DNA of 56,897 nucleotides, counting the filler, from Circinaria calcarea (lineage: Eukaryota): NCBI GenBank assembly GCA_051942165.1. It is 3 parts of 3 records of this genome, joined end to end, with 100 filler letters (N's around TTAATTAATTAA, not from the genome) between each part and the next. Parts side by side here need not be neighbours in the genome. Positions count along the whole stretch, not along the records: positions 1 to 19,004 come from JAVECS010000220.1; 2 more parts are not named here. One strand, given 5' to 3'. A program made the translations under genes and the position numbers. Shown here piece after piece: positions 1-56,897 of the stretch. How positions within the stretch are numbered: position 1 is the stretch's first letter; the number at the start of each line of letters is the position of its first letter. The notes below the pieces were generated by a model, which ran no database searches, had not been told where the DNA came from, and saw nothing but the letters and a program-made list of their open reading frames with translations.

Positions 1-317
1 GGCTAAGGTCTTGGAAAGATTACGGCTAAAGGCAAAGACTTATGGCACAGACCCGAGTGCGGGCATATCTGGACAGGAAAAGATCAACGTTGAAGCAGTC
101 GTAGCTATGTACAAAGTAAGTAAGCGCCTCCAATTATACCAAACTTGAGTCTGATATAGAAAGGAAACTGTCATACCTTTGACAAAGGTTGTGGAAGTAG
201 AATACCTGATGCAGCGCCTAGAGGGAACCCATTGGAAGCAGTAATGTGTATTCTTTACTGTTAAATGGAGGGAGGTACGTGCTCTAGAGAGCCAAAGTGA
301 CGGTGCTCCTAGCCTGA

Positions 318-1281
318 TCAGGATGGCCGCAGAAAGTGCTCCAAGGCCTTAACTGCCGATTCAAACTTCGATGCTTCTAGTAGCATCATATGACCCTGCG
401 GTTTTATTCCCAGCTCCTGGAACGTCCTTTTTGCGTCCGCCTGACCATCGCTTTCCTCCTTCAGGTACGAAAAACCCCCGTACATGGTTGCATGGCGTTG
501 GCAAACCTCGTCTTCCGGATGAAAGTAGAATATTTCTTTGTCCTCCTCCTTGGCAGCATTCATTTTCTTCTTCTTCTGTGGTCTACTCTTCTCTTGATCC
601 AAGGCCGATGTTATTTCCCGGTAGGTCTTTGAGAGAATCAGATAGTGAGAGAAGGTATAAGGCTCCTTCTCCTCAATTGCCCAGGATATCTCCTCTAACA
701 ACATCTTGTACATAGGTGGCACAACCTCCGACGGAATATTTATCAGCCTTTCGGTGAGAATAAGACCTACTTGGGCCTGGTTGAACGGTTTGAGAAGATC
801 TGCTATTGGCGATAATGAAGGATTTGTCATTGCTTGTTGCGCTATGTAGTCCGTCAAGGTCTTGATGACTGGCTTATCCTGTAGTCGGGTCAACTCAGGC
901 ATCTAACAGAGGTTAAGACTAATATACCCTATGCTCGTGAAGATTCAAGATTGTCAAAAAGGCATAAGGGTCCGTTTCGTTCCCCTCCACTTTAACAGTG
1001 GAGCCAAGTAATGGCTGGGCAAGTACCAGGTCTGTCAAAGCGCTAAGATCGAATAGTTGAGCGTCGACGTCGAATAACTGCCGCAACAACGTCTTCAGGC
1101 CGTGAAAATCATGTTCCGGCTGTGGATCGAACCACTCGAATTCCACGTCCAACATATCGGTGTCCTATCCCCACCTTAGCGGGAAAGCAGTATGTGATCT
1201 CTTGCTTCGCACCTCATCACTACTACTACTCTCGTCCGGAAATTGCTTCTCAGCCACCTGAGGCTCTTTGCGCTTCACCAT
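318..1281 (-). CDS. BCP1: BCP1/BCCIP-family protein (60S export, Rpl23 chaperone, Mss4 nuclear export); 3 exons
   Basis: ATG at 1281 (MVKRKEPQ...DESSSSDE); introns 1212-1165 and 927-880 join in frame; motifs [51 protein letters not shown] and FHPEDE. Confidence 0.93.
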
Positions 1282-1662
1282 GGTGCTCAACTTCAGTGTC
1301 GGTATAAAGTCGAGGGTTTGGGCGAACCGACAAGTGTCACTTTATAAAATTTCCATTGGTAGGGTTAGCGATGTCGCGGCTCAGCGGCTAGAAAGTGCGG
1401 ACGATTCTCTTATCGATAAGTGAATTTCTCGCTTATGGTACCGGGCCTATCAGATTTGGCGAGGTAATATACGGCTTTGAACCCTCTAGCCTAGCAAAAG
1501 AAATTGGGGAGCGCATTGTACACCTTAGGTATCTTCATTCTACCTCATGAGCAGCAGCATTTAATTCTCCAGCTTTCCTTACTACTGTTGTTATTTCCTG
1601 TTCTCGCCCTGGTCTTTGGGCACTTGAAAAGCATTTTTCGAATCCACTCCTTAACTACCAAA

Positions 1663-3487
1663 ATGGCTAGTAATAATGGCATACCCATAGACGAGCCACA
1701 CAAGACCTTTTCGACAATCCTGGTTCTCGATTTCGGTAGTCAATACTCACATTTAATCTGCAGACGTCTCCGGGACCTCAATATCTTCAGTGTCATGCTG
1801 GCGTGCACAGCTAAGCTTTCTGAACTTGATTGGACTCCTGTAGGCGTTATTCTTTCCGGGGGACCCTACTCGGTTTACGAAGACGGGGCGCCGCACGTAG
1901 AGGAAGATTTGTATAAGCTAGGCGTTCCAATTCTCGGCATTTGTAAGGATCCCGTTTGAACGCTTGGTCAGCTACTTATGTTTGATGAATATTGATATGT
2001 TTATGAAAAGGTTACGGCCTTCAAGAAATAGCCTGGCGACACGGCCGAAATGTGCTTGCCGGTCAACATCGGGAGTATGGACATGCAAGATTGAGGATAC
2101 GGAGAAACGAAGGCAAGGCCCCTCATATTGACAAGCTTTTTGAGGGGCTTGGAGACGACCTTGAAGTTTGGATGAGGTATTTGAATCCTTTCTACGATCT
2201 TCCATATCGAGTCACGTATTTTCAACTAAAACAGGTTCTAGCCACGGTGACAAGCTTTCTCATCTACCCGCTTCCTTTACAGTGATCGCAGAGACCGATA
2301 ACTCGCCATTTGCTGCCATTGTCCACGAGGAAAAGCCTTATTATGGCATCCAATGGCATGCCGAAGTCACGCATTCAAACCTAGGATCCAAGCTCTTCGA
2401 AAACTTTGCCGTACGTATTTGTCACGCCCGCCAGGATTGGACAATGAGCGCGTTTGGCGACCAAGAAATCAACCGTATTCGTGCTCTTGTGGAGCCGAAA
2501 GGTCAAGTCATTGGTGCAGTCAGTGGGGGCGTCGATTCCACTGTCGCGGCCAAACTTATGCACTCTGCTATCGGCAGTCGTTTTCACGCCGTTCTAGTCA
2601 ACAACGGTCTCCTCCGCCTCAATGAAGCCGAAACGGTCCACGAGACTCTCACCGCCCATCTCGGTATTAATCTTACCGTAGTGGACGCCAGTAACCGCTT
2701 CCTCACAGATCTAAAGGGCGTCACGGATCCCGAGCAAAAGCGTAAAATCATAGGGAAGAACTTCATCGACGTCTTCCAAGAGACCGCAAAATCCATTGCT
2801 GCAGAAGCCGAAGGTTCTGAATCAGCCGGTCCTATAGAGTGGTTACTTCAAGGTACACTTTACCCCGACGTCATCGAAAGTATCTCCTTCCGAGGGCCGA
2901 GTGCCACAATAAAGACTCACCATAACGTGGGTGGTCTCCCTGCGGCCATGCATCTCAAGCTCATCGAGCCTCTCCGTGAGCTATTTAAAGACGAAGTGCG
3001 CGTACTCGGAGAGCAACTTGGGATCCCGTCCGACCTTGTCTGGCGGCATCCTTTTCCCGGTCCCGGTCTCGCAATACGGATCCTCGGCGAAGTCACACCC
3101 TCGCAACTTGCTATCGTCCGTCAAGCAGACCACATCTTTATCGACGAGATCCGGAAAGCAGGACTGTATCGGAAGATAAGTCAGGCATTCGCAGCCCTAT
3201 TACCTCTTAAAGCCGTAGGGGTGATGGGAGACAAGAGGGTGCATGATCAGATAATTGCATTAAGGGCGGTGGAGACGACGGATTTTATGACAGCGACCTC
3301 GTGTGATCTGGGTCAGGAGTTCAGGCAAAGGGTGAGCACGAGGATCGTAAATGAGGTGGAGGGGGTTTGCAGGGTGTTTGAAGATAGTAAGTCTCCTTTG
3401 GATGGATGAATGTGAGTAGTTCGGATGAATAGGCTGACCTAGTGAATAGTTACGAGTAAACCTCCCGGCACGATTGAACTAGAGTGA
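1663..3487 (+). CDS. GUA1: GMP synthase (glutamine-hydrolysing); 4 exons
   Basis: Motifs [25 protein letters not shown] (catalytic Cys split by intron ~1943-2010), [34 protein letters not shown]. Last exon after intron ~3388-3449 reads [15 protein letters not shown]. Confidence 0.97.
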
Positions 3488-4416
3488 GAGACTTGTCCCT
3501 GAAGATATCGATGTGTAACCTTGCTCGTTTTGCATACACTCGGCGTTCTTGAGGCGATTCGGAAAACGATCGGTTTCCCACAGGCACGCAGAAGACACTA
3601 GACCATAGATTATAGAGATACCCATGACCTTTGCGCAGTAACTTGATGCATTTGTCCAATGGCTCAGCTAAGCTCCGTCATATCACCACTATCGCATGTT
3701 TGATGTGCCAGGTTATGCTATGCTCTATCTACCAGTCACTTTGTTAGGATACATGGACTCAATCTAAGTACCCTGAAAAGCCCCTTCCGCGAGATCTTTC
3801 CGTCCGGATGTCCCCCTTGATAGAAGTCTATTAAAGTCATGGACCGCTCATCACCTCTCCTCTAACTCCCTTTATCAGCACTCAGTGGCCCTCCCCTGAC
3901 CCAAGTGCTGAAGTTGAGCATGGGGTAAGTGGCCCTGGACTTGTCGGTATAGTTCAACCAGTTTTTTTTGAGGAGATCGAAAAATATGCATGAACAGGAA
4001 CTCCGTATGCAATATGTACCTCGCATTGGATTGTTAAGTAGAAAAACCGACCAGTGTTGGGGGAGGGAAAGCCACACCGATTGCAACAGTACTCGAACCT
4101 TAACGGGCCGAGATATGCATCAGAAGGAGCACTGCGTAGGATTTCTGTGTGGGATTGGAAATATGGCGTTCGGGAGCCTTGCTTTTACCCTCGTTTCAGG
4201 GCATTGGTGCATGCTATCAACATGAAAGGCTCCGGATCTCTTGATCCATTCTCATCTAGAGCAGCGTCCAGACCGCTACTTCGTTCTGTCAGCCCCGTCT
4301 GGATTCTTCGAATGCTGGGTAGTCTAGAGACATGTTCTTTAAATCTGTATATCACGTTCCTAGGATCAGCATGACTTCTTGTGTATTTTATACAACGCGG
4401 GCGACTAACAAATCAG

Positions 4417-6318
4417 TTACCAAGCGCCCTCAGAATGTGGATTCCATATTGGAGCTGTTGTTGCATATGGGAGCTGTTGTTGCATACATAGCCTTTGGCA
4501 CATGTCATCTCCCAAACTACTCCAGCCTTTCTCATACGCCAAGTCTATGGCAGATTTAGCACCAGGTATCCGTATATCGGTCACGCTCACGCTTGCGCCC
4601 TGGTTAACGAGAAACCGGCTAAGTTCCTCGTTACCGCTTTCAATGGCGGCATGGAGTGGAGTTGGTGCCGTTGACATGTCGTAAGGTATTACTGGATTGA
4701 CTTCGGCACTCAAGTCCACCAAGCACTCCACAGTAGAGAGGTGTCCTCCTCTCGCCGCAACCCCAAGAATAGTTTGACCGCAGACATCTCGATTATTAAT
4801 GTCAGCTCCCGCTTCAATAAGCGCTCGGCAAGCGTCTGCCCTGCCATTGCCAGCAGCTAAAAAGAGAGCTGTGCGAGAATAACAGTCACGGATATCGATG
4901 GCGGTCCCCGCTTGGATTCCCGCTTGGATGCAACGATTCAACTCACTGAGTAAGCCCCGCTTTGCGGCAATATGTAAGGCACGCTGGTCGATAATGTCTG
5001 ATGCAAGCAGGTCGTTGTTAGGATTTGAGAAGACTGCAGCAACAACATCTGAGTTCGGATGGAGGGCGGCGCGCTGGACAGGCGGTAAGGCTAAATTCGG
5101 TGGTACGCCACCCAGCCCATGCCTTCCCTCCCATAATATGCCAAGGGTGCGAGAGACCTCGTCGGACGTCTCCACTAGCGACTGCGCTAGCATATGACCA
5201 GGGCTTTGATGGAACATTGCCACAGTAGCGAGAAGATGCTGTGCCTCGAATCTTTGGTTACTTTTTTGGAAGAAAACGGCCATTTTCAGCAGAGCCTGTC
5301 GCTTGCGACCGTCACCACATAATTGAGGGTGCCTCACCCAAGCGCAAAGGAGTCGTAGATATATAGACTGGGCGTAAGTCTGTGCTCTCGAGTCGGCGTG
5401 GACACCTAATTCCACTATGTAGATAAACAAGTGGTGCAGGTCTTCTTTGACCTGAGTGCAGAAGTGGAATAACTCGCTATATGGATGCTGGTTGGTATAG
5501 CCATGGGTTTGAGATGAATCGAGTTGTGCTATGTAGATGTCCAGGATGACCACCAGTTGGTTGAATTGATCTTGTCTAGCAAGTCATAAGTATAGCGGGA
5601 GTATATCATATATACGTCTTACTTGTCTCCAGCCTTCTTCTCAAGCTCCTTATCAGATAATTCCCAGATTTCGTGTATACTTTCATATTGTACCGGCCCT
5701 CTTGGGTGTATTGCCGGGTCGAGACCCTGGCTGACTGTTGGCAATGCTGGGGCAATCGATGCGATGGTTGACACTGGTGCTGGATGCCGCGCATGGTGTT
5801 GGCGACTGTGGTCTCCGGCAGCACTGACACTGCTGTTCGTCGACTGCACGGCAGGGTCATTGTTCTTGATGTAGTTCGGACTGCAGCTCTTCCCATGTTT
5901 AATACAGTAATCGCATTGCTGACGGATCCCCTCCCAGTCTCTGTCTTCGGGCTCGCACTGTGTTGAGCATCACATCAGAGCTCGGTCGAAATGCGGGGCG
6001 CGGCCAATCCTAGTCCCGCTCGCGGCCACCTACCTTGATCTTCTTTTCTCGGCAAGCACTGCACTTAGTCATGGATCGCGTCTTTTTCCTCAATGCATTC
6101 TCTCCATTGTTGTTCATGTCAACCTCGTCGTCCATATCAACCTTCCAACGAGCAGTCATAAAGCTCAGAGCGGAAGGAATGAGCTGGGACAGAGTATTTA
6201 TGTTAGCATCACTCTTCGATTCTCTGCGAGGTGTGCCATCACCGCCTCGAAAGGGCTTAACTATGCGAAGAACACGGACACTCGCCTTGTGAGCGAGGTA
6301 TGCCTCGAGTGCGTCCAT
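4417..6318 (-). CDS. Zn(II)2Cys6 binuclear-cluster protein fused to C-terminal ankyrin repeats (~590 aa; start codon uncertain)
   Basis: Splicing intron 6033-5958 gives CSACREKKIK|CEPEDRDWEGIRQQCDYCIKHGKSC (CX2CX6CX13CX2CX6C). Intron 5622-5576 joins in frame to ORF 4417-5553, which has ANK repeats (ALHIAAKRG, TALFLAAGNG, TILGVAARGGH, TPLHAAIESGN). Confidence 0.85.
4445..4486. repeat. 19-bp tandem duplication inside the 3' end of the Zn-cluster-ANK gene
   Basis: catattggagctgttgttg (4445-4463), catatgggagctgttgttg (4464-4482), then cata. Confidence 0.85.
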
Positions 6319-6871
6319 TAGAGGATTATGTGCACTGCCCACCTCATTACTCAATCCACTACTCTACGTGACTCGGTAGATTCATTCAATACGCTCGACA
6401 AGGAAGCCATTCAATATTCTTGACATGGAAGCCATTGAAGTATATCAATATGTTCGGAGCTCGAGAATCCGATGATTTCTAAGTTGAAATGTTTCGAACT
6501 TCACCTTCGCATCTTTCCGCTGAACTTCTCGCTTTCGCCTCCTATTTTCGGCTCGCATACATCCCTCTACCTTCGCTTCGCATCTCTACTGTTCTCGCTT
6601 CGCATAGAATGCTCTTACATGGTCAATGATTGGCTCCTTCCCTTGCTTCGCTTGTGTCGCTTTGGGCGATCCTCAATGTAAGGATAGCGCCGCTACAAAT
6701 CACTTGCTTCACCAAAGGCTTTACTGTTGTTTCGACCTTGTTGTGACACTCCCCATTATGTCTCTAATGGTCGCAGGCTTTATGGCGTATTACCTTGACG
6801 TTGCGTTTGCTATATATATTGCCTCCCACCCTGAATGAACTTCTGAGAACCTTGCTTGATTTCTTTGAAAA
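6319..6871. promoter_or_regulatory. Putative bidirectional promoter between the Zn-cluster-ANK gene and the NLR, with a TCGC/GCGA motif cluster
   Basis: Starts diverge ~550 bp apart; about ten TCGC tetramers in 6506-6660, including near-duplicated ttctcgctt(t)cgc at 6526 and 6592. Confidence 0.5.
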
Positions 6872-9800
6872 ATGGCAATCCACCTGGTCGAAATCTGTGA
6901 GAATGCTGAAGCTGCTGTTGAGTATGGTACCTGTTTTGCTACACTCTCAACTACTTATGTGATCGGTAGCATTGTTTACGTGCACGGTCTTGGCAGTCCC
7001 AATCACTGGGACTTGGAAAGATCTGCGCGGACAGCTGATTACGATGTTTGGGACTGCGGATTGTATAGCAGAGCAATATTAGACCAAAAGCCCAAAGCCC
7101 GCCGTTTCGTTTGGGGATACGCATCACAAAACACGCAATCATTCTCCGCAAATGCCTTCGAAGACGCTGCTGTGGATCTACTATCAGGGCTGGAGAAACT
7201 CGCTTCGAACGTGAGAACAGACCAATAAAGTGGTTCCGGTATGCAAGTGACTAAATAGCCCAAGGTCGCGCGACCGCTTGTACTCGTCGGCCATAGCTTT
7301 GGTGGGTTGATCCTAAAGAAGGTAAGAAAGCTCCTTTGCGGCTCTGATAATACTAAATGTCGAAAGGCCTTAGTGCTAGCAAGTTTACAAAGCAACTCAT
7401 CTTCAATCGCCCAACGAATTCTTGGAATTGTCTGACCACCCTAAATTGATGACTATAGCGCATCATTCTACTAACTCTTTGCGCAGATATTCCTTGGAAC
7501 TCCCCATGCTGGCCACGCAAAGGGTTGGTCCGATAAGGTTGGTAGTAAACTGCATCTGTGGCCAGATGGATATCCGTCAGAGTTCTTTCAGATATTTGCC
7601 GACATCTCGAACGCTTTTCAAGGGGTATCATCCCTATACAAAATCGTGTATCTCTGTCAACAAGATTGGCAAGACTGTGATGGGGCTATTGTACGTGTGA
7701 AACTGAATCCAGTTATGTTATAATCTCTTTCTTACAGCTTGACCAGCACCTCCACGATAACTGTCTCTGGTCAATCATTTCGCAAGAGTACAAGTTCCGG
7801 GCGAAGGAAAATCACTACGTTCTCCCAACGTCCTACGCCAAGTCCACGTTGAATGCCAGCGTGGAACACTTCATAGTACTTATTACCACAGGTAAGATAT
7901 GCCATTGGCCGTCCGGGTGATATCGGGATTCTAACTCTCAACGCAGCAGCGTTGAGAGAACAAGAAAATCCCAAGTTATGTCTTGAAAGGGAGCAGGCAT
8001 CTATGCAAGTGTATAGAAGTCTACGGGAGAATCAGACTTGCACCTGGCTCTTTGCGCGTACTGACTATCAAGTATGGCTTAGTGTAGGTGGTCCAGCTTG
8101 CTATTGGATTCATGGAGTGGTGGGAGCAGGGAAGTCCATACTCTGCTCGGCAATAGTTGAAGACCTCGAAAAACGTGAACGGCAGAGCAATAAGGTAGTC
8201 AGCTACTTTTACTGCGGAAAAGCCGGGGGACTAGACTGCACACTTGATTTCCTGAAAACTTTGGCCTATCAGCTCATTGAACACAAAACGCACACAATTC
8301 CTAATATCACCTTATCTTCAATTCTGGCCGAGATTGACACGAACGACCATCCAATCTCTAAGATAGCCTTCAAGTGCTATCTTAGGAAGGTTCTTATGGG
8401 CGCTGATATAGGGACCACATTTATACTCGTGGTGGACGGTTTGGACAACGAGGAATGGATTAAAGATATCCTTATTGGTGAAATCGTTCAGGCTAATGTT
8501 TGGAGGGCTAATCCACATCACATTAAATGTTGTGTCTCTAGCCGTTTCTCTTATAATACCGCTTTGCATCCCGACCAGGTCATTAAAATTAGTATGAGCA
8601 ACAACCCCGGTGTCCACAGCGATATATTCCATTTCGCTGCAAGGAAGCTTTCTGCTTTACCTCAAGCGTCTCTCGAGTCATGTTTATCTCCAAGTCATAT
8701 TGCTCAGCAGCTATGCGAGCGTGCCAATGGAGTGTTCCTGTGGCTAGCTTTGGTGATCGAGGACTTACAACGCGTGGACTCCTTTTCTGAAATACAGAAA
8801 ATAGTGGAACTACTACCCTCTACTGTTGAGGGTCTTTATGAAAGGGTTTTGGGTTCTTTGCCACCCGGGGATGCATTAACAGCGCAAAGGATCCTGTCGT
8901 GGGTTGCATCTGCATACCGACCGCTAAAAACATCGGAACTCATTGAAGCTTTATCGGCCGAAAACCAAGACTTTCTGGCAGTTGCACAAACTGTCCCAGT
9001 CGCAAAGAAGCCTTTACCAGCCGACTTCGGGAATGAGGTTCTTCGTGTATGTGGTTTACTTATCTGTATTACACCAGAAGGAACCCTTCAGTTTAGGCAC
9101 CACAGTATTCGAAGCTACCTCCTGAATGTCAATGGGCTGAACACGTTAAAAGGACGCACGTATGAGCCGCATGTTCTACTTGCGAGAACGTGTCTCAGCT
9201 TGTTGAGCTCCAGAAATGAAGGCAATTCATTCTTACTCAATTCACATTCTCGCCAACTCTCGGGTGACGAACACACTTCAACTTTGGTCGATTATGCAGC
9301 CACCTACTGGTCGGTCCATTTCCGTCTGGCAGAACCTCATACACAATCTCTCAATGGTATGCTACAGCGCTTCCTTGAAGTCGCCCTAAGACGCGGTTGC
9401 GAGAAGCTTCTATTGCCTCGAACACAGCTATCCATCAGGATCAGGCAGAACGTTTTGCGTTACTGCGCTTACTTTGGTTTCAAGTCTCTTGTCCAGATGT
9501 ACCTTGAGATGGGTGTCGATCCTAATTGCAAGGCTTGTGATTATTGTGAGACGCCGTTACACCTAGCAGTGGCCCGCGGTCATCCGGAAACGGTGGCTCT
9601 ACTACTTGATAAAGGAGCTTCTGTCTATTCACGAACATATTTTGGTGGGGAAACGTCTCTCCATTATGCATGTGCTCGCGGACGTTCTGGGATAGTTAGA
9701 CTGCTGTTGGAGCAAGGCGCCGACGTTAATGCGCTTACTTACAAAATCGGCAAAACACCACTGCATATTGCCACTGCTCATGGTCATCTTGAGATCATGA

Positions 9801-10603
9801 AGTTATTGATTACACATAACGCAGACATGAATGCGGTAATCAAAACAACGAACGAGACACCCTTGCATCTAGCCGCAGCCAATGGTCAACTGCAAGCAGT
9901 GATATACTTGCTTGACGGTCGCAATGCTTCTTTAACAGAGATGGAGCTCTATACTTCTATCGTGCAGCAGCCATATTATCGATCGTGGTCAGAGAGTTTG
10001 CTTATGGATCTCGGTATAAATGGACGTTTTGTCTGGGAAGCGGAAGCAAGGCTTTCCGCGGAGGAAGATATTAAAAACCTAATGACATGGTCAAGGCGAT
10101 ACGCTGACATCAATATGTGTACCTATGATGGTCAGACAGCACTCCACCACGCGGCAATGAACGGGCATGAAGCGGTTGTACGAATTCTGCTGCAAAGCGG
10201 AGCGGATCTGAACACAGAAAGGGATAGCCAGTTCACCGCACTCCAAGTGGCCGCAGAACATGGACATTTAGAAGTAGTAAAGTTACTTTTACGGAGCGGC
10301 GTTAATATCGATGCGGGAACCAAGAGTTGGGGATTATTACTCGAGCGAGTGGCAGATAATGGACATCAATCAATCGCAGACCTACTCATGTGGCAAGCTT
10401 TCAGCTCAGAAATTGTGGGTGCGGCTTCCAAGTGGCAAATACTCCGTCTTGCAACGAAGAGCGAACAGAATGTGGTCCAGAATGCACTACACAGGCAGCG
10501 CAGAGTGGGTCAAAAAGGAAACGATTCAATCAAGAAGCGGACATCAGACTTACGTGACAAAAGGATTGCTTCAGAACTTCCCCTGCGTTGTCGTACTAGT
10601 TGA
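6872..10603 (+). CDS. Fungal NLR-like STAND protein: SesB-like alpha/beta-hydrolase + NACHT + ankyrin repeats (~1140 aa, 7 exons)
   Basis: Introns 6922-6969, 7211-7258, 7322-7366, 7430-7486, 7691-7737 and 7892-7946 all keep frame. They yield VDIVYVHGL, RPLVLVGHSFGGLILKK|AL and IFLGTPH (SesB/DUF676-type hydrolase). NACHT motifs: WIHGVVGAGKS (Walker A), ILVVDGLD (Walker B), ANGVFLW, RPLKTSEL. ANK repeats: TPLHLAVARGH, TSLHYACARG, TPLHIATAHGH, TPLHLAAANG, TALHHAAMNGH, TALQVAAEHGH. Confidence 0.92.
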
Positions 10604-10650
10604 TTTTACTTTGCTCTGTTTCCCAGCGTAGGTTATGCTGATATAGAAGT

Positions 10651-10758
10651 TGTGTCGGAGTTTTCTCATAGCTAATATAGTTACTCTGTTTCGGGGCTTT
10701 CTCATAACTAAGATTGTTACTTTGTTTCGGGGCTTTCTCATAGCTAATATTATTACTC
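10651..10758. repeat. Minisatellite: 3 x 36-bp tandem repeat just downstream of the NLR stop
   Basis: tgtgtcggagttttctcatagctaatatagttactc / tgtttcggggctttctcataactaagattgttactt / tgtttcggggctttctcatagctaatattattactc. Confidence 0.9.
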
Positions 10759-11298
10759 TAAATATCGTTCTCGATTGTCACGGGAGTGCATGCATCATGA
10801 AAAATAATGATAGAATTGCTTGATTCTATTGCCCGAAGGCAGGTTTTAAGGCCCAGAGGCCTTGGTTAGCTAGCTAACCCGCTCCTTCCTTTCCCCTAAT
10901 ATCAATTAATGTGCAATAAGCCGCATATAATAAGATTTCCCCAATGTATCGCCTCCTATAGGTCCTAGATAAGCGTGCGGAGGTAGCCTATAGCGAAGCG
11001 AGCAGACAGTGGCAGGAAGTTGGGTATCATTGAGAAACCAACTTCCGAATAAGCGGAAAAGATGGTGTTTGAATGGGGCAGGAGAGTCATGGAGAGCCGG
11101 TTCGCATTCGACCATGATCGTACATTATGCGGGATTAGTCGAACCACTGGAGGAAAGTATATGCCGATTAGAACGTCGTTCTTCTATGGAGCTTTGTGCA
11201 CTCGTCAAACACACTTGGAATTCTGCCCCATAAACCACTCATTCAACTCTTTCCAGGAAACCCCTCAGATCCTTCTTGCTTACCCCTATCACCCCGTT

Positions 11299-11823
11299 AT
11301 GGCTCCAATTCAAACCAGATCTCACGCGATAACCTTCTCAACTCCAATTCCCACAGCAGCGCCGCCGGCGCCTTCTCAGCCAGGTGTTCAACCTGGATGG
11401 GGCCCAGCCGCCATCAGCGGCCTCGTCTTCGGCCTTGTCATGCTCTTTATCGGCGTGGCCACGCTCTACCAAGGAAGTCAGCATGCACGCCGCAGGCAAG
11501 GAGGTAAGCTCTGCCTTCCAGAGCGGAGTGCAGCTATAATAATGGTACTAGCAGATGACGAGGTGGGCTCTGAACACTACGTTGAGGAGCATGTCCCAAC
11601 AAGCGCCGGTTTGCAGGGCGAATGGGGGACGGCTGAGATCGAGCTACAGCAGTGCCTATGCCAGGAGCGAGAGGTGGCAGTGGAAGGCGATCGGCTTCAT
11701 ACTGAAGGAGAGACGGGTTGTGGCTTTGTACCGAAGGGGTTGGTGGGAACGAGGACAGACACCGATGAAACGTTGACCATGCCCGAGGATGAGGGAGTCG
11801 AGAGAAAAGCGACGAGGATGTAA
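11299..11823 (+). CDS. Small single-pass membrane protein of unknown function
   Basis: MAPIQTR..., P/T-rich N-terminus, hydrophobic WGPAAISGLVFGLVMLFIGVATLY followed by basic RRR, probable in-frame intron 11504-11554, acidic tail. Confidence 0.6.
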   Translation: MAPIQTRSHAITFSTPIPTAAPPAPSQPGVQPGWGPAAISGLVFGLVMLFIGVATLYQGSQHARRRQGGKLCLPERSAAIIMVLADDEVGSEHYVEEHVPTSAGLQGEWGTAEIELQQCLCQEREVAVEGDRLHTEGETGCGFVPKGLVGTRTDTDETLTMPEDEGVERKATRM

Positions 11824-12019
11824 GGCGGTTTACCGGCTGCGGAGCAGAAAGGAGCCATAGTGGAATTGCTCACAGAAGCGACTGGTTCTGCTTGTGGATA
11901 TAATGATTGAATGATTGAAGACTAGCATGATCTAACCAAAATTGATGATGATAATTTTGCTTGTGCGGTTCTGACAAGCAGTGGTTTTGACTTGAACGGT
12001 AGATTCTTAATCGGTCCCT

Positions 12020-12800
12020 AGTTTTTTTCCTTCCTGTATACTCGTCGCTTCTTCGTCCTCCACTACTTCCCGGACAGAACGGTCAATCTCCAGCTCTTCG
12101 TAATACTGAGGTTTTCCATCTCGATCTTAGTTTTCGTATGATCCCAATCTCTATTCCTATCCCTTTTCCTATCGATATTCATATGTCGTTTTCCATTCCC
12201 TAATCCCATTCATTTTCTACACGTCCTCTGCCCCTTGTTCCATCCTTATCTCGATATCGTTCTCGCTGTCTATTCCTCTCTCCACTATGATACAATCTCA
12301 CCTTGAGCTGGGCTTTATCTTAATTCCTTGCTTCATTAACTCCCCCAAAAGCATATCCTCCACGCTCGACGAGTGTGGCTCGGCCTCATAAGTCACCTAG
12401 ATGGCTTAATGGCTTATCTTTCTGTCATGGCGATTTTCAACCAAATTGCATTTGATCCTCGAGGTAGACTTGTTGTGTCGACTAGTGTTTAGGGTGCGAA
12501 GGTGTATGCTCGCAAACTCCAGCGGGAAATTACAATTGCTTTCTGAGCCGTCACCCTGATGCTTTGAAAAGCTATACCTGTGGCCTCGACTTCTGGGCGG
12601 CTTCTTTTCTCTTTTTCACGGCGCGTGCTTAGGCTTTGGCTTCCCGCTCGCATTTCATACTGTAGTCGCTTGTGACTTCCATATTCCTGTAGCTTGCGCC
12701 TCGGCTTTGCGGTTCTCTAACCTCGGCGGGATCAATGGCGAGTGCGAGAGCGAGGCGAGCGGGATCGACTTCTCTGTGGCTGAGGGTGTTAGAATAGAGC
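12020..12800 (-). pseudogene. Decayed coding relic with R/D/E-rich low-complexity segments
   Basis: Minus-strand fragments such as SGERNRQRERYRDKDGTRGRGR, DRKRDRNRDWDH and LENRKAEAQ are broken by stops and frameshifts; no ORF of 60 aa or more survives. Confidence 0.3.
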
Positions 12801-12968
12801 ACTTCCTCCCCCAGAGTTCGGCTTTAGCTATTATCCTCAGAACAGTAATTCTGAATGACGTAAATTATACGCAGTGAATTACTTCTAAATTGATTCCGCT
12901 CAGGTCAAAACAATCCAATTACTATTTGCAATCGCCTAGGGACTTGGAACAGCCAGCCAACCGAGGCA

Positions 12969-13970
12969 TCAAATTTTACTGCGCAAAAGCAACGATGCGG
13001 TCCCAAGTTGGGCATCCCTGTTAGGGGCAGTGGGGCCCGGAGCTTCAATGACATGCCAAAGATCCCCAAACTGCCAGAAATTCTGAATAGCTGCCCAATA
13101 TCGCACCTCGTCCTCGAGGATCAGAGCGCAATGCGGACTGGAGTGGAACATAACGCCATCCGCCCGATAGCCTTGAGTTCGAGCGGCTTTCAAATGCGAC
13201 TGGACATCCTGCCACTCAACCATTTGATCACCAGCTGAGTATAAATAGAGTCTTGCCGCATGTGTTCCAAAGACGGCGCTGTCGTTCAACTGGGCACGCA
13301 TTTCTCTTACAGAGTTCATGACACCGAAGTGCTGCAAACCGGTGATAGCTGCAATGGTTGGATAGAGCGCAAGCCTTCCGATAGACTGGGCAGGTTGACA
13401 GCGAGGAAGCGACAATACAGCGGCATTGTATGCTTTTTGGAATGTGGCATCTCCAGGGCAGCAATCGAAGATGATGCCTCTAAGTGGTAGGGGCATGTGG
13501 TTTTCTCGCATGGAAAGGGCAAGCTGGATCCCCGTATTACATCCACCGTGCGAGAAGATGTGCAGAAGAACGCAGTCATCTGAACTGTCGTCAACGAAAT
13601 CCCTATCACCTAAGATTGTACAGATGGCATCTCGAGCAGGCGCCAGTCCTGCTCGGATTTGTCTGAAGGAATGAAAGGTAATGTCCAGTATTGTCGTCCG
13701 AATAAGGAGGATGCAAGCATTTGGGAAGAGCTGCTGATATTTGATGATGTATTTATCAATGCGTTTAGTTGTCGCGCCTCCCAACCAAGTGCAAAGAATA
13801 ACCAGAGAAGGAGGAGGTAGATTGTCTTTTTCTTTACTACCTAAGGCTTCGGCATCATCGACTTCAGGCTTGTGTAAGAAGATGTTCTGGCCCAAATCTT
13901 GAAAGTCAACCACAGTCCTCAGAGCAGGTTTGGGTGACATAGCTGTATCAGTTGGGTTTATTTGGGGCAT
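12969..13970 (-). CDS. DUF829/TMEM53-family (PaxU-like) alpha/beta-fold protein, intronless, ending in SKI
   Basis: Motifs LVILCTWLGGA..K.I.KY, LLHIFSHGG, IIFDCCPG, LYLYSAGDQMV.W.DV..H, F..SPHCAL. Confidence 0.85.
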   Translation of the reverse strand: MPQINPTDTAMSPKPALRTVVDFQDLGQNIFLHKPEVDDAEALGSKEKDNLPPPSLVILCTWLGGATTKRIDKYIIKYQQLFPNACILLIRTTILDITFHSFRQIRAGLAPARDAICTILGDRDFVDDSSDDCVLLHIFSHGGCNTGIQLALSMRENHMPLPLRGIIFDCCPGDATFQKAYNAAVLSLPRCQPAQSIGRLALYPTIAAITGLQHFGVMNSVREMRAQLNDSAVFGTHAARLYLYSAGDQMVEWQDVQSHLKAARTQGYRADGVMFHSSPHCALILEDEVRYWAAIQNFWQFGDLWHVIEAPGPTAPNRDAQLGTASLLLRSKI

Positions 13971-14182
13971 AGCACGTAGGACGGATTGTCTAATTACGGT
14001 GGAAGGAATAAATACTTAAATGCGCTGTATCTGAATGCTCGCAAACATTGCGCCAATCAAACTACTACGCATTCAATTGGATTATTCATATTAAGATGTG
14101 CAATTACTATTCGTGGTTGAGAAATATATTACTCGGCAATTTACTACAGCTCCACTAAGTTAGTGCCCGCTTTACCCCTGCA

Positions 14183-14313
14183 CCGATTATTGCGGACAGT
14201 ATAAATGTATACTGTTAATGTATACTGTCCGGAGTCATTCCGTGGCTCGACGGAGCTTATAGAGACCCAACCTCCACAACGCAATGTCTCGGAACGGAAT
14301 TGGAAAACGCTCG
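14183..14313. promoter_or_regulatory. CGG/CCG-rich upstream region of the DUF829 gene with an 11-bp perfect inverted repeat
   Basis: cggacagtata (14193-14203) and tatactgtccg (14221-14231); overlapping direct repeat aatgtatactgt (14204, 14217); several more CGG/CCG triplets nearby. Confidence 0.45.
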
Positions 14314-14861
14314 GTGGGTATATAGACTTTTAATAGGCGGCTTGGAAAGAATCTTAAACTTGATGCGTTCAGTGTTCACCACACCAAGATCTAAAGAGCT
14401 TCCCAAATGCTATAATACCATGAGTTATTCAAGATCTCTCAAGTGCCTTTGGCAAATGCAAACCTAAGGTATTATAAAACTTGAGGTTTCCCCTTTTGGA
14501 TCATTCTAGCACGTCAATGGCCATGCTTTCTTGATATATTTTGATTTAGGACCAACTCTTTCTATGGTATGTCTCAGAGCGTAACCCAAATTGCATATAC
14601 ATTAGATGTTCTATATAATATTAGTTAAATCTCTAGGAAATTCGGTGCTCTGATAAGGTCTCCCGCAGTGAGTTGACTCCTACTGGTTCTCTCCCCCGCC
14701 GCCGGGGATAAGGATTGCTGCGTTAGTAAGCTGTCATGATTTAGAAAAATTTGATAATGGAAAGTTATGTGTCCGATGTTCGGTTATTGCGTTCGTCTAT
14801 GTGATATTATTATATTTCGATCCTAGCTCGCGTCCAAATTTTGAGTCGTTAACAGTGGACT

Positions 14862-15759
14862 TCAGCTGATAGGCTTCTGTTCGTCTTTGGGCGTCAATGA
14901 GTGCTTTGAATATCGATTTCGATATTTTCTTCTCGCTTTAGATAATTCGCTTCCGAGGGATAACTTAGAGTAGGGATATGGGACGTCGAATCTTTTAAAG
15001 CTTAGCACGTGACAGAGCCTCTTTTGTGGTTTAGGGCAAACATAACGGCCAAAGTTAGGTTCTTCCAGCCCCGTTGGCTCCTTTTCCGGTTGACCACATT
15101 CTGTTTTACGTAGGCCCAAGCCTTCTGTAAGGTGGGTTTTTACCATCCTAGAAAGATCTGTGTAAATTTGGACATAGGAATAAAAAAGTTTAGTCCATTT
15201 TTCTATTATAAAGCACGTCAGATCCCCCCAAGTCCCAAGCTCTCGGCGGGCTTCCATTTCTCCAAGCTCATGCTATCGACCTTGTTTCGAAGCCGCCGCA
15301 TAGAGAACCCAACCCAAGGGCAAATCTCTGTGCGTAAGGTTTAAATCTTCCTGAGCATACTCTGAAACTCGGAAGATAGATTTAGCAAAGCTCGTAAAAT
15401 CACCTTTTTTATCGGCCGTATCAACTGTCTATTGATTTCTTTGTTAACGTATTAAATGCTGCAGTAGCCGCGTACGATGGCTTACTTGGGGAGTATCTAG
15501 ATTCGGAGTAACTGTTCTCTCTCCGAAAATCGAGCATAAAACTATTTATATATGTATATAAAATGGAGGGGCAATCAACCACTATTTCGGCATGCTCCAG
15601 CGTGTATGACACATCATCATCATCTTGGGGAGGAGGAGGAGGAGGAGAAGGTGGGTCAAGGCTGCGACGGCGAGATTGGCTTTCGGGCGGGGGGGTGGTG
15701 CCACGATGAAAATTGGCCAGATGCTCTGGCGAACCACATACAAAACAGGAACGAGTCAT
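14862..15759 (-). pseudogene. Decayed ORF with an N-terminal zinc-knuckle-like motif and a poly-Pro tract
   Basis: MTRSCFVCGSPEHLANFH (CX2CX4HX4H), then PPSPPPPPP. Reading continues after a frameshift near 15420 (DTADKKGDFTSFAK...SKQGR*HELGEMEARREL...) with an in-frame TAG into ORF 14862-15257. Confidence 0.45.
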
Positions 15760-16194
15760 CCATACCCAGGGGCAAATCTGGTAACGAACACTCCGTCCCA
15801 GCAGAATACCCAGACGACAGGAGCGGCTGTAAGGCTCTTCCTCCGGACTCTGTAGACACCGTCAAGGCTAATCGGGAAGGGTTGAGCTGACCTTTTTTAC
15901 TTCCATATAGAGGCGGGCAACTTCGACACATACGGTTTCGAAAAGAAGAAAAGAGGCTTGAGAAAGGGGAACTCGGAAGAGGAAAGGACTTTGTTGGTCT
16001 GCTAATGAAGCCGCCCTGGTAAGGGTGAAGAAAAAAACTGAGTCTATGGGATCTTTTATTTTTGTTCACTAGGCCGAGAGTGTTTAAGAAATTTTTTAAG
16101 GTTTCATTAGTTCCCGTTGCGAGTAAAGATAGTGAACCGATAGTTTGAGATCTGCTATTCAACTTCTGAACGCCACATAGCAAAGAGTACATTA

Positions 16195-17113
16195 TTACGC
16201 TTCCCAACATCTTATGCCGAAAGTACCCGGAGTAGCACGCGGAGTATCCATATTTTTTTTCTTTCGTAAAGCCTCATTTGCCCCTTCTTTCTCAAATAAA
16301 GAGGGGAATTCGAACCGGAGGATGCAGGTACAACACCTTATCTGTGCTTTCGTGCCTAGCATATCGATCCATTGAGGATATATTTCTTGTTTCTTGTTTC
16401 TCGTTTCTCGGTATAGATGCCGAGCTGTATCTATAATAAAGTTATGCCTGGCCCTCACAACAAGGACACATCTGACAGAATCCGCGTGTAGCGGTACGTC
16501 CAGCGTCAAATTGCTCGGAGCCAAAAGGAGAGAACCTCAATAAGAATTAGCGATTAAGTCCTTCCTCCCATGGGCTAATCCGACATATTTTTTGCCATTT
16601 ATTCTCCGAATTACAGGCCCCCCAACTCCAGCATATATTCAACTCAGTTTTGCGTGCGAAAAGATATTTGAGATGCGCATTCCTAGCTCGTATCCAAGTG
16701 CTGGGAGATTTCGAGATATTGTTTTTTGGTCCAGTATGCCCTTCGCGTGGGATATTGAACTTTTGACTAGTCTCGGAGTTCCCCATCCTTGGGGTACAAA
16801 CATAGACGTTGATGTGGCATATTCTGTATTCCAAAGAGCAGAAATAGCCCATTGATACGGCCTGCGGGGTAAAATATCGACTGGCACGAATGGTGTTGCT
16901 GTTGGTTGTATGACTGTAACATTCGGTGTTGAATGCCGTCCTTGATTCCTGATTTCCATTATCCAGTTTCGCTTTCGACCGCGGTGTATAAGTCTTAGCT
17001 AGCGACTTTGCCTCCAGCGGTTGATCGGGTAAGTTTCCCGTAATCGATTGGGCGAGCACGTTCTCTGAGAAGAACCTTTTGTCGCAATAACGACGCTCTA
17101 AACCACAATCCAA
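16195..17113 (-). pseudogene. Second decayed ORF of unknown family
   Basis: ORFs 16639-16959 and 16195-16524 share a frame and are separated only by two TGA codons (...HAKLS*IYAGVGGPVIRR...ANSY*GSLLLAPSN...). The upstream part is frameshifted. Confidence 0.45.
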
Positions 17114-17574
17114 AGCTTTGGACCTTGTTCAGATACTGTTACCGAACTTTGCTCTATAACAGAAGGTTGTTGGCTATTCCATTCAGGTACCTCGGACTCT
17201 ACTACTCGGGGCAGCTTTGGTGCTTGATTACCCGGCAGTTTCAGGATAGGTGAAGGGCCTTGAGACCATAAGGCCATATCACAGGCTCGTGTTCTCCAAG
17301 TATAAAAGCTTGACTCAAGCGCGCAAGAGTACTTACGTTCCTTAATATGCCGCCATTCGTAAGAGCTGGGTCGATTTATACGCTTCGCTTGAAGATGACT
17401 TTTCGTGATATATTTGTAAGAAGTGATGCGATTAGGAAGATATTCTAGAATAGGTTATTCTAAATGGGAACTAGGTTGTATATAAATGGTAGATAAGATA
17501 TGTTCGTGGGACAAAATTGATGGTAGAGGGACTGGGAAGAATAATTGACTCGGATTAACCCGTGCGGTTATGAT

Positions 17575-17766
17575 TGTAACGTCCGGGTTGTTGCGTCCCT
17601 GTGATAAGAAAGGGTTTAGATTGATAGGTCTATGAGATATTAATGCTAAGCGGTACTATAGTCAGAAGTGACTTTTTCATTCGAATGCGGTAACAAGGAA
17701 AATGTATTCATATATATATATAGGTAAAGGCATCAAGTATTCACTCATTGTAAGGGTCTCGTGACA
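17575..17766 (-). mobile_element. Candidate LTR remnant (~192 bp)
   Basis: Minus strand begins TGTCACG and ends CGTTACA (6/7 inverted termini, TG...CA); AT-rich interior with a (TA)n tract. No clean target-site duplication and no second copy in the window. Confidence 0.3.
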
Positions 17767-18817
17767 GTCACCCAGGACCAGCCTGTATGTTGAGCCAAGG
17801 AACTTTCCCGGGGGGGCCTTGACTTATTCTTAATAATGCTCGGAATGTGATAACGCCGCTAACAAGGCGGCACGAAAGCCATATTCAAGTCTAGCCCTCA
17901 TTTGACAGTGACATGATCGAGTGCGGTGCGAGACATAAGCATCATTATCGTCCAGACCTGAGCTCAAACACAAGGCATTAGGCCAAATCTGTACTGTGAC
18001 GAACAGAAAATACTCTTTCGAGAATAGCAGCAGTTAGAGAACCGGCATCTCAGCATATGGTAATAGAGGACCAACGGGTAGAGAAGGTAACAGGAAGGAA
18101 TCTTGCAAGATACATATTTCGACCCTCTGGCAAGCAAATCCAACTACAAAACGTCGAAGCCATCCTACCGTAACGAGTTTGGGTGGTATCGATATTCGGC
18201 CCGAATGTGCCCGTAGCTAGAATAGTGCCACCATAAATAGGCTCTAGACGGGGAAGGCGATGTAGCCAATCTTTGAAACTTTTTCAACCACATCAAATAG
18301 GTAAGAGACAGACATCACCTATACATTGATATTTTACGTCTTAACAGTTGTTACAGGCATTTGTTCAAATTCGAAGAAAGTTAAACTTCGAGGTGGCTTG
18401 ATAGCAGTCGAATGTTTTACGGCAGGAAGTAGCCTTTGCTACCACTCCTTTGCCCACAGCTTTGAATATGATGCAAGGCAAGAAGCATAACACGCCAATC
18501 GGAAAACTCCTCCGTAAGAATGCCATTCTTCTATCCCTCATTTCCCATATCGGCTGTGGCCCGGCACGCTATCGGGGACCGCCCGGCGCACTGTTTGGTC
18601 CCGCGATGGATTACAAAGCAAAGGAAATGAATGACCTTATCAATTATTAATGCAACCACAAATATAAGGCTCCCCGGACCGTCATTGGCATACCGGTGAG
18701 ACCAGTAGAACATTCTCTCCTTCACCTCTTCCACTTTTCTTCATATCTTTACATCGTCGACTCCTGTCGTTGATCATTTCTATACCTCTACCCAAGATAG
18801 CAAGCACGGACTTCAAA

Positions 18818-19004
18818 ATGCCTCCCCCATACACCAGAGACACCACGGCCGGTGAGCTGACCAGGGATTTTGCTGACCAGATCCGCGGTAAGGTTATCCT
18901 CACCACTGGCGTGTCACCAAATGGACTTGGTGCCCTCTTTGTTGAAGCCATTGCGAAAGCCCAGCCAAAACTCCTCATCCTTGCTGGACGCAACACCTCC
19001 AAGG
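18818..19004 (+). CDS. Short-chain dehydrogenase/reductase, 5' fragment cut by the assembly spacer
   Basis: MPPPYTRDTTAGELTRDFADQIRGKVILTTGVSPNGLG...LLILAGRN is a Rossmann-fold TG-x-G-x-G start; ATG context is CAAAATG. Confidence 0.85.
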
Positions 19005-19104
19005 NNNNNNNNNNNNNNNNNNNNNNNNNNNNNNNNNNNNNNNNNNNNTTAATTAATTAANNNNNNNNNNNNNNNNNNNNNNNNNNNNNNNNNNNNNNNN
19101 NNNN
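19005..19104. other. Artificial contig-joining spacer
   Basis: 44 N + TTAATTAATTAA (stops in all six frames) + 44 N, exactly 100 nt. Confidence 0.97.
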
Positions 19105-19171
19105 TGCCAAAATAATACAGAAGAATGATTAAGGTCCGCCTCGCCCTTGCCATGCGAGTTGTTCGCCCCAC

Positions 19172-22100
19172 TCAGAATTTCGACACGGCGACCGCAATCG
19201 CTTGAGTCTCGTTATGGCTGATACTGACATCCACACTCTTGACTCCCACTTTCGAAGCAGCAGCCTTGGCGTCACCATGTAACTAAGAGTCTGTTAGCAC
19301 TTTGTACGATATTCACCTAACATCAAAGAGGCTTACAGTGACAACAGGTGCGCCATTCGAATCGTTCAGCACCTCAATCTCTTTCAATCCTGCTCCGGCT
19401 CCCTTTCCCTGAACACCTAAACTCTTAAAGACAGCCTCCTTTGCACTCCACCTCCCCGTAAAGCTAGCTTGCGGACTCGGCGCTTTGCGGCAATAATCTT
19501 GTTCTTTCTGTGTAAAGTTTCTCTGTACAAAAGTATCGTTCTCAATGTTGATAGCATCTATGCTCTCGACATCAACACCAACCTTTGAGTTTTCTGTTGC
19601 AGTGGCTTTGGCCAATGATTCAACAGTCTGCCTTGTCGACTCCGCCTCCTTGCTGGTTGGCTTCTTAGGGATGCTGGTGGGATACGTGAGCTCTGAAGAT
19701 TTCTTGTCCATAGTGACTCTAGCAGTAGGGTTGAGGAAGACTTGACTTTGTTGGGCGTCGGCGTAAGGCGAATGTGTTTTGGCTACGAAGAGTGTATTGG
19801 TGATGAGCCCATTGTGGAAATACCTGTATGCACGCTTTTGACGTGCTTGCACCTTGGTTCGGTAGGTCTGGTATCGAGACTGATCTAGAGTCGCAAAAAG
19901 GTACTTGGGATGGATCCCGATTGCCTGTGTGCCTTTTTGGCCGAAGCCAAACGATGTGACTGAGAATGCCTTGACACCATCTGTTTGGATGGATCGGCTA
20001 GGGTAGACAATGTAGTCGAATTTCTCCATCACCTTATCGACGTTATCTGCATTTCGATTTCCAGGCACCAAGCCAGTGTTCATGACTTGCAAGCACCCGT
20101 TGAACATCCATGCGCCCGCAGCACCTTTAGGATGACCTGTAAGATACTTTTGAAAGATTCCGAGAAGCGCATTACCCTTTTTCCGGCCAAGATGCTTCAT
20201 CTGTTGGTAGACAACATCAGATTCGTTCTTATCGTTTGCAACAGTTGACGTTCCGTGAAACGATGCAACGTCGAGGTCATCGATAGTGAGACCCCAGGTA
20301 GCGAGTGCACCTCGTAACGGTGCGATCCTCGAATCCTGCTTCCAGAAAGCATTGCCTAAACTATTCATGGCCTCTTTTTCTTGTCGGATAGCTTCTCTGC
20401 TGATATGGGCTGCCCGTTCCTGCATGTACTCGGATTCATCAAAGTCATTGCCCTGTGACTTCATGGCTGAAAGCTCATCTTGTAAGTACATCAGCTCAGA
20501 CTCTTGCCACTGTCTGATCTGCTTCTTCCTAAGGTCGAGTTGCCGTCTTCGGTAGCCAATGTCGAGAAGAGGGGAGGGGAATTTTGATGGGGCTTCCCGA
20601 GCTGTTGTTAGCACACCCTGTCCAGGTGCAGGTACCGAACGGCCGATCTTATCGGTAGCAGTAGCTGTGTAACCTAGGATACCATAGATCGGAACACCCA
20701 TATCTAAAGCGAGCTGAGCGCACATTATGACCTGTATACCGCAACCTTGTGATTCCATGAAACCATTTCGAGTTGTTGTGGTAGGCCGAGACATCTCTTT
20801 CGGCGTTCTTCCGTGAGCGATCTCGTCCTCTGCGTTACTTGTAGCTTTCATATTGGCAAATTCATACGAGCCTTCCTCTTGGAAGTCATCAAACCCACCA
20901 ACGAAGCATACTCTTGCCTTACCCTCCACTATGGTCTCACATCCGATGTCGATGGATTCAACGGCTGTGGCGCATGCTCCAACCGGTGTCTTGATGGGCC
21001 CAGTCGATGATAATAGCAACATGTTCACCCACGCGCTCATTGTATTAATAAACGACTCTTGAAGGATATCTTTTTGAAGTGGCTTGTCCAGGAAACGATC
21101 CTTATACATTCCCTTTAGTGCAGTGGTTCCTCCAATACCTGAGCCAATGCAATTACCAACTTCCGAAAGATGTACGTATTGGTAGAACTCGTAGGGATCG
21201 GTGATACCAGATGCCATCAAAGACTCAACGGTGCAAACGAGGACGAACAGGGTAACAGGATCAACCTGAGAAATAATATCCTCTGGGATTCCATATTTCT
21301 TGGCATCCCACCCAGTAGGGATCTGACCAGCAACGAGACGGTCGAATTTCAAAGCCTTGGGAATCAAGAGAGTTGCGCCCTTCTTTAGACGCACTGTGTA
21401 TTCTCCGGAATCAGGCACTTCAAATATCTCAACTTTATCTCCATGTTCTCGCTTGAACTCATCAGCAGTTTCTTTAGAAGCTTCGAATTGATCCAGATCT
21501 TCCTCAATCACCACTTCTTGCAACAGTTGCTTCTTGTTTGGATCATAGCCTCTGAAAAGTTCCGGTTCGATAAGTCGAATACCAGAATGCTCAAGTATAT
21601 ACTTTTCGTATTTTGCCTTGATGTCCTTGTCATCGACCGGGTCTCCAGTTTTGGCATCAACCCATCCGGAATATGATTTGCCCTTGAAAGGTCCATTGTG
21701 GTTCCTGATAAGGCCCATTATCCATGCCATTTCAACACACCCTTCAAGTGAAAACTGGCCATAGGCTTCCATCTCCCACCGAGTGCGTGAATTTCCCCAG
21801 GGGCCAACCTCGGCAAAGCCGGTGACAACAACCACCTTGTCAAGGTCGACCATACCCTTGAGCTTAGAATTCAGCGGCTCCACCTCCTTATCCCAGTCAG
21901 GTAGCTCTGGAAACTCGAACTTGATGTTTGCTCGAGGCTCAATTATAACTTTCTTGTACAGAACTTGGCTATCTTCCCCATTCACAATCTTGTTCTCGAT
22001 GGCGGTCTCCTTGGTGACTGCCTTTCTGACTTCACTAGATTCCATGATTTCTCTTCGTAGATCCGTCATAAGCTCCTTCAGGTTCGGAATGAACTGAAGT

Positions 22101-24888
22101 CCGCCATTCAGGTCGGCGAAAACAGGTTCAAGCTGGCATAGGTTGACGATGCTTGGAGCCATTAAGCCGAGTAAATTGAAGGCCATTTCCTGTTGTGAGA
22201 ATGTTCTAACACCATATCGTTCTACTCCCTCGGCCACGACGTTGTTACCACTCATGAGTCCAGTGCCTCGAGTCCAGCCAATGACAGCTCCACAAATGGT
22301 TAGGAAGTTACCCCAGCTCTCGGCGTGCCATCGATTGAAGAGAGTCTCCAGTGCCAGCTTCGATTCGGAATAAAGGCCGTCGTTGCCAAAGGTACCATGG
22401 TTAGGCGAAAGAGGTAGTATTACTTGAGCAGGCCGAGTCTCAAACCCTCTCTCGTGCTTTTGCGTCTTGACACATCCAAGCAGCCTCAGCAAGTTGGTTA
22501 GCATGATTCGATGAGCTAGTTCAGACTTGGAGTCTATGTTGTCAATCTCGCGACCATTTTCAGGGATAGCAGCGAAGGGGATAATGAAATCAAGATCCCA
22601 GCCAAGACCCTTCTTAGTGTCGAAGATGTAGTCGATCAGCGCCTCAACATCCTGTTTGCTGCCTTGATTGAAAGGTACAACCACAAGCTGAGAGCCGCTT
22701 GCTCCATATCGGGCGTACATAGATTGGTAGTACTCAGTTACCTCTCTCGAGAACCTACTTGTGGTGACAATCACTTTGGCCCCTCCGCTGATCAGGCCTT
22801 GCAAAACATCTGCCCCGATCGAGCCTGCACCAGCTCCAGTCATCAGTGCGTTTTTGCCTTGGAACGTAACCCCGTCCTTAGCAGCCTGTTCTAGACCCTC
22901 CAGATACAAACCAGTGAGTTTCTTGCTGTACTCCCAGCCGTACTCATCTTTCCTCTTGAGATGCAAGAAAGGTATCGTTTCAACCTTGCCTGGTTTCGTG
23001 TGTCCATTCATGTGCAATTTCGAGCCGTTTTTAAGACCCTTCTTGGCATGTCCGTTCATCGCCTTCCCATTCTCAACAGGCATGATTTGGCCTTCATTCA
23101 TGGCCAGTGATCGGATAACGTTCTCGTAGAGAGATTTGATCTGTAGCTGTGAAGACTTCGACAGCTTGTGCTGTTGTTTGATGAGCTTGTAGATCCGGCT
23201 CAGATCGTTTTGCACTTTGGTACGGTTTCCATATTCCGATATCTTTCCACCGTCTGCCATTTCTCGCACATAGTGCTCAAGTTTCCTAGCACTTGCCCGC
23301 GGGACTTCAGCATACTCGAGGTTGCCTCGAACGTCAACTGTCGTTTGTGGACCGGTCGGTATTGCAACGTCCTTGAACACAGGAGCCTGACCGATTACAT
23401 CCTTACAATTGGCAATCAACATCTCTCCAAGTTGTTTGGCTAGTTGATACGTCTCTCCTCGCTCTGTAGGGCAGTTATCAATGTGATATTGCATAAAATC
23501 GAGAAGGGTCGGATTTGATCGATTCATGATGCGTATGCATCGACTGACGATCTCTCGATCTACTGCCGTCAATCGACCAAATATGATGTCGTAGTACATT
23601 GAAAGAGCATCCTGGCGTGCCCAGTTCCAGGAAGAATCATAGACACGAGCCTTGAGTTGACTGAACGCCGGTTCAATGCCATTGGCATAGAATTCCCCAT
23701 GTTCGGTGTTCCATAGGTCAAGCTGTGCTTGCAATACCTTCTGGGAATCTTGTGAACCTACAAAGGCCTTGTCGCCAGCACGGAGGTCCATCTTCAAGTA
23801 CCGTGCGAAAAGTTCTAATTGCTGCTTGAAAAGAGCTCGTTGATCCTTGGTGAGTGCGTCAATGGCAGCAGGATCCATCATCATGCCGCCGCCAGAACTT
23901 CCGGTTTCTCCACCAGCAACCGGTGCTGCAAGACTGATGCCAGCGGTTGCTGCATACTTATTCGTAACATCGTCTAAGAATGCTTTGGCATCACTCTCTG
24001 ATGCCAAGCGAGCCGCTGGTTCCATAGTCAGAGCCAACAGTAACACCCCGTCTTGCCTTCCAGATGCTAGGCCCCAACGTGTTTCGAGGTATTTCCTCAC
24101 CGCAGTAATGTTAAACCCTCCGGGCATTTTCGAGGAGACTAATCTTGCTACGAGTGAGGAAGATTGCTTTCCGAGTTGTCCGTTAAAGGTTGCCTGCATT
24201 GAAGCACCCAGCTCATCCAATGGCGTATCTTCCGGCTTTTCTGGCGTAGAGCCGAATTCCTTACCAAGGTCACCGAGGATCTCATTTTGCAGGGTTGATT
24301 TGCCTAATGCGAGGGATACATCAGTTAGGATTCTCGTAAGAATCAAGTGTATCACTAACCTCCGACTAAATCCTTGATAGCTTTGCTAAGAGGAACTTCT
24401 GCAAGCGGCTTCTTCAGCTTCTGTGCAATCAACGCTCGAACGATATCTACCGCTGCTACAGGGGCGTCAGCTACGGCCGCCGCCGGCCCTGCACTTGGTG
24501 AACTTGGTGCCGCGGCCACTGGAACAGCGTTTTGGGTGGATTGAGAAGGAGTAGGTACAGGGGCGCTGCTGCTGCTATTAGCAAGAGGAGTAGCCTCCTC
24601 TTCGACGGGGTCAACGTCGTAGTAAATTTCCTTTCCATCTTTGCTATAACACAAGATTTGTCGTTGCACCGAGAGTGCAGCATCATATGCTTCGTATTTG
24701 GATGCCAGGGTTCGCTTGGCCATGCCCCCCAGCGTATCTGCAGGACCAATCTCGACTATGCGTTCGGTGTTCCTCTCGGCCAGGATGACATCTTGGGTCT
24801 CTATCCATCGTACCGGAGATGCGAATTGGTATGCCAGTAGTTCCACCAGCAGGGTATGTGCCAGTTCCTGCTCCGCTTCGGGACGCAT
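19172..24888 (-). CDS. FAS2: Fungal type I fatty acid synthase alpha subunit (ACP, KR, KS, PPT); 3 exons
   Basis: Starts [46 protein letters not shown] spans intron 24359-24304. [21 protein letters not shown] and [17 protein letters not shown]...WSAKEAVFK. Last exon after intron 19336-19283 ends [21 protein letters not shown]. Confidence 0.98.
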
Positions 24889-26054
24889 CTTGAGAGCGCT
24901 GTGGTGTCCAAAGACCGACGGGAAGAATACTTCTCGAATTCACCAGAGGCTCAGAATGTGCTCAGATTCTCATTGCACCATTCGAGGCTGGCAGCAGTGG
25001 GCTCTGTCAGAGGATTACTACAATGTTTGAAGTGACGTTGAGGGCCGGGTGTAGAGTTTGAAGCTGACTGAACGGGGGGGGAGCTGCTGCAGAAAGGTAT
25101 GGATGGTCCTGTTCAGGCGTATTCAATCCAGCTGGTTGGAGGAACAGTGATCGGGATGCTACAAACAGCCAGAGAGGTGCTGTTATCAGTCCTCTCGGAG
25201 GTGGTTCTTAAAGATTCCGAGCATTTGTTGGGATCTTCAGCATTGGCCCTTCCAAATCCCCGACCCTCCACAAAAGCGAAGCTCAACCCAAAAGTTTCGC
25301 TCGTTGATGAGCTAGAGCCCAAAGCGGTAAGGCGCGGTGGTTTTCCCCAGATTTTCAATCCCAGCGCGCGTTTCGTAGGGCGTCAATTGGCGCCGATTGG
25401 GGTGAGGGTCGGGAATTGTTGGAGAGCGGCGGAGTCGGAGTCGTTGATGGTGGCGGTGTCTTTTCCAACACAGTGGCCTCTGTGGGGAAAACCAATACAA
25501 ACCATCGACTAGAATAGATCCAACATTCCTTCCTGTCTTATGTATTGAAGTGAAAAACAGAAGGACATGACCACTTCTCTGCTCCCCAAGACTTTCCTGT
25601 TCCTGTTCCTGAACACCTGCACAATGACGGACTCTCGGGATTAAAAAAAGTTTAGCGTCCTTTGAGCTCTCAACGTTCTTAGCTGTCGCTGCTATTACTC
25701 GGAGAAAAAGTTGAAATCTTCGAGTCTTGATAAGTAAGCCTCTGCAACTCAAGCTGTACATTCTTTCTTCGACCCACGCCTCCAATTGCTCCACCTACGG
25801 AGTTTCTTCCCTCCCTGTCACCTGCCGAGTCATGCTGAGCTCGTCCATCGGCCCCAGATAACGCATCTCACTCAATTGCAGCTCCGGTAGGAATCAAGCT
25901 GTGAGACCGTCCCTTCCCTCAACTTCCTCCACCTGTGCGGATCACCGTAGGGCCAATGTTCAAAGCTGTTTTAAGTGGCAGATTCCTCTAACACGTTTAT
26001 CATACAGGACGCCGAGCTATGTCACGCTCGCATCTCCAGGTACAAAACCTCAAC

Positions 26055-29000
26055 ATGCACGGCGCTAATGGCACTGGCCCCCAAACAGGCGTTTCAACGC
26101 CCCGTTCATCCTCTTCGCTCCGACCCCTCGTCCTCGCACACGGCTCTCTCGAGCATTCTCTCTTGATACCGACGACCTTGCATTTTCACGCCTCACAACT
26201 CAAAGATCGATTTACCGCATCCCTACCTACTCCGACAGATGAGCTCGCACAGGATGATGAGCCATCATCAATCCCAGAGCTCGTGGCACGGTATCTGGGC
26301 TTTGTGGCCCATGAGGTGGATAACGGCGAAGATGACCTCCAAGGGTCTTCCGAAGAAGTGCTCAAACTCGTACTAAACGAGTTTGAGCGAGCTTTCTTAC
26401 ACGGGAACGATGTTCATGCTTTGGCCGCCTCGCTGCCTGGTATCGAACGGAAGAAGTTGGCTGTCGTGCAGTCATACTATGCTGCCCGAGCTTCTGCCTC
26501 TCGACCTATCCGGCCCCATCAATCCGCGCTCTTCCGAGCAGCTGGTGATGATGAAGCGCTGGTCTATACTGTTTTTGGTGGGCAGGGCAATATCGAGGAG
26601 TACTTCGACGAGCTACGTGGAGTTTACACCACCTACCCTTCGTTTGTCGAAACTCTTTTGACGAAATCTGCCGAGCTTTTCCAGCATCTTGCGAGAGATC
26701 CGCGAGCAGAAAAAATGTATCCGAAAGGACTCGATATCATGCGGTGGCTACACAACAGGGACACTCAGCCTGACACAGACTACCTCGTTTCTGCTCCAGT
26801 CAGCCTACCGCTTATTGGACTAGTCCAACTTGCTCACTACACAGTGACCTGCAAGTGCCTGGGAGTTGCTCCTGGAGACGTCAGAGAACGATTGAGTGGT
26901 ACCACCGGTCATTCGCAGGGAATCGTGACTGCTGCAGCCATCGCTGCGGCAGATACATGGGAATCATTCGATAAGCTGGCAAGAGACGCACTGACGATGC
27001 TGTTCTGGATCGGAGCGCGGAGTCAGCAGGCTTACCCGAGAACATCGTTAGCACCATCAATCCTGCAAGACTCCGTTGAACACGGGGAGGGTACGCCCAC
27101 CCCCATGTTATCCATCCGTGATCTGTCGCAAAAGGCCATACAAGAGCACATCGATACCACAAATCACCACCTCCCGGAAGATCGCCACATCGCCATTTCT
27201 CTGATAAATAGTGCTCGGAACTTCGTGGTCACCGGCCCCCCAATTTCTCTATATGGTCTTAATCTCCGCCTACGGAAGGTGAAAGCGCCAACAGGGTTGG
27301 ATCAGACTCGAATTCCGTTTACCGAGCGTAAGATCCGCTTTGTTAACCGATTCTTACCCATCACTGCCCCTTTCCACAGTCCATACCTTATCGAGGCGTT
27401 CAAACACATCCAGGAAGACCTTAAGGATGTGAAGATACCTAGCAAGCGCCTTGGCATTCCAGTATACGATACCAATACAGGAAAAGACTTACGGGACGAA
27501 GGTAGTCAAGATATTGTACCAGCCCTAGTACGCATGATCACGCAAGACCCAGTCAACTGGGAGAAAGCGACTCTGTTCCCCGGTGCTACGCACATCATCG
27601 ATTTTGGTCCTGGCGGCATCTCCGGCCTTGGCGTCCTCACCCATCGCAACAAAGATGGTACTGGCGTTCGGGTGATTCTTGCGGGGGCAATGGACGGTAC
27701 CAACACAGAGATTGGCTACAAGCCTGAACTCTTTGACCGTGACGAGGAGCACGCGGTCAAGTATGCGGTCGATTGGGTCAAGGAGCATGGGCCAAAACTA
27801 ATCAAAACATCTGTCGGCCAGACGTTCGTAGATACAAAGATGAGCCGGCTTCTCGGAGTACCGCCCATCATGGTCGCTGGTATGACACCATGTACGGTGC
27901 CTTGGGATTTTGTTGCAGCAACCATGAACGCTGGATATCACATTGAACTTGCCGGAGGAGGATACTACAATGCTAAGACAATGACCGAAGCTTTGAACAA
28001 GATCGAAAAAGCGACTCCAGCCGGTCGTGGAATCACAGTTAACCTTATCTACGTCAACCCTCGAGCGATGCAGTGGCAAATACCACTAATTGCCCAGCTG
28101 CGATCAGAAGGCGTGCCAATCGAGGGTCTCACCATTGGAGCAGGTGTCCCATCAATTGAGGTGGCCAATGAATATATCGAAACATTGGGCATCAAGCACA
28201 TAGCATTCAAGCCTGGTTCGATGGAAGCCATTCAACAGGTGATCAACATTGCGAAAGCCAACCCAAGCTTTCCGGTTATACTTCAGTGGACAGGCGGTCG
28301 TGGGGGGGGCCATCATTCTTTTGAAGACTTCCATCAACCCATCCTTCAGATGTACGGTAGAATTCGAAGATGCGCTAACATTGTTCTCGTCGCCGGTAGC
28401 GGTTTTGGTGGTTCCCAAGACACTTACCCCTATTTAACTGGAACTTGGTCAGCAAAGTTCGGATACCCACCTATGCCCTTCGACGGATGTCTCTTTGGCA
28501 GTCGGATGATGACTGCTAAAGAGGCGAAGACTTCTACAAACGCAAAGAAGGCTATTGCGGCGGCTGAAGGTGTTGACGACAGTCAATGGGAAAAGACCTA
28601 CAAGGGCCCAGCGGGTGGCGTAATCACTGTCCGCTCGGAAATGGGAGAGCCGATCCACAAGCTGGCTACTCGAGGTGTCTTATTCTGGGCAGAAATGGAT
28701 CAGAAAATATTCAGTCTCGACAAGGCCAAGCGTGTACCAGAATTGAAGAAACAGCGAGATTATATCATCAAGAAATTGAACGATGATTTTCAAAAGGTCT
28801 GGTTCGGTCGTACTGCTGCGGGCGAGGTTGTTGACCTTGAGGATATGACTTATGCAGAAGTTGTTCGCCGCATGGTTGATCTAATGTATGTCAAACATGA
28901 GTCACGATGGATTGATCCGTCACTCGAACGCCTTACTGGGGACTTCATACGCCGTGTTGAAGAACGATTCACCCAGTCCTCTGGCAAGCCCTCATTACTA

Positions 29001-32000
29001 CAGAGTTATTCCGAGCTGGACGAGCCTTATCCTGTTGTCGATAAGCTGATCAAATCGTATCCACAATGCTCAGAGCAACTGATTAGCGCCCAAGATGTCC
29101 AGCACTTCCTACTACTGTGTCAAAGGCGAGGTCAGAAACCTGTACCTTTCGTGCCGTCTTTGGACGAGAATTTTGAGTTTTTCTTCAAGAAGGATTCCTT
29201 ATGGCAATCTGAAGATTTGGAGGCTGTGGTTGATCAAGATGTTGGAAGGACCTGTATCCTGCAGGGCCCGACCGCTGTGAAATATTCAAACACAATTGAT
29301 GAGCCAATCAAGGACATTCTTGATGGAATCCATGACGACCACATCAAGGGCCTTACTCAAGACGTCTATAATGGGGATGAGAGGAGTATCCCCGAAGTGG
29401 AGTACTTTGGTGGCCAACTGCTTCCAGATGCAGATAAAGATTTGGATATTGATGGCTTGACCATTGCCCAAGATAAAGAGAAGATTAGCTATCGCTTGTC
29501 TTCTGCTGTGAACGCATCGATTCCGGACTTAGAGGCTTGGCTTCACCTTCTGGCCGGGAAAGCGTACTCCTGGAGATACGCCCTTTTCACAGCAGAAGTC
29601 TTTGTTCAAGGCCATAGATTCCAAACAAATCCCATGAAGAGGCTCTTTGCACCTAACAAGGGGATGCTAGTCGAGATCGTGCACCCGAGGGACCAGGCGA
29701 GGACCGTTATAAGCCTGAAGGAACCTTCAAACTCTGGCGGCATGGTCAAGACCGTACAGGTGAAGATGTCTGGCAAGAACGAGATAGTGGTCGATCTATT
29801 CGAGGAGAGAACGGCGGAAGGCAAAGCTGTTTCCCTACCGCTCAGGTTCACTTACCACCCTGAAACTGGTTATGCACCGATCAAAGAGGTCATGGATGGA
29901 CGCAATGATAGAATCAAGGAATTTTATTATCGCATTTGGTTCGGAGACGAAGAAGTCCCATTTGATACTCCCGCTACTAGCGTCTTTGAAGGTGGACGAG
30001 CTACTGTTACGAGTCAAGCAATCGCAGACTTTGTTCACGCCGTCGGGAACACTGGTGAGGCCTTTGTTGAGCGTCCTGGGAAGGAGGTTTACGCGCCAAT
30101 GGATTTCGCTATTGTAGTTGGCTGGAAAGCTATTACCAAGCCGATTTTTCCCCGTGCTATCGACGGTGACTTACTCAAGCTGGTTCACTTGTCAAACGGT
30201 TTCCGTATGTTGCCTGGCGCAGAACCACTAAAGAAGGGCGATGTGCTCGACACGACAGCGCAAATCAATGCGGTCATTAATCAAGACTCAGGCAAGATGG
30301 TTGAGGTATGCGGTACTATCAAACGCAGCGGGAAAGCCATAATGGAGGTTACTAGCCAGTTTCTGTACCGAGGTGTGTACAACGACTTTGAAAATACCTT
30401 TCAACGAAGGGATGAAACGCCGATGGAGGTTCATCTTCGGTCGAGTAAAGATGTTGCCGTTCTCCGTTCAAAAGAGTGGTTCCGTATGGACGAGTCGGAT
30501 ATTGAGCTTCTCAACCAGACTTTGACATTCCGTTTGCAAAGTCTGGTTCGCTTTAAAAGCAAGACGGTGTTTAGCTCAGTGGAAACGATTGGTCAGGTCA
30601 TGCTTGAACTACCCACCAAGGAGTTGGTTCAGGTTGCCTCTGTTGAGTACGATGCCGGAATCTCTCATGGCAACCCTGTAGTTGATTACCTGCAACGCCA
30701 TGGTTCATCAATCGAACAGCCAGTCAACTTTGAAAACCCGATTCCGCTTAACGGAAAGACTTCCTTGGTTCTCAGAGCTCCAGCTTCGAATGAAACCTAC
30801 GCTCGTGTCTCTGGGGATTATAATCCTATACATGTGTCCCGAGTCTTTTCGAGTTATGCCAACCTTCCAGGGACCATCACTCATGGCATGTATTCCAGTG
30901 CCGCGGTACGAAGTTTGGTGGAAACTTGGGCAGCAGAGAACAACATAGGCCGGGTGCGTTCTTTCCATTGTTCCTTGGTAGGTATGGTCTTGCCCAACGA
31001 CGATATTGAAGTTAAGCTGCAACATACCGGTATGGTTTCGGGTCGCAAGATCATCAAGGTTGAGGCAAGTAACAAGGACACTGAAGAGAAGGTATTGCTT
31101 GGTGAAGCAGAAGTTGAACAGCCGGTCTCATCCTATGTCTTTACTGGTCAAGGGTCTCAGGAACAAGGAATGGGCATGGAGCTTTATGCTAGCAGCCCGG
31201 TGGCTAAAGAAGTATGGGATAAGGCTGATGCCCACTTTATGGAGAACTACGGTACGTATACTTTCTATCTTCGATATCTATTCTGCTAATCTGGCACAAA
31301 AGGCTTTTCAATTACAAACATCGTGAAGAATAATCCCAAGGAACTCACCATTCACTTTGGTGGACCCCGTGGAAAAGCGATCAGACAGAACTATATGTCA
31401 ATGACCTTTGAGACCGTCAACTCGGATGGTTCGATAAAGTCCGAGAAGATATTTAAAGAAGTTGATGACAATACAACCTCTTATACCTACCGGTCACCAA
31501 CGGGCCTACTCTCGGCTACACAGTTCACGCAGCCGGCATTGACTCTCATGGAGAAAGCAAGCTTCGAAGACATGCGCTCGAAAGGCCTCGTCCAGCGGGA
31601 TAGCAGCTTCGCTGGTCATTCCCTTGGTGAATACTCTGCCCTTGCCGCACTTGCCGAGGTGATGCCAATCGAGAGTTTGGTCTCCGTAGTCTTCTATCGT
31701 GGTCTGACCATGCAAGTCGCCGTGGAGCGAGATGAGACAGGACGCTCCAACTACTCGATGTGTGCAGTCAATCCAAGTAGGATATCGAAGACATTCAACG
31801 AGCAAGCTCTGCAGTACGTTGTCGAGAACATCGCGGAAGAGACAAAATGGCTGCTTGAGATTGTCAACTACAATGTCGCAAACATGCAATATGTTTGTGC
31901 TGGTGATGTAAGTTAGGCTGGCAAGCGTTTTTCCTATACAAAACTAATTGGTTACCAGCTACGCGCTCTCGACTGTTTGACCAATGTTACCAATTACCTC

Positions 32001-32441
32001 AAGGCCCAGAAAGTTGACATCCAGTCCCTTATGCAAACCATGTCTTTGGACGACGTCAAAGCCCATCTCGTCGAGATCATTCGCGAATGCGCCAAGCAAA
32101 CGGAAGCTAAGCCCAAGCCGCTTGAGCTGCAGCGCGGTTTTGCCACCATCCCTTTGAAGGGTATCGACGTGCCCTTCCACAGCACTTTCCTGCGCTCAGG
32201 CGTCAAACCTTTCCGTAGCTTCTTGCTCAAGAAGATCAACAAGACGACTATCGATCCCAGCAAGCTGATTGGCAAGTACATTCCCAATGTCACCGCCAAG
32301 CCCTTTGAAATCACCAAGGAGTACTTTGAGGAGGTGTACAAGTTGACCAACAGTCCGAGGATTGGGAACGTGTTGGCGAACTGGGACAAGTACGAGGAAG
32401 GGTCCAGCAAAGCGGAGACGCCGAAGGCGCAGATTGCGTAA
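26055..32441 (+). CDS. FAS1: Fungal type I fatty acid synthase beta subunit (AT, ER, DH, MPT); 3 exons
   Basis: Starts [18 protein letters not shown]. Motifs FGGQGN and TGHSQG (AT), [11 protein letters not shown] (ER), SGDYNPIH and ITHGMYSS (DH), FTGQGSQ and AGHSLGEY (MPT), GIDVPFHS. Introns 31252-31302 and 31908-31958. Confidence 0.98.
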
Positions 32442-33296
32442 TGAGTGCAGGTGTTTGAAAATTGTGCTTTCCTCATTGCGGTGGCGTTGGGAGAAGGAAT
32501 CATTGCTGATCGGTCCATTGAGGAACCAGGGGCCTTTTGGTGGTCTGGAGCTCCGTTGCTTGTAATTATCTTATCGGAGGTTGCGACCTTAGATGGCAGA
32601 GAGATAGACGGGGCCGTGCTCGCTTTCTTGTATTCTATCTCATCTATAACCGAGAACTTTTCTCGGAATAGATTCTTAATTATGTCCACAACTACAGACG
32701 TTGGTAGAAGCAGTGCAGTCGCCTGTCCCCTCCATCTCTTGATCGATTTGAGTTCGATGCAACCAATGTATGGCTTTGACGAGTACATGATATTGACCGG
32801 GGGGAGGCGAAGCCCACCCTGTATGTGCAACCACCACCAGATACCATCACATAGGGGCTTTCTCCATCGAGTAGCCGACCCAATCCCCTTCCGAGCTGCT
32901 CTTGTCCTGGTTTGACATGATAGACAAGGCATGTTTCCCGTCGGCAGCAACAATAACCACTATGGTATCTCTTCTCCTCAATTTCGCCAAACCAAGATTC
33001 CTTTTTCAAATCTACCATTTTCCGCTTCCACTTCCGCTTCTCTAAATACCAGAAGCCCCTTTCTGTAATGCCCACTCCTTCCCAGTCGCCCCCTCTAACA
33101 TTTGCTTCGCATCTTCCTTCGCTTTTTCCCCTCCGCATGGAATGTATAGCTGTTATGTGACAGATGGCTCACTCAGCTATCATGCTGTTTTGATTTACGT
33201 TGTGCCGAAGCTGAGGCGATGGGCACTGCGATTTCGGTTTGGGAGCGTATTGGAATATACTCATGTGCTTGAACCCGCACCCCGATGCCATTCCGC

Positions 33297-34091
33297 TCAC
33301 ATGCTTGTTTGGAGAACAGGCGGTAGCCCTTGGAGGCGCCGGCTCCGTCTCTTTCTTGCCGCTGTCGCCCTCCGACTCGATTCGATGACCTGCACTAATG
33401 GTATACGAGTGGTTGCATTGACCCCATGATTGTCTGCCATTGTGAACGAATCTGGAGCATTTATCGCCTTTGGCTGATCCTCATCCGTTGTTCTTCGCCC
33501 TAAACTATCCCCTTCAACTCTGGGCCGTTTGGATCCTGGACTGCGAGGGCGTGTTTCCTCTGGGTAGCGACCGTCATCGTTGGATGGCCTTTTTGTACGC
33601 TTCTGACCCAATCCTGGCCCGTTCTCTAATGAGTTACTGGAGCATACCTCCTGCTCGCACTTCAGACCCGGCTTCTTCTCAGCGAGAAACTTCCGACTAG
33701 CCTCTGCGATAATCTTCAGCGACGACGGAGGTTTGTAGGCGCTACGTAATGCAGTTGCAATCCAGGAGTAGTCGTATTGCCTTGGGGCTGATGAAAAAGA
33801 GCTGCGTATGTCGAGCGGCGGTGATTCTTCGACCTCTGTTGTGGGAGTGATGGTATTAGACCGCGCCGGAGTGTGACTGTTCGATAATGGCGGACTGCTG
33901 GAATCGGTCAAGGCACCAGTTGGTGTTGACCAGGCATTTTTCCACCGTTGGTCGTCGGTTTTCCACCTCATGATTGCCTCCTTACCAACACGAGCCTCCT
34001 CTTCCTGGACATCGCGAAGCCGATAGAGAAGCTCGGCAACGATGTATGTTTCTGTGTAGTAGAATGGTGGTTGATCAGCTGGTGAGTTCAT
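33297..34091 (-). CDS. Hypothetical, largely disordered basic protein with NLS-like patches and C-terminal RRSRRLQGLPP
   Basis: 264-aa ATG-initiated ORF, S/T/P-rich, with KRTKRP, KRPR and RKRRSRRLQG; no recognisable folded domain. Confidence 0.6.
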   Translation of the reverse strand: MNSPADQPPFYYTETYIVAELLYRLRDVQEEEARVGKEAIMRWKTDDQRWKNAWSTPTGALTDSSSPPLSNSHTPARSNTITPTTEVEESPPLDIRSSFSSAPRQYDYSWIATALRSAYKPPSSLKIIAEASRKFLAEKKPGLKCEQEVCSSNSLENGPGLGQKRTKRPSNDDGRYPEETRPRSPGSKRPRVEGDSLGRRTTDEDQPKAINAPDSFTMADNHGVNATTRIPLVQVIESSRRATAARKRRSRRLQGLPPVLQTSM

Positions 34092-34331
34092 CGTTTGGTG
34101 AACAGAAGATTAGGCCGCCGTGCAAAGAACTGCGTTGGGTGTTGTGTCGCGCTATAAGTCGGGCCGTTACGGACGGAGTACGCACAGGCACGACAGGTTA
34201 TCTACGAAAGTACGGAATATGTACACTCACTTTGGATGCGAACTATTACTTCAGGGTAAGACCGATTTGACCCCTGGAAAACATTTAGAATATTAACGAT
34301 GCTAGCTAAAATCATATGAGCTGACTGGCCA

Positions 34332-36030
34332 ATGGCCTCCCAGTCATCGTCGGTAGAAACGACTCTTCCTAACACACCGACTTCACTGCACAACCTGGAA
34401 GATCCACGAGATGATTTTGCGAGGTTAACTCCATCAAATGCCCTCGCTCGTCTAGCCTTTAGTGCAGTCGTGGATAAAGTGCTTCATGACGCCGATCTCT
34501 ATGATCACTGCAAGAGCTTCCTGGCATTCGAGCGATCAAGAGACGATGAAGGCTTCAGCGAAGCTAGCGATATAGACGATAAAGTTCTCAAGCCGATCCG
34601 ACCTCGACGTCTTTGGAAGGGTTTCTACCGGCTTAATCTTAATATATTGCCTCTGCATCCACCAGTAGGGTGGGTACTGGGATGTCCCAGTAGCAATCCT
34701 CGTGCCGAGGTGCCTGACCTGCTTCTCACAGCTAGAAAGGGTATGACTCCTACTTGCATGCTCTGTGCCGCGGTTAGCTGAACAATCTTGGAAGGCGAGC
34801 AGCGGATATCAGGCAAACATGCGCGAATTTCCTTTCGGCAAGAGAATGCCTGTCTAATGATCTACGCCGGAAACCGAACCGTTTCTGTTCATGGAGCTTT
34901 TGGGACAACCAAATTACAAAATACAGGGCGCGCGTTGACAGAAACAATCAGTATTGAGCTTGGGGATCTTCAATACGAATTTATATATATGAATATTGAC
35001 GAGTCTATCTTCAGCAATCAACTTGATCATTTTATGAAAGTGGAGCTTGGACAGGCCGATTTCGAGCTGTCTAAAAGCGTCAGCGTTATGGGGTCAAGCC
35101 TTGATGTGCAATTAAAAGGCTATGCCATCCGAAACGTGTTTGCCGAGGGTGGGAGCTGTGTGGTGGCCGGTGCGTATGTGAAAGAGACAGGAGACCTCGT
35201 GGCCGTCAAAAAAATAAGGAAGAATCATGCTTCGATTTCCAAAGAGGTTTTTATGCTTAAGAAAATGAAGGAATTACCTCGACATGTAGGTATTTATAAC
35301 CGAGCATTTTCAACTACTAATTAGATTATAGCCACGAATTTGCCGACTCGTCGAAGCGATATTTAGTGGTAATGAAATCAAAGAAACCTATATTATTTTC
35401 GAACCGCTTATGCTTGACGATCTACATAATCAGCTAGAACTCCCCAGTCTCAATAATCCAGCACGTCTCCTGATTTGTGGGCAGTGCCTCGAGGGCTTAG
35501 AATGGCTACACGCGAACGGAATTATGCACCGAGATATCAAGCCGCGGAACATTGGCCTTAAAACTATCAAGTTTCCCGAGGTCGCTATCTTCGATTTCGG
35601 CTGCGCAACATTCGACAAGACCTCCATAGATCATTTCAGCGGGACAATACCGTACCTTGCGCCTGAAATCCTTGACCTCAAATTTCGGAAAAGTTCGAGA
35701 GCTTACGGCAACGCCGTCGACATTTGGGCTATGGGTCTATCACTATACCAAACCACATGCCGGCAGCCGTGGGGCGGTCTCACGATAAGTAAGCAGCAAG
35801 GCAAAGGCGGCGGATACCAGCTTGACCCTCTAAAGGCGGTTTTTGATGGCTTGAAGGCAGTTGCTCTCACGTATCCTACGTTAGCATCCGTGATCCAGGA
35901 AATGCTCGCAGTACAGCCTGAGCAGCGCCTTACAGCGGCTGAAGCTTGCGCGGCATTGGCGAGTAAATGCGTAGCGGCACCAGAGATTTTTGTCGATTCT
36001 AAACGTCAGAAACTAGACTCGGAAAGTTAA
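34332..36030 (+). CDS. FHA-like domain + Ser/Thr protein kinase; 3 exons
   Basis: FHA-like motifs GWVLG, PDLLL, ISGKHARISF, IELGDLQYEF. Kinase motifs VAVKK, HP(R)I, IMHRDIKPRN, DFG, GTIPYLAPE, DIWAMG, PEQRLTA. Introns 34741-34794 and 35286-35331 keep frame. Confidence 0.9.
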
Positions 36031-36679
36031 ATCCAGAGCGTTTGGCAAAATCGGTAATTCTCCGTATTCCATACATCGTCGCTCTAGCAGACCGAACTGT
36101 GCGTTCCTTGGCTACGAGGTATGAATTAGCCAAGTAGGGTTAGCACGCACCAGCTGCTTGATGTGAACGGTTCTGTCTGCCAAAGCAACAGTGTGAGGGA
36201 TACACGGTATCATAACCAATGCAAAAAGCGGAAGGTCACGTCGGGATCACGCCGGTTAGTGATCAAGAGGCGTACCTTGGGGGTACATACGAGGCACACG
36301 GAGCATTGGAAACAAAGCACCAGAGACTATTCCAAAAGGGATCGCAATTCAAAGCACTCACACATCTATCTATAACTTCCCGAAAAAATCACTAGTACCA
36401 AGCGCACAGCAGGCCTCTTCCATGCTTGTTTCAAGGAAAAGTAATGCAGCGACGTTATCGTTCAAGTTCGAACTATTATAGGAATAAAAGCTATTTATGT
36501 GCTCTACTTAATTTGAAGAAACCTAGAACTGTGTTGCTTTTCTGCCATTCTGGAGCGAGCATTGGTGATTTTGTGCATTATACAGCAAAGGCTGGTAAAG
36601 GAAAGAGCGGTTCTGCCATATTCGTTCTGTTATGTCACTACTTCTGTGCATGCAATTCCCGACTCCATCACTCACAAAT

Positions 36680-37068
36680 GACCGACGTTACGGCGCACAA
36701 GATATCGATCGAATTCCCGCTATACTCTGCCGATAAATTCGAGGGCCATTACGACAGCGATGACGCCGATGCAACTCCTGGCGAAAGCTCCAGTCGAGCG
36801 GATGTGCCAGGTGCTGGAAAGAAAGCACGCGTCGACTGTGTACCAATTTCACAGCATCCAGCCGTCGATGTTTGCATCCGCACTTCAACACCAGGGTAGA
36901 GGGGCCTTTGCATTCGACTGGCCCAACACCTGGACGAACTTGCGGAGATTTTGCATGGTGATCCAGAACCCATTCCTACTCCCATCCCGCTCATACTGGC
37001 AGCGCTCGAAGGGCTAGGGTAGGCATGCTCATCGTGGCCGACAGGGACGAAGTCATACTCATGTCCAT
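36680..37068 (-). pseudogene. Ctr-family high-affinity copper transporter pseudogene (5' part only)
   Basis: Met-rich N-terminus MDMSMTSS..MSM / MSGMGVGMGSGSPCKIS (frameshifted), an intron-like segment, then ML*NWYTVDACFLSSTWHIRSTGAFARSCIGVIAVVMALEFIGRV*REFDRYL. Stops at 36849-36851 and 36720-36722. Confidence 0.88.
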
Positions 37069-37956
37069 AGCGGATCCCGCGCCTGATGGATAATTAAAGA
37101 TAAAAAGAGCTGGAGAGGAAAAAGGGGGGAGAACAAGGCGCACAGTGTAGCACCTCCTACGGAAGCACTCCAAGATTGACAAAATGAACCACGAAGCGCA
37201 GCAGTAATATGCTATTTCAATGTCGTCCTATGAATTCAACACCAGGATAGAGGAGGGTGGCTTGTATTATGGACATGCAAGCTTTTTTTTCGATTTCAAA
37301 AACCCAGCGCGCCCATACGATATACAGACCGTTCACCATCCAGTACTGGAGAAAAAATAACTCACGGTCGAGTAATGCAGGTCTTTTACCCAATCTCGAT
37401 GCAGACAACGAAATGAAACATGCAATTGGAAAGTGAGTGGGTGGGTTTACGCGCCAAGTTTTTGCTCTCATTCATATTTCCCAATCTAGCCCGTTAGTAC
37501 CGCTTCATCTTTCACCAGTAGCCCAAGTACCCTAAAATACCACACCCCACAGCTATCTCGCTCTTACCGGTTAGATGTTGTGAAAATCAAGTCACTCTGT
37601 TTGCATCATTGTATACAGCCCCCGCCCCCGGGACCTCTCTTCTCAACGGATCCCAACCAATTTTTGGCCTTTGGAACTCAAAGATAAAGGATGGCAGGCA
37701 GCTACTTAGTCTAGCTCGATACCTATTCCCAAATGGCCTTGGCAAAAACTGCGGGCTATTTGCGTCAGATATTTTTTATTTCCCTTTTTTTTAAAAAAAA
37801 CTTATTATCATCATTCCACTCGGACGAACCAACCGATGAAATAATTAATTAAACACGGCGTACCCAAGCCCTCATCAGGATCTCTGGAAAAGTCGAAATC
37901 CGACCGTATTTAGCAGTAGGAATAGCTGCTAGCTTGTTTCTTCGCGGCCCCCCCCC

Positions 37957-38056
37957 NNNNNNNNNNNNNNNNNNNNNNNNNNNNNNNNNNNNNNNNNNNN
38001 TTAATTAATTAANNNNNNNNNNNNNNNNNNNNNNNNNNNNNNNNNNNNNNNNNNNN
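37957..38056. other. Artificial contig-joining spacer
   Basis: 44 N + TTAATTAATTAA + 44 N, identical to the first spacer. Confidence 0.97.
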
Positions 38057-39099
38057 GTGTAGGGGGATGAGAGGCATTTGGGATTTGGGTTTTTATGGTT
38101 CTGGTGGGTTTTTTGGGATTTCGGCGAGGGAAAGGTATGGGGATCGAGATGGAGTGGAGAGGGGATAGGGCAGAGAGTGGTGAGTGTTTTCAAGGAGGGG
38201 ATGAGAATTGATATAGGAGGGTTGAGAGGCGAGTTTATCGGTCATAAGTGTTGTTTGTTGGTAGTAAGTAGAGTTAAGGGTAGGGAGAGTTTTTTCATTA
38301 GAAAGAGGTTTTGATAAGGTTTGGGGGAACTGGGACTTTAGTGGATGGGGAAACCCTAAGTGCGGGGAGGGCGAGAAGGGGATTGGTTCGCTTAGGTGGT
38401 AGTGATAGGGTGATATTTAGCGGGGAGACTTGGGGTTACTACTATTTAACCCCCATCTAAATAAGAAGAAACAGGTACGGTCTTATAACTTTCCCTTACT
38501 ATTCCAACATTATATTAATACTATGAGCAAATCGGGCCAGCGACCGTTCAAAATAATAATCATCTATATAGGTCCTTATTACACACTTTCCCAAGGTACT
38601 GTCATCTTACTAGCTTGGCGTGAACGTGTATTCATCATGCTCCCACTTGACCGTCGAGCCCCCTCGGTAGTAGATGAATGTAAGTTCTCGGACCTTATGA
38701 TTCGTCAAACCCTTTTCCGGGCACAATCACCCACAGTGAATGGAGTAACCGTTCACCACTTCATTGGATACTCCCTACCATTGTTCTCCGATTCATCTCT
38801 CTCCATCACCAAGCATCAGACCCAGTAGCCCAGTTCGCGTTCCATCATCATCGAGCTCATCTAAGCCAGAGCAGGAAGAATCGTAGGCTGACGGCCGTCT
38901 GCTACCCCGATTGTTACACCAAACTTTCTGCTCAAATTGAAGCCGCTGAATGTCTTCCGTTCCATACATTCGTGCCCTAGCCATTCTTGCAGACGTGCCC
39001 AAACGTGGTTCTTCGTGAGTAAAGTCTTCGAGGCTGTCAGGCCGGATCATCTCGAAATCCCACATACTCAAAATACACGACAGACCCACGTAAAAGGTC

Positions 39100-40389
39100 A
39101 TGGCCTACACAAACTCAAAGACTTGGGTCTCCCCCCAGATGGCAGAGCAGGAGCGTTGGGGCACCGTTTCATCCAACCTTAGACGTATGAGATTTGATCG
39201 CTCCCCGTTTGTCCCGAGACAATTCTCAGAATGGATCCAGCATCGAACACAATACACTGCCATCCAAACCGAACAAGAAAAGAGACATTTAGCCCATGTA
39301 GAAGCAACTCGCACTTCAGGATTCGAAGCCGGACAATACGAAATCATTCCTGCGTTCGGTGGCAATGTCTTCAATGACGGCCGTAGCGCTGTCCTTGGAC
39401 AGCCTACGATTTGGTCGGTATGGACAGAGGGCCCGAAACTTCGACAACTTGCCTATTGGCCGGGAAGAGATGAGCTGAAGGAAGAAGGTGATGAACGTCA
39501 TACGTCCGACTTTACTCGATTCTTGCCCATCCCTAGGGTCCCCGGTAATGAGACGGTTGCATGGAAGCAGAAAGCACTAGTACGGGCACACTATTTGGAC
39601 TATGTTTTGCCAATAGGGACAATAAAGTGGACGGATGATACAAGAGTTAAGCAGGCCATGGAGATAGGGATCGAAGTTCCATCCGACGAGATTGTCGAGG
39701 GAATCCAGGAAACCGACGAAAGAACCAACCGTGATGCCATAGCTTTTACTCCTTCAAACCCGATGGACAAAGAAGCAGGTGACGATACCATCAATGGCAT
39801 TAATCCCCATGTCCCGTTAGACGTGATTCTTGAAGAAGACGAGGAAGCTGCGCGTAGTAGTATCTGTGACGTTACCATTACCACCACTCGTGATTGGAAC
39901 CGCAGTACAGTCGACGAACGCCTTTTGGAGCAGTACCGGGCAAAGTTAGCAGAGTATGAACGTGCCAGAATAGGCACGACATTGCAAGCGCCTAGCTATC
40001 CACAGAATTACACAGGATTCAATGACGAAACAGCGGGTCGTGGTAGTAGGAGAGGTATTGGTGTAATAGGTGATAAAACTTGCCTGGAAGGAGGGAAGAG
40101 AGATGAAATTCTGGAGCTACTACTTCCGAATACTAATCAGCCGGACGCCGATGATAATTTGCCATATGTCAGCAACAGAGTGCCTCCAGGAATCATCCAA
40201 AATGCAGTGGAAACTTCAAGAATAGACCCGCAGACTCTGAGTGAGAGCACCATGGCTGCTGGAGCGCTTCCAACCTACACTGGGACGGATGATCGTTGCA
40301 CAAAATCCAAATTGACTCCTCGACCAGGAAGAGCGGGTATGTCGACCGAGAAGGAGAGCGAGCCTTGTGAGATGCTGGGAGACAAGTAG
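39100..40389 (+). CDS. Hypothetical protein (W/P-rich N-terminal half, disordered acidic C-terminal half); may extend upstream
   Basis: 429-aa ORF with conserved-looking blocks WVSP..AEQERW, SPFVP..FSEW..HR, WPGRDELKEEGDERHTS..RFLPIPRVPGNETVAWKQ. Confidence 0.7.
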   Translation: MAYTNSKTWVSPQMAEQERWGTVSSNLRRMRFDRSPFVPRQFSEWIQHRTQYTAIQTEQEKRHLAHVEATRTSGFEAGQYEIIPAFGGNVFNDGRSAVLGQPTIWSVWTEGPKLRQLAYWPGRDELKEEGDERHTSDFTRFLPIPRVPGNETVAWKQKALVRAHYLDYVLPIGTIKWTDDTRVKQAMEIGIEVPSDEIVEGIQETDERTNRDAIAFTPSNPMDKEAGDDTINGINPHVPLDVILEEDEEAARSSICDVTITTTRDWNRSTVDERLLEQYRAKLAEYERARIGTTLQAPSYPQNYTGFNDETAGRGSRRGIGVIGDKTCLEGGKRDEILELLLPNTNQPDADDNLPYVSNRVPPGIIQNAVETSRIDPQTLSESTMAAGALPTYTGTDDRCTKSKLTPRPGRAGMSTEKESEPCEMLGDK

Positions 40390-40950
40390 CTGCATTTAAG
40401 TGGTTCTCCAGAATAGAATGGTAGGAGTCGACGAGCCTTCGCGAGCGTTGGATTGAACCTTGGTCATCTCGTCGTTTATTTTGAACTCATTTCGTGAGCA
40501 TTGCATTGGGAGCGGATGAGATGTGGTCATCTAGTCTCCTAGGCAATATGCATTCTGCATTCTGCACTTTTCAAGCGCCGGAAGGAGATGGATGTTGATC
40601 ATCCAGTCATTGACATTTCAGGAATTTCTTTCAAATTTTGGGATAGAGATAATTGTCTGCCATCTGGGAGGCCGCCATGCGGGGAGGATTTGAACAATGC
40701 AGAGTGCATGGTGTGAGCAATGACGGCGCTTTTTTCAAGTTTCTCAATCTGGATGCATGTTTTCCCTTTGAACCTCATGCAGTGACAAGACTTAGGTCTA
40801 GTCAAATTTCGTTTTCTCTCCACAAGGGTGTTTATTCACCTACCTCCTTGATGAAACTACCGATAATGTTACCAGCCTGGTAGAAGATCAATGACTCATG
40901 ATATAAGCTGCCCCCTTGCCTGATTAGAAACAACCTGACCATGCCCAGTT

Positions 40951-41739
40951 TCATCCAAGTCTTGACGTGGAAGGCATATATTCCCTTCTCATAGCTTCTT
41001 GTACTATTTGCCCGCAGAGCTTTGCAGTAGGATTGGTATGTACGGCTAAAGCCTTTCCAACTTCGTTACCATAGCGTCCACCCATGAAGAAATCTCTACT
41101 TGCGGCTTCCTCAAAGTCCTGCAGTTTCCAGTTCCCGATAGTCGCAAGAGAAGCAGTCATGGCTGGCATTGACTCAGGATTTTGATCTTGATGAGCCAAC
41201 TTTTTGGACACTGCGTGATACATGGCCGCTCGCTGGGTGTGAGCTTGAGCAAGTACTCGACATTGATTCGGGGATATCGCACACTGGGGACTTGGGGGCG
41301 AAAGGAGACGAATGGCTTCATTCAGGTCTTTGAGCGCGGTACCTGCCAAAGCTTGTATCTTGCCTGGGGTGGTCATCCCTTTGTGTGAGATGAGTGGGCT
41401 GTCGCCATACTGCAATCTAAAGATCTGGGCGCGGTTGTTCAGAAGAGAAGCCGAGTTTGGATAAGCGTCGACCAAGACGGAAATGCGATCGTATGCATGA
41501 CTGAGTCTCTGGTGCTTGTCTTCCCATGTACTGCTTGGATCTCGGAGACATTGCTCGAGACTCTTGATCACTACGAGCTCTTCTCGCTTTATACAGGCCA
41601 AAGTGTTGACGTCTTGTATGTTAGGATCGTAGGGTAGTGATGGATCAATAAGCACCCCAGCATTGGGAGCACTTTCGGGGTCAAACAGTTTCGAGAGAAC
41701 CGCACGATCGTTTAAAGTCAATACTGAACCGTCGGCCAT
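40951..41739 (-). CDS. TPR protein, TTC36-like / probable HmgX-type accessory factor of HppD
   Basis: Motifs LTLNDRAVLSKLFDPE, YPNSASLLNNRAQ, DLNEAIRL, AHTQRA, ASRDFFMGGRYGN and NPTAKLCGQIVQEAM resemble TTC36-family motifs; divergent from hppD. Confidence 0.75.
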   Translation of the reverse strand: MADGSVLTLNDRAVLSKLFDPESAPNAGVLIDPSLPYDPNIQDVNTLACIKREELVVIKSLEQCLRDPSSTWEDKHQRLSHAYDRISVLVDAYPNSASLLNNRAQIFRLQYGDSPLISHKGMTTPGKIQALAGTALKDLNEAIRLLSPPSPQCAISPNQCRVLAQAHTQRAAMYHAVSKKLAHQDQNPESMPAMTASLATIGNWKLQDFEEAASRDFFMGGRYGNEVGKALAVHTNPTAKLCGQIVQEAMRREYMPSTSRLG

Positions 41740-42361
41740 ATCTGAATGTGGGAAGTGGAAAGGTGGTGGCCTGATATGGTAATTGATTAAAATAGTAGAA
41801 GACAATGTGGTTGTCCAGAGAGATTCTGCAACGTGCTGATCCCAGACTTTACTTTTTCTACCATAGTCCATCCAGTGTCAAGGACATGCAGGTGCATGAA
41901 GTTAAACCGACGACATTTGACAATGTGATCGGAAGGGGTGAGGGGATTCGCGTAGAGGTCGCACAGGAAAAAGCAATGCCGACGATATCCGAGATGCCCT
42001 CTAAGCGAACCCTTGTGAATTGACTATTGACCCAATCAAAGAGCTGAGGACTGGGGACTGACCTTGCACGGGATAGCGTCCCACCTTCACTTTATAAACT
42101 AGAAATGGCTATAGATATCTCCACGCAATCCCCCTCTATAGTCTCATCTAGGCCTTTTGCTTTCGACCTTTCCCTTTGATGACGAACAGACAACATCTCC
42201 TGTAATTCATTTCAGTGTCAAATAGTGTTCTGTCTTCACCAACGCGACCAGATCTCTCAGAAGCTGCAAGAGCTGTGCAAACTTCCAAGCCCAATTGTCA
42301 AATTTCATCTAGTCAAGTATATGATATTAGTTGTTCTTCGGTCAAAGAATACAAGCCCTCC

Positions 42362-43664
<1,303 letters not shown>

Positions 43665-44410
43665 CCGTTGAGCTACATCGCGCAATGGGTTCTGCGAGGG
43701 AAATGATGCTTTGACAGTGCGCTTTCCCTGGTATAGCGATGGCATGAGCGTGTGGTACAGCCAATGCTCTATGCAACATGTGAGATAGTATCAATGTTTT
43801 GATTGTTCCAGCTCTTATGTGTATGCAACCGCCCAATGTGAGTCCTCAACAGAGCGACTTGGTTGGAGTTGGACGCACGTAGGCCAATCAATTTGTTGCC
43901 CGACCAGTCAGTGTCAGGCACAGGAGGTATTCCTACAGACACATTGTATGTAGACTTACATCAACTGTCTCTCTGCTTCTTCAAACATCTGTATTTGAGG
44001 ATAAAGATAATTGAGAAATTGTAATTCCCACCACCCAAGTGCTGTAGGGCTGTCATCCTTGCTGGTAAGATATCCGGGGTTTGTGTACATCGAGTTTGGG
44101 TCGTGTCTATCTCCATCTTTGACGAGAAGGCCGCGGCAACCAACAGCACCCAACTGAACAACTGGCGTTGATGAACACAGACTTCATCCCAAATCTTTGA
44201 CCGGCTTGCTCACCCTTAATGATTGCCAGATTCTGCCAGTACTGCCAGCGACAGCGACAGTCAGCTCCTACCTGAAACCGAGCTGGATTCGGCAACCACG
44301 ATTGCTACAACTTCCCCTTCCTTTCTCTACCTTCCGAGTATTGATTACGAGTCTTTGGGAACCGTTCTTGCTACTTACCTTCGTTGATACACATATTTGA
44401 GGGCTTTACC

Positions 44411-47400
44411 ATGGAAGTATCAGAGCTGCGACTATCAAGCGCCGACAGCTCGGACCGGGAAGCGGTAAGCTATGTGAGGGGGACTAGAATCACCAATGCA
44501 AGATTGCTGAGATCGAGAAATAGGATACCTTTGAAGACGCCCCGGATATTGTGCCACGGCCGCGCCCTCAACATAACAGAACAAGATCAAACGCCTCTGC
44601 CCGGTCGTTGACAGACCGCTCGTCAGCCGCGACTTCTGTTCGATCGTTGACCGATCGTCGAGACTCATCATCCTCAACTTCCGTCAACCGCCGACCTTCG
44701 AATCTGTCATCAGACCGTCGCCTTTCCTCTTCATCGCTAAACGCCACACCACGGGTGTCCAGGATGCCGGGGTCGATGTCGAGCGAACAGCAAACAAATA
44801 AGGAGGATGACATGCTGAGCCCCAAGAACCAAGATACGAATGAGGAAGGGGGTAATGGATCTCCACTCCTTACCGCCCGTAGGGTATCCAAGTTTGATGA
44901 AGTCCAACTTAGCGAGCTAAACGAGAACGGCGAGGCTAGAGGACGGTCTTTACATAACAGCTCGAATAATTCAGAACGCTCACGTAGTAGATCCTCTGTC
45001 TCAGCATCTCGTCCTAAGATTCCCAACCGGGCTTCTACCGCCATCCCCAACTCTGCTTCATCTTCCACAGCATCCTGGGGTGCACCACCTCCTCCTCCCA
45101 AGTCACAGGGCCCCGCTGCAATTTCACGAAAGCTATCGAGTCCTTTTGCATGGCTATCTAGGAAGAAGTCCACCCCACAGGGAGGAACATCGCCACCTCA
45201 ACCGAATTTCCGACGAAATCCTGCTGCATCTGTTGGAACTGCTGGCGGCAACCCAGATCTGATGCTGAGTAGACTAGATGAGGATCGGGTTACCGATGGC
45301 TCGAGCGTCGGATCAAGACCTCCTGCCAAAGAAAGTTTGAAGGAACGCTTCAAGATATTACGGCTGAGGGAGGAGGCCGGGATACACTTGAATGAGGTTG
45401 AACAGAAAGGACCTATCAGAGCACTAAACGGTGGTCAGGCGGGCTTCAATGACGGTACAACAGAGGTGGGACTCGGTATGCCACCCCCAATGAATGTCTT
45501 GGAGGAAGAAGACATTGCTCTTGTTGGAGGCATTGACCAAGTCAACCACAATCCTACCAATCTTACGATGAGTCGGCATAATTCCATAGCCTCGAACATT
45601 GATACTAGTTTGGCCCCTGGGACGGTATCTGGTGTCTCTGCTGGCCCATCCGCAATGCAAGACCCCGAGGCTCCTGTAGATTGGGATCTGTGGCAATCTG
45701 TCGTCTACGAAGGCCCTGCAGCTGTGGCTAAAACAAGTGCTGCAGAGCTCAATCGGGCTATCGCTAGCGGAATTCCAAGCGCAATCCGAGGTGTAGTTTG
45801 GCAAGTCCTTGCCCAAAGCAAGAATGAGGAGCTGGAGGGGGTTTATCGAGACCTGGTTATTCGTGGTACGGACAAGGAGCGTGAGCGCGATTCTGCCAAC
45901 ATCTCCAGTGGACCACACTCGGCGAACAGTCTCACTAGTAGTGGCACTCAAAAAGAATCGGTGGCCTCTTCCGCATCCTCGGTACATTCTGAAAATTCCA
46001 CACCTGCTACTACCAATGGAATGGCTTCCCCTACGCTGTCTCAGGATTTTGATTCTGCCAACATCTCAAAACTACAAGCTGCAATGAGCGCTGAGCGACA
46101 GAAGAGAGTCAAAGAGGATAATAGTAATTTGAAGAAGCTGGAGAAGACCATACGTAAGGACCTCGGTACCAGGTCGAACTACTCCAAGTACGCTGCAGCA
46201 GCCGGCCTCCAAGAGGGTCTTTTTGGAGTTTGCAAAGCATATGCTTTGTTTGATGAGGCAGTGGGATATACGCAGGGCATGAACTTTATAGTCATGCCTC
46301 TGTTGTTCAACGTATGTTGACTGTATTGACTTGTTTTCAACGGCTAATCTATGTGCAGATGTCTGAAGAAGAGGCGTTTTGCTTACTTGTCCGACTGATG
46401 AATCAGTATCACCTACGGGACATGTTCATACAGGACATGCCGGGATTGCACCTTCACCTTTATCAATTCGAGCGCCTTCTAGAGGATATTGAGCCAGCAT
46501 TATGTTATCATCTTCACAAGCGAGGGATCAATCCGTCAATCTACGCTACCCAGTGGTTCCTTACGCTCTTTGCTTATCGATTTCCCCTCCAGCTCGTACT
46601 TCGAGTTTACGACCTCATCTTAAGTGAAGGTCTTGAAGGTGCAATCCTTAAATTTGGGATTGCACTCATGCAGAAGAATGCCGATACTTTGCTCGGCATG
46701 CAAGACATGTCTGCTCTCAAGATTTTCCTCAATGAGCGTCTGTTTGACGTCTACATTGATCAGGCTCCTTCGGCGAACTCGATCCTCGAATCAGGTTTCT
46801 TCGGGAACTCGGGCGGGATGGACAAGGAAGTATATCGAGCTGATCTTCTCGTCCAAGACGCATGTGCTGCCAAGGTAACCCCGGACCTACTTAAGGCGTA
46901 CACTTCAGATTATGAGACTCGAATCCGCCTTGAAACAGAGAAACAGGCCGAACTTGAAGCTCTGCGAACTGCAAATGCAGTCCAAGCGCTTAAAATCCGA
47001 TCACTGGAAGAACGTGCAGAGAAATCGGATACAGACCATGTGCAAATGGCGACCGAAATGATCCGCAGTAAGATGGAGAACGAGGAACTTCGGGTGGCCA
47101 ACAAAGAGTTGCAAAGCGAGATCGAAGAGCTGAAGAAGACAATTGCATCGCAGCCGGCGGAGGTGGAAGCAAAGTTGAAGGCGGAGATGGAACGGATCAT
47201 GTCGAGGAATATCGAGGTCCAGAATGAAAACAGGGCAATTGAGGAGCAGATGACGGAAATGGAGCGAGACTTGGTGGAGACCAAGATGCGGTTTGCGGAG
47301 GTTGGTTCTCCATCTGCCCAGTATACACCTTGTACTGATCTTGACTGTGCAGATGAACTCCGAACACGATACCCTCAAGCAAAAGTGGAACGATCTCCGA

Positions 47401-47418
47401 AAAGCCATAGGCGATTAG
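44411..47418 (+). CDS. Rab GTPase-activating protein, TBC domain + coiled coil (Gyp5/Evi5-like); 4 exons
   Basis: Motifs GIPSAIRGVVWQ, IRKDLGTR, VGYTQGMNF, EEEAFCLLVRLM, YATQWFLTLFAYRFP; C-terminal coiled coil. Introns 44465-44523, 46312-46358, 47301-47352. Confidence 0.9.
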
Positions 47419-48160
47419 GACTCATGACAATCCTCACCCTCTCGACATTACGAACAGCGTTCACTTCTGGGTGTATTTGATAAGGGCAGGAACCAAGCAT
47501 AGCGTGGCTTTTTAAAAATGGCATGATACTCCACGGTCTGGGCAGGCGTCTTGATCTTCTGTATTTTTTCGACCATCGATATGCAGACCCTGGGAGGAAT
47601 TTTATTATCCCTTTCGCTGCACATAGAGCGAACTGGGAACCCCATGTATCTTAGGGATATGTGTATCAGTAACAAAGTTCCTTTTCAAGATATACCTGGT
47701 ACTGTACACAGTTTCTCTGTGATGATTGTGAGGAGTCTACGATCAATCGTATTTCTGACTGCTCCGGATCTTATTCCAACAATGGATTGTAAGGACGACG
47801 ACTCACTAATCGCTGGTAGGCACATCGTTCTTGGCTGGATGTAGAGGCTCGGCCCGGCGATAACCGACCCTACGGCTTTGTACGGCTTTACGCGGATGAG
47901 GGGCGAGATGAAGTTATTACTGCTCCATAGTATGATTGAAGCTTGCATGAGCTAACGAATGAGCTCGTACTGCATAAGCTCGGGTCATGTGTTTACTCAC
48001 CCATTTGTTGGTAGTGAAATCCGGTAAGAGAGCGGGGGGGGGGAGGGGGGAGGGGTTGATGTGATACTCGGTCAATTGGAGCAGAGCTGCTACAAGATAT
48101 GAGTACTCTTCCAACTAAGAAAGCTGGTGGACTTTGCGCTCTGGGGTAAGAGAAGACAAG

Positions 48161-49990
48161 ATGGCCTTTCTGCTGTTTTATTCGAGTTGGGCCTATCTGG
48201 GCTTGCTTCTGGGCCTGGTAGGGTTGATATATGTATGAGATCTATTGGCAATATCCGTGTACTTTGATCGTCTTCAACTAACACCCCTCCAGACCATCAT
48301 CCTCTTAACCTACCGCCTCCTCTTTCACCCCCTCGCCCACCACCCAGGCCCCCTCCTCGGCCGCCTCACAGACTGGTACTCGGTCTATCGCGCCTGGACC
48401 GGAAGCCGCCACCTCGACTTCGAGCGCCTGCACCGCGCCTACGGTCCCATTGTCCGCTATGGCCCCAACAGCCTCTCTTTCAACACCGCCACTGCCCTGC
48501 ACGAGATTTACGGCTTCAAAGCCAATGTGCGCAAAGCGAACTTTTATTCCGTGTTTCCGGCGAGTAAGGGCGCGTGGAGCACGCACAGTGCGATCGATAA
48601 GGGCTTGCACGCAAGGAAGAGGCGGGTGTTGTCGCAGGCATTTTCGGATGGGGCGATGAGGGGGTTGCAGCCGCATATTGTGGAAGTGGTTCGGAGGTTT
48701 TGCGATGCACTTATTGGCTTCGAGGGAGCTGGGGAGGGGGAGAAGGAGACGGGAGAATGGTCGACGCCGAGGAATATGGCCGAGTGGACGAATTACATGT
48801 CCTATGATGTCCTAGGTGACATTTGCTACGGAAAGTCCTTTGGGACCCTCGAGCGAGCAGAAAACCGTTTCGCAGTGGAGTTGGTCGGCACGAGCTCCAA
48901 GTTCCATTATCTGAACGCTCAGATGCCGGCTTTGAAGAAGCTAGGGTTAGATCGATTGCTTTTCCCCAAGATAAGGGCGGATAGGGAGAGGTTCATGGGG
49001 TACAGTAAGAGCAGGTTGGCGGAGAGGGTGAAGTTGGGGACAGACACCGATCGGAGAGACTTCTTCTACTACCTGCTCAAAGCCAAAGATCCGGAAACGG
49101 GCCAGGGTTTTGCGATGCAAGAGCTCTGGGGAGAAAGTAACGTACTACTAATAGCCGGTAAGCCCTCTGCATCCCAAGTCCATTTGACTCTCATATAGTC
49201 TTTTCCACAAAACTAACCCCTTGCCCCCCACCCTACTTACTTTATCACAGGCTCCGACACAACCTCCACAGCCCTCTCCGCCTGCTTTCACTACCTCCTC
49301 CATAACCCCACTACGCTCACCTCTCTCACCTCCATCATCCGCACCACCTTCCCCGACCTCCAATCCATCACCCTCGGCCCCCTCCTCGCTTCGTGTACCT
49401 ACCTCCGCGCTTGCATCGACGAAGCCATGCGCCTCTCGCCGCCCGTGCCGAGCCTCCTGCCCCGGGAAGTACTAAGGGGGGGCATGCAGATCGATGGCGT
49501 GTATGTGCCCGAGGGCACGGTGGTCGGCGTGTCGGCATATGCGTTACACAGAAACGAGATGTATTTTCCTAACCCTAGGGCTTATGACCCGGGACGCTGG
49601 ATACTCGCTCCCCACCCTAATCCTAATCCTAATCCTAACCCGAACGACGACTCCGGTCCCGAAACCCCTGCCAGCGCCCCGGGGACAGGAACCGCAACAG
49701 CAACTACTAAAAAAACCCTCGCACTCGCCCAATCCGCCTTTTGCCCCTTTAGCATCGGCCCCCGCGGCTGCATCGGCAAGGGCGTCGCCTACCTGGAACT
49801 CAGCGTGGCGCTAGCCCGGGTGCTGTGGCTGTACGAGATGCGATTGGTTCCCAAGAAAGGGGAACGGGGGGATAGCAAGGGGCAGGAGGAGGAATATAAA
49901 CTGATTGATTGCTTCGTCGCGCACAAGGACGGGCCGGTGGTGGAGTTTAGGGCTCGCTCGGGATGGGGCAAGGGAGGTAGTGTAATCTGA
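48161..49990 (+). CDS. Cytochrome P450 monooxygenase (benzoate-4-monooxygenase-like annotation group); 3 exons
   Basis: N-terminal membrane anchor, intron 48218-48292, HPLAHHPGP, YGPIVRYGPN, I-helix AG|SDTTST across intron ~49158-49250, ExxR (EAMR), PGRW, heme motif PFSIGPRGCIG. Confidence 0.93.
49616..49645 (+). repeat. Coding hexamer microsatellite (CCTAAT)n giving a PNPNPNPN insertion in the P450
   Basis: cctaatcctaatcctaatcctaacccgaac. Confidence 0.8.
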
Positions 49991-49994
49991 TGGG

Positions 49995-50520
49995 ATTTTT
50001 TTTTGTTTGAATGGATGGATGAATCGGGACCTGCCTATTCCATCCATCCAATCCAATCCATACGTGCCCGATGCCTGAATGAAAACCAACCAAAAACCCA
50101 TCCCCTTCCCCCCCTTTTCTTCCCCGGCGGCACCTTTTTTTTTCTTTTTTTTCCCTTTTCTTCTTCTGGGGTTCACAAAAAAGATTTATTCATGTCATTG
50201 CCATTCATGTCATTTATGCCATTACCATTCCGGGCGAGCGGAAGAAGGCGAAAGCGAAAACGAAAACGAAAACGAAAGAAGGAAGAAAAGTAAACATTCG
50301 CTAGGAATTAAGTTTAAAAAGAAAAAAAATCGTAGCTCCTTCCTTCCTTTCTTTCTTTGTCATTTATTTCTCCTTTCTTTCCCCTTTTTTCTCCTTTCTC
50401 GATAGATTACCCCTTTCACCTTTTACCTAAGCAGAGCAGAGCAGAGCAAAGAAAAAAATGGGAAGAGGGAGAGGGAGGGATATGGAGAATTAGTGGAACG
50501 GGGAACGGGAAGGGGAATTA
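49995..50520. repeat. Low-complexity convergent intergenic region with microsatellites
   Basis: Poly-T and poly-A runs, (CGAAAA)3, (GCAGA)3-4, (ATCC)n and (ATGG)n between the P450 and Cdc20-family 3' ends. Confidence 0.7.
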
Positions 50521-50700
50521 GTTTTCACTTTACACTAATCAATCAATAATCGAAAACGTCCATTGCCTGAACCCGTGCAAGAGGAACCCCTCGCCTTATA
50601 GTGAAATGCTCATAATTCACAGGCAACCAACCTAACCGTATCTCAATACTTCATGCTAAGAATAAAAGAGAGAGGGGGAAAGAAAAAGCAAGAGAAATCC

Positions 50701-53118
50701 TCATCGGATAACCTCCTTGCTTTCCTTTTCAATCCCCTCCATTCCCTCCAGGATATCGCTTCCACCCAGCAAGCCTGGTTTCCCCAGCCCCACCGATTTT
50801 CTCGCATCGCTCCACACCTCATGGAACTTGACCGATTCGTCCGACGACGCCACGACGATACACCCTTCCTCGGCCGTTCGGGACCACCACCGGCCGCCCT
50901 CGCCTCGGTGTCGACGGGTTTCGTTGGGTCCGCCGGGGTAAGAAATGGCGTAGAGGGCGCGCATCTCGTCCGCCCATGGAATGGCAACGACTTGCCTGCA
51001 GTCCGGCCACGAAAAGACGGCGATACGGTACGGATGCTCCGGCTGTGCATAACCGAACGTCGCGGCAATTTCTCGGCGAGTCGTTGACCAAATCAAGGAG
51101 GTAACTTGCGCCTGGACATTAATGGTGGCAAGGCAGGCTCCGGAAAATGCATGGTAAAAGTGAATAGCTCGGTCGTTGGAACCACCTCCCGTAGCCAAAA
51201 GACCACGTTGCCAAGGGCAGAAAGCTATGGCCTTGACTGCAGCACTGTGACACCATTTATGCTTCTGGCGGCCCTCACCGATCTGTAATAACATACCAGA
51301 TCCACCAGGAATATAGACGGGTCGTGGCGTACGGATCGCCCGCGGCGATGATGAGCCGAGAACCGGGAATTGCTCTTGTCGCCCAAGCAGACTTCCCAAC
51401 GTCTGGTGGGATGTCGCATTAGGTACAAATGTTGGTACCGTACCAAAGTTATTGATCAGGGCCTGAAGTGACCCTCCAGCCGGGATGTCTGTCGGTGGTG
51501 ATAGAATATCCCTGACCTCGAAAAGACAGCAAGCATTGTCATTACCGCCCGTAGCAAAGCATTCTCCATCAGGTGACCACGCAAGCCCGCAGATTTGCTG
51601 TGTATGGATTGTTATCTTTGCCATTAAATGCATGGTACCTTGCCATCGATGTTCGTCGACTTGATCCCCGTTCATCCATTCGATTGAATAGTAGTAGACG
51701 ACCCCAATCTCATCTCCAACAAGTAGCTCCTCAGTCGAGACCGTTACCCCAAGACGCTCTGACGGCCGCCGTGTGGTAACAGGTTTGAAAGCAAGACAAG
51801 CCACTCCATTAGGCTGTCGAGATTGGAAGCGATCACCTTCATCAAAGAGACTCCATAGTGAGATTTGACCATCATGACGACCTATAGCAAGTATACAGTG
51901 ACCGCCTTGCGTAGAGGAGAATGAGAGGGAGGTGACATGGTTGTTACGACGGTGGTCATCTGGTCGTGCATACTGCACGCCCTTCTCTTCTGACCAGAGA
52001 TAAACGCGATCGTTTAGGCCGACGGCTAGTGTTTGCCTCGTATGACAATATGCAAGAACCGAGCAATAGAAATCATCGCGAAGCTGTGGGGCGTCTAGAA
52101 CTCTAAACGGCGTGGATGGAACTGCCCTCGGAGCTATTTTCTTAACCTTACGTACTGTAAAGGTGATTAGTTAGGGATAAACGAGTTGTGATAATTTGGG
52201 CTTCTTACACGGCTCATCGTCGCTTGTCCAACGACCATCCTTCCATGCTGTTTTCGATTCGCGACGTAGATCACCTCGAGGCGACTGGGGAATGTTTAAC
52301 GTTCTGCAAGTCTGATCAACGTCCAAGGCAGCGGCTACTCTACCTTCGAATCGATCAAGGATTTGATCTTCGGTTTCCGACTCCAAGAATTGGGAAGAAA
52401 ACATTGGCGCATTAGTTCCACTACCGAGAAGACCTCCCCGACCATCTGGTACGGCAGCAATGGGCCCTGGATCGGGGGAAGTAGTACCTCCCACATTCCA
52501 TACTGCTCCTGTGCTCACTTGTCGGCTTTGGAGACCTAATCTTATATCACGATCTCCCCCAACAAGTCCTGGGCGGTTGGCATTTGGAAGGCTTGCATCA
52601 GCCTCGAGGGCAACTCTAGTAGCTCCAACTCGTCTCGTACTACGTGCACTGAAAGGATCTAGGCTTGGAGAGTTTTGTCGAAGTAGTCGCTCAGAGCTTG
52701 ATAGTTGGTCCGGGCTTTTGCTCAAGTGGAAACTTTTAGTAAGTGAGTCTGGAGAGCGACGTACTGGAATATAGCGATCCGGGGAAGCAGGTGGAGTAGG
52801 ACACGGCAACAGATTACTGAGACACCGGTGCTTCGGAGAGCGACCGCCACCTTGAATGGAACGCGTAGGAGACGTTGGTGGCGTGATAAGAGAAGGTTGA
52901 AGAGGAAATGGAAAAGCGTCAATCGCTTTGCTTGCCTTGGTATACGGCGTCGGTGTACCAAACTGATTGGGGTTTGGAGAAGGAAATACAGCTCCAGAGG
53001 GCTGTGTCAGGTCACAGATCTTGTGTTTTTGCGTGACATGGCCCAAAGAAGATGGTGGATGAGATGAAACAGTAGAGACAGAAGATTCTTCGGCGGATGC
53101 AGGCCGGAGATTTGGCAT
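50701..53118 (-). CDS. Cdc20/Fizzy-family WD40 APC/C activator, probably Ama1-like (meiosis-specific type); start uncertain
   Basis: C-box DRYIPVR; PFRVLDAPQLRDDFYCSVLAY after intron 52208-52155; HTQQICGLAWS, ATGGNDN, HSAAVKAIAFCPW, ATGGGSNDR; C-terminal IR tail (EVIR). Confidence 0.9.
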
Positions 53119-53448
53119 GATGCTACCAGACAATGAGTGTAGGCCTCGCAACTGTCGAGGATGAAAAGAACGGATGCTAGCAATGCTTTGCTCGCGGTAA
53201 GTCTATTGTCTACGATGAGTAGTAATGAACGTGCATTGTAAAGAGTATTTGATGAGGGAGAACTCTTTTGGTAAGTCGTGTTTACTTTGGAAACCACCAC
53301 GATTTAATCTAATCTTATCTTATCCGATTAGGCAAGCACTCAATTACCTTTATGGTCATGAGGCTGTTACCAACAATTCAGAGAGTATACGGTCATTTAT
53401 CACGATATCAATACTCTCATTCAGTGCTTGACTATTACTCTTTTGCAT

Positions 53449-54714
53449 ATGGCTTCTGTGAGCCTTTCAGTTTCTATATGCTTTGCCAGTAGACTAACCG
53501 TTTGCCATAGCATGGAGTACCCAGAGTTAGCGAAGTGCAGCCTAGAACGGAGCAAGCCAGACAGAAAGAAGCCAAAAAGATAGAAGACTACAAACATCTA
53601 GTGACTCTGGTGGAAAGTAAAGTATGCTAATCACGGATGTCTATCGATATTCAACTAAACGCATCAGAAGGTCCGTCAACGCCAGTATACTGTGGAGGTT
53701 CTTCACCTAACCTCAGATCTACTAACTCGAAATCCCGAATACTACACTATGTGGAATCACCGCCGCCGCATATTACAGCACCAGTTTACGCAGTCAAGTC
53801 CAGATCATCCTACGTTGACGGAACCTGACGGTAATAACCAACAGTCTAAATCGGACGAGATAGTGGAGGGTCTCATCACAGAAGACCTTCAATTCCTTGT
53901 ACCGCTATTACTTCGGTTTCCCAAATGCTATTGGATTTGGAATTACCGCCTTTGGCTCCTCCAGCAAACTTCTCGGATCCTCCCGGCCGCAAAGGCACGC
54001 CAATTCTGGACCGACGAACTGGGACTAATTGGGAAGATGTTAGCTCGGGATAGCAGGAACTTCCTCGGCTGGGGCTATCGGAGGACCGTCATTACAGAAT
54101 TGGAAAGCAAGGCATTGAACCCTGATACTAGTACTACGAGTCTAGTAAAGGAAGAGTTTGACTACACAACTAGAATGATCGAAACGAACATGTCGAATTT
54201 CTCAGCATGGCATAATAGAAGTAAATTAATTCCAAGATTACTCGACGAGTCAAAAGCAGATGATCAGGAGAGAAGAAGGATGCTGGATAAAGGTAGGCTG
54301 CATGATCTTGACAGCCCTCCCCGGACTAGCTGATCGGTTGGAGAACTCTCTTGGATCCAAGAAGCGCTTTACGTCGACCCCTACGACCAGTCCCTATGGT
54401 TCTACCACCAGTACCTTATGTGTACCTTTGATCCGCAACTGTCGTCCAATACTATGGCTCCGAATTTGACCTACGAAGAAAGGCTCGAGTACATTAGCAC
54501 CGAGATCGACAAGGTCGTGGAGATGCTTGAGGGAGCAGAGAAGTGCAAGTGGATATTCCAATCGTTGATCCAGCTCTGTTTGACTTATAAAGCTATTGCC
54601 AGCCATTGGCCGCTGCAAGCAAAGGAATTGAGAAACTGGATGATAGAGCTAGAGAAACTGGATCCTTTGAGAAAAGGTAGATGGACCGATGTCGTGAGAA
54701 CTCTACAGATCTAG
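53449..54714 (+). CDS. BET4: Geranylgeranyltransferase type II (Rab GGTase) alpha subunit; 4 exons
   Basis: MAS|HGVPR start; PFTA repeats NPEYYTMWNHRR, PKCYWIWNYR, DSRNFLGWGYRR, NMSNFSAWHNR, DPYDQSLWFYH; ends LDPLRKGRW. Confidence 0.93.
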
Positions 54715-55656
54715 TTCTTGAGGCTGAAATGAAATACTGAAGTTTGGACAAAGCCGCAAATACTATTAGTGGCCACCTCCAACAGCTTGTTCAGTCCATC
54801 AGTCTCGCAGCTATTTGACAGGCTCTGAAGTCGACGTTTGAATGAAAAACAAATCCAGCAGCTTGATACTCAACACTAAGGATCATATACACTGATAGCC
54901 TTCCGACCTGTTGCATCTGGCCCTCGGGTGCTTCGCTATCTAGCTGTGCTGGAACACTCGTACTCAGAGATCTGGTGTCTTGCAATGGACATTGATAACC
55001 TCAGTGTGCAGTTCAGCAACGAAAAAACTTTGTGTCTCACGACCTGAAATCCGGGTCCGCGTTCAATGATCTGGGAATGTCCAAGGACTAAAAGAACAGG
55101 AGTGTCTCAATTGTGAGGAGCCCCGACGCAGTCTTAGATTGCTGCTAATTGGGAGCTGTTGATTCAGGTGGAGTTGTGATCCGAGCTATCGACTCAAGGA
55201 TTGCTGTGTCAGAGAGTGCACGGATGAAGAGACCCCTTAGAATAAAGCTTCGCTATCGAGTGGATTGTCACTTGAGTATCTGCCGTTAAATTATAGAAAA
55301 CAATCGAAATCATCCTACTCCATGACGAATGTGAAAAGACAGAGCGGATACAAACATATAGGAATGCATCCAAGCGGTTCTCTCTTTCAGACTATAGGTC
55401 AAGCGCCGTCAGCACCGATAAATCTTCAGAAGAGAAATAGTATTCCACGTGGATGAGACTTAGAGCACATACCGTAGACGCATCTCTTCACAGCCCTACA
55501 ATTGTACTGGGTTAGCGCCTCGCCTAAGTCCCACACAATTGCACGCGAACCTCGAAATAGCTTCAAACCAGCACGACCACACTCACTAATTCTAGCACCA
55601 CACATTACGAACGACCACCTCAGCACCCTCATCTTGACGTCCCATCACCCGTCAAG

Positions 55657-56527
55657 ATGAAGCTGAACATATCTTACCCCGCCAACGGCTCGCAAAAGCT
55701 CATCGAAATCGAAGATGAGCGCAAACTCCGCATCTTCATGGAACGCCGCATGGGCGCCGAAGTCCCCGGTGACAGCGTCGGCGACGAATTCAAAGGCTAC
55801 GTTTTCCGCATTACCGGCGGTAACGACAAGCAAGGCTTCCCAATGAAGCAGGGAGTCATGCACCCGACCCGTGTCCGATTACTCCTTGCCGAAGGCCACA
55901 GCTGCTACCGCCCACGACGTACGGGAGAGAGGAAGAGGAAGAGTGTGCGTGGGTGCATCGTGGCCATGGACCTCAGCGTGCTGGCATTGGCGATTGTGAA
56001 GAAAGGGGAAGGGGACATTCCTGGCTTGACGGATCGGGTTGAGCCCAAGAGATTAGGACCCAAGAGAGCGACAAAGATCAGGCGGTTCTTTGGACTGAGC
56101 AAGGACGATGATGTACGTTCTTTCTAACAGCTCACGTAGATTTTTCATTTCTAAAACGCATGAAAATACTGATCTATTGGCAACCAACAGCTCCGTAAAT
56201 ACGTCATCGGCCGCGAAGTGCAACCCAAAGGCGACAAGAAACCCTACAAGAAAACGCCCAAGATCCAGCGCCTCGTTACCCCCCAGCGTCTTCAGCACAA
56301 GCGTCATCGTATCGCCCTCAAGCGTAGACAGGCCGAGCGTGTCAAAGATGCGGCTGTAAGCGTCATTGCTGAATACCCTCTACTCCCGCAAAATCCCATT
56401 TATGATGTTTTGCTGATATGTCGTGTTACAGACCGAATACGCCTCCATCCTCTCCAAGCGTGTCAACGAAGAGAAATCCAAGCGAAGCGAACTGCGTAAG
56501 AGGAGGGCCAGTTCGATGAAGAAATAG
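55657..56527 (+). CDS. RPS6: 40S ribosomal protein S6 (eS6); 3 exons
   Basis: [17 protein letters not shown]...[13 protein letters not shown]...PKIQRLVTP...[13 protein letters not shown]; introns ~56113-56190 and ~56356-56431. Confidence 0.98.
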
Positions 56528-56897
56528 GTGTGCGGACAACGGAGGGAATGCGGTGGGAAAAGATAAGGTCTAGAGAAGACACAGGGTGTTTCGAGATAGA
56601 AAGGCTAGCTCTTGCCGTGTTGCACTGTCTATCTGCAAACGTCGGTCCGAAATACTGGCAAATGCAAGCATCTGGCAGCACCCAGCTAGCCTGCGAGAAG
56701 GGGGAAAACCCATCTTGTACCATGAGCCTTTGACAGAAAAAACCAAATTTCTTCAGCAAGACTTTGATCGTCAATGATCATGAATTACCATGCCAGGCTT
56801 TCGGGTTGATCTATCATATCCTCTTCTATTGAAGCATTGCTCTCTCATTCCAAAACTCGTCAAATCATGCCAACAAACCCTACTCTCATCTTTGCCC

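Follow-up and report, generated by a model that had tools for sequence, protein, structure and literature searches.

The 56,897-nucleotide stretch of Circinaria calcarea DNA analysed here (the window) contains a head-to-head gene pair, which encodes a 592-aa zinc-cluster/ankyrin protein (6318-4417, minus strand) and a 1120-aa NLR (6872-10603, plus strand). Gene structures and domains were resolved for both genes, and their head-to-head arrangement is retained in a deeply diverged genome, represented by the metagenome contig L001, where other genes flank the pair. Because the pair is kept in L001 with other flanks and the same intron positions, the linkage between the NLR and the zinc-cluster/ankyrin gene is conserved and is unlikely to have arisen by chance. 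The recurrence of the pair beside other neighbours in a single, very distant genome also suggests that the two genes probably work together, a functional assignment drawn from sequence. We infer, tentatively and at somewhat under even confidence, that the pair is a conserved divergent two-gene unit of lichen-forming ascomycetes, in which an NLR and a dedicated zinc-cluster/ankyrin partner would be co-expressed from their short shared spacer and would act in one pathway.

Organisation of the locus

The preliminary description of this DNA reported two ankyrin genes diverging from a region of about 550 bp and placed them beside a BCP1-GUA1 pair. Both observations are borne out: the start codons of the two genes are separated by 553 bp, and the neighbouring genes encode BCCIP/BCP1 and GMP synthase (Table 1). 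The gene for the zinc-cluster/ankyrin partner (database protein P0001) begins with an ATG at 6318 and has exons at 6318-6034, 5957-5623 and 5575-4420, separated by introns of 76 and 47 nt, with the stop codon at 4419-4417. The NLR gene (database protein P0091) begins with an ATG at 6872, has annotated exons at approximately 6872-6921, 6970-7213, 7268-7321, 7487-7690, 7738-7890 and 7946-10600, and ends with a stop codon at 10601-10603. The database model of the NLR probably lacks one further exon, which would restore the sequence that links the nucleophile elbow to the FLGTPH motif; the alignment gap that P0091 shows at this place is filled by residues in all six of the other full-length relatives.

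Table 1. Features of the gene pair and its flank in the window
Feature	Position	Strand	Evidence
BCCIP/BCP1 flank gene	318-902	-	domain scan of window ORFs
GMP synthase flank gene	1495-3409	+	domain scan of window ORFs
Zn-cluster/ankyrin gene (P0001)	4417-6318	-	sequence reading; 592-aa product identical to database entry P0001; exon mapping
Conserved helical region (residues ~205-400) and ankyrin repeats (~401-575) of P0001	4471-5575	-	Pfam, alignment, AlphaFold
Six-cysteine Gal4-like motif of P0001, residues 86-120	5883-6063	-	C-X2-C-X6-C-X13-C-X2-C-X6-C, split by intron 6033-5958
Shared spacer between both start codons, 553 bp	6319-6871		ATG-to-ATG distance
NLR gene (P0091)	6872-10603	+	match to database protein P0091, 1120 aa; exon mapping
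Alpha/beta-hydrolase-like (SesB-like/lipase-like) N-terminal domain of P0091, residues ~1-235	6872-7890	+	Abhydrolase_6 sub-threshold, GHSFGG
Probable 63-nt exon (21 aa) absent from database model of P0091	7367-7429	+	AG/GT borders, open frame
NACHT-type NTPase core of P0091 (NPHP3_N, residues 265-435)	8033-8545	+	Walker A G-x2-G-x-GKS (K298), Walker B D399
C-terminal ankyrin-repeat domain of P0091, residues ~731-1060	9443-10420	+	ANK 173 bits, six matched stretches

Retention of the pair in a second genome

A metagenome scan returned nine loci, two of which (L001 and L002, identical in sequence) match the partner outside its ANK part. The flank is long enough for a check of adjacency in L001, which gives one locus beyond the window (n=1). 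This contig carries orthologues of both genes, again head to head. Unlinked orthologues in other genomes had been proposed beforehand as grounds for abandoning the pairing; at the one other locus examined, the orthologues are linked. The partner orthologue of L001 shows 34% identity to the window protein over residues 94-557 (E 4e-66), and its NLR, in which the hydrolase-like first exons are present, shows 36% identity to P0091 and is collinear with it over 864 aa (E 2e-172). Among 339 proteins, the best non-self match of the L001 NLR is the window NLR (519 bits), and the L001 partner matches best to the window protein together with the two relatives closest to it. Intron positions are also kept between the two loci, inside the zinc cluster in the partner gene and just before the xVxVHGL strand in the NLR gene.

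The surroundings of the pair are different. Nine flank ORFs of the window (BCCIP, two for GMP synthase, DUF829 and five others) were sought in L001 and none had a credible match, the best reaching E 0.043 over 22 aa; in L001 the NLR is adjoined by a sulfate permease. Comparison of the window spacer with that of L001 revealed no shared promoter motif, as shared k-mers of 8-11 nt were within the range of 200 shuffles.

Linkage without shared function, whether by chance, through slow decay of micro-synteny or through co-transfer by a mobile element, is an unlikely explanation for these observations. The pair is seen in two genomes only, and co-transferred NLR neighbours have been described in the Starships of lichen fungi, as far as the available part of that literature goes. 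When 26 partner-family entries were compared with 51 NLR-family entries, covering 11 partner clusters and 19 NLR clusters, no contig was common to both besides the window's own record, in a comparison of low power from whose partner matches the L001 partner is missing. However, pair, orientation and intron positions are all kept at about 35% protein identity while the flanks differ, and under free shuffling of gene order adjacency would be expected at about 2/gene number, which by our own estimate is about 1e-4. Mobile-element borders were sought around 3400-13000, where neither terminal inverted repeats nor long direct repeats flank the pair, and no recombinase-type domain was present among the 29 large window ORFs scanned.

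Both proteins belong to families with graded series of relatives. Identities to the window protein fall into similar steps in the partner family (62-65, 45-48, 41 and 35-38%) and the NLR family (69, 44, 40-41 and 32-38%). Members named so far come, in both families, from Lecanoromycetes only (Xylographa, Trapelia, Lepraria and Circinaria), with Xylographa pallens and X. parallela among the species; they include the partner MMC30_002633 of Trapelia coarctata and the NLRs OEA41_008373 of Lepraria neglecta and ABVK25_006861 of L. finkii. The partner alignment gave no matches when scanned against prokaryote genome contigs or viral contigs. Initial searches with P0091, in which the best non-self match had 24-27% identity, scored only the 8000 candidates sharing most words, and the apparent lack of an NLR orthologue was an artefact of this restriction. 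An exhaustive search returned 72 proteins at E <= 1e-30, one of them at 70% identity and many at 32-39%, and the view of P0091 as an orphan NLR lying next to its neighbour by chance was rejected.

The zinc-cluster/ankyrin partner

The six cysteines of the partner (residues 86, 89, 96, 110, 113 and 120) are interrupted by the 76-nt intron, which lies between the second and the third. They are invariant across the three annotated orthologues, and all six are kept in each of the four orthologues whose N-terminus is available, L001 included. The Pfam model Zn_clus (PF00172) matches P0001 with 15.5 bits (E 0.019), and the other two annotated orthologues, P0006 and P0301, score 16.3 and 16.0 bits, all three being below the cutoff of 21. 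Of the complete, spliced Zn(II)2Cys6 cluster given in the preliminary description, the cysteine pattern and the intron stand, and the match to the domain model misses the curated threshold.

Zn(II)2Cys6 clusters follow the consensus C-X2-C-X6-C-X5-12-C-X2-C-X6-8-C. The loop between the two halves comprises 13 residues in the window, Trapelia and Xylographa proteins, one beyond the range of this consensus, and 11 in L001, compared with 6 in Gal4. As in Gal4-type factors there are two C-x2-C-x6-C halves, and the first, C-x2-C-R-x2-K-x-K-C, aligns residue by residue with Gal4, including its basic R/K pattern. When the motif was run as a profile against the PDB, it matched only Gal4 (four entries) and Cep3 (one entry), with a best E of 0.19, which is not significant. 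Unlike Gal4-type factors, the partner is below the Pfam cutoff, has no Fungal_trans middle-homology domain according to Pfam, and carries ankyrin repeats at its C-terminus instead.

These repeats, which had also been noted earlier, are strong (Ank_2 75.6 bits), and the helical/ankyrin part as a whole is conserved among 19 relatives. The AlphaFold model of P0001 has a mean pLDDT of 64, with block means mostly of 65-93 over residues 189-575 and a dip to 50-56 around residues 331-370. Searches by structure (Foldseek) found DARPin/ankyrin folds only, the PDB sequence search was likewise generic, and a search of the ESM Atlas gave generic ANK clusters only. Pfam detected no NOD or P-loop domain in the partner up to E 10, and no SNARE or syntaxin domain.

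Within the window spacer lie a 25-bp tandem repeat at 6383-6436 and, at 6455-6471, a single CGG-N11-CCG palindrome. The palindrome would suit an alternative in which the partner acts as a pathway-specific transcription factor, binding the spacer to regulate both its own gene and that of the NLR, without contact between the two proteins. Zn2Cys6 regulators often adjoin their target genes, the head-to-head arrangement with a short spacer is conserved (about 1 kb in L001), and the alignment of the first half-cluster to Gal4 points the same way. We nevertheless place this alternative on the unlikely side. The palindrome occurs at about chance level, our own estimate for 553 bp being some 1.4 CGG/CCG pairs, and the L001 spacer has no inverted CGG-N11-CCG. 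The zinc-cluster match is sub-threshold, and ankyrin repeats take the place of a Fungal_trans domain. Regulation of this kind would also leave the conservation of the partner's helical/ANK domain unexplained.

The NLR

The protein P0091 had been described as a tripartite SesB-NACHT-ANK NLR, and two of the three parts are clear: the NTPase, on which the Pfam model NPHP3_N scores 85.3 bits (cutoff 24.8), and the ankyrin repeats. The NACHT model itself (PF05729) scores 17.2 bits, under its cutoff of 26.7, and the winged helix GPIID_WHD 26.9 bits, with a cutoff of 27. An alignment of 24 relatives shows residues G292, G295, G297, K298 and D399 to be invariant. The third part, the SesB-like N-terminus, is weaker, as Abhydrolase_6 reaches 21.0 bits with a cutoff of 26.3; together with the nucleophile-elbow motif GHSFGG (Ser108) this makes the label plausible yet sub-threshold. 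The N-terminus of the L001 NLR, with GHSFGD at the elbow, scores 25.3 bits with the same model and 16.2 bits with DUF676 (cutoff 20.3), and the relative P0158 scores 18.2 bits with PGAP1 (cutoff 24.3). The elbow serine is kept in four of eight aligned relatives and replaced in the other four, so catalysis by the lipase-like domain cannot be the sole output of the family.

The ankyrin domain of P0091 includes a conserved 50-residue non-ANK insert (approximately residues 906-955). Between P0091 and the L001 NLR, ANK is the best conserved part, with 41-51% identity compared with 30% for the NOD, an argument that is soft because ANK consensus residues inflate identity. Hypervariable fungal NLRs are marked by internal repeat conservation, and no internal DNA repeats were found in the ANK region of P0091. 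A best-conserved ANK domain with no internal DNA repeats is easier to reconcile with a conserved ligand than with hypervariable non-self recognition.

Comparison with known systems

Most fungal NLRs have no known function, and the few understood cases (HET-S/NWD2, PLP-1/SEC-9 and Bcvic1/2) were resolved through a linked partner gene, which indicated the mechanism. In Botrytis cinerea, the esterase-NACHT-ANK NLR of the Bcvic1/Bcvic2 locus is encoded beside its partner gene, and Bcvic1 alleles have 38.7% identity in the ANK region compared with 98.7% in the N-terminal region, according to the available text of the preprint (bioRxiv 10.1101/2022.04.03.486892). Bcvic1/Bcvic2, plp-1/sec-9 and vic2 are, in the accounts available, alike in having a tripartite NLR (putative esterase/lipase, NACHT, ankyrin) beside a non-NLR partner gene, and an NLR beside a partner gene is what is found in the window and in L001. 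Those accounts describe a syntaxin/SNARE partner and a highly polymorphic locus with variable ANK; in the window a zinc-cluster/ankyrin protein takes the partner's place, the genes lie head to head and ANK is conserved.

The pair could be imagined as a polymorphic het/vic allorecognition locus of the Bcvic1/Bcvic2 or plp-1/sec-9 kind, in which the partner would be a polymorphic guardee, given its Bcvic1-like NLR architecture (serine esterase-NACHT-ANK, as that source gives it) and the adjacent partner gene. We consider this highly improbable: ANK, the variable part of Bcvic1 in the text available, is the best conserved part here across genomes, and the ANK domain of the window NLR lacks the conservation between internal repeats that characterises hypervariable fungal NLRs.

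Two further analogies had been drawn for this locus, and neither holds. In pairs of the NWD2/HET-S type, the NLR lies next to a gene to which it is functionally linked, and the two can be transcribed divergently, which is the likeness to the window pair (available text of PMC4344463, PMC3321046 and PMC9815663). The same sources give these NLRs a short N-terminal amyloid motif that repeats at the C-terminus of the neighbour, whereas about 235 aa at the N-terminus of the window NLR are hydrolase-like. BLASTP between P0001 and P0091 gave ANK-to-ANK similarity only (30%), generic in kind, and nothing else below E 1. The analogy fails because the N-terminus is hydrolase-like and nothing is shared outside ANK. 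Plant sensor/helper NLR pairs are also head to head with a short shared spacer, and NLR-NLR pairs in this orientation are uncommon in Sordariales (13/225 two-NLR clusters), according to the available text of one study (PMC12258605). The likeness lies in orientation and spacer; both members of the plant pairs are NLRs, and the analogy fails because the window partner has no NOD domain in Pfam searches.

The pairing is a variation on the known theme of an NLR plus a linked partner gene. Our literature search found no description of an NLR/Zn2Cys6 gene pair; a Bipolaris pangenome preprint, in which 'fungal NLR', 'Zn2Cys6' and 'ankyrin' occur once each, was left aside.

Possible function and significance

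In the two-gene unit that we tentatively favour, the NLR would be a STAND NTPase switch of lipase-like/NACHT/ankyrin architecture, and the partner would combine a zinc cluster of divergent Gal4 type with a long disordered linker and a conserved domain of helical and ankyrin parts. The most likely mechanism would be a contact between the conserved, non-hypervariable ankyrin domain of the NLR and the helical/ankyrin domain of the partner. The partner may be a guardee monitored by the NLR, as in PLP-1/SEC-9 and Bcvic1/Bcvic2, or alternatively an adaptor that would take the signal to the nucleus via its zinc cluster. The NLR/zinc-cluster module suggested in the preliminary description, a putative immune unit whose partner may give a transcriptional output or act as guardee or decoy, is supported in part, by the linkage of the pair at L001 with different flanks, and on its functional side is weakened by the lack of a shared promoter motif and by the sub-threshold zinc cluster.

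A more specific proposal, which we regard as distinctly unlikely, is an NLR-to-transcription module in lichen-forming fungi, in which the activated NLR would engage its Gal4-like/ankyrin partner and so alter gene expression, instead of or besides lipase-mediated cell death. In vertebrates, CIITA/NLRC5 are NLRs with a transcriptional output, and they work with RFXANK, the ankyrin subunit of the DNA-binding RFX complex. For the transcription-output reading this is a functional analogy only; no homology is claimed. Beyond NACHT and ANK the proteins have no relationship, and we know of no genomic pairing of CIITA/NLRC5 with RFXANK.

If the pair is not retained more widely, it would be merely an NLR with an incidental neighbour. 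The recognition genetics of lichen-forming fungi are almost unexplored, and a pair whose proteins have stayed linked at about 35% identity, one of them resembling a DNA-binding protein, offers a concrete and testable route to an NLR output other than cell death. Should the NLR-to-transcription module prove true, its NLR would be the first in fungi whose output is hard-wired to a transcription factor, and the module would be a candidate route by which the fungus may sense partners or intruders in the lichen symbiosis.

Structure and surroundings of the gene pair

Proteins identical to the products of the window carry the name Circinaria calcarea, a lichen-forming Lecanoromycete, and come from a metagenome-assembled genome. 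A scan of large ORFs showed the region around the pair to be gene-dense and for the most part housekeeping. FAS2 and FAS1 (fatty acid synthase alpha and beta subunits) also lie head to head, with ~1 kb between them; they are a textbook case of a functional divergent gene pair and could serve as a positive control when linked pairs are considered.

Features of the window (positions along the whole stretch)
Feature	Position	Strand	Remarks
BCCIP/BCP1	318-902	-
GMP synthase	1495-3409	+
Partner gene	6318-4417	-	ATG 6318; exons 6318-6034, 5957-5623, 5575-4420; stop 4419-4417; splice sites read in DNA
25-bp tandem repeat	6383-6436		spacer; 2.2 copies
CGG-N11-CCG palindrome	6455-6471		spacer; Gal4-like
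NLR gene	6872-10603	+	corresponds to P0091, 1120 aa
Probable 63-nt exon	7367-7429	+
NOD part used as query	7877-9529
36-bp tandem unit	10651-10759		three copies (84% matches)
256-aa open frame	11053-11823	+	between NLR and DUF829 genes
DUF829 gene	12969-14015	-
FAS2	19313-24939	-	divergent from FAS1
FAS1	25992-32441	+	divergent from FAS2
Kinase, RabGAP, P450, CDC20, prenyltransferase alpha subunit, RPS6

The head-to-head layout and the coordinates of the preliminary description were borne out by our reading of the genes and by mapping of the database proteins P0001 (partner) and P0091 (NLR). Between the start codons lie 553 bp, and the partner exons, spliced as read, give P0001 (592 aa) exactly. 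The NLR model P0091 probably omits an exon of 63 nt that would follow the nucleophile elbow and precede the FLGTPH motif; this segment is bordered by AG and GT, reads as an open frame and fills a gap in P0091 where 6/6 other full-length NLR relatives have residues. The 36-bp tandem unit lies directly 3' of the NLR stop codon.

Conservation of the linkage

Scanning metagenome contigs with the partner alignment gave nine loci, with the non-ankyrin part matched in L001 and L002 only. The two have the same match statistics, and usable flanks are present only in L001 (a contig of 13.1 kb), the sole locus beyond the window in which adjacency could be examined (n=1). Here too the orthologues are linked head to head. 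The L001 partner is encoded on the + strand and is 34% identical to the window protein (residues 94-557, E 4e-66). The NLR is on the other strand, ~1 kb upstream of the partner; its large exon aligns collinearly with the window NLR for 864 residues at 36% identity (E 2e-172), and the aligned part includes the unusual insert of 50 residues within the ankyrin repeats. The upstream exons of the L001 NLR encode a hydrolase-like domain (GHSFGD; Abhydrolase_6, 25.3 bits). Among 339 stored proteins, the best non-self match of the L001 NLR is the window NLR, while the L001 partner best matches the window protein together with the two relatives closest to it.

Intron positions are also shared. The first NLR intron lies just before the xVxVHGL strand in both loci; the zinc-motif intron of the partner is likewise at the same position, L001 exon 1 ending six residues past the second cysteine and the next exon opening with the third. 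The flanks differ: nine ORFs flanking the window pair had no credible match in L001 (best E 0.043 over 22 residues), GMP synthase is not in the 1.5 kb beyond the L001 partner stop, and on the NLR side L001 has a sulfate permease where the window has an uncharacterised ORF and DUF829. The 256-aa frame has neither a Pfam match nor an L001 counterpart. Since layout and introns are shared and no flanking ORF matches, the two loci have kept the pair itself, with its orientation and intron positions, in neighbourhoods that differ on both sides.

Linkage without shared function is an unlikely explanation. The chance of adjacency for two given genes in unrelated gene order is ~2/gene number, about 1e-4 as a rough estimate rather than a computed value. 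Two results weaken the case for a functional pair. With the longest contig as fingerprint (19004 for both window proteins), no contig besides the window's own was common to the 26 partner-family and 51 NLR-family rows, a comparison of low power (19 NLR and 11 partner clusters) whose partner list lacks the L001 partner itself. The two proteins also resemble each other at the level of generic ankyrin only (30%).

The partner protein

Ank_2 is strong in the partner (75.6 bits), with a conserved helical region N-terminal to the repeats. The AlphaFold model (mean pLDDT 64) is confident for residues 189-575 only, where helices and ankyrin repeats form a solenoid; searches by structure and by sequence returned generic ankyrin proteins and nothing else. 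Residues 86-120 contain six cysteines (C-X2-C-X6-C-X13-C-X2-C-X6-C) with the first intron inside the motif, so the pattern claimed earlier as a complete spliced Zn(II)2Cys6 cluster is present, but its Pfam Zn_clus score (15.5 bits) falls short of the cutoff of 21. So do those of the orthologues from Trapelia (P0006, 16.3 bits) and Xylographa parallela (P0301, 16.0 bits), and the cysteines are invariant in all three proteins; spacing in L001 is C-X2-C-X6-C-X11-C-X2-C-X6-C. A profile of the region matched five sequences in the whole PDB, four Gal4 entries and Cep3, all Zn2Cys6 proteins with the six cysteines aligned, at a best E of only 0.19. We read the motif as a genuine but divergent Gal4 type with an enlarged central loop, and the partner as a putative DNA binder. 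Pfam found no Fungal_trans domain in it. The Xylographa pallens orthologue (P0004) is annotated without a zinc-cluster N-terminus, although P0301, from a close relative, has one; the upstream exons of P0004 were probably overlooked.

A putative DNA binder beside an NLR gene could mean that the two are regulator and target, without protein contact, which we consider somewhat unlikely. The single Gal4-like palindrome in the spacer is at about chance level, and the L001 spacer has no inverted CGG-N11-CCG and does not conserve the 25-bp repeat. The k-mers common to both spacers do not exceed the range of shuffles, which also weakens the case for the pair as a unit.

The NLR and its relatives

The tripartite SesB-NACHT-ANK architecture proposed earlier holds for its NTPase (NPHP3_N, a NACHT-type model, 85.3 bits, cutoff 24.8) and its ankyrin repeats (173 bits), whereas the 'SesB-like' label is plausible but not established. 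Abhydrolase_6, around the GHSFGG elbow, reaches 21.0 bits (cutoff 26.3); the label is plausible because weak DUF676, PGAP1 and Abhydrolase_6 matches recur in relatives. A GPI-inositol-deacylase-type winged helix scores 26.9 bits (cutoff 27). The residues of Walker A (G292, G295, G297, K298) and of Walker B (D399) do not vary across 24 relatives, and the NTPase switch appears intact. The elbow serine (S108) is kept in 4/8 aligned relatives and replaced by Gly in three and Asn in one, so hydrolase catalysis cannot be the universal output of the family; in some members the lipase-like domain may act without catalysis.

The word-indexed protein search found partner orthologues at 63, 63, 46, 44 and 39% identity and, for the NLR, nothing above 24-27% among the best 8000 candidates. 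This search scores the 8000 candidates with most common words, and ankyrin proteins swamp the NLR query; every true NLR relative (32-70% identity) was therefore missed, and the search taken by itself would have led to a wrong 'orphan' verdict. Exhaustive HMMER searching with the NOD part found 72 proteins at E <= 1e-30, among them a 427-aa fragment with 70% identity, a run of proteins with 35-39% and full-length ~1140-aa proteins with 32%, which rules out the NLR as a lineage-specific newcomer beside a conserved gene. Named members come from Lepraria neglecta and L. finkii. With these relatives, both families occur across Lecanoromycetes, and their alignments give similarly graded identity series.

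Relation to known systems

Two analogies in the preliminary description did not hold: NWD2/HET-S-type pairing is excluded as NLR and partner share no short motif, and plant-type sensor/helper NLR pairing as the partner has no NOD. Head-to-head NLR-NLR pairs are rare in Sordariales (13/225 two-NLR clusters; PMC12258605). The nearest known counterpart is Bcvic1/Bcvic2, and plp-1/sec-9 by extension. In Bcvic1/Bcvic2 (bioRxiv 10.1101/2022.04.03.486892) an NLR of this architecture likewise lies next to its partner gene, but that partner is a SNARE, the locus is polymorphic and the ankyrin part of Bcvic1 is variable. In the window NLR the ankyrin domain is best conserved (41-51% identity to L001, a figure inflated by ankyrin consensus residues, against 30-32% for NOD and helical parts). 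As no internal DNA repeats were found there either, this argues for a conserved ligand over hypervariable non-self recognition, and a polymorphic het/vic locus seems very unlikely.

The gene pair proposed earlier is confirmed and its reading as an NLR/transcription-factor module supported in part: the linkage is conserved (window and L001), and an immune or transcriptional role is putative. The head-to-head pair, the NLR ankyrin sensor, and the partner's Gal4-like cysteine motif and helical/ankyrin domain are conserved. We tentatively favour, at not quite an even chance, a receptor-partner pair: both genes would be co-expressed from the shared spacer and act in one pathway, with the NLR ankyrin domain contacting the partner as guardee or nuclear adaptor. 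Among the papers listed by full-text literature searches, none describes the pairing of an NLR with a gene of the Zn2Cys6 type, although supplementary neighbour tables of PMC9815663 might list such cases. The pair is a novel form of the already known arrangement of an NLR with a linked partner gene, and merits a genome-wide synteny survey.
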